This document shows, one piece after another, positions 1 to 64,000 of a DNA stretch of 64,000 nucleotides (the stretch's first letter is position 1; each line of letters starts with the position of its first letter). The DNA is taken from contig WGMV01000002.1 of NCBI GenBank assembly GCA_016124905.1, positions 1,257 to 65,256 of the forward strand. The letters are read 5' to 3'. This DNA is from a bacterium. Lineage in GTDB: Bacteria > Pseudomonadota > Alphaproteobacteria > Rickettsiales > RI-342. The notes beneath the pieces were generated by a model. That model ran no database searches, was not told the DNA's origin, and saw nothing but the letters and a program-made list of their open reading frames with translations. The position numbers and the translations under genes are program-made.

Positions 1-289
1 GACGCGAAGCCCCCGCCCCCGTGCCATAGGCATAAAGCGCCTCCACCGCCGCATTCACCACATCCGGATGGCGACTAAGGCCGAGATAGTCGTTACTGCT
101 GAAATTGATGAGCTCCCGCCCCTGATGGTGCACCAGCACCCCTTCCAGCGGCACCGTTTCATGGATATGGCGCATCTGGTGCTTGCTCACCAACTGGTCA
201 AGCTGCTGCGCTGCCCATTTCTCAATGGTCAATGCTTCCGGTGCAGATACGGCCGGACCTGATACAGTTTTCGCTTCGGCCAAATTCAC
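1..289 (-). CDS. bioF: 8-amino-7-oxononanoate synthase, N-terminal part; gene runs off the left edge
   Basis: My own minus-strand translation reads [75 protein letters not shown]. This carries the BioF-type NFxSNDYLGL and GxGxSR signature. It is divergent from bioB-bioA. The start codon is uncertain (GTG 289 or TTG 283). It is absent from the ORF track because it is truncated by the window edge. Confidence 0.7.
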
Positions 290-361
290 GCCCAATTTCA
301 CTGTTTGCTTGAAGGAAACTCTGCTATACGGTCAATCCGTCCAACAAGAGGCATCCTGACG

Positions 362-1390
362 ATGGGCACCTTGAATAACCAAAACCAGACGATTTCACAA
401 CGCCTAAGCTCCCCCATCCGCCATGATTGGAGCGTAGAGCAAGCCATGGCGCTGTTTTCCTTGCCATTCAATGACCTGCTTTACCAAGCCCAGACCGCCC
501 ACCGCCAGTTCTTTGCCAGCAACGAGGTTCAGGTCAGCACCCTGCTTTCCATCAAAACCGGCGGCTGCGCCGAGGATTGCTCCTATTGCCCCCAAAGCGC
601 CAAATACAACACCGGCCTGAAAGCCGAAAAACTGATGGATGTCGATGACGTGCTGGAAAAAGCCCGCATCGCCAAAACCAACGGCGCCACCCGCTTCTGC
701 ATGGGCGCCGCCTGGCGAAGCCCCAAAGAGCGCGACATGCCCAAAATGGTGGCAATGGTCGAAGGCGTCAAAGCCCTCGGCTTGGAAACCTGTATGACGC
801 TCGGCATGATCGACAAGCAACAGGCGCACACCCTGAAGGATGCCGGGCTGGATTATTACAATCACAATCTCGATACCTCCGAGCAGTTCTACGACAAGGT
901 CATTACCACCCGCACCTATCAGGACCGGCTGGATACACTGGAAAATGTGCGCGATGCGGGCATGAGCGTCTGCTGCGGCGGCATCGTCGGCATGGGAGAG
1001 GCGGTGGAGGACCGCGCCGCCATGATGGTGACGCTGGCCAACCTGCCCACCCATCCGGAATCCGTGCCGATTAATTGGCTGGTACAGGTGGAAGGCACCC
1101 CGCTGCATGGCCGCACCACGCCCGATCCGTTCGATTTCGTCCGCACCATCGCGGTTGCCCGCATCATGATGCCCGCTTCGATGGTCCGCCTTTCCGCCGG
1201 GCGTGAAGCCATGAGCGATGAGCTTCAGGCCCTTTGCTTTGCCGCAGGCGCCAACTCCATTTTCTATGGCGAAAAGCTGCTCACCACCGGCAACCCGGAT
1301 ACGGAAAAGGACCAGGCCCTGTTCACACGCCTCGGCATGGTGCCGATGGAGGCTCGGCATGAAAACAAACCCGTCTGCGCAGCGGCGTAA
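362..1390 (+). CDS. bioB: biotin synthase (radical SAM)
   Basis: Lies in ORF 305..1390. It has the radical-SAM CxxxCxxC motif in [13 protein letters not shown], plus YNHNLDTS and [10 protein letters not shown] motifs. I prefer ATG 362; TTG 305 is possible. Confidence 0.9.
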
Positions 1391-2657
1391 CGCCTCCGCC
1401 CAGCCCTCCTGGGCAGCTACCGGCGCGCGCCATCTCTGGCTGCCATACAATCAGCACAAGCTGGCACCTGCGCCATTACCCGTGGTTGGCGCGAAAGACT
1501 GCCGCATCCATCTGGCCGATGGTCGCGAACTGGTAGATGGCATCGCCAACTGGTGGACCGCCTGCCACGGCCATGCCCACCCCAAGCTGGTGGAAGCCGT
1601 GCAGAAACAGGCCGCCGCCCTGCCGCACGTGATGTTCGGTGGCCTGATGCATGAACCCGCCGCCCTGCTGGCAGAAAAACTCACCGCCATCGCCCCCGAG
1701 GGCCTCAACCGCGTTTTTTTCGCCGATTCCGGCTCCGTCGCGGTGGAAACCGCCATGAAAATGGCCGTGCAATACTGGGTGAACAAAGGCAAAGTGAACA
1801 AGAAAAAGATCATCGCCTTCCGCCACGGCTATCATGGCGACACCATGGGCTGCATGTCCGTCTGCGACCCCGATGACGGCATGCACACCACCTTCAGCGG
1901 CTACGTGCCCATGCAGTTCCATATCGACATCCCGTCGGACGAATACGGCTTTTCCGAATTCGATGACCTGCTCTCCCACATCGCCCCCAGCGCCGCCGCC
2001 ATCATCATCGAGCCGCTGGTGCAGGGCGCGGGCGGCATGATTTTCCACAGCGCCGACACACTGGCGGAGATCCACCGCATCACCCAAAAGCACGAATTGC
2101 TCCTGATCGCCGACGAAATCGCCACCGGCTTTGGCCGCACCGGCAGCATGTTCGCCTGTAACGAAGCGGGCATCACGCCGGACATCATGTGCGTCGGCAA
2201 AGCCCTCACCGGCGGCATGCTCACCCTCGCCGCCACCTTGGCCACCGATAAAGTCTTCGACGGCTTCCTCAGCGAACTCCCCGGTCGCGCCCTCATGCAA
2301 GGCCCCACCTACATGGCCAACCCCATCGCCTGCGCCGCCGCGCTTGCCTCGCTCGAATTGTTCGAGTCCGAACCACGCATCCAGCAGGTGCAAACCATTG
2401 AGCAGCATCTCTGGCAACTCCTCTCGCCGCTTCGCAATGTGGAAAATGTAAAAGACGTCCGCGTCAAAGGCGCCATCGGCGTGGTGGAGCTGGATGCCTG
2501 CGCCGTGGATGCATGGGATATGCGCATTCGCGCCGCCGAAATGGGCGCCTGGCTCCGCCCCTTCGGCCACATCATCTACCTCATGCCACCCTTTACCATG
2601 CCGGAAAGCGATATTGCTTTTCTCGCCGATGTGATAGGTAAGTTGCTCCAACGATAG
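1359..2657 (+). CDS. bioA: adenosylmethionine-8-amino-7-oxononanoate aminotransferase
   Basis: Class-III aminotransferase motifs: [30 protein letters not shown] and the PLP-Lys context GKALTGG. ATG 1359 is preceded by GGAGG at 1347-1351. The gene overlaps the bioB 3' end by 32 nt. The ORF-track start at 1218 is an upstream extension inside bioB. Confidence 0.9.
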
Positions 2658-2668
2658 GGAGCCACCAC

Positions 2669-3295
2669 ATGCTCCTCATCCTGTTTGCCATCATCGGAAT
2701 TTTCGCCGGCATACAGAATGCCCTGGCGGAAGACACCTCCGGCCTTCTGAACGCGCATGAGGCGAAATTCACCAGCATCGACGGCAAACCCATGCCCCTC
2801 AGCGACTATCGCGGCAAGCTGCTGCTGGTGGTCAACACCGCCTCCAAATGCGGCTTCACCCCGCAATATGAAGGCCTGGAAAAACTCTATCAGAAATACA
2901 AATCCAAAGGCCTGGTCATCATCGGCGTGCCCGCCAACAATTTTGGCTCGCAGGAACCGGGCAGCAACGAGGACATCAAGCAATTCGCCGAGGGCAGCTT
3001 CCACGTCACCTTCCCCCTGACACAAAAGGAAGATGTGGTCGGCAAGGGCGCGCATCCCTTCTATCAATGGGCCGCCAAACAGGCGGGCGTGCTCGGCACC
3101 CCCAAATGGAATTTCCACAAATACCTGATTTCGCCCGAAGGCACGCTGATCGACTGGTTCTCATCCGCCACCAAACCGGAAGATGAAAAACTCGTCAAAG
3201 CCATCGAAGCCAACCTGCCCGGCGATGCCAAAGCGGAAGCCCCGGTTGAAAACCCCGCCAACCCGGACATCATCATGCGCAAAAAAGCAAAATAG
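2669..3295 (+). CDS. glutathione peroxidase family protein with N-terminal signal-like segment
   Basis: GPx motifs NTASKCGFTPQ (active-site Cys codon TGC at 2849-2851), GVPANNFGSQEPG and WNFHKYLI. The hydrophobic N-terminus is MLLILFAIIGIFAGIQNALA. Confidence 0.85.
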   Translation: MLLILFAIIGIFAGIQNALAEDTSGLLNAHEAKFTSIDGKPMPLSDYRGKLLLVVNTASKCGFTPQYEGLEKLYQKYKSKGLVIIGVPANNFGSQEPGSNEDIKQFAEGSFHVTFPLTQKEDVVGKGAHPFYQWAAKQAGVLGTPKWNFHKYLISPEGTLIDWFSSATKPEDEKLVKAIEANLPGDAKAEAPVENPANPDIIMRKKAK

Positions 3296-3296
3296 C

Positions 3297-4220
3297 CTAC
3301 CGGCCGTTGCGGTACCATTCCCAGGTGCGCTGAAGCCCCTCGGCAACGGGTGTTTCCGGCGCAAGTCCCAGCACCGCCTTCAAGGCCGCCGGGCTACCCT
3401 GCGAATGACGAATATCTCCCGCCCGCGCATCCACCTGCCGGTGCTCCACCTCATGCCCGATGATCCGCTCCAGATGCCCTGCAAGCTGGTTTACCGTCGT
3501 CACCGCGCCGGTGCAGATATTGTAACGCTCAAACCCCTCCCAGCCCTGCTGTATAGCCGCCATCAGCACCTTCACCACATCGCCCACATACACAAAATCC
3601 CGCGTCTGCTCACCATCGCCGAAGAACGTGATGGGCTGCTCGCGCCCGATTGCATCCATGAAAATGGAAATCACGCCAGAATAGGCGCTGCCCGGCTGCT
3701 GCCTCGGCCCATAGATATTGAACGCCCGGAATGCACGAACATCCAGCCCGTGCACCTCTGCCGCAGCGCGCCCATGCAGCTCACACCCCAGCTTATCCGC
3801 GCCGTAGGGGTTGATCGGCTCCGTCACCGCCGTCTCCACGATCGGCATCACGCGCTGCTCGCCATACACGGCGGCCGATGACATCACGATCAACGGCACG
3901 GGGTTTGCCTTCACCAGCTCCAGCAATTGCACCCACGCGCCAAGGTTCACCGTATGGCTGTCAAAAAGCTGCTGGTTGCATTGCCCCACCGCCGCAATAG
4001 CGGCCAGATGGAACACTCCGTCCACATCCCTGAGCGCACGCGCCATCAAAGCGGCATCGCGCACATCACCTTTCAGCAATTCCACATCGGCGGCCAGATT
4101 TTCCGCCCTGCCGGTGCTCAAATCATCCACCACGCGCACAGCATGGCCCGCTGCCAGCAGCACATCACACAGATGCCCGCCCACGAATCCCGCCCCGCCG
4201 GTTACCAGATAATGCGCCAT
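3297..4220 (-). CDS. NAD-dependent epimerase/dehydratase (extended SDR, UDP-sugar 4-epimerase-like)
   Basis: N-terminal Rossmann motif VTGGAGFVGGHL and a YxxxK catalytic pair in PYGADKLG. Length is 307 aa. Confidence 0.8.
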   Translation of the reverse strand: MAHYLVTGGAGFVGGHLCDVLLAAGHAVRVVDDLSTGRAENLAADVELLKGDVRDAALMARALRDVDGVFHLAAIAAVGQCNQQLFDSHTVNLGAWVQLLELVKANPVPLIVMSSAAVYGEQRVMPIVETAVTEPINPYGADKLGCELHGRAAAEVHGLDVRAFRAFNIYGPRQQPGSAYSGVISIFMDAIGREQPITFFGDGEQTRDFVYVGDVVKVLMAAIQQGWEGFERYNICTGAVTTVNQLAGHLERIIGHEVEHRQVDARAGDIRHSQGSPAALKAVLGLAPETPVAEGLQRTWEWYRNGR

Positions 4221-4327
4221 TCTTGTCCTTTCGATCTCGTTTTACGAGCGCAGCGAGTTGGGCCATTGAGGCCCCGCCCGCTAATGCGGGCGCAGCCCTT
4301 CGCGTAGCGAAGGTCAGGCAAAAGGCT

Positions 4328-4355
4328 ATTCCCACTAACTTTTGTTAGTGGGAAT
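4328..4355. repeat. perfect 12-bp stem / TTTT loop palindrome (attcccactaac tttt gttagtgggaat)
   Basis: Read directly from the sequence. It lies in the divergent spacer between the epimerase start (4220) and rpmJ (4469). Smaller GC hairpins flank it: cgcccgc-taat-gcgggcg and ccttcg-cgtag-cgaagg. Confidence 0.7.
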
Positions 4356-4468
4356 ATAGCTGAGATTGGTTAAAACGAAGAAAACCGCCCGTCACCATCC
4401 AAATTACACTTGACCTTCCGGCTGCTTTCCCGCATATATCGCACCTCAAATTTCTATAGGTAAGTGTT

Positions 4469-4594
4469 ATGAAAGTCCGTAGCTCGCTGAAATCCGCCAA
4501 ATTGCGCGATAAAGACTGCCGCGTTATTCGTCGCAAGGGCCGTCTGTATGTGATCAACAAAAAGAACCCGCGCTTCAAGGCTCGCCAAGGCTAA
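4469..4594 (+). CDS. rpmJ: 50S ribosomal protein L36 (41 aa, Cys-poor non-zinc type)
   Basis: It is too short for the ORF track. My translation is [41 protein letters not shown], which matches the YkgO/alphaproteobacterial L36 pattern (RKGRxYVIxKxNPRFKxRQG). An intrinsic terminator follows. Confidence 0.9.
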
Positions 4595-4621
4595 CCGCCC
4601 ACGCGAAAGCGGAAAGAAAAA

Positions 4622-4652
4622 CCCCGGAATCCTGCGATTCCGGGGTTTTTTA
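4622..4652 (+). terminator. rho-independent terminator of rpmJ
   Basis: Stem ccccggaat / attccgggg with a 6-nt loop, followed by a T6 run. Confidence 0.75.
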
Positions 4653-4673
4653 TTACCTGCAAACCGGCAAAAT

Positions 4674-4925
4674 CTAATAAACGCCGATAAACTCCTCATC
4701 CCGGCTCTGTCCGGCCAGGAAGGTGAAATACAGCCCGAGCAGGCCGCCGAACCCGAGCGACCAGTAAAAAATCTTGTCCACGCAATGCTCGCTGTAAATG
4801 CGGTTGGTCAGGTCAAAAAAGAGATACGAGACGCCATAAATCAGGCCAATGGCGATAATGGCCATCACCACATAGCATACCAGCACATCCATCAGGCTTT
4901 TCGCGCGCATTTCTTGACCTTTCAT
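4674..4925 (-). CDS. small hypothetical membrane protein (two hydrophobic helices)
   Basis: 83-aa ORF with two clear hydrophobic spans: VLVCYVVMAIIAIGLIYGV and WSLGFGGLLGLYFTFLA. No family recognised. An internal ATG at 4910 with an AAGG upstream is an alternative start. Confidence 0.45.
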   Translation of the reverse strand: MKGQEMRAKSLMDVLVCYVVMAIIAIGLIYGVSYLFFDLTNRIYSEHCVDKIFYWSLGFGGLLGLYFTFLAGQSRDEEFIGVY

Positions 4926-5047
4926 GTCATTACCAGCAGCGGATAACCCACTGAGATGACAGAATCATGGCACTTAATGAAATTTTAAGAATTTTCTTAT
5001 AAGCGCGCCGCTTCCATTTAGCCAGCATTTTTCACAACCACAGGTAA

Positions 5048-6499
5048 TCAGGCGGCATCCTGCCGTTTCGGCAGCTTCTTGAATGCCTCCAGCGCCGCAT
5101 TCCGCGCTTTGGCATGGTCCACCATCGGGTAGGGATAATCCTTCCCAAGCTCAACATTGGCCTGCTTCAGCAATGCGGGGCCGGCCAGCCAGGGCGCGTG
5201 AATGGCCTCTTTCGGCAGTCTGGCCAGCTCCGGCACCCATTGGCGGATATAATCCCCATCCGGGTCGAATTTTTCGCCCTGCCCCACGGGGTTGAAAATA
5301 CGAAAATACGGCGCGGCATCCGCCCCGCACCCGGCCACCCACTGCCAGCTGGCGCTGTTATTGGCAATATCCGCATCCACCAGCGTATCCCAGAACCATG
5401 CCTCCCCCTCTTTCCAGTGGATAAGAAGGTCCTTGATAAGGAAACTCGCCACAATCATACGCACGCGGTTATGCATCCAGCCCGTATGCCAGAGCTGGCG
5501 CATACCCGCATCCACAATGGGGTAACCCGTTTTTCCCTTTTGCCAGCGCGTCAGCGCGCCGTCATCTTCCACCCAGGGAAAATCATCAAATTCCTGCCGG
5601 AAATTCTCCTCCGGAAAAGCAGGGAAATGATACAGCAGGTTATAGGAAAATTCCCGCCAGCCGAGTTCACTCAGAAAATGCTCATATCCCTTGCTCCAGC
5701 CGGGCTGCTTCGCCTGCGCCACCCGCGTGGCGGCATAAACCTGACGGGGGCTGATCTCGCCAAAACGCAGATAAGGCGATAACCGGGAAGTCGCCTCCAC
5801 CGCCGGAAAATTCCGCTCATCCTTATAATCTTTCGCGGCCCCACTTAAAAAAGCGGCGAGCCTTTCCCGGGCGGCGGCCTCTCCGGCTTTCCAGCTTTCC
5901 CGAAACCCGCCTGCCCAATCCGGCTTGGTTGGCAGCAATGGCCAACCAAGCAGCTCATCGCTTTGGGGCCAGCTTTCGGGTGTCGCCAACCATTTGGGCG
6001 CGGGCAAAGCCTCCACCTTTTCCAGCTGCGGCAGACACCCTTTGTTCCAATAGGGCGTGAATACCTTATAAGGCCCGCCGCTCTGATTTTTCACCTGCCA
6101 CGGCTCCAGCAGCAGCGTGGTGTTTTCCGTGCGCAGCTTCACCTGCAGCGCATCCATCGCCTGTTGCACCGCCTGCTCCTGTTTGCGCTGATACAGGTCG
6201 TATGCCCGGCCGAAATGAAGCTCCGCCGCCTGGCTTTCCACCGCCAGCGCCGCAAGTACCTCCGCAGCGTCGCCGCGCTTAAGGATCAGCCTGCTGCCAA
6301 GCGCTTCCAGCGATGCCGCCAGCGATACCAGCGAATGATGCAGCCACCAGCACGATGCCGCGCCCATGGCGCGCCCACCGGCTTCATCATCCAGCACATA
6401 AACCGGTATCACGGGCCGTCCGCTCTCGGCCAGCGCATGAAGCAAACCATGGTCGGCCACGCGTAAGTCATTGCGATACCACAAGATGACGGGCTGCAT
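5048..6499 (-). CDS. phrB: deoxyribodipyrimidine photolyase
   Basis: N-terminal [11 protein letters not shown] and the FAD-binding C-terminal block [31 protein letters not shown] plus WQWVAG. I take the start at MQPVILWY (ATG 6499) rather than the ORF-track 6526. Confidence 0.9.
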
Positions 6500-6588
6500 G
6501 AAAAACTCTCCAAAAAATCGCCGCACACTCTAGCCCTATGGGGAGCAATTGGCTATAACCACCAGATACCGTCATTGAGGAACCTGAA

Positions 6589-7749
6589 ATGAAGCCGACC
6601 ACGCGTCCGAACATTCCCAATTTCTCCTCCGGCCCCTGTGCCAAACGCCCCGGCTGGACGTTGGATGCGCTGAAGGATGCCGCGCTCGGCCGCTCCCACC
6701 GCGCCAAGGTCGGCAAAACCAAACTGAAAGAAGCCATCGACCTCAGCCATGAGCTGCTCGGCCTCCCCGCGGATTACAAACTCGGCATCGTCCCCGCCTC
6801 TGACACCGGCGCATTCGAAATGGCCATGTGGTCCCTCCTCGGCCCGCGCGGGGTGGATGTGTTTTCGTGGGAAAGCTTCGGCCAAGGCTGGGCGAGCGAC
6901 ATAAAAAGCCAGCTGAAACTCTCCGACGTCCGTTATTTCAACGCCGATTACGGCCAGATACCCGATCTGTCGCAGGCAGACAGCGCCCGCGACATTGTCT
7001 TCACCTGGAACGGCACCACCTCGGGTGTGAAAGTGCCGAACGGCGACTGGATCAAGGACAGCCGCGAAGGCCTCACCTTATGCGATGCCACCTCCGCCGT
7101 GTTCGCCATGGACATGCCCTGGCACAAGCTCGATGTCGTCACCTATTCCTGGCAGAAAGTCCTCGGCGGCGAAGGCGCGCACGGTGTCATCATCTTAAGC
7201 CCGCGCGCCGTGGCGCGGCTGGAAAGCTACAGCCCGTCCTGGCCCATGCCCAAGATCTTTCGCATGACGTCGAAGGGCAAACTGATCGATGGCATCTTCC
7301 AGGGCGAAACCATCAACACCCCTTCCATGATGTGCGTGGAAGACCTGCTCGATGCCCTGCACTGGACCAAGAAAATCGGCGGAGCCGAGGCGCTCCAGCG
7401 CCGCTCCAACGACAACCTCAAAGCCATCGAAGGCTGGGTGCTGAACAGCAAATGGGCGGACTTTCTTGCCGAGCGCGCCGAGATCCGCTCCAATACCTCC
7501 GTGTGCCTGAAAGTGATCGACCCCGCCTACCTCGCCCTTTCGGCCGAGGCTCAGGCCGAAGTCGCCAAAAAAATCACCAGCCTGCTGGATAAGGAAGGGG
7601 TGGCCTACGACATCGGCGCCTACCGCGACGCCCCTCCGGGCCTGCGCATCTGGGCGGGCGCCACAGTCGAGAAATCCGACCTGGAAGCCCTCTTCCCCTG
7701 GCTCGACTGGGCATTCAACGAATCCATGCAAACCGTGAAAGCAGCGTAA
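6589..7749 (+). CDS. serC: phosphoserine aminotransferase (long form)
   Basis: N-terminal [13 protein letters not shown] and a length of 386 aa. GAGG lies upstream of the ATG. serA follows 4 nt downstream. Confidence 0.88.
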
Positions 7750-7753
7750 CACC

Positions 7754-9349
7754 ATGACCAAATCCGCCCCCAAAGTCCTCATCTCCGATAAACTCAGCCC
7801 GGCAGCTGTGGAAATTTTCCAGAAGGCCGGCATCGAGGTGGACAACAAACCCGGCCTCACGCCCGATGAACTGAAAGCCATCATCGGCAATTACGAAGGC
7901 CTCGCCATCCGCTCCGCCACCAAAGTAACGCCGGATGTATTGGATAAAGCCAAAAAGCTGAAAGTCATCGGCCGCGCGGGCATCGGGGTGGACAATGTGG
8001 ACGTCCCAGCAGCCACCGCCAAAGGCATCATCGTGATGAACACGCCCTTCGGCAATTCCATCACCACCGCCGAGCACACCATCTCCCTCATGATGTCGCT
8101 CGCCCGCAACATCCCCGCCGCCAGCGCCTCCACCCATGCCGGCAAATGGGAGAAGAACAGCTTCATGGGCGTGGAAATGGCGGGCAAAACGCTCGGCCTC
8201 ATCGGCTGCGGCAATATCGGCTCCATCGTCGCCAACCGCGCCGCCGGGCTGAAAATGAAGGTCATCGCCTATGATCCCTTCCTCTCCGACGACAAAGCCA
8301 AGGAAATGAATCTCCGCAAGGTCGAGCTGCCCGAACTGTTAAAAGAGTCGGATTTCATCACGCTTCATACCCCGCTGAACGATTCCACCCGCAACATCCT
8401 GAACAAAGATACGCTCGCCAAAACCAAAAAGGGCGTGCGCATCGTCAATTGCGCCCGCGGTGGTCTCATTAATGAGAAAGACCTCAAAGCCGCCATCGAG
8501 TCCGGCCAGGTGGCCGGTGCCGCGTTGGATGTGTTTGAGGAAGAACCCGCCAAAACCAACGTGCTTTTCGGCATGGAGCAGGTTGTCTGCACGCCTCACC
8601 TCGGCGCCTCCACCACTGAAGCGCAGGAGAACGTCGCCTTCCAGGTGGCCGAGCAAATGGCCGACTACCTCAATAACGGCACGGTTACAAACGCGCTCAA
8701 TATGCCCTCCGTCTCCGCCGAAGATGCCGCCAAGCTGAAACCCTACCTCGAATTGGCGCAATATCTTGGCAGCTTCGCAGGCCAGATCACCGAAACCGGC
8801 ATCAAATCCGTCTCCATCGATTACGAAGGACACGCCGCCACGCTCAACACCAAGCCGCTGACGGCCGCGGCGCTCTGCGGCTTCCTCACGCCGCTCATTA
8901 ACAGCGTCAACCCCGTCAGCGCGCCCATCATCGCGCGTGAGCGCGGCATCCGCGTCAGCGAATCCGCCCATGATGGCAAATCGGATTACCAGACGCTCAT
9001 CCGCATCACGGTCGAAACCGACAAGCGCAAGCGCAGCATCGTCGGCACCCTGTTCAACGACCATCCCCGCATTGTGGAAGTGCACGGCGTGAAGCTGGAA
9101 GCCGCCGTCGGCCCCTACATGCTCTACATCAGCAACGAGGATAAACCCGGCTTCATCGGCAAGCTCGGCCAGTTCCTCGGCAATGCGGAGATCAACATCG
9201 CCCACTTCCACCTCGGCCGCTCCAACAAGGCCGAACACAAGGGCATGGCCACCGCGCTGATCGAGCTGGATCATAAAATTGATGACAAGCAGCTGAAAGC
9301 CGTGCAGGATCTGCCCGGCGTGCAGAGCGCTAAATTCCTGCGCTTTTAA
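7754..9349 (+). CDS. serA: D-3-phosphoglycerate dehydrogenase
   Basis: GRAGIGVDNVD, NAD-binding GLIGCGNIGS, and a C-terminal ACT-like regulatory region. Length is 531 aa. Confidence 0.92.
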   Translation: MTKSAPKVLISDKLSPAAVEIFQKAGIEVDNKPGLTPDELKAIIGNYEGLAIRSATKVTPDVLDKAKKLKVIGRAGIGVDNVDVPAATAKGIIVMNTPFGNSITTAEHTISLMMSLARNIPAASASTHAGKWEKNSFMGVEMAGKTLGLIGCGNIGSIVANRAAGLKMKVIAYDPFLSDDKAKEMNLRKVELPELLKESDFITLHTPLNDSTRNILNKDTLAKTKKGVRIVNCARGGLINEKDLKAAIESGQVAGAALDVFEEEPAKTNVLFGMEQVVCTPHLGASTTEAQENVAFQVAEQMADYLNNGTVTNALNMPSVSAEDAAKLKPYLELAQYLGSFAGQITETGIKSVSIDYEGHAATLNTKPLTAAALCGFLTPLINSVNPVSAPIIARERGIRVSESAHDGKSDYQTLIRITVETDKRKRSIVGTLFNDHPRIVEVHGVKLEAAVGPYMLYISNEDKPGFIGKLGQFLGNAEINIAHFHLGRSNKAEHKGMATALIELDHKIDDKQLKAVQDLPGVQSAKFLRF

Positions 9350-9358
9350 GGAGGTTCC

Positions 9359-9478
9359 ATGGGCCATTTAATCATGCAGCTGATTAAGCTCGTGACCACA
9401 GTGTTCCTGGTCTATTTCCTCGCCGTGCAGATGGAATGGATCAACCCCTGCGACATGCCGGGGCAGTTCCTGTGCTGA
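9359..9478 (+). CDS. candidate 39-aa hydrophobic mini-protein (MGHLIMQLIKLVTTVFLVYFLAVQMEWINPCDMPGQFLC)
   Basis: Not in the ORF track. Its ATG lies 5 nt after a strong AAGGAGG (9348-9354), immediately after the serA stop. It has one hydrophobic helix. Its TGA (9476-9478) overlaps the GTG 9472 start of the next gene in a GTGCTGA arrangement. Confidence 0.4.
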   Translation: MGHLIMQLIKLVTTVFLVYFLAVQMEWINPCDMPGQFLC

Positions 9479-10698
9479 ACCAGCTCTGGGCAGGCATGAT
9501 TCTGCTGTCGCTGTTCGCGGCATGTATGCAGACCCTCCTTGGCCATCCGGACATCTGGCCCACCATGGGCAAGGCACTGTTTGAAAGCGCCAAATTCTCC
9601 ATGGATGTCGCCCTCGGCCTGGCGGGCATCATGTGCCTGTGGATGGGCTTTTTCGCCATCGCCGAGCAAAGCGGCCTCATCCAGGTTTTTTCGCGCCTCA
9701 TCAGTCCGCTTTTGCGCCGCCTCATGCCCGAAGTGCCGCATGGCCACCCCTCGCTCGGCAGCATGTCCGCCACCATGGCCGCCAACATGCTGGGCCTGGA
9801 CAATGCCGCCACGCCCTTCGGCCTCAAGGCGATGATCGATCTGCAGACGCTCAACAAAAGTGACAACACCGCCAGCAACGCGCAGATCATGTTCCTGGTC
9901 ATCAACACCGCCTCCGTCGTGCTGCTGCCCGTCACGGTGATGATGTACCGTCAGCAGATGGGCTCTGCCGACCCCGCTGCCGTATTCCTTCCCCTGCTGC
10001 TCACCTCCATCGCGGGCACCATCCCCGCCGTCATCGTCACCGCCCATATCCAGCGCATCAAACTGCTGGACCCCGTCATCATCGCCTACGGCGTTGGCAT
10101 CGTCGCGCTCGGCATGCTGTTGTGGCTGTGCGCATTTGCCGTGCCGGAGGCCGAACGCTCCGCCACCATGTCCGCCATCAGCAACGGCATCCTGATGCTG
10201 GCCATCGCGGGCATCCTTATACACGGCATGCTGAACCAGGTGCCCGTCTACGAAGCCTTCATCGAAGGCGCGAAGGAAGGCTTCCACACCGCCATCAAAA
10301 TCCTTCCCTATCTCGTGGCCATGATCGGCGCCATCGCCGCCCTTCGCGCCTGCGGCCTGCTCACGGCACTGGAGAATCTCGTCGCGCGCGCCGCCACCGC
10401 CATCGGGCTGGACCCCGGCTTCGTCCCCGCCCTCCCCACCGCCTTCATGAAACCTTTCAGCGGCAGCGCCGCTCGCGCCAGCATGCTCGAAGTCATGCAG
10501 CATTATGGCGTAGACTCCTTCCCCGCCACCGTCGCCAGCATGGTGCAGGGAAGCACCGAAACCACCTTCTACGTCATGGCCGTCTATTTCGGCTCCGTCG
10601 GCATAACCCGCGTACGCTACGCTGCAGGCGTCGGCCTGTTTGCGGATTTCACCGCCATCGTCGCCGCCATTTATTTCAGCTACGTCTTTTTCGGCTAG
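9472..10698 (+). CDS. nucleoside-recognition (Gate/SpmA-SpmB-like) domain membrane protein
   Basis: Polytopic membrane protein with two Gate-like halves. The N-terminus VLNQLWAGMILL resembles SpmA-type starts (MxNxIW), so I prefer GTG 9472 to ATG 9436. Confidence 0.75.
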   Translation: MLNQLWAGMILLSLFAACMQTLLGHPDIWPTMGKALFESAKFSMDVALGLAGIMCLWMGFFAIAEQSGLIQVFSRLISPLLRRLMPEVPHGHPSLGSMSATMAANMLGLDNAATPFGLKAMIDLQTLNKSDNTASNAQIMFLVINTASVVLLPVTVMMYRQQMGSADPAAVFLPLLLTSIAGTIPAVIVTAHIQRIKLLDPVIIAYGVGIVALGMLLWLCAFAVPEAERSATMSAISNGILMLAIAGILIHGMLNQVPVYEAFIEGAKEGFHTAIKILPYLVAMIGAIAALRACGLLTALENLVARAATAIGLDPGFVPALPTAFMKPFSGSAARASMLEVMQHYGVDSFPATVASMVQGSTETTFYVMAVYFGSVGITRVRYAAGVGLFADFTAIVAAIYFSYVFFG

Positions 10699-11306
10699 GC
10701 CGCTTTTACTTCCGTCTCTTGCATGGAAGGTCGCTTGCTGAACGCCGCATACCATTCCGCCAGTTTGGGATTCGCTTTGCGCCAGTCAATCGACGGATGC
10801 CGCAAATCCAGATAATAAAGCGCCGAGCCAAGCGTGATCATATCCAGCGTCAACGGATTACTGTCATAATCCAGCGTCTCTTCAATATACGCAAGCGTCC
10901 GCCCAATCGCATCGCGCTGCCGTTGTGCCCAGCCGTCCCACTGCTTGTCTTCCGGGCGCCGCCCTTCGATGGTCAGCTTCACCGCCGCCTGCAAAATACC
11001 GTTAGCGATAAAATCCCGCCGCAGCACCTCGATGCGCTCCTTCGGCGTATTGGGAATGATGTTCGGCTCCGGCTTGATCATGTCCAGATATTCGCAAATC
11101 ACGTAACTATCGTGATACCGCACCCCGTCATCCGCCACCAGCACAGGTATCAGCCCGATCGGCGCCACGGCAAGGAACGCCGCATCATTGTTCAGCGGCA
11201 TGGTCGGCACCAGCTCCAGCGGAATCTTCTTTTCATGCGCCAGCACGCGCACACGCCGCGCAAAAGGGGAGGCTTCGGAATAATAGAGCTTCATGTTTCT
11301 CTCCAC
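10695..11306 (-). CDS. glutathione S-transferase family protein
   Basis: Thioredoxin-like N-domain MKLYYSEASPFARRVRVLAHEKKIPLELV followed by a helical C-domain. Its 3' end overlaps the preceding convergent gene by 4 nt. Confidence 0.8.
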   Translation of the reverse strand: MERNMKLYYSEASPFARRVRVLAHEKKIPLELVPTMPLNNDAAFLAVAPIGLIPVLVADDGVRYHDSYVICEYLDMIKPEPNIIPNTPKERIEVLRRDFIANGILQAAVKLTIEGRRPEDKQWDGWAQRQRDAIGRTLAYIEETLDYDSNPLTLDMITLGSALYYLDLRHPSIDWRKANPKLAEWYAAFSKRPSMQETEVKAA

Positions 11307-11341
11307 TGAATGACCGGAAGAGACTACGTCGCCAGCTTTGC

Positions 11342-12598
11342 TTACGCAAACAGGTATTTACCGTCCGTATGGCTCGGCACCACGGCGATGATCTCACCCG
11401 GCTGCGCCTGCCCGCTCAGCTTGAACTCCGCAAATTGCGCATTCCGCGCCATGCCGTGCTGCTCCACCAGCACCTGCTGCGACGTGCCAACCAGACCAGT
11501 GAGATAAGCACCCAACCGCGCCTGCCCCTTCTCCCGCAGCCGCGCCGCGCGTTCCTTCCGCACCGCCAGCGGTACGGACGGCATCTTGGCCGCGGGCGTG
11601 CCCGGGCGCTCCGAATACGGGAACACATGCAAATAGGTCAGCCCGCATTCATCCACGATATCCAGGCTCTTCTGAAACATTTCTTCCGTCTCCGTCGGAA
11701 ACCCCGCGATGATATCCGCGCCGAACATCATCTCCGGTCTTAAGGAGCGCATCTCCTCGCAAAAACGAATCGCATCCTCGCGCAAATGGCGGCGCTTCAT
11801 GCGCTTCAGCGTCAAATTATCCCCCGCCTGTAACGACACATGCAGATACGGCATCAACCGCTCATTCTCGGCGAACAGCCGCTTCAAATCCTCATCCACT
11901 TCCACCGCATCGATGGAAGATAAACGCAACCGCGGCAGTTCCGGCAATTCTTCCAGCAGGCTTTTCAACAACTGCCCAAGCGTGGGTGTACCCGGCAGAT
12001 CCTTGCCATAATCGCTCACATCCACGCCCGTGATGACGATCTCGCGAAAGCCTTTTTCCAGCAATTGCCGTGCGCCGCTCACCACCTGGCTCACCGGCAC
12101 GCTGCGGCTGTTGCCGCGACCATAGGGAATGATGCAGAAGGTGCAGCGGTGGTTGCAGCCGTTCTGCACCTGCATGAAGGCGCGCGTGCGGCTGCCCATG
12201 CCGTCCATCATGTGCAGCGCCGTCTCCGTGACGGACATGATATCATTCACCAGAATGGGCGTCTGCTCCGCCGCTTGGCTGTTCAGCGCAAGGTAGGTCT
12301 CCGGCTTCAGCTTCTCCTCATTGCCCACCACCGCATCCACCTCCGGCATGTCGGCATATTGCTCGGGGTGAATCTGCGCCGCGCAGCCCGTCACGATGAT
12401 GCGTGTCTCCGGCTGTTCACGCTTCAGTTTGCGGATGCTCTGGCGCAGCTGGCGCTCGGCCTCAGCCGTCACGGCACAACTGTTGATCACCACCGTGCTT
12501 TCCATGCCCGCCGCGCGCATGTGCCCTTCCATCACCTCGCTTTCATAAGCATTGAGGCGGCAACCGAAGCTCATAACGGGCGATGCGTTGCGTGACAT
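11342..12598 (-). CDS. mtaB: MiaB-like tRNA methylthiotransferase (MtaB type)
   Basis: UPF0004 N-domain (FGCRLNAYES ... NSCAVT), radical-SAM CNHRCTFC, and a C-terminal TRAM-like segment. Confidence 0.85.
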   Translation of the reverse strand: MSRNASPVMSFGCRLNAYESEVMEGHMRAAGMESTVVINSCAVTAEAERQLRQSIRKLKREQPETRIIVTGCAAQIHPEQYADMPEVDAVVGNEEKLKPETYLALNSQAAEQTPILVNDIMSVTETALHMMDGMGSRTRAFMQVQNGCNHRCTFCIIPYGRGNSRSVPVSQVVSGARQLLEKGFREIVITGVDVSDYGKDLPGTPTLGQLLKSLLEELPELPRLRLSSIDAVEVDEDLKRLFAENERLMPYLHVSLQAGDNLTLKRMKRRHLREDAIRFCEEMRSLRPEMMFGADIIAGFPTETEEMFQKSLDIVDECGLTYLHVFPYSERPGTPAAKMPSVPLAVRKERAARLREKGQARLGAYLTGLVGTSQQVLVEQHGMARNAQFAEFKLSGQAQPGEIIAVVPSHTDGKYLFA

Positions 12599-12658
12599 GG
12601 TAAACCAAAAGGTGAAGCCCGCTTCTAGGGGCGTATCAAGACAGCTTAATGACAGGGA

Positions 12659-13510
12659 TTAAGCAACTGCCGATAGAGTATTTTCATCAATAATGCCAGA
12701 AAAACTGGTCTCCGCCGGGCCTTCCATCCATACGGGATGCTCCGTGTCACCCATTCCGCCCTGCCAGGCCACCTGCAAATCTCCGCCCGGCAGGGTCACG
12801 GTCATCTGCGGCTCCACCAGCCCCTGCAGCCGCGCGGCCACGGCCGTGGCGCAAGCCGCCGTGCCGCAGGCCAGCGTCGCACCCGCCGCGCGCTCCCACA
12901 CACGAATCACCACATGTTCCCGGCTCACCACCTTGGCCCAGGTGATATTGGCCTTTTCAGGAAAAAACGGGTGATTTTCCATCTTCGGGCCCCATTCTTC
13001 CACATCCACCGCCGCCACATCCTTGACGAACATCACCGCATGCGGGTTGCCCATATTCACCATGATGGCAGGCGGAAATGCCGAAAACAAGGTGAAGGGC
13101 TCACCCGGTTCAATGGCTTTGGAAACGGGAATATGCTCCCAGTCCAGCACCGGCACGCCCATATCCAGCTGCACCACATGTTCCACCGAGCCGCGATAGG
13201 CTTTGATCAACCGCCCGCCCACATCAAGAATCACCTCATCCTGCCGCTTCTCACGCATCAGCAGGTCGGCCACGCAGCGGGTGGCATTGCCGCAGGCGCC
13301 CACTTCGCCACCATCGGGGTTAAAAATGCGCATGCTCACCGCCGCCCGCTGCGATGGCTGCAGCACAATCAACTGGTCGCAGCCGATGCCATAGCGACGG
13401 TCCGCAATCCAGCGATATTGCATCGGGGTGAGGCGCACGGCCTTCAGCCGCGCATCCAGCACGACAAAGTCATTGCCAAGCCCGTGCATTTTCAGGAATG
13501 GAAGCGGCAT
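12659..13510 (-). CDS. dapF: diaminopimelate epimerase
   Basis: MHGLGNDFVVLD plus two active-site Cys contexts, GACGNATRC and LACGTAACA. Confidence 0.9.
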   Translation of the reverse strand: MPLPFLKMHGLGNDFVVLDARLKAVRLTPMQYRWIADRRYGIGCDQLIVLQPSQRAAVSMRIFNPDGGEVGACGNATRCVADLLMREKRQDEVILDVGGRLIKAYRGSVEHVVQLDMGVPVLDWEHIPVSKAIEPGEPFTLFSAFPPAIMVNMGNPHAVMFVKDVAAVDVEEWGPKMENHPFFPEKANITWAKVVSREHVVIRVWERAAGATLACGTAACATAVAARLQGLVEPQMTVTLPGGDLQVAWQGGMGDTEHPVWMEGPAETSFSGIIDENTLSAVA

Positions 13511-13519
13511 CGCGCCCCC

Positions 13520-15025
13520 TTATTGTTTCCACGTGAGGACGGGGTTCTTCGCCGCCTTCACCTCATCCAGACGTCGGCGCGGCGCGCTGACGGGGTTCTG
13601 CTTCAGTGCTTCGCCGCGGCCTTCATTCACCTCGGTGGCGATCCAGCGCATGGTGTTGATGAACTCATCAATGCTCTCGCGCGTTTCGGATTCCGTCGGC
13701 TCGATCAGCATCGCGCCCTGCACCATCAGCGGGAAATAGACCGTCATCGGGTGGAAGCCATATTCCACCAGCGTCTTGGCGATATCCATGGTGGAAATGC
13801 CTTTTTCCTTCTGCTTCTTATCGGTCAGCAGGCACTCATGCATGCAGATGCCGTCAAATGGTACATGGTACAGATCATGCAGCTTGGCGCGGATGTAATT
13901 GGCGTTCAACACCGCATCTTCCGATGCCTGGCGAATACCCTCGCCACCATGCGCCATCATGTAGGTCAACGCACGCACGGCCATGCCGAAATGGCCATGG
14001 AAACCTTTGATACGGCCGATGCTGTGTTTCGCTTCGGTCTCCAGCGCATAGAGATCGCCTTTTTTCACAATGCGCGGCACAGGCAGAAATTCCGCCAGTT
14101 CCTTGCGCACCGCCACCGGCCCATGGCCCGGGCCACCGCCACCATGCGGGGTGGAGAAGGTTTTGTGCAGGTTGAAATGCATCACATCCACGCCAAAATC
14201 CGCCGGGCGCACACGGCCCGCAATGGCGTTGAAGTTGGCGCCGTCGCAATAGAAATACGCACCCTTTTCATGCAGCAGATCCGCCAGCGCATGGGCCATC
14301 GGCTCAAATTTCCCACCCGTGTTAGGGTTGGTCAGCATCATCGCCGCCACATCCTCATTCACCAGTGTCTTGGCCACGTCAAAATTCACATGCCCCTGTG
14401 CGTCGGTCGGGATAGTTTCAATCTCATAGCCACAAATGGCGGCAGTGGCAGGGTTGGTGCCATGTGCACTGTCAGGCACCAGCACTTTTTTGCGCGGCTT
14501 GCCCTTCACCTCATGCGCCTTGCGGATCACCATCATCCCGGCGAATTCGCCATGCGCACCGGCGGCCGGCGCCAGCGTCACCCCCGGCAGGCCGGACATC
14601 TCGGCCAGCCAATGCTGAAGCTCGTACATCAGCTCAAGCGCACCCTGCGCGGTCGCCTCCGGCTGAAGCGGATGGATATTGGCAAACCCGTTCAAACGCG
14701 CCATTTTCTCATTCAGGCGCGGGTTATGCTTCATCGTGCAGGAACCGAGCGGGAAAAACCCGGTGTCGATGGAATAATTCTGCTGCGACAAGCGCACAAA
14801 ATGACGGATTACCTGAGGTTCCGTCACTTCCGGCAGGCCGATTTCAGCGCGTGTTTCCACTCCAAGGCGCCCCTTGCTTTTGCCGGAAAGCTCCGGCAAA
14901 TCCACACCGCAGCGGCCTTTCTCGCTCTGATCAATCAGTAGGCCCTCTTCCATCAGAAGGCCACGATGCCCGGGCAATTCACCGGCGGGTTTCACCGCGT
15001 TGCGTGTGTCGTTCGCGGGCGTCAT
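13520..15025 (-). CDS. gcvPB: glycine dehydrogenase (decarboxylating) subunit 2
   Basis: PLGSCTMKHN and the PLP site HFNLHKTFSTPHGGGGPG. ATG 15025 has an AGGA 9 nt upstream and sits 13 nt after the gcvPA stop. The ORF-track start at 15067 would overlap gcvPA. Confidence 0.9.
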   Translation of the reverse strand: MTPANDTRNAVKPAGELPGHRGLLMEEGLLIDQSEKGRCGVDLPELSGKSKGRLGVETRAEIGLPEVTEPQVIRHFVRLSQQNYSIDTGFFPLGSCTMKHNPRLNEKMARLNGFANIHPLQPEATAQGALELMYELQHWLAEMSGLPGVTLAPAAGAHGEFAGMMVIRKAHEVKGKPRKKVLVPDSAHGTNPATAAICGYEIETIPTDAQGHVNFDVAKTLVNEDVAAMMLTNPNTGGKFEPMAHALADLLHEKGAYFYCDGANFNAIAGRVRPADFGVDVMHFNLHKTFSTPHGGGGPGHGPVAVRKELAEFLPVPRIVKKGDLYALETEAKHSIGRIKGFHGHFGMAVRALTYMMAHGGEGIRQASEDAVLNANYIRAKLHDLYHVPFDGICMHECLLTDKKQKEKGISTMDIAKTLVEYGFHPMTVYFPLMVQGAMLIEPTESETRESIDEFINTMRWIATEVNEGRGEALKQNPVSAPRRRLDEVKAAKNPVLTWKQ

Positions 15026-15038
15026 GTCAATGTCCTGA

Positions 15039-16316
15039 TTAAAGGCTGTTGCGGAGTGCGCTGGCATAGGCTGCTATATCGGCTTGAGTGGTCATTTCGG
15101 TTGCGGCAACCAGCAGGTGGTTGCCTTCCAGCGGGTGGCCCGCCACGATGTTATGCTTTTCCATCAGCACGTCCCTAAGTTGACGGGCGTCCTTGGGGGT
15201 TTCGATCACAAATTCATTGAAAAAACTCTGGTTCACCACCTTCACACCTGGCACGGCGGCCAGCGCATCGGCCAACTCGCAGGCGCGTTCATGATTCAGC
15301 AGGGCAAGCTTTTTAAAGCCGACCTCCCCAAGCAACGAGGCATGCACCGTGAAGGCCAGCGCCATCAAGCCCTGGTTACTGCAGATGTTGGAGGTCGCCT
15401 TCTCACGGCGGATATGCTGCTCGCGCGTGCTCAATGTCAGCACGAATCCGGGCTTGCCGTCCGCATCTTCCGTGCGGCCGCACAGGCGGCCCGGCATCTG
15501 GCGCAGATATTCATTTTTGGAGGCAAAAAAGCCGAGATGCGGCCCGCCGTAATTCATGCCCACGCCGATGCTTTGCGCCTCACCCAGCACGATATCGGCC
15601 ATGGCAGGGGCAGGCAGCGCGCCCAGCGCCAGAATCTCGGTTACGCATACGATCATCTTCGCGCCCACCTTGTCGCAGGCTACGCGCACCGCTTTCAGGT
15701 CAGGAATATTGCCGTGATAATCCGGATATTGCACCACCACGGCCGCCGTCTTGTCGCTGATGGCGTCAAAGCCGGTCACCGTACCGCCCTGCTCCATCCA
15801 GTAGGTATTGGTCACACCGGCATAGTCCGGGTGCAATGCGCCAAACACGGCATATTCCGTGCGCTTGGTCAGGCGTCGTGCCATCAGCACGGCCTCGGCC
15901 AGCGCTGTGGCACCGTCATACATGGAGGCATTCGCCACATCCATACCGGTCAACGCGGCGATGATGCTCTGATATTCAAAAATCACCGTCAGCGTACCTT
16001 GGGCGATTTCCGGCTGATAGGGCGTATAGGCGGTCAAAAATTCCGACCGCTGGATCACCATGTCTACCGTTGCCGGCACATGGTGATAATAGCAGCCAGC
16101 CCCAAGGAAAAACGGTCCCGCATTCGCCGCGCGGTTCTTCGACGCCAGCTTCCCGAGCTTGGATTCGATCTCGATTTCCCCCATGCCCGCAGGCAGGTCG
16201 ATTTTCGCATTCCGCGCCTTTTCCGGCACGGCCTGGTACAAATCATCGATGGATTTCACGCCGATTTCGGCGAGCATGTCCTTGCGGACGGCGGCGGTAT
16301 GGGGATGAAAGCGCAT
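15039..16316 (-). CDS. gcvPA: glycine dehydrogenase (decarboxylating) subunit 1
   Basis: LGAGCYYHHVPA and YTPYQPEIAQGTL. It sits directly between gcvH and gcvPB. Confidence 0.9.
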   Translation of the reverse strand: MRFHPHTAAVRKDMLAEIGVKSIDDLYQAVPEKARNAKIDLPAGMGEIEIESKLGKLASKNRAANAGPFFLGAGCYYHHVPATVDMVIQRSEFLTAYTPYQPEIAQGTLTVIFEYQSIIAALTGMDVANASMYDGATALAEAVLMARRLTKRTEYAVFGALHPDYAGVTNTYWMEQGGTVTGFDAISDKTAAVVVQYPDYHGNIPDLKAVRVACDKVGAKMIVCVTEILALGALPAPAMADIVLGEAQSIGVGMNYGGPHLGFFASKNEYLRQMPGRLCGRTEDADGKPGFVLTLSTREQHIRREKATSNICSNQGLMALAFTVHASLLGEVGFKKLALLNHERACELADALAAVPGVKVVNQSFFNEFVIETPKDARQLRDVLMEKHNIVAGHPLEGNHLLVAATEMTTQADIAAYASALRNSL

Positions 16317-16317
16317 A

Positions 16318-16710
16318 TCAGGCGATTTCTTTCAGATATTGTTCATATTCCTCAGCATCCATCATGTCCTCAAGTTCGGACTCATCCTCGATGCGAATTT
16401 TGGCGATCCACCCCTGATCATACGGGGACTGGTTGATAAGCTCCGGAGAAGAGGAAAGCTCCTCATTCACCGCCAGCACCTCGCCGCTCACCGGCGCATA
16501 CACCTCGCTGGCCGCCTTGACGGATTCCACCACGGCGAATTCCTTATGCTGCTTCAGCAGCGCGCCGACGGCCGGAAGCTCCACAAACACGAGATCTCCA
16601 AGGGATTCCTGTGCATAATGCGTGATACCGGCAACGGCGGTATTGGCGGTGACCTTCAGCCACTCATGCTCTTTAGTGTAATAGAGACCCTCGGGAACCG
16701 TGGATGTCAT
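16318..16710 (-). CDS. gcvH: glycine cleavage system H protein
   Basis: Lipoyl-lysine motif VESVKAASEVYAPVSGEV. Length is 130 aa. Confidence 0.93.
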   Translation of the reverse strand: MTSTVPEGLYYTKEHEWLKVTANTAVAGITHYAQESLGDLVFVELPAVGALLKQHKEFAVVESVKAASEVYAPVSGEVLAVNEELSSSPELINQSPYDQGWIAKIRIEDESELEDMMDAEEYEQYLKEIA

Positions 16711-16741
16711 AAAATGCGAACCTCCAGTTTTCTATCAAGAA

Positions 16742-17857
16742 TTAGGCGACATTGCGTTTGCGTACCTGGTAAAACGGCATGCCGACCTTCTGCGCGGCGA
16801 GGCGTTTACCACGAACTTCTGCGTAGAGCAATTGGGCGCTGGCGGCAATATCCGACTTCACATACCCCATCGCAATGGATTTTTGCAGCGAAGGCGAAAA
16901 CCCGCCGCTGCACACTTCACCCACCGGCTGTTCCCCGGCTTTCGGCTCGGCACTGAGGAACAGCGGCGCTCCCTCGCGCACCACGCCCCGGTCATTCAGT
17001 ATCAGGCCGATGCGCTGGCGTTTCGGCTTGTCTGCCAGTTCCGCACGGATGACATCCGCCCCGTGATAATCCTTGTTATCCTTGGCAATAACCCAGGAAA
17101 GTCCGCCTTCCACCGGCGTAATATCTTCCGAGAGATCGTGCCCGTAAAGCGGATAGCCCATCTCCAGGCGCAAACTGTCACGCGCGCCCAGGCCGATCGG
17201 GTTCACCTCGGGCTCTTTCAGCAATCCATTCCACAAATCCGGCGCATTCACATCCGGCAGGCTCACTTCAAATCCGTCTTCACCCGTGTAACCGGTGCGG
17301 CTGACCAGCACCTGCACGCCGCTTTTCAACACAACGGTCGTGGCATTCATGTATTTCAACGCGGAAAGATCGCCCTCTTTCAGCTGGCGCTGCAACACGG
17401 CCTCGGCTTTCGGCCCCTGCACGGCGATCAGCGAACGCTCCGTAAACCGCTCAAGCGTTGCATCTCCCACCAGATGCTTGGCAATCCAGGCCTCATCCCC
17501 TTCCTTCCGGGAGGCATTTACCACCAGGTAAAATGTCTCATCCCCAAGCCGCGTCACGATCAAATCGTCAATGACCCCGCCCTTTTCATTGGTCAGCACC
17601 GTATATTTGCACTTGCCAAGCGGCAGAGCCTTGAAGCCCGACGGCGTCAGATGTTCCAGAATATCCGCCGCCGCGCTGCCTTTCAGGATGAGCTGGCCCA
17701 TATGGGAGACATCGAAAATCCCGGCCTCGCTGCGCACCCATTCATGCTCCTTCATGATGCCGAGCGGGTATTGGATGGGCATGTTATAGCCCGCAAATTC
17801 CACCATTTTGGCGTTAGCCTGCTGGTGGGCCTGGGTAAGCGCAGTGTTCTGAACCAT
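16742..17857 (-). CDS. gcvT: aminomethyltransferase (glycine cleavage T protein)
   Basis: KMVEFAGYNMPIQY and RTGYTGEDGFEVS. I take the start at MVQNTALT (ATG 17857). The ORF-track extension to 17956 runs into an AT-rich leader. Confidence 0.9.
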   Translation of the reverse strand: MVQNTALTQAHQQANAKMVEFAGYNMPIQYPLGIMKEHEWVRSEAGIFDVSHMGQLILKGSAAADILEHLTPSGFKALPLGKCKYTVLTNEKGGVIDDLIVTRLGDETFYLVVNASRKEGDEAWIAKHLVGDATLERFTERSLIAVQGPKAEAVLQRQLKEGDLSALKYMNATTVVLKSGVQVLVSRTGYTGEDGFEVSLPDVNAPDLWNGLLKEPEVNPIGLGARDSLRLEMGYPLYGHDLSEDITPVEGGLSWVIAKDNKDYHGADVIRAELADKPKRQRIGLILNDRGVVREGAPLFLSAEPKAGEQPVGEVCSGGFSPSLQKSIAMGYVKSDIAASAQLLYAEVRGKRLAAQKVGMPFYQVRKRNVA

Positions 17858-17932
17858 GTTAACCTCTTCTGAAGGAGGTCTAATGTCACCCTCCGCCCCC
17901 AAAATGCAAGCATAATATCCATGCAAATAACG

Positions 17933-17952
17933 CATAATTCCATGTGGAATTA
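17933..17952. promoter_or_regulatory. 9-bp inverted repeat ataattcca-tg-tggaattat in the gcvT / ORFan-688 divergent spacer (candidate operator)
   Basis: Read directly. It lies in the most AT-rich stretch of the window, 76-95 nt upstream of gcvT ATG 17857. No cognate regulator is identified. Confidence 0.3.
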
Positions 17953-18043
17953 TCATGTAACTGTCACCAATCCTTAAGATGGGTGTGATAGGCTGAAACC
18001 ATAGGGAGAGTAACGAATATGACGATCTGTTGGACGATACGGG

Positions 18044-20110
18044 ATGGTGTCAGCTACTGTTGATCATTCCCCCATGCAAACAGATACGCCGCCCATGGCA
18101 CCACGGGACGGCGACGGGAGAGGCCCTAACTCTCCGTATTTAAAAGACAAAACCTACTACCACATTGAAAACACTGCCCCCTCCGGCCGGAATCACCCCC
18201 TTCATGAAACCTACATGAAAGGCATGAAATGGGGCCAGGCGGCGGAAACCGTGGCCACCACCATGGCCCTGCGCCGCAGCGTCGGCACCGTGGTTCAGGC
18301 GGCCGTGAACAAATATACGGTCGAATCCTTCAAAACCGACGATACCGGCGCTCCCTTGCGCCAACAGGCTCCCGCCAGGCTCATCCGCGGCGCGGCGGAT
18401 GTTATGGATAAAGGCTATGATGCGCTTTTCGGCAAGGATCGCTCCCGTTATGAAATAACCGAGGAAGGCCGCAAGGCGCTGGGCATCCGCGCCGATGTGA
18501 CCGACGAAGCCATTGAAAAAGGCTATTTTCGCAAACGTTTCTACAACCTCCATAAAGAAGAGAAGGATATACCGGACGAAGCCCGTCCGCAGCACCGCGC
18601 CAAGAGCTACGGCCGCCGCTTTATGGAAATCTCGACCGATTTCGCCTGCATGGGCCAGGCGGATTATGTCGTCAACCGCCTCTACCTGGCCGCCAAGGAC
18701 GGGCTCCGCTACATCCACCACAACAACGATCCCGCATTCCGCAATTCCCCCGAATTTGCCGAATGGAAAAAGAAACAAAGCCTGCCGCGCGCCATCGGTA
18801 AAATCGGCTATGACATGGTTGAAAACGCCATCCGCGGCGATTTCACCTACGATTATTTCATCGGTATCTTCTACACCCCCATCAAGGAATTCTTCAGCCG
18901 CAAGCGCTCCAGCGAAAACAGCGAGCTGAAAAACACCCACATCCACTACAACATCCCCTTCGTGGCCTATAACTGGATCGGCATGCTCGTCTGGCAGGAT
19001 TTGCTGGTGGACTGGTGGCTGCGCCCGAGCCAGAGCAAACTGCGCGAATACATGCACGCTCAGCCCGAGCGCGAAAGCAAAGGCCTGGGCAGGCTCTGGA
19101 ACGGCCTGGTGGATATCGCCAGCTTTTGCGCCGTCCGCACTTTCCAGATCGGCACCGCCATGTACCCTGCCGTGTCCGTCGGTTTTTCTCCCGGCCGCCA
19201 TTACGGCGAAATGGCCGCCAAGGAACTGAAGGAAGCCCGTGATCACATGCTGATCGAGCGGCTATTTACCGAGCTGCCCCTCCGAATGCAGGAGATATGT
19301 AAAAAAAAGAGCATCGACCTGCCGCTTGATAAGCTTCAGCTTGATACCCTTCATCCCCAGTTGGAAAAAACCCCGCAAAATCTCCGCACCGCTTTTGAAG
19401 AGCGTGAAAAACTGCTGATGGACCATCTGGCCCTGCGCCTGCCCGCCGCCGTGCATGACGAGCTGTTGCAGGCGCGTGAGCAGATTTCCAAAAGCTTCTT
19501 CGAGGAATGCCTCCACGAACAGTCCAAATCCGTCACTCACGCTTTTTATAAGGACTATATCAACGGCGATCGCCCGGTGGATGCCATCAGAAAGCCGGAA
19601 AACCTGAAAATCGAGCAGCAGCAGGGCAAGCCCGGCCTGTTGGATGATGTGAATGACAGCCTGGTCGCCATGCAGGACGAAGTGGGCCATCAGGTAAAAA
19701 AATACACGGCGCTTCATTCCGCCGGCCTGCAAGGGCTTTTCCTGGCGGAACTCAACGTCCGCAACGCTCTCACGCATCAGGAAGCCACCGCCGAGCAGTA
19801 TAAATCCCGCGTGGAACTGGCCGATGCCTCCGCCGAGCGCTATGCCGGTTACGCCCCCTATTTCGCGCTGAAACGCACCTTCACCGATTTCACCTGGAAA
19901 GACCCAAGCGTAAACCTGGTGAGCCAGGCCGTTTCCTGGGTGCTCGACCACTTGAAACTGGGCGACAAGGCCAACCACAACCTTGCAACCGGCGCCGGAC
20001 AGGAAAACAGCCACAACGCCATGCGGCACGACCCGCAACTGGCCCAGTCCGCCGCTCAACACTTGCCCGAACAGGCGCTTAAGGCTAACAACGCCCCGCA
20101 ACATTCGTAA
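18044..20110 (+). CDS. large hypothetical protein (688 aa), no recognisable family
   Basis: Long uninterrupted ORF with the window's typical codon pattern. It has a central hydrophobic cluster (IPFVAYNWIGMLVWQDLLVDWWL; LVDIASFCAVRTFQIGTAMYPAVSVGF) between hydrophilic N- and C-terminal regions. I saw no catalytic motif. The start is uncertain (ATG 18044 or 18074). Confidence 0.7.
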   Translation: MVSATVDHSPMQTDTPPMAPRDGDGRGPNSPYLKDKTYYHIENTAPSGRNHPLHETYMKGMKWGQAAETVATTMALRRSVGTVVQAAVNKYTVESFKTDDTGAPLRQQAPARLIRGAADVMDKGYDALFGKDRSRYEITEEGRKALGIRADVTDEAIEKGYFRKRFYNLHKEEKDIPDEARPQHRAKSYGRRFMEISTDFACMGQADYVVNRLYLAAKDGLRYIHHNNDPAFRNSPEFAEWKKKQSLPRAIGKIGYDMVENAIRGDFTYDYFIGIFYTPIKEFFSRKRSSENSELKNTHIHYNIPFVAYNWIGMLVWQDLLVDWWLRPSQSKLREYMHAQPERESKGLGRLWNGLVDIASFCAVRTFQIGTAMYPAVSVGFSPGRHYGEMAAKELKEARDHMLIERLFTELPLRMQEICKKKSIDLPLDKLQLDTLHPQLEKTPQNLRTAFEEREKLLMDHLALRLPAAVHDELLQAREQISKSFFEECLHEQSKSVTHAFYKDYINGDRPVDAIRKPENLKIEQQQGKPGLLDDVNDSLVAMQDEVGHQVKKYTALHSAGLQGLFLAELNVRNALTHQEATAEQYKSRVELADASAERYAGYAPYFALKRTFTDFTWKDPSVNLVSQAVSWVLDHLKLGDKANHNLATGAGQENSHNAMRHDPQLAQSAAQHLPEQALKANNAPQHS

Positions 20111-20119
20111 AAAGCAGTC

Positions 20120-20548
20120 ATGAACTCACGCGTGATCATCACCCGCCGTGTGGAATTCGACGCCGCGCACCGCCTGCGTGAGCACGAATCCAAATGCCGC
20201 CATGTGCATGGCCACCGCTATGTGGTGGAAGCCAGCTTCAGCGCGCCGGAACTGGATAAGATAGGCCGCGTGGTGGATTTCGGCATCCTGAAGGAAAAAC
20301 TCCAGACCTGGATCGACGCCAACTGGGACCACACCATCATCCTCCACCAGGATGACAAGGAACTGGGGCGCTTCATCGACGGCCATACCGGCCAGACCAG
20401 CTTTTACATGCCCTGCAACCCCACTGCCGAGAATATGGCCGCCTTCCTGGCCGAGCTCTGCCGTAAGGAGCTGTTTGCCAGCGAGGGCATCGAACTGGTG
20501 TCGCTCAAGCTCTTCGAAACCCCGAATTGCAGCGCCACCGTCTGCTAA
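20120..20548 (+). CDS. queD: 6-carboxy-5,6,7,8-tetrahydropterin synthase
   Basis: PTPS-fold signature RVEFDAAHRL ... CRHVHGHRYVVEA. Length is 142 aa. Confidence 0.88.
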   Translation: MNSRVIITRRVEFDAAHRLREHESKCRHVHGHRYVVEASFSAPELDKIGRVVDFGILKEKLQTWIDANWDHTIILHQDDKELGRFIDGHTGQTSFYMPCNPTAENMAAFLAELCRKELFASEGIELVSLKLFETPNCSATVC

Positions 20549-20575
20549 AAACGGGAGCACATAGCGCAACGGGCC

Positions 20576-20622
20576 CGTCCATGCGGAGCATGGCAATTCA
20601 AACGATGCAAGCAGAGCGAGCC
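20576..20622. repeat. 47-nt dispersed intergenic repeat, copy A
   Basis: Sequence cgtccatgcggagcatggcaatt-N16-agcgagcc. Its first 23 nt and last 8 nt are identical to copy B at 23041-23087. It contains the hairpin ccatgc-gga-gcatgg. Confidence 0.65.
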
Positions 20623-20633
20623 GACCCGGAGCC

Positions 20634-20661
20634 CGTAAGCTTCACTTAGTTAAAGCTTACG
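20634..20661 (-). terminator. 9-bp stem hairpin (cgtaagctt / aagcttacg) enclosing the pdxH stop codon
   Basis: Perfect inverted repeat read directly. There is no U-tract, so terminator function is only inferred from its position. Confidence 0.35.
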
Positions 20662-21250
20662 GAAATAGAAGTTCCGTGCTCCAGGCACCGTGGGTGCCGT
20701 CCCGTCGGTATATCAACCGGTCATGCAGCCGGTGCGGCTGTTCCTGCCAGAATTCAATGACATCCGGCACCAGGCGGTAGCCGCCCCAGTGCGGCGGGCG
20801 CGGCACCGGCTTGCCTTCATATTGCCGGTCAAACTCGGCAAAGCGCTTTTTCAGGCTGTCGGCCTCGGGCATCGGCTGGGACTGAAGCGACGCCCATGCG
20901 CCAATCTGGCTTTCCCGCGCGCGGCTGTTGTAATAATTATCGCTTTCCGCCTCGCTCACGCGGACAATCTTCCCCTGCACCCGCACCTGCTTGCCCAGGC
21001 GCATCCAGTAAAAATTGAGCGCCGCCTGGGGGTTCACTTCAAGCTCATGCCCTTTTTGGCTGGTGCTGTTCGTGAAAAACACAAATCCCGTATCCAGCGC
21101 CTTCAGCAACACCACCCTGCAGGAGGGCATCCCATGCTCATCCGCCGTGGCAAGATGCATGGCGGTCGGCTCTTTCAGGCCAAGCGCACCCGCTTCGGCA
21201 TACCAGCTTTCAAACAGTTCAAACGGGTCGTTGGGGGCGTGTATCGTCAT
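20657..21250 (-). CDS. pdxH: pyridoxamine 5'-phosphate oxidase
   Basis: [20 protein letters not shown] and the C-terminal WSTELLFP. I take the start at MTIHAPND (ATG 21250). The ORF-track 21355 extension is hydrophobic junk that would overlap the hfq promoter region. Confidence 0.9.
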
Positions 21251-21335
21251 GGCTAAAGATGATGTTAGGTTATGGACAATCGCGAAATAGCATCTATTAT
21301 GCAGCGCAACATATCCAATGAAAAAGGAAAAAAAC

Positions 21336-21617
21336 ATGCGCCAGGATAAAGCCAATAATTTTCAGGATAATTTCCTCAACGCCCTCCGCAAAAAGAAACT
21401 CCCCGTCACCGTTTACCTCATCAACGGCGTGAAACTGCAAGGCATTGTCGGCAGTTTCGACAGTTTCTGCATCACGCTTCGCCGTGGCCCGCAAATCCAG
21501 ATGATCTACAAGCATGCTGTGGCCACCGTGGTGCCCGCCGGCGCGCTGACGCCGGAGGATTTCGGCATTGAAGTGGGCGAGCACGACGACGTGCCCATGC
21601 CCGATGATTTCGAGTAA
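21336..21617 (+). CDS. hfq: RNA chaperone Hfq
   Basis: Sm1/Sm2 motifs [21 protein letters not shown] and IYKHAV. ATG 21336 is preceded by AAGGA. The C-terminal tail is acidic. Confidence 0.93.
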
Positions 21618-21622
21618 ACCGC

Positions 21623-22939
21623 TTGTCGCAGCCAATTGATACGGCTCCCCTTGTCGAACAGGTATTGCTCGTCTGCCCGACTGCCCGCCGCGCCCCTCGC
21701 GGCGGCATCAGCAGCGTCAACCGCTCGTCCGACGGCCGCGTGGAAGAGGCCATCGGCCTGGTAAACGCCGCCGGGCTGGATGTGGCCCATGCCGAACCCT
21801 GCAACCTCGCCAGCGTCAGCCCTTCCCACTATATCGGCCAAGGCAAGGTGGATGAGCTGAAGCAGATCGTGGATGAACAGGGCATCACGCTGGCTGTGAT
21901 GGATTGCGCCCTTTCTCCTGTCCAGCAGCGCAACCTGGAGAATGCCTGGAAATGCAAGGTCATCGACCGCACGGCCCTCATCATTGAGATTTTCGGCCAG
22001 CGCGCCCGCACGCGTGAAGGCCAGTTGCAGGTGGAACTCGCCTCGCTGGATTACCAGAAAGGCCGCCTCGTCCGCGCCTGGTCGCACCTTGAGCGCCAGC
22101 GCGGCGGCGGCGGCTTCACGGGCGGCCCGGGCGAACGCCAGCTTGAGCTGGATAAACGCATCATCCGCGACCGCATCATCAAACTGAAAAAAGAACTCCA
22201 GGAAGTCCGCCAGACGCGTGAACTGCACCGCAAGAAGCGCCGCGAGGCTCCTTACCCGGTCGTGGCGCTGGTGGGCTATACGAACGCCGGCAAATCCACC
22301 CTTTTCAACCGCCTTACCGGGGCGGAGGTATTGGCGCAGGACAAGCTCTTCGCCACGCTGGACCCCACGCTCCGCAAGCTGAAACTGCCTTCGGGCGTGG
22401 ATATCATGCTGTCCGATACGGTGGGCTTCATCTCCAACCTCCCCACGCAACTGGTGGAAGCCTTCCGCGCCACGCTGGAGGAAGTGCTGGAGGCCACGCT
22501 CATCCTGCATGTGCGCGACATCTCGCACGAAGAGACCGACATTCAGAAACTCGATGTTGAAAAAGTGCTGAAAACGCTGGACCTCTCCACCGAAGCGCTG
22601 GATTCCATGCTCGAATGCTGGAACAAAATGGATGTGCTCGACGAGGAACAACAGGCCGACATGCTGCGCCTGGCCGCCGACGAGCTGCGCACCGTCTGCA
22701 TCTCCGCGCATACGGGCGAAGGCCTTGACCGCCTGACCGCCGCCATCGACGAAGCCCTCAGCAGCAACACGGTGACCATGTCGGTGGAACTCCACCCCGA
22801 CGAAGGCGGCATCTCCGCCTGGCTGCACGAAAACGCGCATGTGATGGAACAGCAGCAGGCCGAAAGCAATCTGCGCCTCAGCATCCGCATCACCCCTGCC
22901 AATCAGGGGCGCCTTCTCAAAAAATTGAAAGCAGCCTAG
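21623..22939 (+). CDS. hflX: GTPase HflX
   Basis: G1 GYTNAGKST, G3 DTVGF, G4 NKMD. It sits immediately downstream of hfq, which is conserved synteny. The start codon is TTG. Confidence 0.9.
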   Translation: MSQPIDTAPLVEQVLLVCPTARRAPRGGISSVNRSSDGRVEEAIGLVNAAGLDVAHAEPCNLASVSPSHYIGQGKVDELKQIVDEQGITLAVMDCALSPVQQRNLENAWKCKVIDRTALIIEIFGQRARTREGQLQVELASLDYQKGRLVRAWSHLERQRGGGGFTGGPGERQLELDKRIIRDRIIKLKKELQEVRQTRELHRKKRREAPYPVVALVGYTNAGKSTLFNRLTGAEVLAQDKLFATLDPTLRKLKLPSGVDIMLSDTVGFISNLPTQLVEAFRATLEEVLEATLILHVRDISHEETDIQKLDVEKVLKTLDLSTEALDSMLECWNKMDVLDEEQQADMLRLAADELRTVCISAHTGEGLDRLTAAIDEALSSNTVTMSVELHPDEGGISAWLHENAHVMEQQQAESNLRLSIRITPANQGRLLKKLKAA

Positions 22940-22968
22940 CTTTACACACAAAACCTCACATAAAAGCC

Positions 22969-23087
22969 GGAGCGTAGCGCGACTGGCACCGTCCATGCGA
23001 AGCATGGCGACGCATATGGAGGGCCGCGCCTTATTGGGCGCGTCCATGCGGAGCATGGCAATTTTAATTATGCGGGCGGAGCGAGCC
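22969..23087. repeat. two tandem copies of the dispersed repeat (partial copy C 22969-23010, full copy B 23041-23087)
   Basis: Copy C carries ccgtccatgcgaagcatggcga. Copy B carries cgtccatgcggagcatggcaatt...ggagcgagcc. Both match copy A at 20576-20622. Confidence 0.65.
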
Positions 23088-23097
23088 ACTAAGGCCA

Positions 23098-23126
23098 GCA
23101 TGTAATTCGCAAAGCGAATTACATGC
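23098..23126 (-). terminator. 13-bp perfect stem hairpin (gcatgtaattcgc aaa gcgaattacatgc) enclosing the stop codon of ORFan-761
   Basis: Read directly. The stop codon TAA (23119-23121) lies inside the 3' arm. No U-tract follows. Confidence 0.4.
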
Positions 23127-25404
23127 TGAACATTTCCTGGCTCACACCAGGCACAATCACCTGCTTGGCCGCAGCAGCCATCAGGCTCTGGTCTTCCAGG
23201 GAAGGTGCGGCATTGGTTTCCACCGCCTGTGCATGAATGAAACGGTCAAGCATCTGCTGCTCTTCCGGCAGCGTCTCACCACGCAACCTGGCGGTCAGCG
23301 CGCGCTGGATCACTTCCACACCCCAGCCATTCTTCACCGCCTCGCGGTCCTGACTCAGGCTTTTCGCCACGTTCGTGATCTGGTCGTCGGTCAACTGCTT
23401 GTCGCCGGTTTTGGATTTCACCCATTCCGCCGCAGCCGCCGTGGTCACCAGCAGGTCATTCACGCCCATTGCGGCATTGCGGATGGTGGAGTTCTTGTCG
23501 GCATTGGCCAGCGTCGTGGCAGCCAGCAGCATGTTGCTGTAGCCGAAAAAACGCCCAAAAGCCGTTTTGTTGATCTGCTCATATTCATTCAGGTTCAGCA
23601 GGTTGGCCGCCTGCATACCGATATAGCGGTCGGCTTCGGAAAGCCCCTGACGGTTATCCTTCTGCTTTTCCTTGAACTGCTGGTAATAATCCAGATAGGT
23701 CTCGGGGTTCTGCAGCTTCGCCTGATATTCCTTGCTGCCCGGCTTGCTGTAGCGCGGCGCTTTATGGTCGAAATCCGTGCCATGCTCCAGCATGTCCTTA
23801 AGGGCTTTTTGCACACGGGCCAGTTCCTCGCCCTCAAAATGCACTGGCTTGCCGCCTTCGCCAAGCGGCAGCGGGTTTTTCGGGTCGGCGATATTGGCAT
23901 CCACCATGCCGCGGTAATCGGCCACCTGCTGGCGCAGCTCGGCCATTTTCGCGCGCACCTCGAACAAATCTTTTGCGTTGAAGGCGATCTGCTGGGCATT
24001 ATGCGCCGTGATCCACGGGCCGCCAAAACCGAACGGATCCTTCGACACATGGTCCCAAAAGCCCACCCACGGCGCGCCGATGGTCTTGCCGAAGCTGTTT
24101 TGCGTAAAGAATTTATTGGCCGCACGCCAGATACCGCCGATAATCGGCTTATCGCGCAGCGAATCGCTGATATTGGCATAATCGAAATCGGGATGATCCA
24201 CCCCGCGGCGCGGCATGAAGGCGAAAATGGAGGCCGAGAACATCAGCACCAGGCCTGAGAAAACCGCCTGCGGCTTGAGTTTTTTAGTCCGGGCGATCTC
24301 GCCGGTCACCTCATCGAGCTTCACGTTAACATGGCCGTTGCCGATCGTCTCGGTGGAAAGCACCTCCTCGTTACGGCCGCGAATCAGCGACGAACCGGCC
24401 CAGAGATTGGCCAGCATCATCACAAAACGCCCGCCATCGGCCAGAAAGGTGCGGCCAAGGCGTGGGATTGCGCCCAGATCCTTGCCATCTGGGCCGAAAT
24501 TGATGGCCTTGTTGAAGTCTACCTCGTCACCCACGCGGAAATTCTGGTCAAGCCGGTCCACCACGCTTTTGACGGTTCCCGGGCGCTTCAGAACGGAATT
24601 GATGAGCCAGCCGATGCTGCCGGAAAGAAACCCGGCGCCCTCGCCGAAACGCGGATGCGCCAGCGGGCTGATGCCCAAACGGCGCGCATCGTCGATAGTG
24701 GCAAGAAGAATGCGGCTATCGCCGAAACCATAAAGGATAGGGCCGACCACATCGGCGTTATTCAGCAGTTTGGCGAGGTTTTTCTGCACAGGGTTAAGCC
24801 CGTAGAACTCATCCCGCACAAAGCCCGTGCCCCAGTTTGCCTTCTCCAGCTGGCGAATCAGCGCCTCATCGTCCCGCACACCGGTCAAACGCAGGCCGGG
24901 AGCGCTGGAACCGGCCACCGCCTTGTGTTCCGTATGGCCTTTGCCGATGCTGTCCCACAAATCGCCCATGCGGAAGAATTCATGCGCCACGCGCTCTTCA
25001 TGCAGCCCTTTGATGGTGATGCTGTTATCGCCCACTTCGATGCTGGCAAAGCTTGGCTTGCCCAGTTCGCTGATTTCACGCGCCTTTTGTTCCGGCGTCA
25101 GGCTGCTGCCATTGATGGTGCGAACGGTCTTGTTATGATCCTGTTCCAGGATGCGGTTTTCCACCGCCACGCGCTCTTTCAGGTAATCCAGCAGTTTCGG
25201 GTCGATGCTTGCCAGGTCATGAAAGCGCACCTCATGCGTCAGGCCCGAGGAAATTTCCGTGGGAACAACCGTATAACCTGCGGCTTCAAGCCCTTGAATC
25301 AGCGAATTTACTTCGTCCGCGCTCTGCCCCGGCTTGGCCGTAATAACGGCTTGCCCCTTGTATGAATAGAGCCTCGCTCCATTATCCCAGCGGTAAATTC
25401 CCAT
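23119..25404 (-). CDS. large hypothetical protein (761 aa), no recognisable family
   Basis: Long ORF with an AAGGTGG about 11 nt upstream of ATG 25404. It has central hydrophobic segments (GAGFLSGSIGWLINSVL; GRFVMMLANLWAGSSLI; AVFSGLVLMFSASIFAFM) between large hydrophilic regions. I saw no catalytic motif. Confidence 0.7.
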   Translation of the reverse strand: MGIYRWDNGARLYSYKGQAVITAKPGQSADEVNSLIQGLEAAGYTVVPTEISSGLTHEVRFHDLASIDPKLLDYLKERVAVENRILEQDHNKTVRTINGSSLTPEQKAREISELGKPSFASIEVGDNSITIKGLHEERVAHEFFRMGDLWDSIGKGHTEHKAVAGSSAPGLRLTGVRDDEALIRQLEKANWGTGFVRDEFYGLNPVQKNLAKLLNNADVVGPILYGFGDSRILLATIDDARRLGISPLAHPRFGEGAGFLSGSIGWLINSVLKRPGTVKSVVDRLDQNFRVGDEVDFNKAINFGPDGKDLGAIPRLGRTFLADGGRFVMMLANLWAGSSLIRGRNEEVLSTETIGNGHVNVKLDEVTGEIARTKKLKPQAVFSGLVLMFSASIFAFMPRRGVDHPDFDYANISDSLRDKPIIGGIWRAANKFFTQNSFGKTIGAPWVGFWDHVSKDPFGFGGPWITAHNAQQIAFNAKDLFEVRAKMAELRQQVADYRGMVDANIADPKNPLPLGEGGKPVHFEGEELARVQKALKDMLEHGTDFDHKAPRYSKPGSKEYQAKLQNPETYLDYYQQFKEKQKDNRQGLSEADRYIGMQAANLLNLNEYEQINKTAFGRFFGYSNMLLAATTLANADKNSTIRNAAMGVNDLLVTTAAAAEWVKSKTGDKQLTDDQITNVAKSLSQDREAVKNGWGVEVIQRALTARLRGETLPEEQQMLDRFIHAQAVETNAAPSLEDQSLMAAAAKQVIVPGVSQEMFSM

Positions 25405-25539
25405 TTTGACTACCCCACCTTCGGTAGATCGGAATGATTAGAGCCATATTGTAACACTTAATATTAAAGTTTTGTGATAGCGCCCCCCTGAAACAGGCAA
25501 AAAAATCGCCCATACCACCACTTTTTTTATGATTTAGCC

Positions 25540-25568
25540 CTTGAAAGCGCATTGCAACGCGCTTACCT
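25540..25568 (+). promoter_or_regulatory. possible RpoH (sigma-32)-type promoter of groESL
   Basis: CTTGAAA at 25540-25546 and a CTTACCT -10-like element at 25562-25568. Compare the alphaproteobacterial CTTG-N17-CYTATNT consensus; the spacing here is one nt off. No CIRCE element is seen. Confidence 0.3.
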
Positions 25569-25626
25569 GTGCACATGCATTGAAACACAAAGCCTTATTC
25601 GGCTCGTTCTTTTGAAGGAGAAACCT

Positions 25627-25944
25627 ATGAAAATACGCCCCCTGCACGACCGCGTCGTGGTTGAACGCCTGGATAGCGAAGAGAAAACCGTTGGCGGCAT
25701 CATCATCCCCGACACCGCCAAGGAAAAGCCCCAGCAGGGCAAAGTGGTGGCCGTAGGCGCCGGCAGCCGCGACGATAGCGGCAAAATCATCCCGATGGAC
25801 GTGAAAGAAGGCGATATCGTGCTGTTCGGCAAATGGTCCGGCACGGAAGTGAAGGTGGACGGCAAAGAGCTGCTCATCATGAAAGAGTCCGACATCATGG
25901 GCGTGGTGCTGGATGCTGCCACTTCCAAGAAAAAAGCCGCTTAG
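25627..25944 (+). CDS. groES: co-chaperonin GroES
   Basis: [15 protein letters not shown] ... [29 protein letters not shown] lies upstream of ATG 25627. Confidence 0.96.
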
Positions 25945-26040
25945 CGTTCCTGACCTGCCCTTCGGGCAAGTTCACGCGCCCATTAGGCGCGGGGCCTCAT
26001 GGCCCAACTCGCTAAGCTCGTAACCCATTAATTAATCTAA

Positions 26041-27693
<1,653 letters not shown>

Positions 27694-27730
27694 CCTTATG
27701 CTCGCCAAGTTATCTTGGCAAAACCGAAAA

Positions 27731-27759
27731 GGCCGTGGCATTTGCCACGGCCTTTTTAT
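27731..27759 (+). terminator. rho-independent terminator of groESL
   Basis: Stem ggccgtggca / tgccacggcc with a 2-nt loop, followed by a TTTTTATTT run. Confidence 0.8.
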
Positions 27760-27794
27760 TTGGCCATAAGTAAAAAAGCCGAAAGGAGAAGCCC

Positions 27795-28226
27795 ATGCAA
27801 CCCCGCCTCACCCTTGTGACCCTTGGTGTAAAAGACGTCGCCCAATCCCGCCGTTTTTATGAAAAAGGCCTGGGCTGGAACATCTCCCCCCTCAGCCAGG
27901 AGGAGGTCTGCTTCATCCAGACCGGCGGCATGGTACTGTCGCTCTATTCCCGCGCCTCATTGGCCAGGGATATGGAGGTGAAGGACGACGGCGCGCGCTT
28001 TTCCGGCATTACCCTCGCCTACAACACCCACACGCGTGAAGAAGTGGATGACGTGATGGCCACCGCCAAAGCAGCAGGCGCCACCATCATCAAACCTGCG
28101 CACGATATCTTCTGGGGTGGTTATGTCGGCTTCTTCGCCGATCCGGATGGGCATATCTGGGAAGTAGCCTGGAACCCGCAATTCACGCTGGATGCCACCG
28201 GCAACATGCTGCTGCCTTCTAGCTGA
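27795..28226 (+). CDS. VOC (glyoxalase/bleomycin-resistance) family protein
   Basis: LTLVTLGVKDVAQSRRFYEKGLGW and a C-terminal FADPDGHIWEVAWN. AAAGGAG lies upstream. Confidence 0.8.
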   Translation: MQPRLTLVTLGVKDVAQSRRFYEKGLGWNISPLSQEEVCFIQTGGMVLSLYSRASLARDMEVKDDGARFSGITLAYNTHTREEVDDVMATAKAAGATIIKPAHDIFWGGYVGFFADPDGHIWEVAWNPQFTLDATGNMLLPSS

Positions 28227-30126
28227 GCTTCTTTCCCTGCAACGGCAGACGTATGGCGGAATTTTGCGTCTCAAGCTCCTGCGCGTAACGCTTCAGCGTA
28301 TAAGCCTCCGTCACATAGCCGATAATCTTGTGGCTTTTCAGCGAATCCAGCACCGGCAGTTCCTCCAGCTCGGATCGCTCAAACTGCTTCATCGCATGCT
28401 GAATATCCTCATCCGGCAGAAGATAAAAATCCTTCCCTTTTGCCAGCTCACGCGCCACGGTTTCATTCAGCCGCTTATCCAGGTTTGGGCTGTGGATGGC
28501 GTTTACATCCACCACACCCTGATATTCATGGCCCTTATCCACCACAAACACCCGGCGCGTATCGCCCAGTGGCGCCACCTCACGCAAATCGGCCAGGCTG
28601 GTATCGCCCGGGACAATGCGCGCGTCGCTCTTCATCAGTTTGCTTACCTTAAGGTCGCTGATCCAGCCGATATCCTGCGCCCCATGAATACGCAACCCAC
28701 GCAAGTGAAACCGCCAGGTTGAGAAGGAATAGCCGAACATGTACCGTGTGAGAGAAGACGACACCAGCACGCCAAACAGCACGCCCGAAGTCGCCGCGAA
28801 GCTTCCGGTCAGCTCCAGCACCAGCAGCACCATTGTCACCGGTGCGCCGATGATGGAAGTCGCCACCGCGCCCATGCCAACCAGCATGAAACTCTCCACC
28901 TGCCCCGGCGTCTGCGGCAGCAGATAACTGGCCACCACGCCCATGATCTGCCCCGTCAAACATCCCAGAAACAACGACGAACTGAACAACCCGCCCCGAA
29001 ACCCGGCACCGATGGAAACAGCCGAGGCCGCCATTTTCGCCAGCAGCAGCACGATCAGCGGTAAAAGCGGCCAGGCCCGGTTCAAATGGTCGTCGATTGC
29101 GCCCTGCCCGCTTCCCAACACCTGCGGAAACAACAGCGCAATGAGGGAAAGCACCATGCCGCCACATACCGGCCTCAGCCAATCCGGCAGGGAAAGCCTG
29201 TTGGCCGTATGCTCACAGCTGGTCACCATTTTCATGGTCGCAATACCCACGAACGCCGAGGCAATCCCCAGCACAAAAAACAACCCGTAATTATAAATCG
29301 GCACATCAATCACGTTATTGGAAAGCTGAAAAATCGGCGTGCCTTCCGTGAATATCCGCACGAACACCGCGCTGGAAAGCGCGCACAACCCCACCTGCAG
29401 CAAAGCAGAAATCGTATAAACGCTAAGCACCAGCTCAAACCCGTAAAACGCGCCTGCCAGCGGCGCGTTAAACGCAGCCGAAACAGCCGCTGCCGCGCCC
29501 GCAGCCACAAAAATACGCAAATCCTCCCGCCGCAATTGCAGCTTCTGCCCCGCCCAGGAAAGAAAGCCCGAGCCCATCTGGGTGTAAGCCGCCTCCATCC
29601 CGAACGACACCCCCGACGCGCTGGAAATGAAGGATTCCAGCAGCAGGCGCAGGTTGTCGATAAAGGGCATGCGCCCGCCCATCAGCGCATTCGCCTCAAT
29701 CGGGTCGATCACTTCTTTGGGCCGCCAGTAGCGCATCAGGGAAGAAACAATCACCAGCAGCACAGCGCCCGCGGCAGGCACGGTTACCACCCTCACCCAG
29801 TCGATGCTTGAGGCCGAGCTGATATATTCCCCCGGCCCAAGCAGAAAAATCGCCTCGTGCAGCACCTTCAACGCATGATGCAGCGAAGCCACGATAGCCC
29901 CCACCACCATCCCAAGCAGCACGCACAGCAATGCCTGGCCAAACTGGTTTTCGCGCAGCACATGGCGCAGCAGGTCCGGTTCATCGATCCAGCTATCCAG
30001 CCGCTCTTTTACATCCACCATCAACGGGTGCCGCGCCAGACGGCGCATCCATGCATGTTGCGTGTCGTTCATCTTCACAGCCTGGTTCAGCCTCAGGTAA
30101 GGCATACCCTTGTAGGCCGATACCAC
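28219..30126 (-). CDS. ClC-family chloride channel/antiporter with C-terminal CBS pair
   Basis: More than 10 hydrophobic helices with ClC-like glycine-rich helix caps (GVSFGMEAAY, GAGFRGGLFSSSLFLG). The C-terminal ~150 aa has the tandem CBS pattern. The start may be ATG 30072 instead of 30126. Confidence 0.82.
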   Translation of the reverse strand: MVSAYKGMPYLRLNQAVKMNDTQHAWMRRLARHPLMVDVKERLDSWIDEPDLLRHVLRENQFGQALLCVLLGMVVGAIVASLHHALKVLHEAIFLLGPGEYISSASSIDWVRVVTVPAAGAVLLVIVSSLMRYWRPKEVIDPIEANALMGGRMPFIDNLRLLLESFISSASGVSFGMEAAYTQMGSGFLSWAGQKLQLRREDLRIFVAAGAAAAVSAAFNAPLAGAFYGFELVLSVYTISALLQVGLCALSSAVFVRIFTEGTPIFQLSNNVIDVPIYNYGLFFVLGIASAFVGIATMKMVTSCEHTANRLSLPDWLRPVCGGMVLSLIALLFPQVLGSGQGAIDDHLNRAWPLLPLIVLLLAKMAASAVSIGAGFRGGLFSSSLFLGCLTGQIMGVVASYLLPQTPGQVESFMLVGMGAVATSIIGAPVTMVLLVLELTGSFAATSGVLFGVLVSSSLTRYMFGYSFSTWRFHLRGLRIHGAQDIGWISDLKVSKLMKSDARIVPGDTSLADLREVAPLGDTRRVFVVDKGHEYQGVVDVNAIHSPNLDKRLNETVARELAKGKDFYLLPDEDIQHAMKQFERSELEELPVLDSLKSHKIIGYVTEAYTLKRYAQELETQNSAIRLPLQGKKLS

Positions 30127-30164
30127 AGAGATGCAATGAGGAATGATGGCTGCTTACAGCCCTT

Positions 30165-30629
30165 TTATACCACGAACAGCCGCTCGGGGTCGACAATCAC
30201 CATCAAACTGTCCTGCATGGGATACACGCCGGAGGCAATGGCCTTCCAATGCTCTTTCAAGTGCGGCGGCGTGTGTTCGATTTTATTATCCGGCAGGTTC
30301 AGTACATCGCCGATCTTATCGACAATCAGTCCGTAAAGCTCCTCGTGGTAATTCACCACCACCAGCGTCAATTCATCGTCCGGCCCATGCTCGACGATGG
30401 GCATGCCCAGCCGCTTGCGCATATCGATCGCCGTCACCACGCGCCCGCGCAGGTTCATCACGCCCGCAATGCATTCATGCGTCAGCGGCACGGGCGTGAT
30501 CATCCGGTTCTTCAGCACGTCCTGCACGCAGGAAACCGGCATACCAAGCATCTGGTTCTCCAGCTTCATGGTCACATAGGCCTTAACGGTTTCCTCCCGG
30601 GGGGTATTTCTGAGCGTGGCGACGACCAT
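30165..30629 (-). CDS. cheW: CheW-like coupling protein
   Basis: The CheW-domain pattern spans the whole 154 aa (LGMPVSCVQDVL ... IAGVMNLRGRVVTAIDMRKRLG ... GLIVDKIGDVL). Confidence 0.8.
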   Translation of the reverse strand: MVVATLRNTPREETVKAYVTMKLENQMLGMPVSCVQDVLKNRMITPVPLTHECIAGVMNLRGRVVTAIDMRKRLGMPIVEHGPDDELTLVVVNYHEELYGLIVDKIGDVLNLPDNKIEHTPPHLKEHWKAIASGVYPMQDSLMVIVDPERLFVV

Positions 30630-30653
30630 GACTGGGTAACTCCCTAAAAAACG

Positions 30654-31217
30654 TCAGCTTTTAGGCTGATTATCAGGCACTATCATGTATTTCTGAAAAA
30701 ATGGCAAATGCGCCAGGAAAAAAAGCATGATCAATGTCGGTAACCCGAACAGCTTGATGTTCACCCAAACATTATCCGGCGTATGCCGCCAGGCGATTTC
30801 ATTCACGCAGGCAAGCATCACGAACATGCCCACCATCCGCCAGGTCAGCATTTTCCATGCATTGTCCGGCAGGTTGAATTGATGGCCGAGCGCCTGCTTC
30901 ACCCAAAGCCTGTCGGCCGCCAGCCCGATGGCCAGCGTCAGCGCAAACACAAGGTTCACCACCGTCGGCCGCATCTTGATGAAAAGCGGATCGTTAAACG
31001 CCAGTGTCAGCCCGCCGAACACCAGCACGAAGGCACAGGTTATGGCGGGCAGCAACGGCCATTTCCGATAATGCGAATAATGCAGCAGCAGGGCAATCGG
31101 CGTGACGATCACCACCGTCAGCGTCGCCGCCATCAAGCCGCCCAGATGAAACCCGATCAGAAATCCCACCGCCGGGCCGAAATGGCTGAGCGCATAAATC
31201 AGCTTCTCTTTCGTCAT
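30654..31217 (-). CDS. yciB: intracellular septation protein A (YciB/IspZ family)
   Basis: Five hydrophobic helices with the family blocks FIKMRPT, LPDNAW and WVNIKLFG. Confidence 0.8.
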   Translation of the reverse strand: MTKEKLIYALSHFGPAVGFLIGFHLGGLMAATLTVVIVTPIALLLHYSHYRKWPLLPAITCAFVLVFGGLTLAFNDPLFIKMRPTVVNLVFALTLAIGLAADRLWVKQALGHQFNLPDNAWKMLTWRMVGMFVMLACVNEIAWRHTPDNVWVNIKLFGLPTLIMLFFLAHLPFFQKYMIVPDNQPKS

Positions 31218-32515
31218 AACACTCCCAATGCCTTCAATATCCCGCGTGATTTCACCTGAACCTCCTCCAGCTCCTTTTCCGGAACCGAATCGCTGACAAT
31301 TGCGCCACCCACCTGAAACTCAAACCGGTCCCCCTGCATGATGAGGGTGCGGATCACCACCGAGAGATCCATGCTGCCATCCCCGCCGAACCAGCCGATT
31401 GCGCCACTATACACCCCCCTTCGGTATTTCTCCAGATGGGTACAGATCTCCATTGCGCGTATTTTCGGCGCTCCCGTCATCGAGCCGGGCGGAAAACACG
31501 CCTTCACCACATCCAGCGCCGCAATGTCGCTGCGCTTCTGCGCGCGGATGGTGGAATCCATATGATGCACGGTCGCAAAAGGCTGCACCTCGAACAACGC
31601 AGGCACCTCGACACTTCCTGGCACCGCAATGCGCGACAGATCATGCCGCATCAGGTCCACAATCATCAGGTTCTCGGCCCGGTCCTTCTCGCTATGCGCC
31701 AGCTTTTCCGCCAGCGCTGCGTCATCCGCCTTGCTGTCCCCGCGCCGGAGCGTCCCTTTGATCGGCCGCGCCTCGATATGCCCTTTCGCATCCATCGATA
31801 AAAACCGCTCGGGGCTGGAGGAAAGGATTGCCGTCTCCCCCAGTTGCAGAAACGCGCTGTAAGGCGCCGGGCTCACTTCGCACAGTTTGCAGAACAAATC
31901 AAAATGCCGCCATCTACGTCCCTCAACATGCCCCGTATATTTCCGCGTCAGGTTCGCCTGATAGATATCGCCCTCCGCGATATGCTCCAGAATCCTTCCC
32001 ACATTCACCAGATATTCACCATCCGTCATAGGTGAACTCATCACCACCCGGTGCCCCTGCGTCTTCTGCGCAAGCGCGGGCGCATCTTCCGCGCGGGGCA
32101 AGCTGTCCATCGCCTCCGGTGCATCGCTATAGGCAAACAGCCGCTTCGCCGCATGATCGAACACCAGCACATGCGCATAGCGCCGCCATTGCATGTCCGG
32201 CAAGGCGGAGCCGATGCTGATCGCCGCATCCGCCACATCCTCCGGCAGCTTCTCCAGCCGGTTCTTCAACCCATAGCCAAGATACCCGAACCAGGCATGC
32301 TCATATTCATTGTCATATTGGGACAGATGCTCGCTCAACGCATCCCAGTCACCACCATCCACGCGTTTTTCCACACCCCAGGCCAGCAACGATTTCCCAC
32401 CGCTATAGCTCGTCTCCATGCTGGAATAGAACAAGGCCCATTCCGCTTCGCCTCGCTCCGCCAGCCAGTCCGCGCAGGCCAATGGGTGCCGCCAGGGCAG
32501 CTCACGCATCCGCAT
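31214..32515 (-). CDS. pabB: aminodeoxychorismate synthase component I
   Basis: Chorismate-binding domain motifs PPGSMTGAPKIRAMEI and GVYSGAIGWFG. It overlaps the pabC-like gene upstream and faces folK-folP, which supports PabB over TrpE. Confidence 0.82.
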   Translation of the reverse strand: MRMRELPWRHPLACADWLAERGEAEWALFYSSMETSYSGGKSLLAWGVEKRVDGGDWDALSEHLSQYDNEYEHAWFGYLGYGLKNRLEKLPEDVADAAISIGSALPDMQWRRYAHVLVFDHAAKRLFAYSDAPEAMDSLPRAEDAPALAQKTQGHRVVMSSPMTDGEYLVNVGRILEHIAEGDIYQANLTRKYTGHVEGRRWRHFDLFCKLCEVSPAPYSAFLQLGETAILSSSPERFLSMDAKGHIEARPIKGTLRRGDSKADDAALAEKLAHSEKDRAENLMIVDLMRHDLSRIAVPGSVEVPALFEVQPFATVHHMDSTIRAQKRSDIAALDVVKACFPPGSMTGAPKIRAMEICTHLEKYRRGVYSGAIGWFGGDGSMDLSVVIRTLIMQGDRFEFQVGGAIVSDSVPEKELEEVQVKSRGILKALGVL

Positions 32516-33308
32516 TGTCCACCCCCCATTCCTTCAGCAGCGCATGGCGCAGGGCGCGCACCTCATCCGTCCGTTGCCACACATGCCCATGCGGCTTCAG
32601 CAATTCCACCGGCCAAAGCCCCCAGCCTACATTGGTCAGCACCACCCCATCCGCCGCCAGCAAATCAGGCAAACGAAAACGCCCTTCCATCACCTTCACC
32701 CGCCCCATCAGCCAATGGCGCACGCTGCCCGGCAGCACGCCGATATCCAGCGCAGGCGTGAACCACTCACCATTTTTGTGCCAGAAGATATTCGCCGAGC
32801 TCGCCTCCGCCACCCATCCATCCACGGAAAGCAACAGGCACTCATCGCACCCATTCTTCGCCGCATCCATCCGCGCCAGCACGGAATTCAACCCGCTCGC
32901 ATGCTTCACCTCATGCGGCAGACTATCGGAAGGCGGCCTGCGCCATTCCCCCAGCCACAACCGCGCGGCCATTCCCAGAAAAGGTGGTGCCGCGAAATGC
33001 TCCGTCACCACATTCAGCACGGGCTTTTCCGGCGGCAGATAACCGCGCCCCCCCACACCACGGCTCACACCAAGCCTCAACAAGCCATCCGCCTGCGGAA
33101 CCGGCCATTCCACCGCGCCCTCCATGCCAAGCCGCTTCATGCCCTGCATCAAACGCTGCCGATGAAACGCCTCGTTCCAGATGCGCCCCTTCACCACGCG
33201 CATCGTCTCAAACAACCCGTCGCCATAACGGAAGCACCGGTCGGCGGGAGAGATTCCCCCAGCCTCCTCGGCAGGCAAACCATTGATGTAAGCGGGCACA
33301 GATGTCAT
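32502..33308 (-). CDS. pabC: class-IV aminotransferase fold protein, probable aminodeoxychorismate lyase
   Basis: DRCFRYGDGLFETMRV, SSANIFW and GVLPGSVR. I take the start at MTSVPAY (ATG 33308). The ORF-track extension to 33710 is antisense to folK. Confidence 0.75.
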   Translation of the reverse strand: MTSVPAYINGLPAEEAGGISPADRCFRYGDGLFETMRVVKGRIWNEAFHRQRLMQGMKRLGMEGAVEWPVPQADGLLRLGVSRGVGGRGYLPPEKPVLNVVTEHFAAPPFLGMAARLWLGEWRRPPSDSLPHEVKHASGLNSVLARMDAAKNGCDECLLLSVDGWVAEASSANIFWHKNGEWFTPALDIGVLPGSVRHWLMGRVKVMEGRFRLPDLLAADGVVLTNVGWGLWPVELLKPHGHVWQRTDEVRALRHALLKEWGVDNADA

Positions 33309-33335
33309 AGTTATGCTTCTAGACCAGAGGCCCGT

Positions 33336-33851
33336 ATGAATCCAGCGCCAGAACATCACATTCTTCTCAGCCTCGGCAGCAACGTGGGCGACCGCCTTGC
33401 CAACCTCCAGGCCGCGCTGGATCACCTCAAGCCCGTCATCCAGATCACCGCCATCTCCAACGCCTATGAGAATGCCGCCCTCCTGCCGGAAAACGCCCCG
33501 CCGGAATGGAACATCTCCTTCATCAACATCGCCGTGGCCGCCATCACCAACCTCACCCCCCATGCCCTGCTCGAACACACCCAGGCCGCCGAACATGCCG
33601 CCGGTCGCCAGAAGCGCGGCCACTGGGGCCCGCGCGAGGTGGATGTCGATATCCTCGCCTATGACGACCTGGTGCTGCAAACCCCGACCCTCACCCTGCC
33701 CCATTCGCAACTGGATAAGCGCAATTTCGTACTGCTTCCTTTAAACGACATCGCACCCAGATGGGTCCATCCCGTCACCGGCAAACGCGTGTCGGACATG
33801 GCCGCCACCATCGGCTATGACGGCATCCTCGAAGCATTCACCTATGAGTAA
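33336..33851 (+). CDS. folK: 2-amino-4-hydroxy-6-hydroxymethyldihydropteridine pyrophosphokinase
   Basis: ILLSLGSNVGDR, GPREVDVDIL and LTLPHSQLDKRNFVLLPL. ATG 33336 lies inside the long ORF 32544..33851. Confidence 0.88.
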   Translation: MNPAPEHHILLSLGSNVGDRLANLQAALDHLKPVIQITAISNAYENAALLPENAPPEWNISFINIAVAAITNLTPHALLEHTQAAEHAAGRQKRGHWGPREVDVDILAYDDLVLQTPTLTLPHSQLDKRNFVLLPLNDIAPRWVHPVTGKRVSDMAATIGYDGILEAFTYE

Positions 33852-34608
33852 GCTGGTCGGCATCCTCAACATAACGCCCGATTCCTTCTCCGACGGCGGC
33901 GAGCACGACCATGCCGAAACCGCCTACGCCCATGCCAAACAACTCATCAAAGACGGCGCCCACATCATCGATATCGGCGCGGAATCCACCCGCCCGGGCG
34001 CCACCCCCCTCACCCCCGCACAGGAATGGCAACGCCTCTCTCCCATTCTGAGCGACATCATCAAACTCGCCCACAGCAACAACGTGCTCGTCAGCCTCGA
34101 CAGCCGCCACCCCGAAACCATCGCCCGCGCCCTCGGCGAAGGCATCGACTGGGTAAACGACGTTACCGGCTTCCCCCTCGCTATGCTCGATGTCGTCAAA
34201 CACAGCGACGCCACCTGCGTGGTGATGCACAGCCTCACCATCCCGGCCGATCCATCCATCACCCTGCCGGAAAATACCGACGTCTTAACCACCCTCAAAC
34301 AATGGAGCGAAGCAACCGTCACCCGCTTGCAGGAAAACGGCATCGCCCCTCACCGCATCATCCTCGATCCCGGCCTCGGCTTCGGCAAAACCGCCGCCCA
34401 AAGCTGGCGCATCATCGAAAACACCCACGCCATCCGTGTGGAGGGCATCCCCCTCCTCATCGGCCATTCCCGCAAATCATTCCTGAAAACCCTGCCGAAC
34501 CTCAGCGAAACGCGTGATGCCGAAACATACACCCTTTCACGGCAACTCGCCGCGGAAGGCGTGGAATACCTCCGCGTTCACAACATCGCGATGCATCACA
34601 CACTATAG
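33844..34608 (+). CDS. folP: dihydropteroate synthase
   Basis: GILNITPDSFSDGG, DIGAESTRPGA and LIGHSRKSF. ATG 33844 overlaps the folK stop. Confidence 0.9.
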   Translation: MSKLVGILNITPDSFSDGGEHDHAETAYAHAKQLIKDGAHIIDIGAESTRPGATPLTPAQEWQRLSPILSDIIKLAHSNNVLVSLDSRHPETIARALGEGIDWVNDVTGFPLAMLDVVKHSDATCVVMHSLTIPADPSITLPENTDVLTTLKQWSEATVTRLQENGIAPHRIILDPGLGFGKTAAQSWRIIENTHAIRVEGIPLLIGHSRKSFLKTLPNLSETRDAETYTLSRQLAAEGVEYLRVHNIAMHHTL

Positions 34609-34611
34609 ATG

Positions 34612-34731
34612 CCCCTCACCCCAACCCTCTCCCTCACGAGAGAGGGAGTCATGTCAGCGTTGCTGGATTGCTAGAGAAACAAGCGAGGGCACCCCAACCC
34701 TCCCCTTGAGGGAGAGGGTTGGGGTGAGGGG
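34612..34731. repeat. GC-rich palindromic element: perfect 25-bp inverted repeat separated by 70 bp, with an extra inner half-copy
   Basis: The arms are cccctcaccccaaccctctccctca (34612-34636) and tgagggagagggttggggtgagggg (34707-34731). An inner copy caccccaaccctcccc (34690-34705) can pair locally with the right arm. It lies between the convergent folP and parC. Confidence 0.85.
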
Positions 34732-34741
34732 TATCTTAAAC

Positions 34742-36988
34742 CTAAGCGAACTTATTATTCCGCGGAAAGCCCGTCGGCGGCAATTTGCCCGCACTCGCAC
34801 GCTTGCCCAGCCACATGTTCAGGTTTGGCTCCACCCGCTCGCGCTCACCACTTTTCCAGCTAAGGCCATTCTCGCCTTTGAACACTTTAAGATCGCTGAT
34901 ATTGCCATCCTTGTATTTCTGCAGCGTCACACCCTGCCCGCGCTTCATCACGGGGATTTCCTCCAGCTCAAACACCAGCAGCTTGCGGTTCTGGCCAATC
35001 ACGGCCACCTTGTCGCCATCCACCGGCGTGCAGATCACGGCCTTCTGCTTGTCATTCAGGTTCAGCACCTGGCGGCCCTGGCGCGTCTGCGCCACCATGT
35101 CGCCTTCAATGATGCGGAAGCCCTTGCCCTCGCTGGAAGCCACCAGCCACTGGCGCTCATCCGTGCCCGGCTCATTGACAAATAGCGCAACAATATCTTC
35201 CTCGTTCGGCAAATCCACCATCAGGCGAATCGGCTCACCCAGCCCTTTCCCTTTCGGAATCCGGTTGGCAGGCACCGTGTAGCATTTCCCGTCGCTGGCG
35301 AAGAACATCAGCTTATCCGTCGTCTTGCACGGAATAATAAACCGCTCTTCATCGCCCTCTTTATATTTGGCATCCGGCATCTCGGTGAAGGTTCCCTTCA
35401 CCGCGCGCACCCAGCCCATCTTGGAGCAAAGCACCGTGATGGGCTCTTTCTCCACGAATGCTTCCACGGAAATATCGATATCCTTCGGCGCATCCGTCAC
35501 CAGCGTGCGGCGCTTGCCGATTTCCGTCTCCTCGGAAAACATCGCCTTCAGCGCCTTCACATCCTTGGAAAGCCAGCTCATGCGCTTGTCATCGCTGCCA
35601 AGCAATGCTTCCAGCTCCGCCTGCTCGGCCTTCAGCCTGTCATGCTCACCGCGAATCTCGAATTCCTCCAGCTTGCGTAAGGAGCGCAAACGCATGTTGA
35701 GGATGGCCTCCGCCTGATTGTCGGTAAGCCCGAAACGCTCCATCATCACCGGCTTGGGCTTATCCTCCTCACGGATGATGCGAATCACCTCATCCAGGTT
35801 CAGATATGCAACCAGGTAACCTTCCAGCACTTCCAGCCGGTCCTTGATCTTGCCAAGGCGATAACGACTCTTGCGGTCCAGCACCACCAGACGATGGTCG
35901 ATATATTCCTGCAAGATATCCTTCAGGTTCTGCACCTTCGGCACATTGGCCGAGGTGATCACGTTCAAATTCAGCGCAAAACGGCTCTCCAGCTCGGTCA
36001 GCTTGAAGAGCGATTCCATCAGTACTTCCGGCTCCACATTGCGGCTCTTCGGCTCAAACACGATGCGGATAGTCTCCGTCGATTCATCACGGATATTCCC
36101 GAGCAGCGCGAGCTTTTTATCGCGGAACAATTCGGCGATCTTCTCGATCAGGCGCGATTTCTGCACCTGATACGGAATTTCCGTCACCACAATCTGGTAC
36201 AGCCCGTGGCTCAGCTGCTCCACTTCCCATTTGGCGCGCACGCGCAAGCTTCCGCGGCCTGTCTCATACGCCTTCAAAATCGTTTCGGGTGCTTCCACCA
36301 GCGAGCCACCGGTCGGGAAATCCGGCCCCTTCACAAACTGCATCAAATCCGCCACGTCGCTTTTCGGCTTTTTGATCAGCAGCTGAATCGCATCGCACAG
36401 CTCCGCCACGTTATGCGGCGGAATGCTGGTCGCCATTCCCACCGCAATCCCTTCCGATCCATTGGCCAGAAGGTTCGGGAAACGCGCCGACAGCAGCACC
36501 GGCTCAATGTCAGACGAATCATAGGTGGGGCGAAAATCCACCGTGTCATTCTCGATATCTTCGAGCAGCAGCATGGCCACATTGGTCATGCGCGCCTCGG
36601 TATAACGCATCGCCGCCGCGTTATCCCCATCGATGGAACCAAAATTCCCCTGGCCGTCCACCAGCGGGTAGCGCAGCGCAAAACTCTGCGCCATGCGCAC
36701 CATCGTCTCATACACCGCCACATCGCCGTGCGGGTGGTATTTACCGATCACATCCCCCACCACGCGGGCGCATTTCTTATAGCCCGATGCCGGGTCCAGC
36801 TTCAGCTGCAGCATCGCATACAGCACGCGGCGGTGCACCGGCTTCAACCCGTCCCGCACATCCGGCAGCGAACGCGACATGATAGTGGACAGCGCATAAG
36901 AGAGATACCGCTCCGAAAGCGCATTCACGAGTGGCACATCCACAATCGCACCGGCGGGGTCTTGGTGATGGGTCTTCTCTTTGCTCAT
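34742..36988 (-). CDS. parC: DNA topoisomerase IV subunit A
   Basis: [21 protein letters not shown] and the catalytic-Tyr context [10 protein letters not shown]. Length is 748 aa. There is no GyrA box, and a true gyrA is present elsewhere in the window. Confidence 0.88.
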
Positions 36989-37020
36989 CTCAAATCCTGT
37001 TCAATTCTCTATTCATATTG

Positions 37021-37048
37021 CGTCATTCCAGCGAAAGCTGGAATCCAG
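37021..37048. repeat. short palindromic repeat cgtcattccagc-gaaa-gctggaatccag
   Basis: 8-bp stem hairpin read directly. It has the same core as the hairpin at 37085-37126, with the loop in the opposite orientation. Confidence 0.7.
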
Positions 37049-37084
37049 CAGGCCGTTGACAACTCAAGACCTGTATTGGTTGCA

Positions 37085-37126
37085 CCGCAGTCTGGATTCC
37101 AGCTTTCGCTGGAATCCAGACTGCGG
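37085..37126. repeat. perfect 19-bp stem / 4-nt loop hairpin (ccgcagtctggattccagc tttc gctggaatccagactgcgg)
   Basis: Read directly. It lies between the recO stop (37166) and the parC start (36988). Confidence 0.8.
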
Positions 37127-37165
37127 CAGCTAAGGTTAAGCAACGGACTATCGCCATTGGCTATG

Positions 37166-37912
37166 TTACGCAGCCAATAAGTTCCAGGTCGGTTCCTTCC
37201 CTATCGGAAGCAGCGCCCACTGGTACAGGAAATGCCGCGATATTGCCAGCGATTCTGCGGCTTCCGGCAAAGAAATATGCCCCACAATTTCCAGCCAGTT
37301 CGGCGGTTTATGCAGCATCACCTCCCGGTACCAGGCAGGCAATTTCAACAGACGCCCCTCATAGGGCCGGGCCGCCTCCGCCCCAACCGCCCCGCCGGAT
37401 TTTGGCGAAACATGCGTCAATTCAACATCTTCCCCCGTCGCCGCGCACTGCAACCAGTCAAACCCATAGCCGATATCCTCCAGCAAAAGCCCCTGCCACA
37501 CGGCAATCGATGCCTGCAATTCCGCCATTTCCCGCGTTTTTTCACACAGCCATTGCAGCCATTGCCGCGTGGCTACATACACATCCGGGTGGCTCTCATG
37601 CTCCGCCATCAGGATGGAAAGCAGCGGCAAACACTCCTGCAACGCCGCCAGCGCCGCCCGCTCCCGCATCAGCAAACTGCCCGCGGGCAGCACCATCTCC
37701 CCGCCAAATATGCCCAAATGCTCCTGCAGCCGCGCGCTCCAGCGCAGCTCCACCACCTGCCCCACCTGCCACAAATTGGCCTGCTTGCCCCGCATCGCGC
37801 CCTTCACCAGCCCGGCGGCCCGCCCGTGGCTGGCCGTCATGGCCTGCACAATGGCCGATGTCTCGCCATGCCTGCGCACCGCCAGCACAATACCTTCATC
37901 CTGCCATTCCAT
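37166..37912 (-). CDS. recO: DNA repair protein RecO
   Basis: N-terminal OB-fold start MEWQDEGIVLAVRRHGETSAIV is typical of RecO. Length is 248 aa. Confidence 0.82.
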   Translation of the reverse strand: MEWQDEGIVLAVRRHGETSAIVQAMTASHGRAAGLVKGAMRGKQANLWQVGQVVELRWSARLQEHLGIFGGEMVLPAGSLLMRERAALAALQECLPLLSILMAEHESHPDVYVATRQWLQWLCEKTREMAELQASIAVWQGLLLEDIGYGFDWLQCAATGEDVELTHVSPKSGGAVGAEAARPYEGRLLKLPAWYREVMLHKPPNWLEIVGHISLPEAAESLAISRHFLYQWALLPIGKEPTWNLLAA

Positions 37913-37994
37913 GCCCAACCTTGCCTGAAGTATCCTTGCCCAAATAGGGTTTTTGCGTTAGCTGCCCATCATAGTTTCCCAAGTTTGTTTCGTC

Positions 37995-39020
37995 ATGCGC
38001 GTAGATTTATTTGATTATCATCTGCCAGAGGAGCTGATCGCCACCAGCCCGGCCACCCCGCGCGATGCCGCCCGGTTGATGGTGGTAGACGGCCCATCGC
38101 GCCAGCACTTGAATGTGCATAACCTGCCCGACCTCCTCCAACCCGGCGACGTGATGGTCTTCAACGATTCCCGGGTCATACCCGCCCGCATCTTCACCGA
38201 AAACAACGTGGAATGCCTCCTCCATCAGCACATGGGCGGCAACCGATGGCGCGTTTTCGCCAAACCGGGCCGCAAGCTGAAACCCGGCCAGCCCGTCGCC
38301 TTCGGCCACAACCTCACCGCCGATGTGCTGGAAAAGCAGGATGACGGCCAGGTCATCCTCTCCTTCTCGCTCGACCACACACAGCTCATGGCATGGCTCA
38401 CCCGGCACGGCCAGATGCCCCTGCCCCCCTACATCCAGAAAAAACGCGCCGCCGACAGCACCGACCAGCAAAGCTACCAGACCATCTACGCCAAACATGA
38501 CGGCTCCGTCGCCGCGCCCACCGCCGGTCTCCACTTCACGCCAGACCTGCTCGCCAAACTCGACGCCAAAAACATTCAGCGCCATTTCGTCACCCTGCAT
38601 GTGGGCGCAGGCACTTTCCAGCCCGTGAAGGTGGACGACACCAATGAACACGTGATGCACGAGGAAATCATCCAGATGGATGAATCCACCGCCACCGCCC
38701 TCAATCAGGCCAAAACGGAAGGCCGCCGCATCATCGTCGTCGGCACCACCGCCCTGCGAACGCTGGAAAGCATCGCGGATGATAACGGCCGTTTCGCCCC
38801 CTTCACCGGCCCCACCGGCATCTTCATCACGCCCGGCTACAATTTCAAATCCGCCGATATGCTCATGACCAACTTCCACCTGCCCAAATCCACGCTCATG
38901 ATGCTCGTATGCGCCTTCGCAGGCATGGAGGAAATGCACGCCGCCTATGCGGAAGCCATCGCAAAACACTACCGTTTCTACTCCTACGGTGATAGCAGCC
39001 TCCTCATGAGGAAAGCATAA
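37995..39020 (+). CDS. queA: S-adenosylmethionine:tRNA ribosyltransferase-isomerase
   Basis: [21 protein letters not shown] and [10 protein letters not shown]. Confidence 0.92.
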
Positions 39021-39021
39021 A

Positions 39022-40140
39022 ATGAACATGAACTTCAACATCACCCACACCGACGGCAACGCCCGCGCAGGCACCCTGCACACCGCCCATGGTGAAGTGC
39101 AAACCCCTGTTTTCATGCCCGTCGGCACCGCCGCAACCGTCAAGGCCATGACGCCCGAGCAGGTCAAAGCCACCGGCGCTTCCATCATCCTCGGCAACAC
39201 CTACCACCTCATGCTCCGCCCCGGCGCGGAGCGCGTCAGCCGCCTCGGCGGCCTGCACACATTCATGCAATGGCCCGGTCCCATCCTCACCGATTCCGGC
39301 GGGTTTCAGGTCATGTCCCTTTCCTCCTTACGCAAAATCACCGAGGAAGGCGTCACCTTCAAATCCCACATCGACGGCAGCTCCCACCACCTCACGCCCG
39401 AGCGCTCCATCGAAATCCAGCATCATCTGGATTCCACCATTACCATGTGCTTCGACGAATGCACTCCCTTCCCCGCCACGCACAAACAGGCCGCCGACTC
39501 CATGCGCCTTTCCATGCGCTGGGCCAAACGCTCCCTCGATGCCTTCCAGCAACGCGACGGATACGGCATTTTCGGCATTGTCCAGGGCAGCACTTATGAG
39601 GACCTTCGCAAGGAAAGCGCCGACGTTCTAAGCAACATGGATTTTAACGGCCTCGCCATCGGCGGCCTCGCCGTGGGCGAAGGCCAGCAGGCTATGTTCG
39701 ACACGCTCGATGTCACCGTCCCGCACCTTCCCACGCACAAACCGCGCTACCTCATGGGCGTCGGCAAACCGCTCGATATCGTCGGCGCTGTGCTTCGCGG
39801 GGTGGATATGTTCGATTGCGTCATCCCCACCCGCTCCGGCCGCCTGGCCCGCGCCTACACCTCCATCGGCGAGGTCAACATCCGCAACGCCCGCTTCGCC
39901 GAAGACCCGCTCCCGCTTGACGAAGCCTGCAACTGCCCCACCTGCTCCCGCTTTTCCCGCGCTTACCTTCATCACCTGTTCAAAGCCGACGAAATGCTCG
40001 GCCCTATCCTGATGACCTGGCACAACCTCTCTTATTATCAGGAACTCACCCGTCAGCTGCGCACCGCCATTCAGGAAAAACGCCTGACGCAACTGGCCGC
40101 CGACCTGTTCGATCGGCTCGGCAAAACCAAACAATCCTAA
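39022..40140 (+). CDS. tgt: tRNA-guanine transglycosylase
   Basis: [20 protein letters not shown] and the zinc site [17 protein letters not shown]. It starts 1 nt after the queA stop. Confidence 0.93.
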
Positions 40141-40166
40141 CGGTACGGGTTCGCCTGTTGCCCAAT

Positions 40167-42524
40167 CTATCTATTGTAAACGGGCTGCCCATTATAGGGC
40201 TGCTGGTACTGCCCCTGATACGGCAATTGCGCGGGCATCGGCGTATAAGCCTGCTGCTGCATCACCGGCTGAAGTGGCGGCTGATAAGCGGGAGTATAGA
40301 CCTGCGGCGCATAGCCCTGCTGCGTCGGCGGCACAAAATTAGGCTGCGAGATGTAACTTTCCTTCCTCGCGGGCGGCAGATCGTAAGACTGCACATAAGC
40401 CGCGCCGCCTCCGTTGGAAATCAGCGGCGGCAAGCTCTCTTGCTGATATTGATAGCTCTGCTGCTGATACACGGGCTGCGGCGCCGCATAAGGCGCCTGC
40501 ATGGGCGGCGCATAGCGCTGCGGCGGCTGATAGCCCTGTGGCACCGCCCCCAGCGATTGCGGCGGCGCATACCCCTGCTGCGGCACGGGCGCCTGGTAAC
40601 GTGGCGCAGGCTGCGGAGCGGCCATCAGCGGCGCGGGATAGGACTGGCGCTGCGGCGCATAGGCCTGCGGCTGCTGATAATAGGTCGGCGGCGGCGCATA
40701 ATAAGGCTGCTGCTGATAGCCATAATAAGGGCGATAGACCGGTTGTGGCGGCGGTGGCGGCAACAGACGATTCGCCAGTTCCTGAAAGCCGTAATACTGC
40801 GCGTAATAACCCGGCGTGAAGCCACGATCATCCACCTTGTTCTTATCCGCGCCGTTATTGGTCAGCAAATCCACCATGTCGCTATTGCCCTTGGCGGCGG
40901 CGATATGCAGCGCCGTCTGCCCCTGCTGCATGGGCAGGTTAGGGTTGGCCCCTGCCTTCAGCAAAAGGCTGGCCACTTCCACATGCCCCGCATTCACCGC
41001 ATAGGCCAGCGGCGTGCGCCCTTCCTGATCGCTCTCATCCACCCGCGCCTTGTTCTTGATCATGAGTTTGGCGATATCGGTATTGCCGTTATTGGCGGCA
41101 AAATGCAGCGCCGTCATACCGTGGCTGTCCTGCGCATCCGGGTCGAGTTTCTGCGACAGCAGAAAATTCGCCGCCAGCATGTTGCCGCGCTTGAGCGCAC
41201 GCAGCACGGGCGGGTTGCCCGCCTCGTCAATCTGGTTGCCGTCAAACCCCTGTGCGAACAAAGCCTGCAATGCGCCAGTATCGTTTCGGTCGATGGCGGT
41301 GAAATACATATGCTCCAACTGGCGCGACAATTTCCGCCCACCGGGAATCGGCGCCGTGCTCTTGCGTTTATAATCCTCGGGGTTCAGCTGCGGGCGCGGT
41401 GGCGGGGTGCTGTCCTCTTCCTCAAATTCATCATCATAGCCCATGCCCGACACCCGGCCTTTATTATCGGCCTCGTCCAGCATCTTCAGGGCCTTGTCGA
41501 TATTGGGGTCGCCGCTGTCCAGCGTATCGGTTTTGCCATTGCCGCCATTCGGCCCTTTGATGGCAAACATCGGCGCAATACGGCCCGATGCATCCACCGG
41601 CTTATCCGGCAGTTGCACAGGTGGCAATCCAGCCTTGCTGCTTGCTTTGCCAGCTGCTGCATCGGTCATGCCGGGCAAGGGCGGCAAGCCTGCGGGTTCC
41701 GTCGCCATCGTCGGCAGAGGGGGCAGATCTTTCGCAACCGTGGTGGTGGTGGTCTGGGTAGCCGCAGCGGGCGCGGCACCGGCCACCACGGGCTTAACGG
41801 TTTTGGTGGTGGTGGTCGTAACGGTTTGCGTTTTGACGGATTTGGTGGGCACCGGGGCAGCAGGCGCTGTCGGCAAGGGCGGAAGGTCCAGCGTGGGAGC
41901 GGCCGCTGCCTTGGCTGGTGCTGCGGTTTTGGCAGGTGGTAATGGCGGCGGCATATCGTCCACTGGCACGGCAACGGCTTTAACCGTCGTCTGGGTGGTT
42001 TGCACCGTTGTTTTGGCGGGCGGCAGCGGCGGCGGCATGTCATCCACCGGCACGGCCTGAGCCTTCACACTGGCGGATGCGCCCTTTGCGGGCGGCAACG
42101 GAGGAGGCAGATCATCCAGCTCGGTCGGCTGCGTCTTGGCCGGGGCCGTTTTAGCGGGCGGCAATGGCGGCATATCAGCGGCAACCACGCTGGTCTTGGT
42201 CGTCGTGGTAGCGGTGCTGGTCACCTTGGCGGCCGCCGCCTTATCCGGAGGCAGCTTCTGAAAAAGATCGTTGATGTCCTTGTCATCGGCGGCTTTTCGC
42301 GCGGCCTTGTCCGGCACGGGCGGTGGCAATGCCGAAGCCGACGGAAGCTCCAGCGCCGGCATGGGCGGCATTTCTGGCAGTTCCACGCTGGCGGCATCAC
42401 TGGCGTTGGGCAGCGGTGGCAACCCTCCCGTTCCCTGTGCAAACGCACTGGAACATGACAAGGCCGCAAGGCTCACCCAAAGGCCTGTGATGATATATTG
42501 GCTGAATGTGCCGTGGCCCGCCAC
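40167..42524 (-). CDS. exported proline-rich / ankyrin-repeat protein with Q/Y/P-rich C-terminal tail (785 aa)
   Basis: Signal-like N-terminus ...LAALSCSSAFA-QG. It has more than 10 (L/M)PP(L/P/M)P motifs, including three near-identical DD(M/L)PPPLPPAK units. ANK consensus repeats are present (GMTALHFAANNGNTDIAKLMIKNKA, GRTPLAYAVNAGHVEVASLLLKAGA, GQTALHIAAAKGNSDMVDLLTNNGA). The last 199 aa are almost only Q, P, Y and A. Confidence 0.85.
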   Translation of the reverse strand: MAGHGTFSQYIITGLWVSLAALSCSSAFAQGTGGLPPLPNASDAASVELPEMPPMPALELPSASALPPPVPDKAARKAADDKDINDLFQKLPPDKAAAAKVTSTATTTTKTSVVAADMPPLPPAKTAPAKTQPTELDDLPPPLPPAKGASASVKAQAVPVDDMPPPLPPAKTTVQTTQTTVKAVAVPVDDMPPPLPPAKTAAPAKAAAAPTLDLPPLPTAPAAPVPTKSVKTQTVTTTTTKTVKPVVAGAAPAAATQTTTTTVAKDLPPLPTMATEPAGLPPLPGMTDAAAGKASSKAGLPPVQLPDKPVDASGRIAPMFAIKGPNGGNGKTDTLDSGDPNIDKALKMLDEADNKGRVSGMGYDDEFEEEDSTPPPRPQLNPEDYKRKSTAPIPGGRKLSRQLEHMYFTAIDRNDTGALQALFAQGFDGNQIDEAGNPPVLRALKRGNMLAANFLLSQKLDPDAQDSHGMTALHFAANNGNTDIAKLMIKNKARVDESDQEGRTPLAYAVNAGHVEVASLLLKAGANPNLPMQQGQTALHIAAAKGNSDMVDLLTNNGADKNKVDDRGFTPGYYAQYYGFQELANRLLPPPPPQPVYRPYYGYQQQPYYAPPPTYYQQPQAYAPQRQSYPAPLMAAPQPAPRYQAPVPQQGYAPPQSLGAVPQGYQPPQRYAPPMQAPYAAPQPVYQQQSYQYQQESLPPLISNGGGAAYVQSYDLPPARKESYISQPNFVPPTQQGYAPQVYTPAYQPPLQPVMQQQAYTPMPAQLPYQGQYQQPYNGQPVYNR

Positions 42525-42536
42525 AATTCCCCCTGC

Positions 42537-43370
42537 TTAACGGGGTATCAGTTTGCGCAGCTCATCGCGGACGATGCGCTCTACCGTGGCTGGCAGATTG
42601 GCCTCAAACCAGTCCTTGATCAACGGTTGCAATGCCTCGATCAGCAAATCCTCCACCGTGGTGCCGCTGCGGGTCACCAGACCGCTATGAACCGGCTGCG
42701 CCTCTTCATTCTGGTGCGGAAGCGTATCGATGAACTCCTTGAAAGCACTGCTCACATTGGCGGCAGCCTGGGGCGACAGCAAGCCCCGTTCTTCCTGTTC
42801 ATCCATGGACAGATCCTTGGCAGGTTGGTCTTCTTCATCCGTCTCGTCCAGTCCGGCATTTTCGAGCATGGAAATATCCATGTCCTTGAAATCATCAGCC
42901 CCGGATTCTTCGTGGATGTCCTCTTCGTGAATTTCCTCTTCCGCTTCAACGCTTGAAGGCGCTTCCTCATCCACCATTTCAAGCTCAACGGGCATTTCAT
43001 CCGCCACCATGGGCGTGGCCTCTTCGGCAATCACCTCATCAATCGGCTCCGCGATATCCTCTTCACCACCGGAAACGGACAACGGCTCGTCGGATTCAAT
43101 GGCTTTGGTAATGGCATCGATATCGGCCAGAATATCATGCGAATCATCGGGGGTGGAAATATCCGGCTCCATCACCATGTCGGTGAGTTCGAGCACATCC
43201 TCTTCTTCGGCCGAGGCATCGATTGATTCCGGCACTGCGTCAACGGGCGCCGCTGTGTCGGCAGCCCCTTCAGGAGAACCCCCTGCAGGCCCATCTTCCG
43301 CAATAATGCGTTTGATGGACTGAAGAATTTCTTCCATGGTTGGGTCTTGTTGCAGCTTGTCGTCAGCCAT
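42537..43370 (-). CDS. popZ: PopZ-like pole-organizing protein (DUF2497)
   Basis: The N-terminal DPTMEEILQSIKRIIAED matches the PopZ N-terminal helix. A long acidic, Pro/Glu-rich linker follows. The C-terminal TVEDLLIEALQPLIKDWFEANLPATVERIVRDELRKL matches the DUF2497 oligomerisation domain. Confidence 0.75.
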   Translation of the reverse strand: MADDKLQQDPTMEEILQSIKRIIAEDGPAGGSPEGAADTAAPVDAVPESIDASAEEEDVLELTDMVMEPDISTPDDSHDILADIDAITKAIESDEPLSVSGGEEDIAEPIDEVIAEEATPMVADEMPVELEMVDEEAPSSVEAEEEIHEEDIHEESGADDFKDMDISMLENAGLDETDEEDQPAKDLSMDEQEERGLLSPQAAANVSSAFKEFIDTLPHQNEEAQPVHSGLVTRSGTTVEDLLIEALQPLIKDWFEANLPATVERIVRDELRKLIPR

Positions 43371-43501
43371 GCCCAGCCACCATTTACCTTTCGCCTGCGA
43401 ACCAGGCCGCTAAACGGCCTGCGTTCTTCCCCATGTTTACACCACATGGGCAGGATAGCAAATGGACCTGCCAAATACAATCATTTGTTATAGGCTTAGG
43501 G

Positions 43502-44884
43502 TTAGAACCCCAACATTTTGTGGCTGTTGTTGTCGTAATACTCTTCGGGGTCATAGCGCTGCACGGCCAGATTCAAGGCTTCAGCGGTAAATTGGCCAAG
43601 CAGCGCGGCCAGTGTATATTCCGCCACGGCCTCGTCACGCTCGGCAGATACCTGGTCCACCTCTGCCTGAAAAAGCTCGCGCTCGGCATCCAGCACATCC
43701 AGCGTGGTGCGCGCACCGTATAGCTGCTCCTGCTGAACGCCGTCCAGCGCCACTTTCGCAGCATCCACCGCCTCTTTGTTCGCCTCAATGGAGGCACGGG
43801 TGGAATTCAGGCGCTCCCACGCACTCACCACAGCTTCGCGCACACGGTTATTCGTATCCATTGCCGTCAGCTTGGCCTGCTCGCGCTGACGCTTGGCCTG
43901 CCGTGTCTTTGAATAGGCCGAGCCGGATTCATACAGCGGAATATTGAAATTGAGCGCAATCGTATCGTTGCGCACATCCGTGCCCGCGCCCAGGAACACA
44001 TTCCCTTCCTGACGCTGCGCCGTTGCATCCAGCGAAACGGATGGCAACAGCTGCGACCGCTGAACGCCTACATTCTTATCCGCCGCCTCTGCCTGAAACG
44101 CGCGCTGCTTCAGCACGGGGTTCTGCTTGAGGGCGACATCCACAGCCTCTTCAATCGTGCCGGGCAGTTTGATATCCGGCAATTCGTCGGAAAGAACGGG
44201 CGACGCCGGCTTGCGGACGATACGCTCGAAATTCGCCTCGGCGGCGGCCTGGTCGGCCTGCGCCTGCGTCTGGTTGGCCTGCGCGGTTGCCAGGCGGGCC
44301 TGGGCCTGGGCGGTGTCGGTGCGCGTCACTTCGCCCACCTCGAAACGCTCATTGGTCGCATCCAGGTGCTTGCGCAGCACATCCAGGTTTTTTTTGCTGA
44401 GATCCATCACGCGGCGGGTGCGGATCACATCCGCATAAGCCGTTGCGGCATCCAGCAGCACGCTTTGCTCGGTGCCCCTGAGTTGCTCACGCCCGGCGGC
44501 GGAATTCTCTTTTGCCTGCTGATAACTGTAATAGCTGCCAAACCCGTTGAACAAGGGCTGGCTGGCCTGCAGCGAACGCACATCCGTGGTGCCGTACGAG
44601 AACGCGCCGGAACCGCGTTTGATACGTTGATTCCCGCGCGAATAATCCGCCGAAACGGACGGACGGAACTGCGAGAACGCCTGGTTCACATTCTCATCCG
44701 TGGCCTTCAGCCCTTCACGCCCGGAGGAAAGCTCGGGGTTGAACGTGTAGGTATGCGCCAGCGCATCGGCAAAGTTATTTACCGGTTCCTCGGCATGGGC
44801 CACCAGGGGAAGCGTTGCGCACCCCACGGCCAGCAGCCCCAGCATGAATCGGCGATGAAAGAGAGAAGCTGAACGGCGTATCAA
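43502..44884 (-). CDS. tolC: TolC-family outer-membrane efflux protein
   Basis: Signal peptide ...LPLVAHA-EE and two tandem OEP repeats (460 aa). The TTG start overlaps the pcm stop (TTGA). Confidence 0.85.
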   Translation of the reverse strand: MIRRSASLFHRRFMLGLLAVGCATLPLVAHAEEPVNNFADALAHTYTFNPELSSGREGLKATDENVNQAFSQFRPSVSADYSRGNQRIKRGSGAFSYGTTDVRSLQASQPLFNGFGSYYSYQQAKENSAAGREQLRGTEQSVLLDAATAYADVIRTRRVMDLSKKNLDVLRKHLDATNERFEVGEVTRTDTAQAQARLATAQANQTQAQADQAAAEANFERIVRKPASPVLSDELPDIKLPGTIEEAVDVALKQNPVLKQRAFQAEAADKNVGVQRSQLLPSVSLDATAQRQEGNVFLGAGTDVRNDTIALNFNIPLYESGSAYSKTRQAKRQREQAKLTAMDTNNRVREAVVSAWERLNSTRASIEANKEAVDAAKVALDGVQQEQLYGARTTLDVLDAERELFQAEVDQVSAERDEAVAEYTLAALLGQFTAEALNLAVQRYDPEEYYDNNSHKMLGF

Positions 44885-45543
44885 AACACGAACTCCTGAT
44901 GTTTCTCCAGCCCTGGCAGCACGCGAACCGCGGCATCGTAAGCATCGCGATACGTCACCACGCCATCCGCCTTCACCCCTTGAACCATGCGGGCGAAACG
45001 GCCGGAATCCTTTTTATAGATAATGGCGGCAATGCGGCCGCCTTCCTTCAATTGCTCCTCAAGCGCCTGGGGCACCTGATGCGCGCCGCCATTGATGATG
45101 ATGGCATCAAACAGCGTTTTGGCATCCACGCCATGCGCCAGGCTGCCCACCGTCACCTCAACATTCTGACGTCCCAGCCTGCGCAGTTGGCTGACGGCAT
45201 GGGCGGCCAGCTGTTCATTGCATTCCAGCGCCACCACGTGTCTAGCCAGATGCGAAGCCAGCGCGGCGGAATATCCCGTGGCGCAGCCCACATCCAGCAC
45301 CGTGTCCTCTGCGTCGATTTCGGCCAGCTGAAGCAGACGGGCCTGAGCCAGGGGCTCCAGCAGGTAGCGCGCATCCAGCCCATGCCCCAGCGGCAGGTCA
45401 TGGTCCGCATAGGCCAGGCTTTGATATTCGGCGGGGATGAATGGCTCGCGCGGCAGCTCACCCATCACGTCCAGAATACGCTTATCCGTGATTCCGGAAG
45501 TGGCCAGCTGCTGCGATACCATATTGATACGCGCCTGCTGCAT
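44881..45543 (-). CDS. pcm: protein-L-isoaspartate O-methyltransferase family protein
   Basis: SAM-binding VLDVGCATGYSAA and conserved alphaproteobacterial pcm-tolC adjacency. I take the start at MQQARINM (ATG 45543). Confidence 0.78.
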   Translation of the reverse strand: MQQARINMVSQQLATSGITDKRILDVMGELPREPFIPAEYQSLAYADHDLPLGHGLDARYLLEPLAQARLLQLAEIDAEDTVLDVGCATGYSAALASHLARHVVALECNEQLAAHAVSQLRRLGRQNVEVTVGSLAHGVDAKTLFDAIIINGGAHQVPQALEEQLKEGGRIAAIIYKKDSGRFARMVQGVKADGVVTYRDAYDAAVRVLPGLEKHQEFVF

Positions 45544-45680
45544 GGTCTGTGAACGTAAGGCGGACACCGGCGTCTCCCCAAATTTGTGCGTTGCGGTATG
45601 GCATAGATAGGCCTGCTTTCCCACCGCTTCAATGGGGATTATCAGCAAAACATTACCAAAAGATTGCAGTTAGGCCGCGT

Positions 45681-46667
45681 TCAGCGGTTTAAGTGATACA
45701 TTTTGTACCAGTCCACGAATGCCGGAATCCCCTGAGAAATCGACGTTTTTGGCGAAAAACCGAAATCCCGCCGGCTGGCCTCGATATCGGCATAGGTATC
45801 CTGCACATCGCCGGGTTGCATGGGTTGCATGCGCAACTGCGCCTTGATGCCGATGGCCTTTTCCAGTTCAGCAATGAAATCCGTCAGTTTTTCGCTGCGG
45901 TGGTTGCCAAGGTTGTAAACCCGGTGGCGCACACTGTCTTTTTCTTCCGGCGGGCGCCCCAGCACCGCCATGAGCCCGTTGATAATATCGTCGATGAACG
46001 TAAAATCGCGCCGCATATCGCCATGATTATACACGTCGATCGGCTTACCCTGCGTAATGGCCTGCGTGAATTTCCACGCCGCCATGTCGGGCCTGCCCCA
46101 TGGGCCATATACCGTGAAAAATCGCAGCCCTGTGGCAGGTATGCCGTAAAGGCGGCTATAGCAATCCGCCATTAGTTCGGTCGCTTTTTTGGTGGCGGCA
46201 TAAAGCGACACCGGATGATCCACCGGGTCCTCCACCGAAAAAGGCAGCTTTTTGTTCGCCCCGTAAACCGAGCTCGAACTCGCATAGGCCAGATGCGCCT
46301 GCGGCCCCAGAGCCCGGCACAATTCCAGCATGTTCAGTGTGCCGTCCACATTCGCTTTCGTGTAGGCCCTCGGCGCTTCCAGCGAATAACGCACCCCCGG
46401 CTGCGCCGCCAGATGCGCAATCGCCTCCACCTCTCCTGCCGCCTTCAGCAAAAGGTCAAAGCTTGCTTCATCGGCGATATCCGCCTTGATGAAAGTGAAA
46501 TCCCCGCCCAGCTTTTCCAGCTCCGCCAGGCGCGCCTGCTTCAAGCGTGGGTCGTAATAAGCATTCAGGTTATCCACGCCGATCACGCGCACACCCTGCT
46601 CCAGCAGCCGTTTGCTCAGATGAAAGCCGATAAACCCGGCCGCTCCCGTCACCAGCACCGGCTTCAT
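45681..46667 (-). CDS. NAD-dependent epimerase (UDP-glucuronate 4-epimerase-like)
   Basis: MKPVLVTGAAGFIGFHL, YAATKKATE (YxxxK), and a dinucleotide-sugar epimerase C-terminal block. ATG 46667 overlaps the upstream stop (ATGA). Confidence 0.85.
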   Translation of the reverse strand: MKPVLVTGAAGFIGFHLSKRLLEQGVRVIGVDNLNAYYDPRLKQARLAELEKLGGDFTFIKADIADEASFDLLLKAAGEVEAIAHLAAQPGVRYSLEAPRAYTKANVDGTLNMLELCRALGPQAHLAYASSSSVYGANKKLPFSVEDPVDHPVSLYAATKKATELMADCYSRLYGIPATGLRFFTVYGPWGRPDMAAWKFTQAITQGKPIDVYNHGDMRRDFTFIDDIINGLMAVLGRPPEEKDSVRHRVYNLGNHRSEKLTDFIAELEKAIGIKAQLRMQPMQPGDVQDTYADIEASRRDFGFSPKTSISQGIPAFVDWYKMYHLNR

Positions 46668-47518
46668 ATAGCCTCCAGCCGCGAGGTCGCCCGGGTAGCC
46701 AGCCACAAAAGCGAACGATGAAACGTCGGCGCGGCCTGTTGCAGGCGCGGCATCACCCAGTTCCACCATTGGCCAATGCTTTCCGGCGGCAGAGCAACCG
46801 CGGCGGGTAACGTCACCAGCGTAACGGGGTTACCGTTTTGCGCGTAATACCAGGCCAGCGCGTTCAGGGCCGCACCATGCGGTACGCCCTGAGCCGCCCG
46901 TTCAAACGGCACATCCACTCCCTTGGGCCACATCATGGCCAGCAGCGACGGCAACGCCGCACGTCCATCCTGCGGCACATGGCGCAGCATGTAACGCGCG
47001 CAATAGCGCCATATCTTCTCGCGCCACCCCGCCAGAATGTGATGCCAGCCATCCTGCACCCGCAGCCCGTTCACACCGCCAGTTTTTTCAACCACCGCCA
47101 GCATTCCTTCCAGCGCGTCCTCCGGCAGGTTGGCATAAGGCGACACCGCCGCCACATAGCGGCCTGCCGCAAGCCTGGCAGCCTCCTGCCATTGCCCTCC
47201 GGCGTCGGCACAGGCGCTTTCCATCACCACCATGCGCTCGCTGTCATCCACCCAGTGATGCCATTGCTCCCGCAAAGCAGGGGGCGCCTTGTGATAAACC
47301 AGAATCACGCTGTGCAGCGACGGCTGCTTGAACAAGGCCTTCACATGTACGCCAAGCCCTTCCATACGGCCGTCGCCAACCGCCAGCACCACCGTCACGC
47401 GGCGGCGCGCCCATTCGGCCTGCGCGGCTTCCAGGCTGGAAAGCCCTTTCAAGGCGCCATCCGCCTGCGCGGGTGGAATCCGGCTTTTCAACCGAAGCAG
47501 CTTGCTGAAAAAACTCAT
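46664..47518 (-). CDS. hypothetical protein with degenerate GT-A (family-2 glycosyltransferase)-like layout
   Basis: The 284-aa ORF is tightly packed between rfbC and the epimerase. It has a beta1-like VTVVLAV, a beta2-like SVILVYH and a GRYVAAVSPYANLPEDAL segment where GT2 enzymes carry G-x-Y-x-x-F-L-D-x-D-D. No DxD is seen. Confidence 0.55.
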   Translation of the reverse strand: MSFFSKLLRLKSRIPPAQADGALKGLSSLEAAQAEWARRRVTVVLAVGDGRMEGLGVHVKALFKQPSLHSVILVYHKAPPALREQWHHWVDDSERMVVMESACADAGGQWQEAARLAAGRYVAAVSPYANLPEDALEGMLAVVEKTGGVNGLRVQDGWHHILAGWREKIWRYCARYMLRHVPQDGRAALPSLLAMMWPKGVDVPFERAAQGVPHGAALNALAWYYAQNGNPVTLVTLPAAVALPPESIGQWWNWVMPRLQQAAPTFHRSLLWLATRATSRLEAI

Positions 47519-48076
47519 CTACTTCCACTCCCGCACCGGGTGCCGGGCGTAATGGTTCCAGGATGGCAACCCGGCATCCTTTTCGGAAACGATCGGGCTG
47601 GAAAGCGGCCACACAATGCCGAGGTCAGGGTCATCCCAACGGATGCCGCCCTCCCCCTTGGCGTTGTAATGGGAATCCACCTTGTAAAACACCTCGGCCT
47701 CTTCCTCGCCCAGCACGCAAAACCCATGCGCCATGCCGCCGGGTACCCACAGAAGCCTGCCGTTTTCCGCGCTCAGTTCCACCGCCACATGCTGGCTGTA
47801 AGTCGGCGAAGCCACCCGCACATCCACCGCCACGTCCCAGATGGCCCCGCGCAGCACGCCCACCAGCTTCCCCTGCGTCGGGTTATGCTGGTAATGCAGC
47901 CCGCGCAGCACATTGGGTTTGGAAAAGGAATGGTTATCCTGCACGAAGGCGTGCGGCAGCCCGGCTTCCTTGAAGGCGCGCGCATTGAAGCGCTCCATGA
48001 ACCAGCCGCGCTCGTCCCGGTGCCGCTGCAGCTCGATGACCTTCACCCCGTCAATGGCCGTGTCGATAACCTTCAT
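47519..48076 (-). CDS. rfbC: dTDP-4-dehydrorhamnose 3,5-epimerase
   Basis: Cupin motifs DERGWFMERF and RGLHYQ...QGKLVGVLRGAIWDVAVDVR. ATG 48076 overlaps the rfbD stop. Confidence 0.9.
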   Translation of the reverse strand: MKVIDTAIDGVKVIELQRHRDERGWFMERFNARAFKEAGLPHAFVQDNHSFSKPNVLRGLHYQHNPTQGKLVGVLRGAIWDVAVDVRVASPTYSQHVAVELSAENGRLLWVPGGMAHGFCVLGEEEAEVFYKVDSHYNAKGEGGIRWDDPDLGIVWPLSSPIVSEKDAGLPSWNHYARHPVREWK

Positions 48077-48975
48077 GCCTTCCCTCCAAGGCTGGCTATA
48101 GCACGGGCAAGCCCGTCCCGCCAATCATCCGGTAAGATGCCGAAAGCCTCGCGAAAGGCGGATATATCCAGCCGGCTGTTCAGCGGCCGCCGCGCGGGCG
48201 TGGCAAACGCGCCGCTGGATACGGCCTCCACGTCGGGAAGCTGCGGGATGAGCCCGGCATTATGCGCCGCCTTCACCATCGCCTCCGCAAACCCGTGGCG
48301 AGACACCTCCCCGCCATGGCAAAGATGATAAAGGCCGGGCGCGGGTGGATTATCGGATAGAATCATTCCAATAGCTTTCACCAGCCACCGCGCCAGGTCC
48401 GGCGCATAACTCGGCGCGCCGATCTGGTCATCCACCACGCGTAATGGCTTGCCTTGTTTTGCCTGCTCCAGAATGGAAGTGAAGAAATTCCGCCTCACCG
48501 CATCATACACCCAGCTCAGGCGAATAATATAATGGCTGCCGCCGGATGCCAGCACCGCCTGCTCTCCCGCCAGTTTGCTTGCTCCATAATAATTGAGCGG
48601 ATGCGCGTCATCCGCCTCCCGCCAGGGCGCCGAACCCGCGCCGTCAAACACATAATCGGTGGAAAAATGCACCAGCGGAATATCCTCCGTGGTTGCCCAC
48701 TCGGCCAGCAGTCCCGGGGCATGCGCATTCACGAGAAAAGCCGCTTCCCGTTCGCTTTCGGCCTTATCCACCTGCGTATAGGCCGCCGCATTCACCACCA
48801 GATCCGGCCGGTAATCCGTCAGCACGCGCAGTGCCGCATCCGGCTCCGCCAGGTCGGCCTGCCCATGGCCGAATCCCTTTGCCTGCTTTCCCAGCAGGGC
48901 GCACAGGGCGCCGCCCAGCTGCCCCCCCGCTCCCAGCACGGCGATGCGTTCAGTCCGCGGGGGCAAAGGCTTCAT
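48073..48975 (-). CDS. rfbD: dTDP-4-dehydrorhamnose reductase
   Basis: VLGAGGQLG Rossmann motif, YGASKLAGE (YxxxK) and STDYVFDG. Confidence 0.88.
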   Translation of the reverse strand: MKPLPPRTERIAVLGAGGQLGGALCALLGKQAKGFGHGQADLAEPDAALRVLTDYRPDLVVNAAAYTQVDKAESEREAAFLVNAHAPGLLAEWATTEDIPLVHFSTDYVFDGAGSAPWREADDAHPLNYYGASKLAGEQAVLASGGSHYIIRLSWVYDAVRRNFFTSILEQAKQGKPLRVVDDQIGAPSYAPDLARWLVKAIGMILSDNPPAPGLYHLCHGGEVSRHGFAEAMVKAAHNAGLIPQLPDVEAVSSGAFATPARRPLNSRLDISAFREAFGILPDDWRDGLARAIASLGGKA

Positions 48976-49993
48976 CCGTCATGCAAAGGCCAACCAGCCA
49001 GCTGCTCTGCCACAGCTGGAAGTTATCGTCGCTGCCGATCAGCACCATCTTCTCGCCTTCCTTGCTGTCCAGCACGGCAAGGTCCTCGGCATTGTCATGC
49101 ATGATGTAATTGGTCACCTCGATCACCGGCCCCACCACGTCCTCATGGCCGATTTCCACCAGCCTGAGGCGGCTGCGAAATCCTTCAAACAAGGTCAGCT
49201 TCCGCTCCAGCACCAGCAGGTGCATCTCATCCCACCGGGCCACCGAAGTCGGCATGAACCCTTCGCTTTCCTGATAAGGGCGGCTTTCCGTCAATGCTTT
49301 CCCGTCAAATATCCATAAGGTCGATGCATCCTTGACCGCATTCCCGCCCTTATCCTTATAGGCGGCATATTCCGCCACCAGCCACCAGGTTCCATCCCCC
49401 AGGTTGATGATCGTTTCAATCCCCAGATTGCCATCCTGCCCCTTACCGTTCAGGGGCACGGGCACGGCATCGCCCACCGCGCGCCAGCCTTCGCCATTGC
49501 GTTCAAACCGCTGCAGCCGGTGCTTGCGCTCAAAACTCACCCAATATTCGCCCGTCTGCTCCGCCGTGGCCAGGCCTTCGCTGTCGCGCATGCGCATGGC
49601 CAGCTTGCCGCCTTTTGCATCCAGCAGATCGTGGGCGGTAACATCGCTCAGGTCTTCGAGATAAAGGCTCTTGTTTTTATTGCGGGAGAAAATCAGCGTC
49701 CCTTCCACCATTTCCGCCCGGTCGGCCAGGCCCATCCAGTGATTGCCCTCCACCTGCATGTCGGAAATCCCGCCGATCCTGGCGTCCTGACGGCGGATTT
49801 CGCCGCCCCCGCACCATTCCACGCCCTTATGCGTCACAACCGGCGGCTTCGTAATCTGTCGAAAAACCGTGGAATCTCGCTCGGTTCCGGCTTTTGCGTC
49901 ACCGTGCCACCCTGCGGCCGCCAGCAGCAGGGCCGCCATTCCCAACAAAAAGGCAAAAACAAGGTGAATCCGTTTCATATCATCCATCTGCAC
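48950..49993 (-). CDS. exported hypothetical protein, possibly phytase-like/esterase-like beta-propeller family
   Basis: Signal peptide IHLVFAFLLGMAALLLAAAG. Repeated beta-rich blocks with DSEGL and NLGIE resemble the 'esterase-like activity of phytase' domain. The assignment is tentative. The gene overlaps the rfbD start by 26 nt. Confidence 0.55.
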   Translation of the reverse strand: MQMDDMKRIHLVFAFLLGMAALLLAAAGWHGDAKAGTERDSTVFRQITKPPVVTHKGVEWCGGGEIRRQDARIGGISDMQVEGNHWMGLADRAEMVEGTLIFSRNKNKSLYLEDLSDVTAHDLLDAKGGKLAMRMRDSEGLATAEQTGEYWVSFERKHRLQRFERNGEGWRAVGDAVPVPLNGKGQDGNLGIETIINLGDGTWWLVAEYAAYKDKGGNAVKDASTLWIFDGKALTESRPYQESEGFMPTSVARWDEMHLLVLERKLTLFEGFRSRLRLVEIGHEDVVGPVIEVTNYIMHDNAEDLAVLDSKEGEKMVLIGSDDNFQLWQSSWLVGLCMTDEAFAPAD

Positions 49994-50087
49994 TATTTAA
50001 AGGGACTGGGCAAGGTTTTGGTTTCGCTCGACGGCATGATTTGCTAAACCAACCCCCTATCCTTTTTCAGACCAGTTCGGAACCAGT

Positions 50088-52778
50088 ATGACCGATACCC
50101 CAGCCTCCAGCTCTCAGCCGGTAGCGATTGAACATGAAATGAAGCGCTCGTACCTCGATTACGCCATGAGCGTGATCGTGAGCCGGGCCATCCCCGATGT
50201 CCGCGACGGCCTCAAACCCGTACACCGCCGCATCCTCTTCGCCATGCTGGAATCCGGCTGCACCAACGACAAGCCCTACAAAAAATCCGCCCGTATCGTC
50301 GGTGAAGTGATGGGTAAATACCACCCGCACGGCGACTCCGCCATTTACGACGCCCTCGTGCGCATGGCGCAGGATTTCGCCATGTCCGTCATGCTGGTGG
50401 ACGGTCAGGGTAACTTCGGCTCCATGGACGGCGACAAACCGGCCGCCATGCGTTACACCGAATCCCGCCTCGCCAAGGTGGCGATGGAAATCCTCGCCGA
50501 CATCGACGAAAACACCGTCGACTTCCAGGAAAACTACGACGGCTCCGAACAGGAACCCAAAGTCCTTCCCTCCCGCTTCCCCAACATCCTCGTCAATGGC
50601 GGCGGCGGCATTGCGGTCGGCATGGCCACCAACATCCCCACCTTCAACCTGGGCGAAGTCATCGACGCCACGCACATGCTGCTGGACAACCCGCTGGCCA
50701 CCAATGAGGAGATCCTCACCGTCATGCCCGGGCCGGATTTCCCGACCGGCGGCCTCATCCTCGGCCGCGGCGGCATCCGCAACATGATGGAGACGGGCCG
50801 CGGCAGCATCGTCATGCGCGCCCGTACCGACATCGAAGAGGCCAATAACGGCCGTCAGACCATCATCGTGCAGGACATTCCCTACCAGGTGAACAAGGCC
50901 CGCATGATCGAGCGCATCGCCGAGCTCGTGCGCGAAAAACGCATCGAGGGCATCTCCGACCTGCGCGACGAATCCGACAGCGACGGCGTGCGCGTCGTCA
51001 TCGAGGTCAAGAAAGATCACCAGGCCGACGTCGTCCTCAACCAGCTCTACCGCTACAGCCCGCTGCAGACCAGCTTCGGCGCCAACATGCTGGTGCTGGA
51101 CCAGGGCCAGCCCAAGCTCCTCACCCCGCGTGAGATCCTGATCGCCTTCATCGACTTCCGCGAGGAGGTCATCTACCGCCGCACCATCAACCGCCTGAGT
51201 AAATCCCGCGAGCGTGCGCACGTATTGATCGGCCTTTCCATCGCGGTGGCCAATATCGACGAGATCATCCGCATCATCCGCAATTCGCCGGACCCCGCCA
51301 CCGCGCGTGAATCCCTGATGGCCAAGGACTGGGCCGCCGAAACCGTCGCCCCGCTCATCGCCTTGGTGGAAGACCGCGGCAACATCCTCGTTTCCGGCCG
51401 CACCAAACTGACCGAAGCCCAGGCCAAAGCCATCCTTGACCTGCGCCTGCATCGCCTGACGGGCCTTGAGCAAGCCAAGATCAACGACGAACTCGGCGAA
51501 CTCGGCACCGCCATCCGTGATTATCTCGACATCCTCGGCTCGCGTGAGCGCATCCGCGCCATCATCCGCGAGGAACTCACCGCCGTCAAAACCGCCTATG
51601 CCGAGCCGCGCCGCAGCCGCATCGAAGATGGCGATTTCGACCAGGATATCGAAGACCTCATCCAGCGCGAGGACATGGTCGTCACCGTCACCATGGGCGG
51701 CTACATCAAGCGCGTGCCGCTGGCCGACTACCGCGCCCAGAAGCGCGGCGGCAAAGGCCGCAGCGGCATGAACATCCATGAGGATGACATCACCACCGAG
51801 CTGTTCGTGGCCAACACCCACACGCCGGTATTGTTCTTCAGCAGCAAGGGCCGCGTCTTCAAGCTGAAGGTCTACAAACTGCCGCAGGGCACGCCGCAAT
51901 CGCGCGGCAAGGCGCTCATCAACATCCTGCCGCTGGAACAGGGCGAAACCATCCAGACCTTCATGCCCCTGCCGGAGAATGAAAACCTCTGGGATCAGCT
52001 GCACATCATGTTCGCCACCAGCAAGGGCAACGTGCGCCGCAACACGCTGGAGGATTTCCACGATGTACGCTCCAACGGCAAAATCGCCATCCGCATGGAC
52101 GAAGGCGACACGCTCATCGGCGTGCGCACCTGCACCGAGGACGACAACGTGCTGCTCGCCGCCCATAGCGGCAAATGCGTGCGCTTCCCCGTGGCCAACG
52201 TGCGCGTGTTCAAAAGCCGCACGTCCGACGGCGTGCGCGGCATGCTGCTCGCCGAAGGCGATCGCGTTATCTCCATGGCCATCGTGAAAGATTCCAGCGT
52301 CAGCATTGAAGAGCGCGACGAATATTTGCGCTATGCCAGCGCCAAGCGCCGTGGAGAGGACTACGCCTCCAAACTTCCGCAGGAAACAGTGACGCAGCTG
52401 GAAACCGAGGAACAATTCATCCTCACCATCACCGAAAACGGCTACGGCAAACGCACCTCGGCCTACGAATACCGCATCACCAACCGCGGCGGCCAGGGCA
52501 TCGTCAACATCGAAACCTCCGAGCGCAACGGCGCGGTGGTGGCCAGCTTCCCCGTGGATGCGACCGACCACATCATGCTGATGACCGACAAGGGCCAGAT
52601 GATCCGCACCACGGTGAAGGACATCCGCATCGCCGGCCGCAACACGCAGGGCGTCACGCTCTTCCGCGTGTCGGACGATGAGCACGTCGTCTCCGCCGTC
52701 CGCATTGCCGACAACAGCCAGGATGAGGATGAAGAAGGCGCAGAAGCGGTAGAAGAAACCACCACCCAGGCGGAATAA
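50088..52778 (+). CDS. gyrA: DNA gyrase subunit A
   Basis: [20 protein letters not shown], the catalytic-Tyr context [10 protein letters not shown], a GyrA box (QKRGGKGR) and an acidic C-terminal tail. Confidence 0.96.
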
Positions 52779-52783
52779 CACCG

Positions 52784-53284
52784 ATGACCATCGGCATCTA
52801 CCCCGGCACGTTCGATCCCATCACCTTCGGCCACCTGGATCTCATCCGCCGTGGCGTGAAGGTGGTCGACAAGCTGGTGGTCGGCGTTGCGCAGGATACG
52901 GGCAAAGGCTCCATCTTCTCCATGACTGACCGCGTCAGCATGGCCAAAGCTGAAATCGCAAGCCTCCCCGCCGACATCGCCGCCCATATCGAGGTCAAAC
53001 CCTTCAAGGGCCTGCTGGTGGATTTCGCCAAAAAAGAAAAGGCCCAGCTCATCGTTCGCGGCATGCGCGCCACGTCGGATTTCGAATATGAATTCGAGAT
53101 GGCCTGCACCAACCGCCGCCTGAACCACGACATCGAAACCGTGTTCCTCACCGCATCGGAAAACACGCAATTCATCTCATCCCGTTTCGTCAAGCAGATT
53201 TCCCGCCTGGGCGGTGACATTTCCAGCTTTGTATCTGCGCAAGTTGCCGATAAACTCGCGCGATATTATGCCACTCACCAGTAG
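52784..53284 (+). CDS. coaD: phosphopantetheine adenylyltransferase
   Basis: GIYPGTFDPITFGHLD and ISSRFVKQI. Length is 166 aa. Confidence 0.93.
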   Translation: MTIGIYPGTFDPITFGHLDLIRRGVKVVDKLVVGVAQDTGKGSIFSMTDRVSMAKAEIASLPADIAAHIEVKPFKGLLVDFAKKEKAQLIVRGMRATSDFEYEFEMACTNRRLNHDIETVFLTASENTQFISSRFVKQISRLGGDISSFVSAQVADKLARYYATHQ

Positions 53285-53296
53285 GAGCATCTAACA

Positions 53297-53932
<636 letters not shown>

Positions 53933-53953
53933 GCTGCTTCAAGCGTGAACGAA

Positions 53954-53985
53954 AAGGCGCCGGATCACTCCGGCGCCTTTTTTAT
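53954..53985 (+). terminator. rho-independent terminator after the gyrA-coaD-ppi unit
   Basis: Stem aaggcgccgga / tccggcgcctt with loop tcac, followed by a T-run. Confidence 0.8.
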
Positions 53986-54090
53986 TCCTACCCTCTTTGT
54001 TAACGCGACAGCAGATCGCGCTGGCCAGCCTTGAGCATGCCTCATGGCGAAATCAAGGAGGATTTCGCCGGAGGCAAAACAAAAGGCAGC

Positions 54091-54405
54091 CTATTCATGT
54101 GACTGGTCAGGCGCATGAATAGGCTGAGTGATGTTCAACCACTCCTCATGGTTAAACCCATATTCCTCTTCCATTCGCGCCCGTACCGATAAATCCGGCA
54201 CGCCGATGCCATGCGCCAGCACCCTGCCGTAATCCGTCGGCTCCACGCCTATACCTTCGGCCTGCTTCTCCGCCAGTTCCTTCAGCATGTCCATGCGCAC
54301 GGACAGGTAGCAATACCAGGGCACGCCATCCTTGCGAAATCCCTGCATCAGAATCAGCCCATAAAGCTCCGTGCGAACCTGGTCGGTGAAAAAATGGTGC
54401 GCCAT
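54091..54405 (-). CDS. hypothetical protein (104 aa)
   Basis: The ORF starts 1 nt after the upstream ORF ends (54405/54407), so the two form a likely operon. No family recognised. Confidence 0.55.
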   Translation of the reverse strand: MAHHFFTDQVRTELYGLILMQGFRKDGVPWYCYLSVRMDMLKELAEKQAEGIGVEPTDYGRVLAHGIGVPDLSVRARMEEEYGFNHEEWLNITQPIHAPDQSHE

Positions 54406-54406
54406 A

Positions 54407-54919
54407 TCAGGTAATCGTCACATCGGGCGCCAGCAGGCCCGCATGGCGCGCCACATTGGCCACCGTCAGGCGCGTCAACATGCGGGCAAGCGCCACCTGC
54501 TTCATGAGCAATTTTCCTTTCAACGCCTGCTGGGCCACCTCGTTATCCGGCGCAATCATCTGCAGATACGCCAGATATTCCGCCTCTTTTTCCTCATCCA
54601 CTTCGTCAAACCAGAGGTCCGGCACCAGGTCGCCCACCCCTTCGCTGGCCGTCAGCAACGAGCTGCTCTTGGTCAGAAAACTCTTGATGGTGCTGCCTTT
54701 CTTGGAATTGGCATCCACCGCAATCCCGCCCATCACCATGCTGGTGATCAGCATCTCCCCCACGGCAGGCTGCGTTTCCTGCGCCTGCTGCTGTTGCTCG
54801 AATTGATGGCGAAACCGGTGATCCCCACCGCTCTCATCCTTTTTATCCTCGTCGGGATGCAGCCCATGCCCAAGCCTGCTGGGGTCAACATCGTGAAATG
54901 GTTTATCGCCTGAATCCAT
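54407..54919 (-). CDS. hypothetical protein (170 aa) with His/Asp-rich N-terminus
   Basis: The N-terminal ~50 aa are rich in H, D, E and Q (HDVDPSRLGHGLHPDEDKKDESGGDHRFRHQFEQQQQ). A short hydrophobic segment and a helical C-terminus follow. No family recognised. Confidence 0.55.
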   Translation of the reverse strand: MDSGDKPFHDVDPSRLGHGLHPDEDKKDESGGDHRFRHQFEQQQQAQETQPAVGEMLITSMVMGGIAVDANSKKGSTIKSFLTKSSSLLTASEGVGDLVPDLWFDEVDEEKEAEYLAYLQMIAPDNEVAQQALKGKLLMKQVALARMLTRLTVANVARHAGLLAPDVTIT

Positions 54920-54945
54920 CGCCTCACCTTACAGGCACAAATTTA

Positions 54946-54981
54946 ACCCTTTGCTAAACCCATGGTGCCATAACAAAGGGT
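54946..54981. promoter_or_regulatory. 8-bp inverted repeat accctttg-N20-caaagggt in the 78-bp divergent spacer of the ORFan cassette
   Basis: Read directly. The arms extend to ~11 bp with one indel (tttaaccctttg / caaagggtaaa). It lies 17 nt upstream of ATG 54998. Confidence 0.3.
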
Positions 54982-54997
54982 AAATAGGAAAGAAACC

Positions 54998-55891
54998 ATG
55001 CCTTTTGTCAACGTCAACATCGTGCTGGATAAACCGCTGGAACCCGACCAGCGCCTGGCCTTCCCCTACCCGGAAGGCTTGAACGAGGCCAGTTTCTTCG
55101 GCGCCTTCAACCATAACCTGGTGGTGGACGATGTTTTCTGCAAATCGCCGATCGATTTCGTCATCATCCCGCGCAGCGCCTTCCTGGAGCTTCACTGGCG
55201 CAAAAACCAGACCGTGGCCAAAGGCAAATTCCTCCATGTAAGGCTGGAGGAGCTCGGCACCAACGCCCATTACGACGCCAAAAACAACGTCACGCTGGTC
55301 AACACCTTTCCGGCCAACCTGTTCATGATCAACCTGCGTGCCCCGCTGCCGCGTGATCATCAATTTTACATCCCGCCCATGCAGCTCACCAAGCCGGGCG
55401 CCCTGCCGCTGGCCAAAAACCACCCGGATGTGCCGCGCAACGTGATTATTGCCGCCACGGTCAATGCCACACAGGTGCAGTTCAAAATTGTGGGGCAGGA
55501 TGTCTACAACCGCAACATGACCGAAGTGATCACCGGCCCCAATGCCGGCATCCGCAGCGGCAAAAAAGCCTTCAACAAAATCCTCAGCATCCAGGCCAGC
55601 CAACCTTGCAATGGCGACATCGCCGTCGGTGTCGGCAACCGCATCGGCCTGCCGGTATTCCTTCCGGCGGAAGGCTACGTGGTGCAGGAAATGATCGGCA
55701 GCGCGGTTCCCCAGTCCCCCGGTCTGCTGATTCCCGGCGATATCGGCGCTCCCACGGCCACCAGCGGCGACCGGCGCGGAACCTACACCCCGCCCTCCAC
55801 CGCCGCGCTCAATGGCCGCAACGGCATCTACCTGCTCATGTCATTGCCCAATCCCGGCAATATCGGTTCGGAAGACTTCTTCGAAGCTTAA
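54998..55891 (+). CDS. hypothetical protein (297 aa), beta-rich, no recognisable family
   Basis: Clean ORF with a GGAAAGAAACC context before the ATG. It has no signal peptide, no TM segment and no catalytic motif that I recognise. Confidence 0.6.
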   Translation: MPFVNVNIVLDKPLEPDQRLAFPYPEGLNEASFFGAFNHNLVVDDVFCKSPIDFVIIPRSAFLELHWRKNQTVAKGKFLHVRLEELGTNAHYDAKNNVTLVNTFPANLFMINLRAPLPRDHQFYIPPMQLTKPGALPLAKNHPDVPRNVIIAATVNATQVQFKIVGQDVYNRNMTEVITGPNAGIRSGKKAFNKILSIQASQPCNGDIAVGVGNRIGLPVFLPAEGYVVQEMIGSAVPQSPGLLIPGDIGAPTATSGDRRGTYTPPSTAALNGRNGIYLLMSLPNPGNIGSEDFFEA

Positions 55892-55947
55892 GCCTGTTCA
55901 GTATGTCACTGCATTGAGCCGAACATGGCCGTGCTGTGAGCAGGCTC

Positions 55948-56928
55948 CTAGGCCTTGCCCAGCAGCTCGTTCAGCAAAAACACATGGTTCGTGTTGCAGA
56001 ACTGGCAGGTCACTTTGAGCGATCCTTCCTCGGCCAGCTCCTCCAGCTCGCTGCCATCCATCGTTTTCAGCACATTTTCAATGCGCTCGCGGTTGCAGCG
56101 GCAGCCCGCGCTGATGGCCGTCTCCTCGTATACCCAGATACCATCCTCATGAAACAGCCTATACAGCATGGTGTTAGGCATCATGTCGGGGTCGAGCATC
56201 TCCTGCTCGGTCAGGGAATCCACGAACATGATCGTGCGGTTCCAGTCGTCATCCTCCGCACTGATGGCGGAATCTCCATCCTCCATCGGGTCGGGAAGAA
56301 TTTCCGGCTTGAAATGCTCCTCATCTGGCAGACGCTGCACCATGATGCCCGCCGCCCGCCAGCGCGCCTTGTCATCATAGCGCGTGCTATGGCCGATCAT
56401 GGTCTTGATATGAACATTAAACTGGTCGGACTGGTGCATGTAACGCAAACAGCAATCCGTCAGATCATCGCCGGAAAGCTCCACAATGCCCTGATATGGC
56501 TGCTTGCCTTGCAAATGGTCCAGCGTGATGCAAAGATAACCCTTGCCGAACACATCCTTCATCGCGCGCTTGATGGAGACATTCTCCTCAAAATACTTCT
56601 GCCCCTCTTCGGAAAGCTCGGCATAGCCGCGCAAGGTGCCATCCGCCGTGATATCGGTCACCATCAGCCTCACCGGGCCGTCGCCCTGCACCTGAATGGT
56701 GATGATGCCGTCATGCTTCAACGACCGGCTAAGCAGCCCGGTGATAAGCAGTTGCTCGGCCAGCAGGTGCGATACCGGTAATGGGTAATTATGCCGGTGC
56801 AGAATATCGTTCACCGCCTCCGAAAGGCGCACAAATCTCCCATGAAGATGGGTTTTGTCGATCAGAAATGGCAGAATCATGTCCTGCCCGATGACCGATG
56901 GCGGCGGTTGATTATCGTTGGAAACCAT
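55948..56928 (-). CDS. hslO: redox-regulated chaperone Hsp33
   Basis: C-terminal zinc centre CRCNRERI ... CQFCNTNHVF. The N-terminal domain has the DKTHLHGRFVRL pattern. Confidence 0.9.
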   Translation of the reverse strand: MVSNDNQPPPSVIGQDMILPFLIDKTHLHGRFVRLSEAVNDILHRHNYPLPVSHLLAEQLLITGLLSRSLKHDGIITIQVQGDGPVRLMVTDITADGTLRGYAELSEEGQKYFEENVSIKRAMKDVFGKGYLCITLDHLQGKQPYQGIVELSGDDLTDCCLRYMHQSDQFNVHIKTMIGHSTRYDDKARWRAAGIMVQRLPDEEHFKPEILPDPMEDGDSAISAEDDDWNRTIMFVDSLTEQEMLDPDMMPNTMLYRLFHEDGIWVYEETAISAGCRCNRERIENVLKTMDGSELEELAEEGSLKVTCQFCNTNHVFLLNELLGKA

Positions 56929-56960
56929 GAGAAAAGTCTAACAGGCCAATATTAATAAAT

Positions 56961-57108
56961 TAGATAGGGTTGTCATGCGATGGAGAATGAGCCGAAAACA
57001 GTGAATATGCGAGCACCGAAGCGGAGCGTACACTTTCGTACGTGAGCATCGTAGCGCAGCAAAATCGCTGTTTGCAGGCCATTATACGTCGCATGAGAGC
57101 CCTATCTA
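56961..57108. mobile_element. 148-bp MITE-like element with 20-bp imperfect terminal inverted repeats
   Basis: The left end is tagatagggttgtcatgcga (56961-56980). The right end is tcgcatgagagccctatcta (57089-57108). These match at 17 of 20 positions in reverse complement. It has no coding capacity. The interior carries small hairpins and the agcg-rich words seen in other intergenic repeats. No target-site duplication is evident. Confidence 0.5.
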
Positions 57109-58035
57109 TCCCTGAATGCCCAGGCAGTGCAGCAGCACGGCTTTTTGGACGTGGAGTCGGTTCTCCGCTTCATCGAACACCACAGAGCGATTTCCATCAA
57201 TCACCCCCGGCGTCACTTCCTCACCCCGATGTGCTGGCAGGCAATGCATGAAAATAGCGTCTTCCGCCGTGTTCATGAGGAATTCATTCACCTGGTAAGG
57301 CTTTAGCGCCGCCTTTTTGGCCTGCGCGTCGCCCTTTTCCTCATCTCCCATCGACATCCAGGTGTCGGTCACAATAGCCTGGGTGCCCTTCACCGCCGCC
57401 ACCGCGTCGGTAAAAAACTGAATGCGCCCGCTGGAGCTGGCTTTCTGGCTCTCGGCCCAGTCCACCACCTTATCCAGCGGCCGGTATGCCGTCGGGCAGG
57501 CGATATTCAGGTTAAAGCCAAACAGAATGGCCGCGTGGATGTAGGAAATCAGCACATTATTGCCATCCCCGACCCAGGTCAGCGTCTTGCCGGCAATCGG
57601 CCCCTTATGCTCTTCAAATGTCAGTATATCCGCCAGAATCTGGCAGGGATGGCTGTAGGAGGTCAACCCGTTGATAACGGGAACGGAAGCGGAAGACGCC
57701 ATTTCCAGCAAGGTAAAATGTTCGCGCGCGCGGAACATGATGATATCCACATAACGTGACAAAACCCGCGCCGTATCGGCGATCGACTCCCCACGCCCAA
57801 GCTGGGAATTCTGGCAGTCCAGCTCCATCGCATACCCGCCGAGCTGGCGCATGGCCAGGTCGAACGACACACGTGTGCGGGTGGAGTTCTTTTCAAAAAT
57901 CATGGCGAGCGTCTTGCCTTTAAGCAGCTGCTCGTTACCGCCCGCCTTGAAATCAGCCTTCAGCGAGACGGCCGTCTTGAGGATATTCCGCAACTCATCG
58001 CCGGTAAAATCGGCAATATCCACAAAATGCGGCAT
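57106..58035 (-). CDS. argF: ornithine carbamoyltransferase
   Basis: STRTRVSF, DTWMSMG and HCLPAHRGEE. The stop codon TAG (57106-57108) lies inside the right terminal repeat of the MITE-like element. Confidence 0.92.
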   Translation of the reverse strand: MPHFVDIADFTGDELRNILKTAVSLKADFKAGGNEQLLKGKTLAMIFEKNSTRTRVSFDLAMRQLGGYAMELDCQNSQLGRGESIADTARVLSRYVDIIMFRAREHFTLLEMASSASVPVINGLTSYSHPCQILADILTFEEHKGPIAGKTLTWVGDGNNVLISYIHAAILFGFNLNIACPTAYRPLDKVVDWAESQKASSSGRIQFFTDAVAAVKGTQAIVTDTWMSMGDEEKGDAQAKKAALKPYQVNEFLMNTAEDAIFMHCLPAHRGEEVTPGVIDGNRSVVFDEAENRLHVQKAVLLHCLGIQG

Positions 58036-58067
58036 GATGGCGCTCCTTCTTTAATTGATTCGTTTCG

Positions 58068-59255
58068 TTACGCGGCGATGCTTGCAGCGGCAAGCTTTTT
58101 ACAGCATCGGTCGATTTTATCCACTGCTTCGTCAATATGCGCCTTTTCCACGATCAGCGGCGGCACGATGCGAATGGCCTGATCGGCCGCCCCTACCGTC
58201 AAAAGCCCCTCTTCCCGCAGCAGTTTTACGAAAGGCGCAGGGTCGCTGTGCAAACGCAGCCCGCGCATCAGCCCTTTACCGCGAATTTCATCGATCTGTT
58301 TGGGATAGGCGGCCTTCAGCGCTTCCAGCTTCTGCCCCAGATAATCACCCATCTCTGTCACTTTTGCCAGAAAACCCGGCGCGGTGATGATGTCCATCAC
58401 GGCATTGCCCACCGCCATCGCCAGCGGGTTGCCGCCATAAGTCCCCCCGTGCGAGCCGGGGTTCATAGCCTTGGCCACATGCTCTTTCGCCAGGCACGCC
58501 CCCAGTGGAAACCCGCCGCCGATGCCCTTGGCCACCGCAATCAGGTCCGGCTCCACGCCCGCCCATTCATAAGCGAACATCTTGCCCGTGCGGCCCGTGC
58601 CGCACTGCACCTCATCGGCAATCAGCAGCAGTCCGTGCTCCTTGCACAAAGCGGCCAGCCCCTGCAAAAATTCCTTGGTTGCCGGGCGAATACCGCCTTC
58701 GCCCTGGATCGGCTCCAGCGCAATCGCCGCCGTTTGCGGGCCGATGGCCGCCTTCACTGCGGCCAGATCATTCAGCTCCACATGGTCAAACCCATCCAGC
58801 AGCGGCGCGAAACCGTCCGTCAGCGCCGGTTTGCTGGCCGCCGAGATGGTCGCGATCGTCCGCCCGTGGAAGCCGCCTTTCATGGTGATGATGCGGTAAC
58901 GGTCCGGCTGGCCGATGAAATCGAAATATTTGCGCGTCATCTTGAAGGCCGCTTCCATCGCCTCCGCGCCGGAATTGCAAAAGAACGCCGTATCGCAGCA
59001 GCTCACCGCCACCAGCCGCTCCGCCAGCTTTTGCTGGCCGGGAATCTGATACAGGTTAGAGACATGCCACAGCGTCTCGGCCTGCTTTTTCAGCTCCGCC
59101 ACCAGATGCGGGTGGCAATGGCCAAGCGAATTCACCGCAATCCCGCTGGCGAAATCCAGCATGGTACGCCCGTCATCCGTATGCAGATACACGCCCTCAC
59201 CGCGCAACGCGCCGAATTCGGTGCGGTTATAGACCGGTAGCACAGCAGGAATCAT
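58068..59255 (-). CDS. argD: acetylornithine aminotransferase
   Basis: Class-III aminotransferase with LIADEVQCGTGRTGKMFA and AVAKGIGGGFP (PLP Lys). It sits upstream of argF. Confidence 0.9.
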   Translation of the reverse strand: MIPAVLPVYNRTEFGALRGEGVYLHTDDGRTMLDFASGIAVNSLGHCHPHLVAELKKQAETLWHVSNLYQIPGQQKLAERLVAVSCCDTAFFCNSGAEAMEAAFKMTRKYFDFIGQPDRYRIITMKGGFHGRTIATISAASKPALTDGFAPLLDGFDHVELNDLAAVKAAIGPQTAAIALEPIQGEGGIRPATKEFLQGLAALCKEHGLLLIADEVQCGTGRTGKMFAYEWAGVEPDLIAVAKGIGGGFPLGACLAKEHVAKAMNPGSHGGTYGGNPLAMAVGNAVMDIITAPGFLAKVTEMGDYLGQKLEALKAAYPKQIDEIRGKGLMRGLRLHSDPAPFVKLLREEGLLTVGAADQAIRIVPPLIVEKAHIDEAVDKIDRCCKKLAAASIAA

Positions 59256-59377
59256 CGCAACCTCCCGAGGCAGCCTGATAGGCAGGTAAATGGCCAGTCA
59301 AAACGCTGGAATTCCGCATTAGGACAAGGGGGCCGGGGGGTCAATAAGATAATGATCCCACCTGAAAGGGCCGGCTT

Positions 59378-60160
59378 TTAGCTTTTAAGGCGATAACCTG
59401 TTTTAAATAGCCAATAGGTCGACGCCCACAGAATCAGGTTCATCACCGCCAGCAGCGGCATGCCGATTTCCACCGCCCCGTCCGAATGGCCGATCATCCC
59501 GTAGCGGAATCCGTCAATCATATAGAAAAAAGGATTGGCATAGCTGATATGCTGAAAGAATTTCGGCAGCGCCGTGATGGAATAGAATGTCCCCGAAAGG
59601 AACGCCAGCGGCGAGATGATGTAATTGGTAATCGCCGACATCTGGTCGAACCCTTGTGACCACAGCCCCGAAAGCACGCCGACCAGCGCCATCATCATGG
59701 AAGCCATCAGCACCATGTAAACCGCCACCCACGGGTGCTGCACCTCGGTGGGGATGAAAAAGGAAACGCCCAGCCACACCACCAGCCCCACCGCCAACCC
59801 GCGCGTGATGGCCCCCATCATGTAGGCCAGCGTGATCTCGTGCGGCGAAAGCGGCGGCATCAGCACATCGATAATCGTGCCCTGGATCTTGGAAAGAATG
59901 AGAGAGGAGGAGCTGTTGGCAAACGCATTCTGCACCACCGCCATCATGATGAGACCGGGCGCGATGAAAACGCCGAACGGCACGTCGCCGTTGGTATCGG
60001 TGATCACGCGATGGTCCCCTCCAAGCGCCAGCATGAAAATGGCCAGGAACAGAAGCGTGGATACCAGCGGCGCGATCAATGTCTGGTTCCATACCTTGCC
60101 GAAACGCCACACCTCGCGCTTATACATGGTCCATGTGCCGAGCCAGTTGCTGTCCTTCAT
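59378..60160 (-). CDS. ABC-2 type transporter permease (YadH-like)
   Basis: Six hydrophobic helices with ABC-2 family layout. There is no adjacent ATPase gene. Confidence 0.78.
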   Translation of the reverse strand: MKDSNWLGTWTMYKREVWRFGKVWNQTLIAPLVSTLLFLAIFMLALGGDHRVITDTNGDVPFGVFIAPGLIMMAVVQNAFANSSSSLILSKIQGTIIDVLMPPLSPHEITLAYMMGAITRGLAVGLVVWLGVSFFIPTEVQHPWVAVYMVLMASMMMALVGVLSGLWSQGFDQMSAITNYIISPLAFLSGTFYSITALPKFFQHISYANPFFYMIDGFRYGMIGHSDGAVEIGMPLLAVMNLILWASTYWLFKTGYRLKS

Positions 60161-60179
60161 ACAATCTCCGTCTATAATA

Positions 60180-60256
60180 TGGCGTGCCCGGAGGGACTCG
60201 AACCCCCGACCGTCTGCTTAGAAGGCAGATGCTCTATCCAGCTGAGCTACGGGCAC
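60180..60256 (-). tRNA. tRNA-Arg (anticodon UCU), CCA encoded
   Basis: The reverse complement folds as a cloverleaf: acceptor GTGCCCG/CGGGCAC, D-arm GCTC-AGCTGGATA-GAGC, anticodon arm TCTGC-CTTCTAA-GCAGA, T-arm GGGGG-TTCGAGT-CCCTC, and discriminator G plus CCA. Confidence 0.93.
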
Positions 60257-60412
60257 AGGCCTGTGCGCAGGGTGTAGCATGCCGCGATGCCTCTGGCTAG
60301 ATTCCGTGACGCCACACGTTCGCACTGCGCCGAAGCCTTTCACATGGGAAAAAGATATGGCCGCGCCTAGGATCGCTTCTCATTCAAAATCATTTGGGTG
60401 TCAGGAAAGGGC

Positions 60413-60601
60413 ATGAACATGTCTAATAACAACCAAAACAACAATAATCAGAGCCAGAAACCCGGCAACGATATGAAAACCCCTTCAAACGATCAGGGTT
60501 CTTCTAAAAACCTCACCGAAGCCGAAAAAGCCGAAGCTGCAAAACGCAACGAAGCCGGCAAAGAGAACGAACAGAAGAATGAGCAGAAAAAAGCCTCTTA
60601 A
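60413..60601 (+). CDS. small hydrophilic low-complexity protein (about 62 aa; N/Q-rich then K/E/A-rich)
   Basis: MNMSNNNQNNNNQSQKPGNDMKTPSNDQGSSKNLTEAEKAEAAKRNEAGKENEQKNEQKKAS. An AGGAAAGGG lies upstream and the ORF has its own intrinsic terminator. The exact start is uncertain (GTG 60398, ATG 60413 or ATG 60419). Confidence 0.5.
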   Translation: MNMSNNNQNNNNQSQKPGNDMKTPSNDQGSSKNLTEAEKAEAAKRNEAGKENEQKNEQKKAS

Positions 60602-60632
60602 TGGCTGACGCGAATAGCGTTGTTTATTCTGA

Positions 60633-60669
60633 AAAGCCCCCTGCCTTAACCTAAGCAGGGGGCTTTTTG
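60633..60669 (+). terminator. rho-independent terminator of the small hydrophilic ORF
   Basis: 12-bp stem aaagccccctgc / gcagggggcttt with a 10-nt loop, followed by a T-run. Confidence 0.75.
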
Positions 60670-60739
60670 CATGTTCGCATGGCAAAAAGATACCCCATTC
60701 TTCTAAGCTTGTGTGCTTATCCATATAAAGGAGGCGGCC

Positions 60740-60898
60740 ATGCCTACCATCCCTGCCAAACCCCACGGCTCGCCACCACAGCCCAGGCAACCTGAAAAGA
60801 AAGACCCGGTTCCCGATAAAAGCTATACCGTGGATATCGGCGACAGCCTGGAGATACCCGCCCGCCAGCAGACAACCACCATGCACCCGCTTTCATGA
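60740..60898 (+). CDS. candidate 52-aa Pro-rich small protein
   Basis: ATG 60740 lies 6 nt after a strong AAGGAGG. The sequence is MPTIPAKPHGSPPQPRQPEKKDPVPDKSYTVDIGDSLEIPARQQTTTMHPLS. Its stop overlaps the start of the DUF924 gene (ATGA). Confidence 0.4.
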   Translation: MPTIPAKPHGSPPQPRQPEKKDPVPDKSYTVDIGDSLEIPARQQTTTMHPLS

Positions 60899-61449
60899 GC
60901 CCACAAACCGTCACTCCCCAGCAGGTGCTGGATTTCTGGTTTGCCCCCGGCCGTGAGGAACAATGGTTTGCCCCCTCACCGGCGCTGGATGAGGAAATCC
61001 GCGCGCGCTTTGCTCAAGTCTATGAATCGGCTCGCTCCGGCAAATTGCAGGCATGGAAAAAAACACCCGAAGGACTATTGGCCCTCATCCTTGTACTGGA
61101 TCAATTCCCCCGCAACATGTTCCGAGACAACCCCCAGGCCTTCGCCACGGACAGGATGGCCATCGATCTGTCTCGACATGGGCTGGAACATGAACAGGAA
61201 CTGCACCTGCCCCCGATCTGGCGCATTTTTTTCTACATGCCCCTGATGCACAGCGAAATGCTGACTGAGCAGGAACTGTCGGTGGCCATGTATGAGCGCC
61301 TCGGCTTCCCGGCCAATTTGGAATTCGCCCGTCAGCACCATTACATCATCAAACATTTCGGGCGCTTTCCACATCGCAACCACATCCTGGGGCGCGCATC
61401 CACGCCGGAAGAGGAAGAATTCCTCACCCAGCCCGGTTCCAGCTTCTGA
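60895..61449 (+). CDS. DUF924 family protein
   Basis: Family blocks VLDFWF, LILVLDQFPRNMFR and HFGRFPHRNHILGRASTPEEEEFL. Confidence 0.85.
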   Translation: MSPQTVTPQQVLDFWFAPGREEQWFAPSPALDEEIRARFAQVYESARSGKLQAWKKTPEGLLALILVLDQFPRNMFRDNPQAFATDRMAIDLSRHGLEHEQELHLPPIWRIFFYMPLMHSEMLTEQELSVAMYERLGFPANLEFARQHHYIIKHFGRFPHRNHILGRASTPEEEEFLTQPGSSF

Positions 61450-61783
61450 TTAACATCCGGCATCAAAACGACCGCTACGTCATCAGGCAATCCGCCGCTT
61501 GTTTATCCAGTGCTTATAAAACTCCGCCTTCGTCATCATTGTTCCCTTATACCCCTGCCGGTAAGTTGGAATCGTATTGCTTGCGTCGGTTTTCGGACTA
61601 CGCACCCTGTGTTCCGGCTCTTGCTGGAATTAGCGATATCGCCCCTTCCCCCAACCTTGTCTCGGACGAGGGTTTGGGCAAGAGGCATCCTGTTCGTCAT
61701 TTCCTTCCACTTCGGTGGTGGGAAGTTATCATCGCCGGTCATGCCAATTTCCCTCGAACATTGGTTATCTCGCCGGCGCGGTA

Positions 61784-61804
61784 ATCCCCGGTTTATCCGG
61801 GGAT
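61784..61804. repeat. short palindromic repeat atccccgg-tttat-ccggggat flanked by gta / gacg
   Basis: 8-bp perfect stem read directly. It has the same cgtcat-hairpin-at design as the repeat at 37021-37048, in the opposite orientation. Confidence 0.65.
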
Positions 61805-61944
61805 GACGACATGGGAAATTCCTCCCCGTCCGGGGGCGCCTTGTCGCGAGCATGGGCGCCTTCCGGCATGGACGGAACCTTTGGTCTTGTTTGAACGTTG
61901 TTGACAGTTTTGCACGTTGCTTGCCCTCCCTCAGGTCGACGTGC

Positions 61945-61983
61945 GCCCCCTTTTGTTATACAAAAGGGGGCTTTTGTCGTTTT
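61945..61983 (+). terminator. orphan plus-strand rho-independent terminator
   Basis: 11-bp stem gcccccttttg / caaaagggggc with loop ttata, followed by ttttgtcgtttt. The T-run is on the plus strand only. The nearest upstream plus-strand CDS ends about 490 nt away. Confidence 0.65.
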
Positions 61984-62011
61984 AAGATCGTTTCAACAAA
62001 AACCTCGCGGC

Positions 62012-63616
62012 CTAAGCGGCAACCGCGCGAAACAATATCTTATCCTCCTGCTCCTGCTGCAGCTGAAGGTCCGTCTGGCTGTCGATCACCTGTTTCAAAT
62101 CCTCAAACCGAACCGGCTTCACCAGATACCCCACCGCCCCGAGTGACTTGGCATACTCGATATCCCCATCCACGCAGGAGGTCGAGCACACCACAACCTT
62201 CACCCGTTCCATAAGGTTGAGCTGCCGCATCCGCTCCATCAGTTCAAACCCGTCCATCTTGGGCATGTTGATATCCAGCAGCATCAGGTCATACATGCGC
62301 CCCTTGCGCGATGCGCGAATCAGCATGTCGAACGCCTCCTGCCCGTCCCGCGCCGCATGCAGGTTGCAATGCATGCGCGGATATTCAAACAGCATGATCT
62401 TGCTCAGTTCCAGATCCGTCTCGCTGTCATCCACCAGCAGCACATTGGCCATGGCCGCCGTGGGTGTCGGTTTTCTGCGCGGTTTAGCGGGGCGGATGAT
62501 TTCCAGCGCCGACACTTCCAACGGCTCGCTCTGGTCTTCCACCGCCTGCAGCTCTTTGGGCAGAATGAACTGGAACATCACCCCGCCCGATGCCGCCGGC
62601 TCATACCATATCTTTCCGCCGTGCGATTCGATGATTTTTTTGCAGGTCGCCAGCCCCAGGCCCACGCCGCGCTCGTTTTCCTTGGCGATACGTTTGAATG
62701 GCTGAAACACGGTGTCCGCATGCAGCGAATCGATACCCCTGCCGTTATCGCGAATACGAAACAGCCAGTGGTCCGTCATATCCACGGCGGAAATATGCAC
62801 CTCCGGCCGCACATCGCAATAGCTGATGGCGTTGGAAAGCAGGTTCTGCAGCACCTGGGTCAGCTGTTCGCGGTTGGCATCCAGCCGGGGCAGCGGGCTG
62901 CTGCTGATGGTGGCGCCACGCTCGGCTATCTGCGTTGAGAGCCGCTCTTTCACTTCCTGTAACAGGTCGCTCAGGTCGCAGCTTTCCTTGGTCACGGCCT
63001 CTGTCGTATCCAGCCTTGTATAAAAATAGACCGTCTCAATCAGCATGCTCATGTAATCCGTCGCGCGGCGGATATTGCCAAGATATTCGTTGCCCTTGTC
63101 CGTCAGCTTTTCCCGTTTGCCGAGCAGGCTCAAAAAAGAATGCACAATCCGAAGCTGCCCTTTCAGGTCATGCGCCATGGCGCGGGCGAATATCTCCAGC
63201 GAATTATGCTGCTCGTCCACCCGTTGCTGCATGGCGCAATATTTCATCGCCACCAAAATGGCATGCTCCAGGGTCTCCGTGGTGATCGAACCTTTGGTGA
63301 TGTAATTCTGCGCCCCTTCGCGGATGGCGCTCACCGCAAGCGTCTCGTTTCCCTGCCCGGTCAGCATCACCACGGGTAAATACGGATATTTGCTGCGGAT
63401 GCGCTTAAGCACCTCCACCCCGTTGCGCCCGGGCAGTGAATAATCCAGCAGCACGCAGGAGAACGCCTGCTCCTTCAGCATATCAAACCCTTCCTCGCCG
63501 CGCTCGGCTTCCGTGAGCTGATAACGCGCATACGCGCTTTTCTGCAGTGTACGGCGATAAAGCAGGCGGTCATCCTCATTATCGTCAATTACCAGGATGC
63601 TGAGTGTTTCAGTCAT
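62012..63616 (-). CDS. hybrid histidine kinase, REC-HisKA-HATPase-REC, no sensor or TM domain
   Basis: REC1 is ILVIDDNEDD...VLLDYSLPGRNG. The H-box is AMAHDLKGQL, the N-box NLLSNAISY, G1 DNGRGID and G2 GVGLGLATCK. REC2 is VLLVDDSETD...LMLLDINMPKMDG...GYLVKP. ATG 63616 overlaps the upstream gene by 8 nt. Confidence 0.85.
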   Translation of the reverse strand: MTETLSILVIDDNEDDRLLYRRTLQKSAYARYQLTEAERGEEGFDMLKEQAFSCVLLDYSLPGRNGVEVLKRIRSKYPYLPVVMLTGQGNETLAVSAIREGAQNYITKGSITTETLEHAILVAMKYCAMQQRVDEQHNSLEIFARAMAHDLKGQLRIVHSFLSLLGKREKLTDKGNEYLGNIRRATDYMSMLIETVYFYTRLDTTEAVTKESCDLSDLLQEVKERLSTQIAERGATISSSPLPRLDANREQLTQVLQNLLSNAISYCDVRPEVHISAVDMTDHWLFRIRDNGRGIDSLHADTVFQPFKRIAKENERGVGLGLATCKKIIESHGGKIWYEPAASGGVMFQFILPKELQAVEDQSEPLEVSALEIIRPAKPRRKPTPTAAMANVLLVDDSETDLELSKIMLFEYPRMHCNLHAARDGQEAFDMLIRASRKGRMYDLMLLDINMPKMDGFELMERMRQLNLMERVKVVVCSTSCVDGDIEYAKSLGAVGYLVKPVRFEDLKQVIDSQTDLQLQQEQEDKILFRAVAA

Positions 63617-64000
63617 GGCGTGCCTCCTTGGGTAATAAGGCGATTTCAAACCAGTATTCCTTCAGCCGCTTGATGGCCTCAATCAGCCCTTCAAAACTCA
63701 CCGGCTTCTGCACATACGTATTCGCGCCCATCTGATAACAGGCCTCCACATCACGTTCGTCGTCCGATGTGGTGAGAATGATTACCGGCACGCGCTTCAG
63801 CGACTTGTCCTGCTTGATGTGATGCAAGGTCTGGCGCCCGTCCATACCGGGCATGTTGAGATCAAGCAGCACAAGCCCGGGCAGTGCCTGCCCCTTTCCG
63901 GCGCTGTGTTTCAGAAAATCCAGCGCCTGCTGGCCGGATTGCGCCCAGTCCACCGGGTTATAGAGGCTGGCTTTTTTAAAGGCGCGCATCGTGGCCTCGT
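63609..64000 (-). CDS. single-domain response regulator (Rcp1/phytochrome-associated type), N-terminus beyond the right edge
   Basis: LVLLDLNMPGMDG, PVIILTTSDDERDV and GANTYVQKP...YWFEIALLP. The reading frame stays open upstream of the ORF-track Met (..EAT-MRAFKK), so the gene continues past 64000. Confidence 0.8.
   Translation of the reverse strand, partial: EATMRAFKKASLYNPVDWAQSGQQALDFLKHSAGKGQALPGLVLLDLNMPGMDGRQTLHHIKQDKSLKRVPVIILTTSDDERDVEACYQMGANTYVQKPVSFEGLIEAIKRLKEYWFEIALLPKEARHD

What the first reader, a model, noticed from the sequence alone, without database searches (positions are those of the whole stretch)
40167..42524. Exported protein combining FH1/ActA-like polyproline repeats, ankyrin repeats and a low-complexity tail
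Seen, in order along the protein: (1) A cleavable-looking signal peptide (…LSCSSAFA-QG). (2) A ~300-aa region with at least ten (L/M)PP(L/P/M)P motifs. This region includes three near-identical units, DDLPPPLPPAKG and two copies of VPVDDMPPPLPPAKT, encoded by imperfect ~70-85-nt DNA repeats around 41925-42190. Thr-rich spacers lie between the motifs. (3) An acidic patch, YDDEFEEED. (4) Four to five ankyrin repeats. (5) A 199-aa Q/P/Y/A tail. Established: clustered xPPxLPP motifs are the ligands of profilin, EVH1, SH3 and WW domains, as in formin FH1, Listeria ActA and Rickettsia RickA/Sca2. ANK repeats are enriched in effectors of host- or prey-associated bacteria. Proline-rich spacers also occur in envelope-spanning TonB/TolA. 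Inference: either a eukaryote-mimicking surface or secreted protein, for example one engaging host actin or SH3 machinery, or a novel envelope scaffold. I know of no characterised protein with this domain order. This is the strongest candidate in the window for something undescribed.
Basis: partly seen in the sequence, partly recalled or inferred. Interest (0 to 1): 0.75.

Follow-up and report, generated by a model that had tools for sequence, protein, structure and literature searches.

The report
Exported ankyrin protein encoded next to popZ
This gene encodes an exported, mostly disordered, proline-rich ankyrin-repeat protein that sits directly after the cell-pole organiser gene popZ in many uncultured alphaproteobacteria; it most resembles the periplasmic Rickettsia protein RARP-1, not a host-mimicking effector.

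Summary
Window 40167-42524 (-) encodes a 785-aa protein with five parts: a signal peptide, a 270-aa Pro/Ala/Thr region, a short conserved middle part, an ankyrin domain, and a 199-aa Gln/Pro/Tyr tail. The Pro-rich region carries ten ΦPP(P)ΦP motifs, against 0.09 expected.

The gene starts 12 nt after popZ, in the order pcm-tolC-popZ-ank. Of 11 independent popZ loci from other contigs, 10 carry a homologue directly downstream of popZ. These homologues share the signal peptide (mostly AxA|Q), PPLP-type motifs just after it, and the ankyrin repeats. The more distant ones also share a pre-ankyrin "LPxTIYRxxYxxxNxHLP" motif.

All regions are under purifying selection (dN/dS 0.03-0.19). Composition is native, and the window carries metabolism typical of a free-living bacterium.

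The closest characterised protein is Rickettsia RARP-1. It has a Sec signal, a disordered centre and C-terminal ankyrin repeats, lies in a tolC-led operon, and forms periplasmic, often bipolar puncta.

Best reading: a RARP-1-like periplasmic scaffold or adaptor co-expressed with PopZ. A eukaryote-mimicking effector is unlikely. I could not test sequence homology to Rickettsia RARP-1. The popZ linkage and the occurrence outside Rickettsia did not appear in the searched literature.

The parts
42438..42524 (-). Signal peptide, residues 1-29, with predicted cleavage AFA|QG
   Evidence: A hydrophobic core followed by a small-x-small site; eight of 11 homologues have a small-x-small|Q site. No SignalP run.
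42225..42437 (-). Conserved N-terminal motif block of the mature protein, residues 30-100: GGLPPLP, LPEMPPMPALELP, LPPPVPDKAARKAADDKDINDLFQKLPP
   Evidence: 87% identical to L082 and 49% to L084; dN/dS 0.09. A ΦPPLP motif lies within a few residues of the cleavage site in family members, and a D-I/V-x-x-L-F motif recurs in L087, L086 and L169.
41625..42224 (-). Pro/Ala/Thr-rich repeat region, residues 101-300. It holds the DD(L/M)PPPLPPAK(G/T) units (encoded at about 41925-42122) and Thr-rich spacers.
   Evidence: Motif enrichment. DNA repeat families D2/D5/D6. The two identical 15-aa peptides are encoded with 9 synonymous and 0 non-synonymous differences. dN/dS is 0.14 against L082, with indels between species. 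No secondary structure and pLDDT <50.
41340..41624 (-). Middle region, residues 301-395: LPPVQLPDKPVDASGRI, a weak helix at 340-355, the acidic patch YDDEFEEED (41412-41438), and PRPQLNPEDYKRK
   Evidence: 90% and 70% identical to L082 and L084; dN/dS 0.06. Helix predicted at low confidence. Y385 is invariant in the 8-sequence alignment.
40764..41339 (-). Ankyrin-repeat domain, residues ~396-587: six helix pairs including the N-cap and the C-cap (GFTPGYYAQYYGFQELANRLL)
   Evidence: Pfam Ank_2/Ank/Ank_4/Ank_5/Ank_3. AlphaFold pLDDT 70-91. Foldseek and PDB matches are generic ankyrins and DARPins. 96% and 76% identical to L082 and L084; dN/dS 0.03.
40170..40763 (-). Gln/Pro/Tyr/Ala-rich low-complexity tail, residues 588-785. 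It contains a conserved island, PPLISNGGGAAYVQSYDLPPARKESYISQPNFVPP (residues 699-733, 40326-40430), and ends in ...YNR.
   Evidence: Composition. Short 12-21-nt tandem repeats. The island is 69% identical in L083/L084. Tails ending in Y/N-x-R occur in L084, L085 and L086. dN/dS 0.055 against L082. Predicted disordered.
42537..43370 (-). popZ (cell-pole organising protein, DUF2497); its stop codon lies 12 nt upstream of the ankyrin gene's start
   Evidence: PF10691 9.7e-18 and NCBIfam PopZ_fam 6.8e-28. No promoter-like or terminator-like site on the - strand between the two genes.
43502..44884 (-). tolC-type outer-membrane channel gene, upstream in the same orientation
   Evidence: PF02321 OEP 3.6e-65. 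The order pcm-tolC-popZ-ank recurs in L082-L087 and L168-L172.
44881..45648 (-). pcm (protein-L-isoaspartate O-methyltransferase), first gene of the co-oriented cluster; overlaps tolC by 4 nt
   Evidence: NCBIfam NF001453 1e-40.
39022..40140 (+). tgt (queuine tRNA-ribosyltransferase), the convergent downstream neighbour; marks the end of the cluster
   Evidence: ORF and translation. 63-73% identity to Tgt of many Alphaproteobacteria. The same tgt/queA neighbours occur in L083, L084 and L086.

Best explanation
The gene encodes a Sec-exported, non-enzymatic scaffold or adaptor protein of the cell envelope, of the same kind as Rickettsia RARP-1.

Proposed mechanism, with the status of each step:
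- It is transcribed with popZ, and probably also tolC and pcm (inferred from spacing, orientation and conserved order).
- Its signal peptide is cleaved at AFA|QG (inferred from the conserved cleavage-site pattern).
- The mature protein stays in the periplasm as a long, disordered, polyproline-II-rich chain. This chain displays about ten ΦPPxΦP short linear motifs. It is followed by a six-repeat ankyrin domain that binds one or more envelope partners, then by a Gln/Pro/Tyr low-complexity tail.
- By analogy with RARP-1, it concentrates partners in the periplasm, probably at the cell poles. It would thus be the periplasmic counterpart of the cytoplasmic PopZ matrix encoded by the preceding gene.

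Shown here: the architecture, the conservation, the genetic linkage to popZ, and purifying selection on every region. Inferred: export, periplasmic residence, polar localisation, scaffold function, and homology to RARP-1.
For: Architecture:
- Signal peptide, 270-aa Pro-rich region, ANK domain and tail.

Operon context:
- A 12-nt gap after popZ with a Shine-Dalgarno sequence.
- No promoter-like or terminator-like site on the - strand within the cluster.

Conserved linkage to popZ:
- Homologues lie immediately downstream of popZ in L082, L083/L084, L085, L086, L087, L169, L170, L172 and L173, and as a split gene in L168. Only L171 lacks one.
- Most of these loci also show pcm-tolC upstream.

Shared family features:
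- Signal peptide with a small-x-small|Q site (eight of 11), PPLP-type motifs right after it, a pre-ANK Y-x-x-Y-x-x-x-N-x-H-L-P motif, and a GY(S/T)PxDYAxYY C-cap.

Selection and composition:
- dN/dS is 0.03-0.19 in all regions against L082.
- The identical motif peptides differ only synonymously at the DNA level.
- Composition is native: gene 62% GC, window 59%, GC3 0.71.

RARP-1 from the literature (bioRxiv 10.1101/2022.02.23.481736, read):
- N-terminal Sec signal, central IDR and C-terminal ANKs.
- It is the last gene of an operon whose first gene is tolC.
- It is not secreted by R. parkeri. It is periplasmic and often forms bipolar puncta.
- It co-precipitates with RvhB9/B10, Sca2, lipoproteins and porins.

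Rickettsiae encode a functional PopZ (PMC5182065). Two family loci come from MAGs labelled Rickettsiales (L087 with L024, and L170).
Against: - No Rickettsia RARP-1 sequence could be fetched, so homology beyond the generic ANK fold is untested. The resemblance rests on architecture and gene context.
- That the gene between tolC and rarp-1 in Rickettsia is popZ is my recollection of an unnamed hypothetical gene (RT0217, Kaur et al. 2012, paper not held). I have not verified it.
- RARP-1 has no Gln/Pro/Tyr tail.
- The window copy's signal peptide lacks a basic n-region.
- No localisation, co-transcription or partner data exist for this protein.
- R. typhi RARP-1 was reported as secreted through Sec-TolC, so secretion cannot be excluded.
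- pcm-tolC-popZ is a common alphaproteobacterial arrangement. Adjacency to tolC alone therefore carries little weight.
Confidence: 0.55

Rival explanations
1. Eukaryote-mimicking effector or surface protein. The protein leaves the cell, by Sec then TolC or another route. Its ΦPPxΦP motifs then engage host or prey profilin, EVH1, SH3 or WW domains, while the ANK domain binds a host target.
For: - Dense PPLP-type motifs under selection, plus ANK repeats.
- Weak, sub-threshold NCBIfam hits to Legionella Dot/Icm Ank effectors.
- The gene is adjacent to tolC.
- R. typhi RARP-1 was reported as Sec-TolC secreted (cited in PMC9553169 and PMC8023194).
- Some relatives are MAGs labelled Rickettsiales.
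Against: - The gene is a syntenic, vertically conserved partner of popZ across loci of 45-61% GC. It has native composition and strong purifying selection, not the patchy, horizontally acquired pattern typical of effectors.
- The window encodes photolyase, Ser/Arg/folate biosynthesis and CheW.
- There is no FPPPP motif and no FH2, WH2 or autotransporter domain.
- All NCBIfam effector hits are far below their cut-offs and cover only the ANK repeats.
Confidence: 0.1
2. Envelope-spanning tether of the TonB/TolA type. The N-terminal hydrophobic segment stays as an inner-membrane anchor. The Pro-rich polyproline-II rod spans the periplasm and presents the ANK domain and tail to the peptidoglycan or outer membrane.
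For: - The order hydrophobic segment, long Pro-rich spacer, folded domain resembles TonB.
- The window copy lacks a basic n-region.
- The length of the Pro-rich region varies between species, as in spacers.
Against: - A small-x-small|Q cleavage-type site is present in eight of 11 family members.
- There is no TonB_C or TolA domain-III hit.
- The motifs, not only the length, are conserved and selected.
- The Thr-rich, Ala-rich and motif composition differs from the EP/KP repeats of TonB.
Confidence: 0.1
3. Dedicated periplasmic inhibitor or helper of one enzyme. This would resemble Bdellovibrio Bd3460, an ankyrin immunity protein for DD-endopeptidases, or Pseudomonas AnkB, a helper of catalase KatB. 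The disordered regions would be accessory.
For: - Periplasmic ANK proteins with such roles exist (cited and PMC9553169).
- The ANK domain is the most conserved part.
Against: - No hydrolase or catalase gene is linked to it. The constant neighbour is popZ.
- About 75% of the protein is conserved disordered sequence under purifying selection. That is unnecessary for a simple inhibitor.
Confidence: 0.15

Closest known systems
[quoted passage not shown]
   Same: - N-terminal Sec signal, large central disordered region and ankyrin repeats, in that order.
- It is the last gene of a co-oriented cluster that begins with tolC.
- It has no predicted enzymatic domain.
- Experimentally it is periplasmic with frequent bipolar puncta. 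That fits a gene sitting directly behind popZ.
   Different: - The window protein has a further 199-aa Gln/Pro/Tyr tail after the ANK domain and a dense array of ΦPPxΦP motifs.
- The organism has 59% GC and biosynthetic genes, so it is not an obligate intracellular rickettsia.
- Sequence-level homology could not be tested here.
- The RARP-1 literature I could search does not mention popZ as an operon partner.
PopZ (DUF2497), the neighbouring gene product
   Same: Both are largely disordered, low-complexity proteins with one small ordered interaction module. They are encoded 12 nt apart. PopZ is a polar scaffold, and RARP-1's authors proposed an analogous periplasmic scaffold role.
   Different: PopZ is cytoplasmic and acidic, with no signal peptide. 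There is no sequence similarity between the two.
Periplasmic ankyrin proteins AnkB (P. aeruginosa) and Bd3460 (B. bacteriovorus)
   Same: They are Sec-exported ankyrin-repeat proteins that act inside the bacterial envelope rather than on a host.
   Different: Those are short proteins, almost entirely ANK, linked to a specific enzyme partner. This protein is about 75% disordered and is linked to popZ.
Formin FH1 / Listeria ActA / Rickettsia Sca2-RickA proline-rich regions
   Same: Clustered polyproline motifs with flanking acidic residues (DDMPPPLPPAK).
   Different: - No FPPPP core and no FH2, WH2 or autotransporter module.
- The motif block is conserved in bacteria that show no sign of host association.
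- The predicted location is the periplasm.
TonB / TolA envelope-spanning proteins
   Same: An N-terminal hydrophobic segment followed by a long Pro-rich, extended region and a C-terminal interaction domain.
   Different: - The cleavage-type AxA|Q site suggests the protein is released from the membrane.
- There is no TonB_C or TolA-III domain.
- It is not linked to exbBD or tolQR.

Membership tests
RARP-1-like periplasmic IDR-ankyrin proteins | N-terminal Sec signal peptide | tested here: met
   A hydrophobic N-terminus with an AFA|QG site. Eight of 11 homologues have a small-x-small|Q site, and homologues have a basic n-region. This was judged by eye; SignalP was not available.
RARP-1-like periplasmic IDR-ankyrin proteins | Large central intrinsically disordered region | tested here: met
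   Residues 30-395 are P/A/T-rich. The single-sequence AlphaFold model gives no secondary structure and pLDDT <50 there.
RARP-1-like periplasmic IDR-ankyrin proteins | Ankyrin repeats C-terminal to the IDR | tested here: met
   Pfam Ank_2 3.3e-38; six helix pairs over residues 396-587. One difference: a 199-aa tail follows the repeats.
RARP-1-like periplasmic IDR-ankyrin proteins | Encoded at the end of a co-oriented cluster led by tolC | tested here: met
   The order is pcm-tolC-popZ-ank on the - strand, with gaps of -4, 131 and 12 nt. The same order occurs in L082-L087, L168-L170 and L172. Co-transcription itself was not tested.
RARP-1-like periplasmic IDR-ankyrin proteins | Sequence homology to Rickettsia RARP-1 beyond consensus ANK positions | not testable with these tools
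   No Rickettsia RARP-1 sequence could be retrieved.
RARP-1-like periplasmic IDR-ankyrin proteins | Periplasmic, often bipolar localisation; not secreted | not testable with these tools
   Needs fractionation and microscopy.
Ankyrin repeat superfamily (Pfam Ank clan) | Significant matches to Ank HMMs and the helix-loop-helix repeat fold | tested here: met
EVH1/profilin-ligand proteins (ActA, zyxin, formin FH1) | (D/E)FPPPP core (EVH1), or poly-Pro tracts next to an FH2/WH2 actin module | tested here: not met
   There is no FPPPP anywhere in the protein and Pfam finds no domain other than Ank. Only the generic ΦPPxΦP pattern is present.
TonB/TolA envelope-spanning proteins | TonB_C or TolA domain III, and an uncleaved N-terminal anchor | tested here: not met
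   No such Pfam hit. A cleavage-type site is present in eight of 11 homologues.
Legionella Dot/Icm ankyrin effectors (AnkH, AnkY, AnkX and others) | Score above the NCBIfam equivalog cut-off | tested here: not met
   The best hit is 73.6 bits against a cut-off of 600. The matches cover only the ANK repeats.

The most novel reading that the evidence does not exclude
RARP-1-type proteins may not be a Rickettsia invention. They could be the periplasmic arm of an ancient alphaproteobacterial polarity module, tolC-popZ-rarp. One transcript would then encode a cytoplasmic disordered scaffold (PopZ) and an exported disordered scaffold.

In the exported partner, about ten PPLP motifs, the ankyrin domain and the prion-like Gln/Pro/Tyr tail would form a multivalent, possibly condensate-like matrix in the periplasm. 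This matrix would sit opposite the PopZ pole. It could be positioned through a transmembrane PopZ partner such as ZitP.
Probability: 0.2. Interest if true: 0.8.

Novelty: new variant of a known kind. Interest (0 to 1): 0.55.

Why it matters
- RARP-1 is treated in the rickettsial literature as a genus- or family-level gain tied to host association, and was long listed as a Sec-TolC effector.
- A family with the same architecture sits at the same tolC-led locus, immediately after popZ, in many environmental Alphaproteobacteria that look free-living. That would place its origin before host association. It would also support the periplasmic, polar reading of RARP-1.
- It gives a concrete hypothesis for why RARP-1 forms bipolar puncta: genetic coupling to the pole organiser.
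- It identifies tractable features to test, namely the conserved PPLP array, the pre-ANK NxHLP motif and the ANK groove.
- If the exported protein forms a multivalent matrix, it would be a rare candidate for organised, scaffold-driven compartmentation of the periplasm.

Tried and rejected
- Whole-protein homology search. It returned only giant multi-ANK proteins, not even the self hit. Candidate selection was probably swamped by homopolymer and ANK words.
- Exhaustive representative search with residues 290-480. I included two ANK repeats, so the top 150 were all multi-repeat ankyrins. This was uninformative and used the only job.
- Genome scan with Tgt. It gave only a rough placement: best hits were 73% and 71% to MAGs labelled Rickettsiales, and 71% to Acetobacteraceae. 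tblastn showed no popZ, tolC or ank near tgt in those 80 loci, so it gave no synteny information.
- Metagenome scan with PopZ. Nothing found.
- Metagenome scan with the ANK-domain alignment. It returned 80 generic ANK loci with no popZ.
- Search seeded with the published RARP-1 peptide. The 16-aa query was too short. A chimera with window sequence found nothing, which suggests this family is absent from that index.
- Cluster look-up for organism names. No names returned.
- Family alignment for AlphaFold.
- PDB sequence search and Foldseek. Only generic ankyrins and DARPins.
- ZitP-like zinc ribbon in the window. None found.
- Papers by Kaur 2012 and Gillespie 2015 are not held.
- Considered and rejected: the antisense ORF 40158-41942 (+). 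It is Arg-rich and not conserved, so it is an artefact of high GC.
- Considered and rejected: a T1SS substrate. The protein has an N-terminal Sec signal, and tolC adjacency is generic.
- Considered and rejected: recent slippage repeats. The repeat units differ at 20% of bases, all synonymous.
Full report
**1. What is there**

Window 40167-42524 (-) is a 785-codon ORF. It has a GTG start preceded by GGGGGA and lies 12 nt after the stop codon of the upstream gene. A public assembly carries exactly this gene call on a 4.6-kb contig.

The protein has five parts:
- Residues 1-29: a hydrophobic N-terminus ending in AFA|QG.
- Residues 30-300: P 20%, A 20%, T 14%.
- Residues 301-404: a mixed-charge middle part that includes YDDEFEEED.
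- Residues 405-586: ankyrin repeats.
- Residues 587-785: P 24%, Q 21%, Y 15%, A 11%.

Pfam confirms the ankyrin repeats (Ank_2 3.3e-38, Ank 1.9e-26). A single-sequence AlphaFold model of residues 296-620 gives six helix pairs at pLDDT 70-91 for residues ~396-587. The model of the mature protein shows no secondary structure and pLDDT below 50 for almost everything else. PDB sequence and fold searches return only generic ankyrins and DARPins.

The Pro-rich region holds ten [LM]PP(P)[LMVP]P motifs. Composition-preserving shuffles give a mean of 0.09 and a maximum of 2 in 5000. The units DDLPPPLPPAKG and 2 x VPVDDMPPPLPPAKT are real. They are encoded by imperfect DNA repeats at 41923-42171.

**2. 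The repeats and the disordered parts are under selection**

The two identical 15-residue peptides are encoded by DNA that is only 80% identical, and all nine differences are synonymous. So the peptide, not the DNA repeat, is what is maintained.

Against the closest orthologue (L082), dN/dS by region is:

| Region | dN/dS |
|---|---|
| Signal peptide | 0.19 |
| N-terminal motif block | 0.09 |
| Pro-rich repeats | 0.14 |
| Middle part | 0.06 |
| ANK domain | 0.03 |
| Tail | 0.055 |

dS is about 0.65-1.15. Over longer distances the Pro-rich region and the tail change length and sequence. They keep their composition and the motif.

**3. Context**

The upstream gene (42537-43370, -) is popZ (PF10691 9.7e-18; NCBIfam PopZ_fam). 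Upstream of popZ lie a tolC-type channel gene (43502-44884) and pcm (44881-45648), all co-oriented. tgt and queA converge from the other side. On the - strand, the simple scan finds no promoter-like site, and no terminator-like site at any gene junction of the cluster; its two - strand terminator-like matches lie inside tolC and pcm, and the total is below the shuffle expectation. This is weak evidence, but it is consistent with an operon.

The gene's GC is 62% and its GC3 is 0.71, matching the window at 59%. The window also encodes photolyase, SerA/SerC, ArgD/ArgF, FolP, PabB, CheW, the glycine-cleavage P protein, a ClC channel and hybrid sensor kinases. This is a metabolically autonomous gene set. 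It argues, by inference, against an obligate host-bound organism.

**4. Relatives**

Direct protein searches with the ANK protein were swamped. I therefore went through PopZ. Its homologues were traced to their contigs, and 11 independent popZ loci were inspected.

| Locus | PopZ identity | Gene after popZ | Notes |
|---|---|---|---|
| L082 | 79% | 88% identical orthologue | cut at contig end |
| L083/L084 | 55% | 61% identical orthologue, 773 aa | 460-kb JGI contig; same tgt/queA neighbours |
| L085 | | 581 aa | |
| L086 | | 440 aa | |
| L087 | | 647 aa | MAG labelled Rickettsiales |
| L169 | | 721 aa | |
| L170 | | 279 aa | 'Rickettsiales bacterium' MAG |
| L172 | | 319 aa | its PopZ was seen on more than 20 contigs |
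| L173 | | 298 aa | |
| L168 | | gene split into two ORFs | |
| L171 | | none | popZ is followed directly by pgm |

So 10 of the 11 loci have a homologue immediately 3' of popZ. Locus GC ranges from 45% to 61% among the ten loci with a homologue; L171, which lacks one, has 39%.

Family features:
- A signal peptide, with a small-x-small|Q site in eight of the 11 family members.
- A ΦPPLP-type motif within a few residues of that site, and further PPLP or PPPLP motifs.
- In several members, an acidic D-(I/V)-x-x-L-F motif.
- In the more distant members, a conserved "LPxTIYRxxYxxxNxHLP" motif just before the repeats. Y385 of the window protein is the invariant Tyr.
- Two to six ankyrin repeats.
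- In most of the longer members, the C-cap GY(S/T)PxDYAxYY.
- In the longer members, a Gln/Pro/Tyr or Gln/Pro/Met tail that often ends in Y/N-x-R.

**5. Closest known protein**

A literature search for PopZ plus ankyrin led to Rickettsia RARP-1. Sanderlin, Hanna and Lamason (bioRxiv 10.1101/2022.02.23.481736) report the following:
- RARP-1 has an N-terminal Sec signal, a large central IDR and C-terminal ANKs.
- It is part of an operon whose first gene is tolC.
- It is not secreted by R. parkeri or by E. coli.
- It lies in the periplasm and often forms bipolar puncta.
- It co-precipitates with RvhB9/B10, Sca2, lipoproteins and porins.
- It supports growth and invasion.

The authors invoke PopZ only as an analogy for an IDR scaffold.

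In the searchable library, no paper other than Sanderlin et al. contains PopZ, TolC and Rickettsia together, and that paper cites PopZ only as an analogy. Rickettsiae do encode a functional PopZ (PMC5182065). From memory, not verified here, Kaur et al. 2012 described the operon as tolC (RT0216), a hypothetical gene (RT0217) and rarp-1 (RT0218). If RT0217 is popZ, the locus here is the same locus.

Schön et al. (PMC9352585) place the gain of RARP-1 at the Rickettsiaceae ancestor and note a few homologues in basal Rickettsiales. Their RARP-1 cluster was a broad ANK group.

**6. Interpretation**

The best-supported reading is a RARP-1-like exported scaffold or adaptor:
- It is Sec-exported, cleaved and periplasmic.
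- It has an extended polyproline-II-rich chain carrying multivalent short linear motifs.
- It has an ankyrin domain for partner binding.
- In this clade it also has a prion-like tail.
- It is co-expressed with PopZ and is plausibly enriched at the poles.

The steps from sequence to localisation and function are inferences.

The eukaryote-mimicry reading is weakened by vertical syntenic conservation with popZ, native composition, purifying selection, the free-living-type gene content, and the lack of FPPPP or actin modules. The re-test of RARP-1 secretion also counts against it. The TonB/TolA-like tether reading is weakened by the conserved cleavage-type site and the absence of the defining C-terminal domains. 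A single-enzyme inhibitor like Bd3460 or AnkB does not explain 75% conserved disorder or the constant popZ linkage.

**7. Limits**

- I could not obtain a Rickettsia RARP-1 sequence, so membership in the RARP-1 family is supported by architecture and gene context only.
- There was no SignalP run.
- The AlphaFold models are single-sequence.
- The taxon is only roughly placed: an uncultured alphaproteobacterial lineage, with Tgt at most 73% identical to any GTDB species representative.
- Free-living status is inferred from one 64-kb window.

**8. Verdict**

This is a new, tail-bearing, PPLP-rich variant of a known but poorly understood kind, the RARP-1-type periplasmic IDR-ankyrin protein. The added observation is that the kind is genetically coupled to popZ and is widespread outside Rickettsia. 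In the literature I could search, that observation has not been made.

Noticed in passing
window 23119-25404 (-) and 18044-20110 (+): Two large ORFs (761 and 688 aa) have ordinary amino-acid composition and GC3 of about 0.71 but no Pfam match at all. They are probably real genes of unknown function.
   Followed up: partly
window 54998-55891 (+): A 297-aa ORF with no Pfam hit, lying between a small ORF cluster and hslO.
   Followed up: no
L168 7280-8113 and ~8228-8701: In MAG GCA_036770365.1 the popZ-downstream family member is split. One ORF carries the signal peptide and Pro-rich part, ending ...GGLPPLPALPMP...ALPPVVDAKGLA. A second ORF carries the NRHLP motif and the ANK repeats. This could be a frameshift, a pseudogene or an assembly error.
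   Followed up: partly
L171 43-1005 (-): In the one locus that lacks the ANK gene, a 320-aa protein with MJ0042-type zinc-ribbon domains (Zn_ribbon_4/5, ZitP-like) lies a few kb from pcm-tolC-popZ. No such gene is in the window.
   Followed up: partly
window 42537-43370 (-) and homologues: PopZ in this group is long: 277 aa here and 263-417 aa in relatives, against about 170-230 aa for most hits. The extra length is an extended acidic linker.
   Followed up: no
window 40170-40763 (-), and the C-termini in L084, L085, L086: The Gln/Pro/Tyr tails of four family members end in a similar ...(Y/N)-x-R or ...YR C-terminus (YNR, PYR, GNR, YSR). This hints at a conserved C-terminal signal of unknown meaning.
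   Followed up: no
window 50088-52778 (+) and 34742-36988 (-): Two type-II topoisomerase A-subunit genes flank the cluster within 15 kb: gyrA by NCBIfam, and a parC-like gene. The same arrangement occurs in L083.
   Followed up: no
window 21506-23101 (-) versus 21623-22939 (+): Long overlapping antisense ORFs, typical of high-GC DNA. The - strand translation looks like an artefact, and the real gene is probably on the + strand.
   Followed up: no
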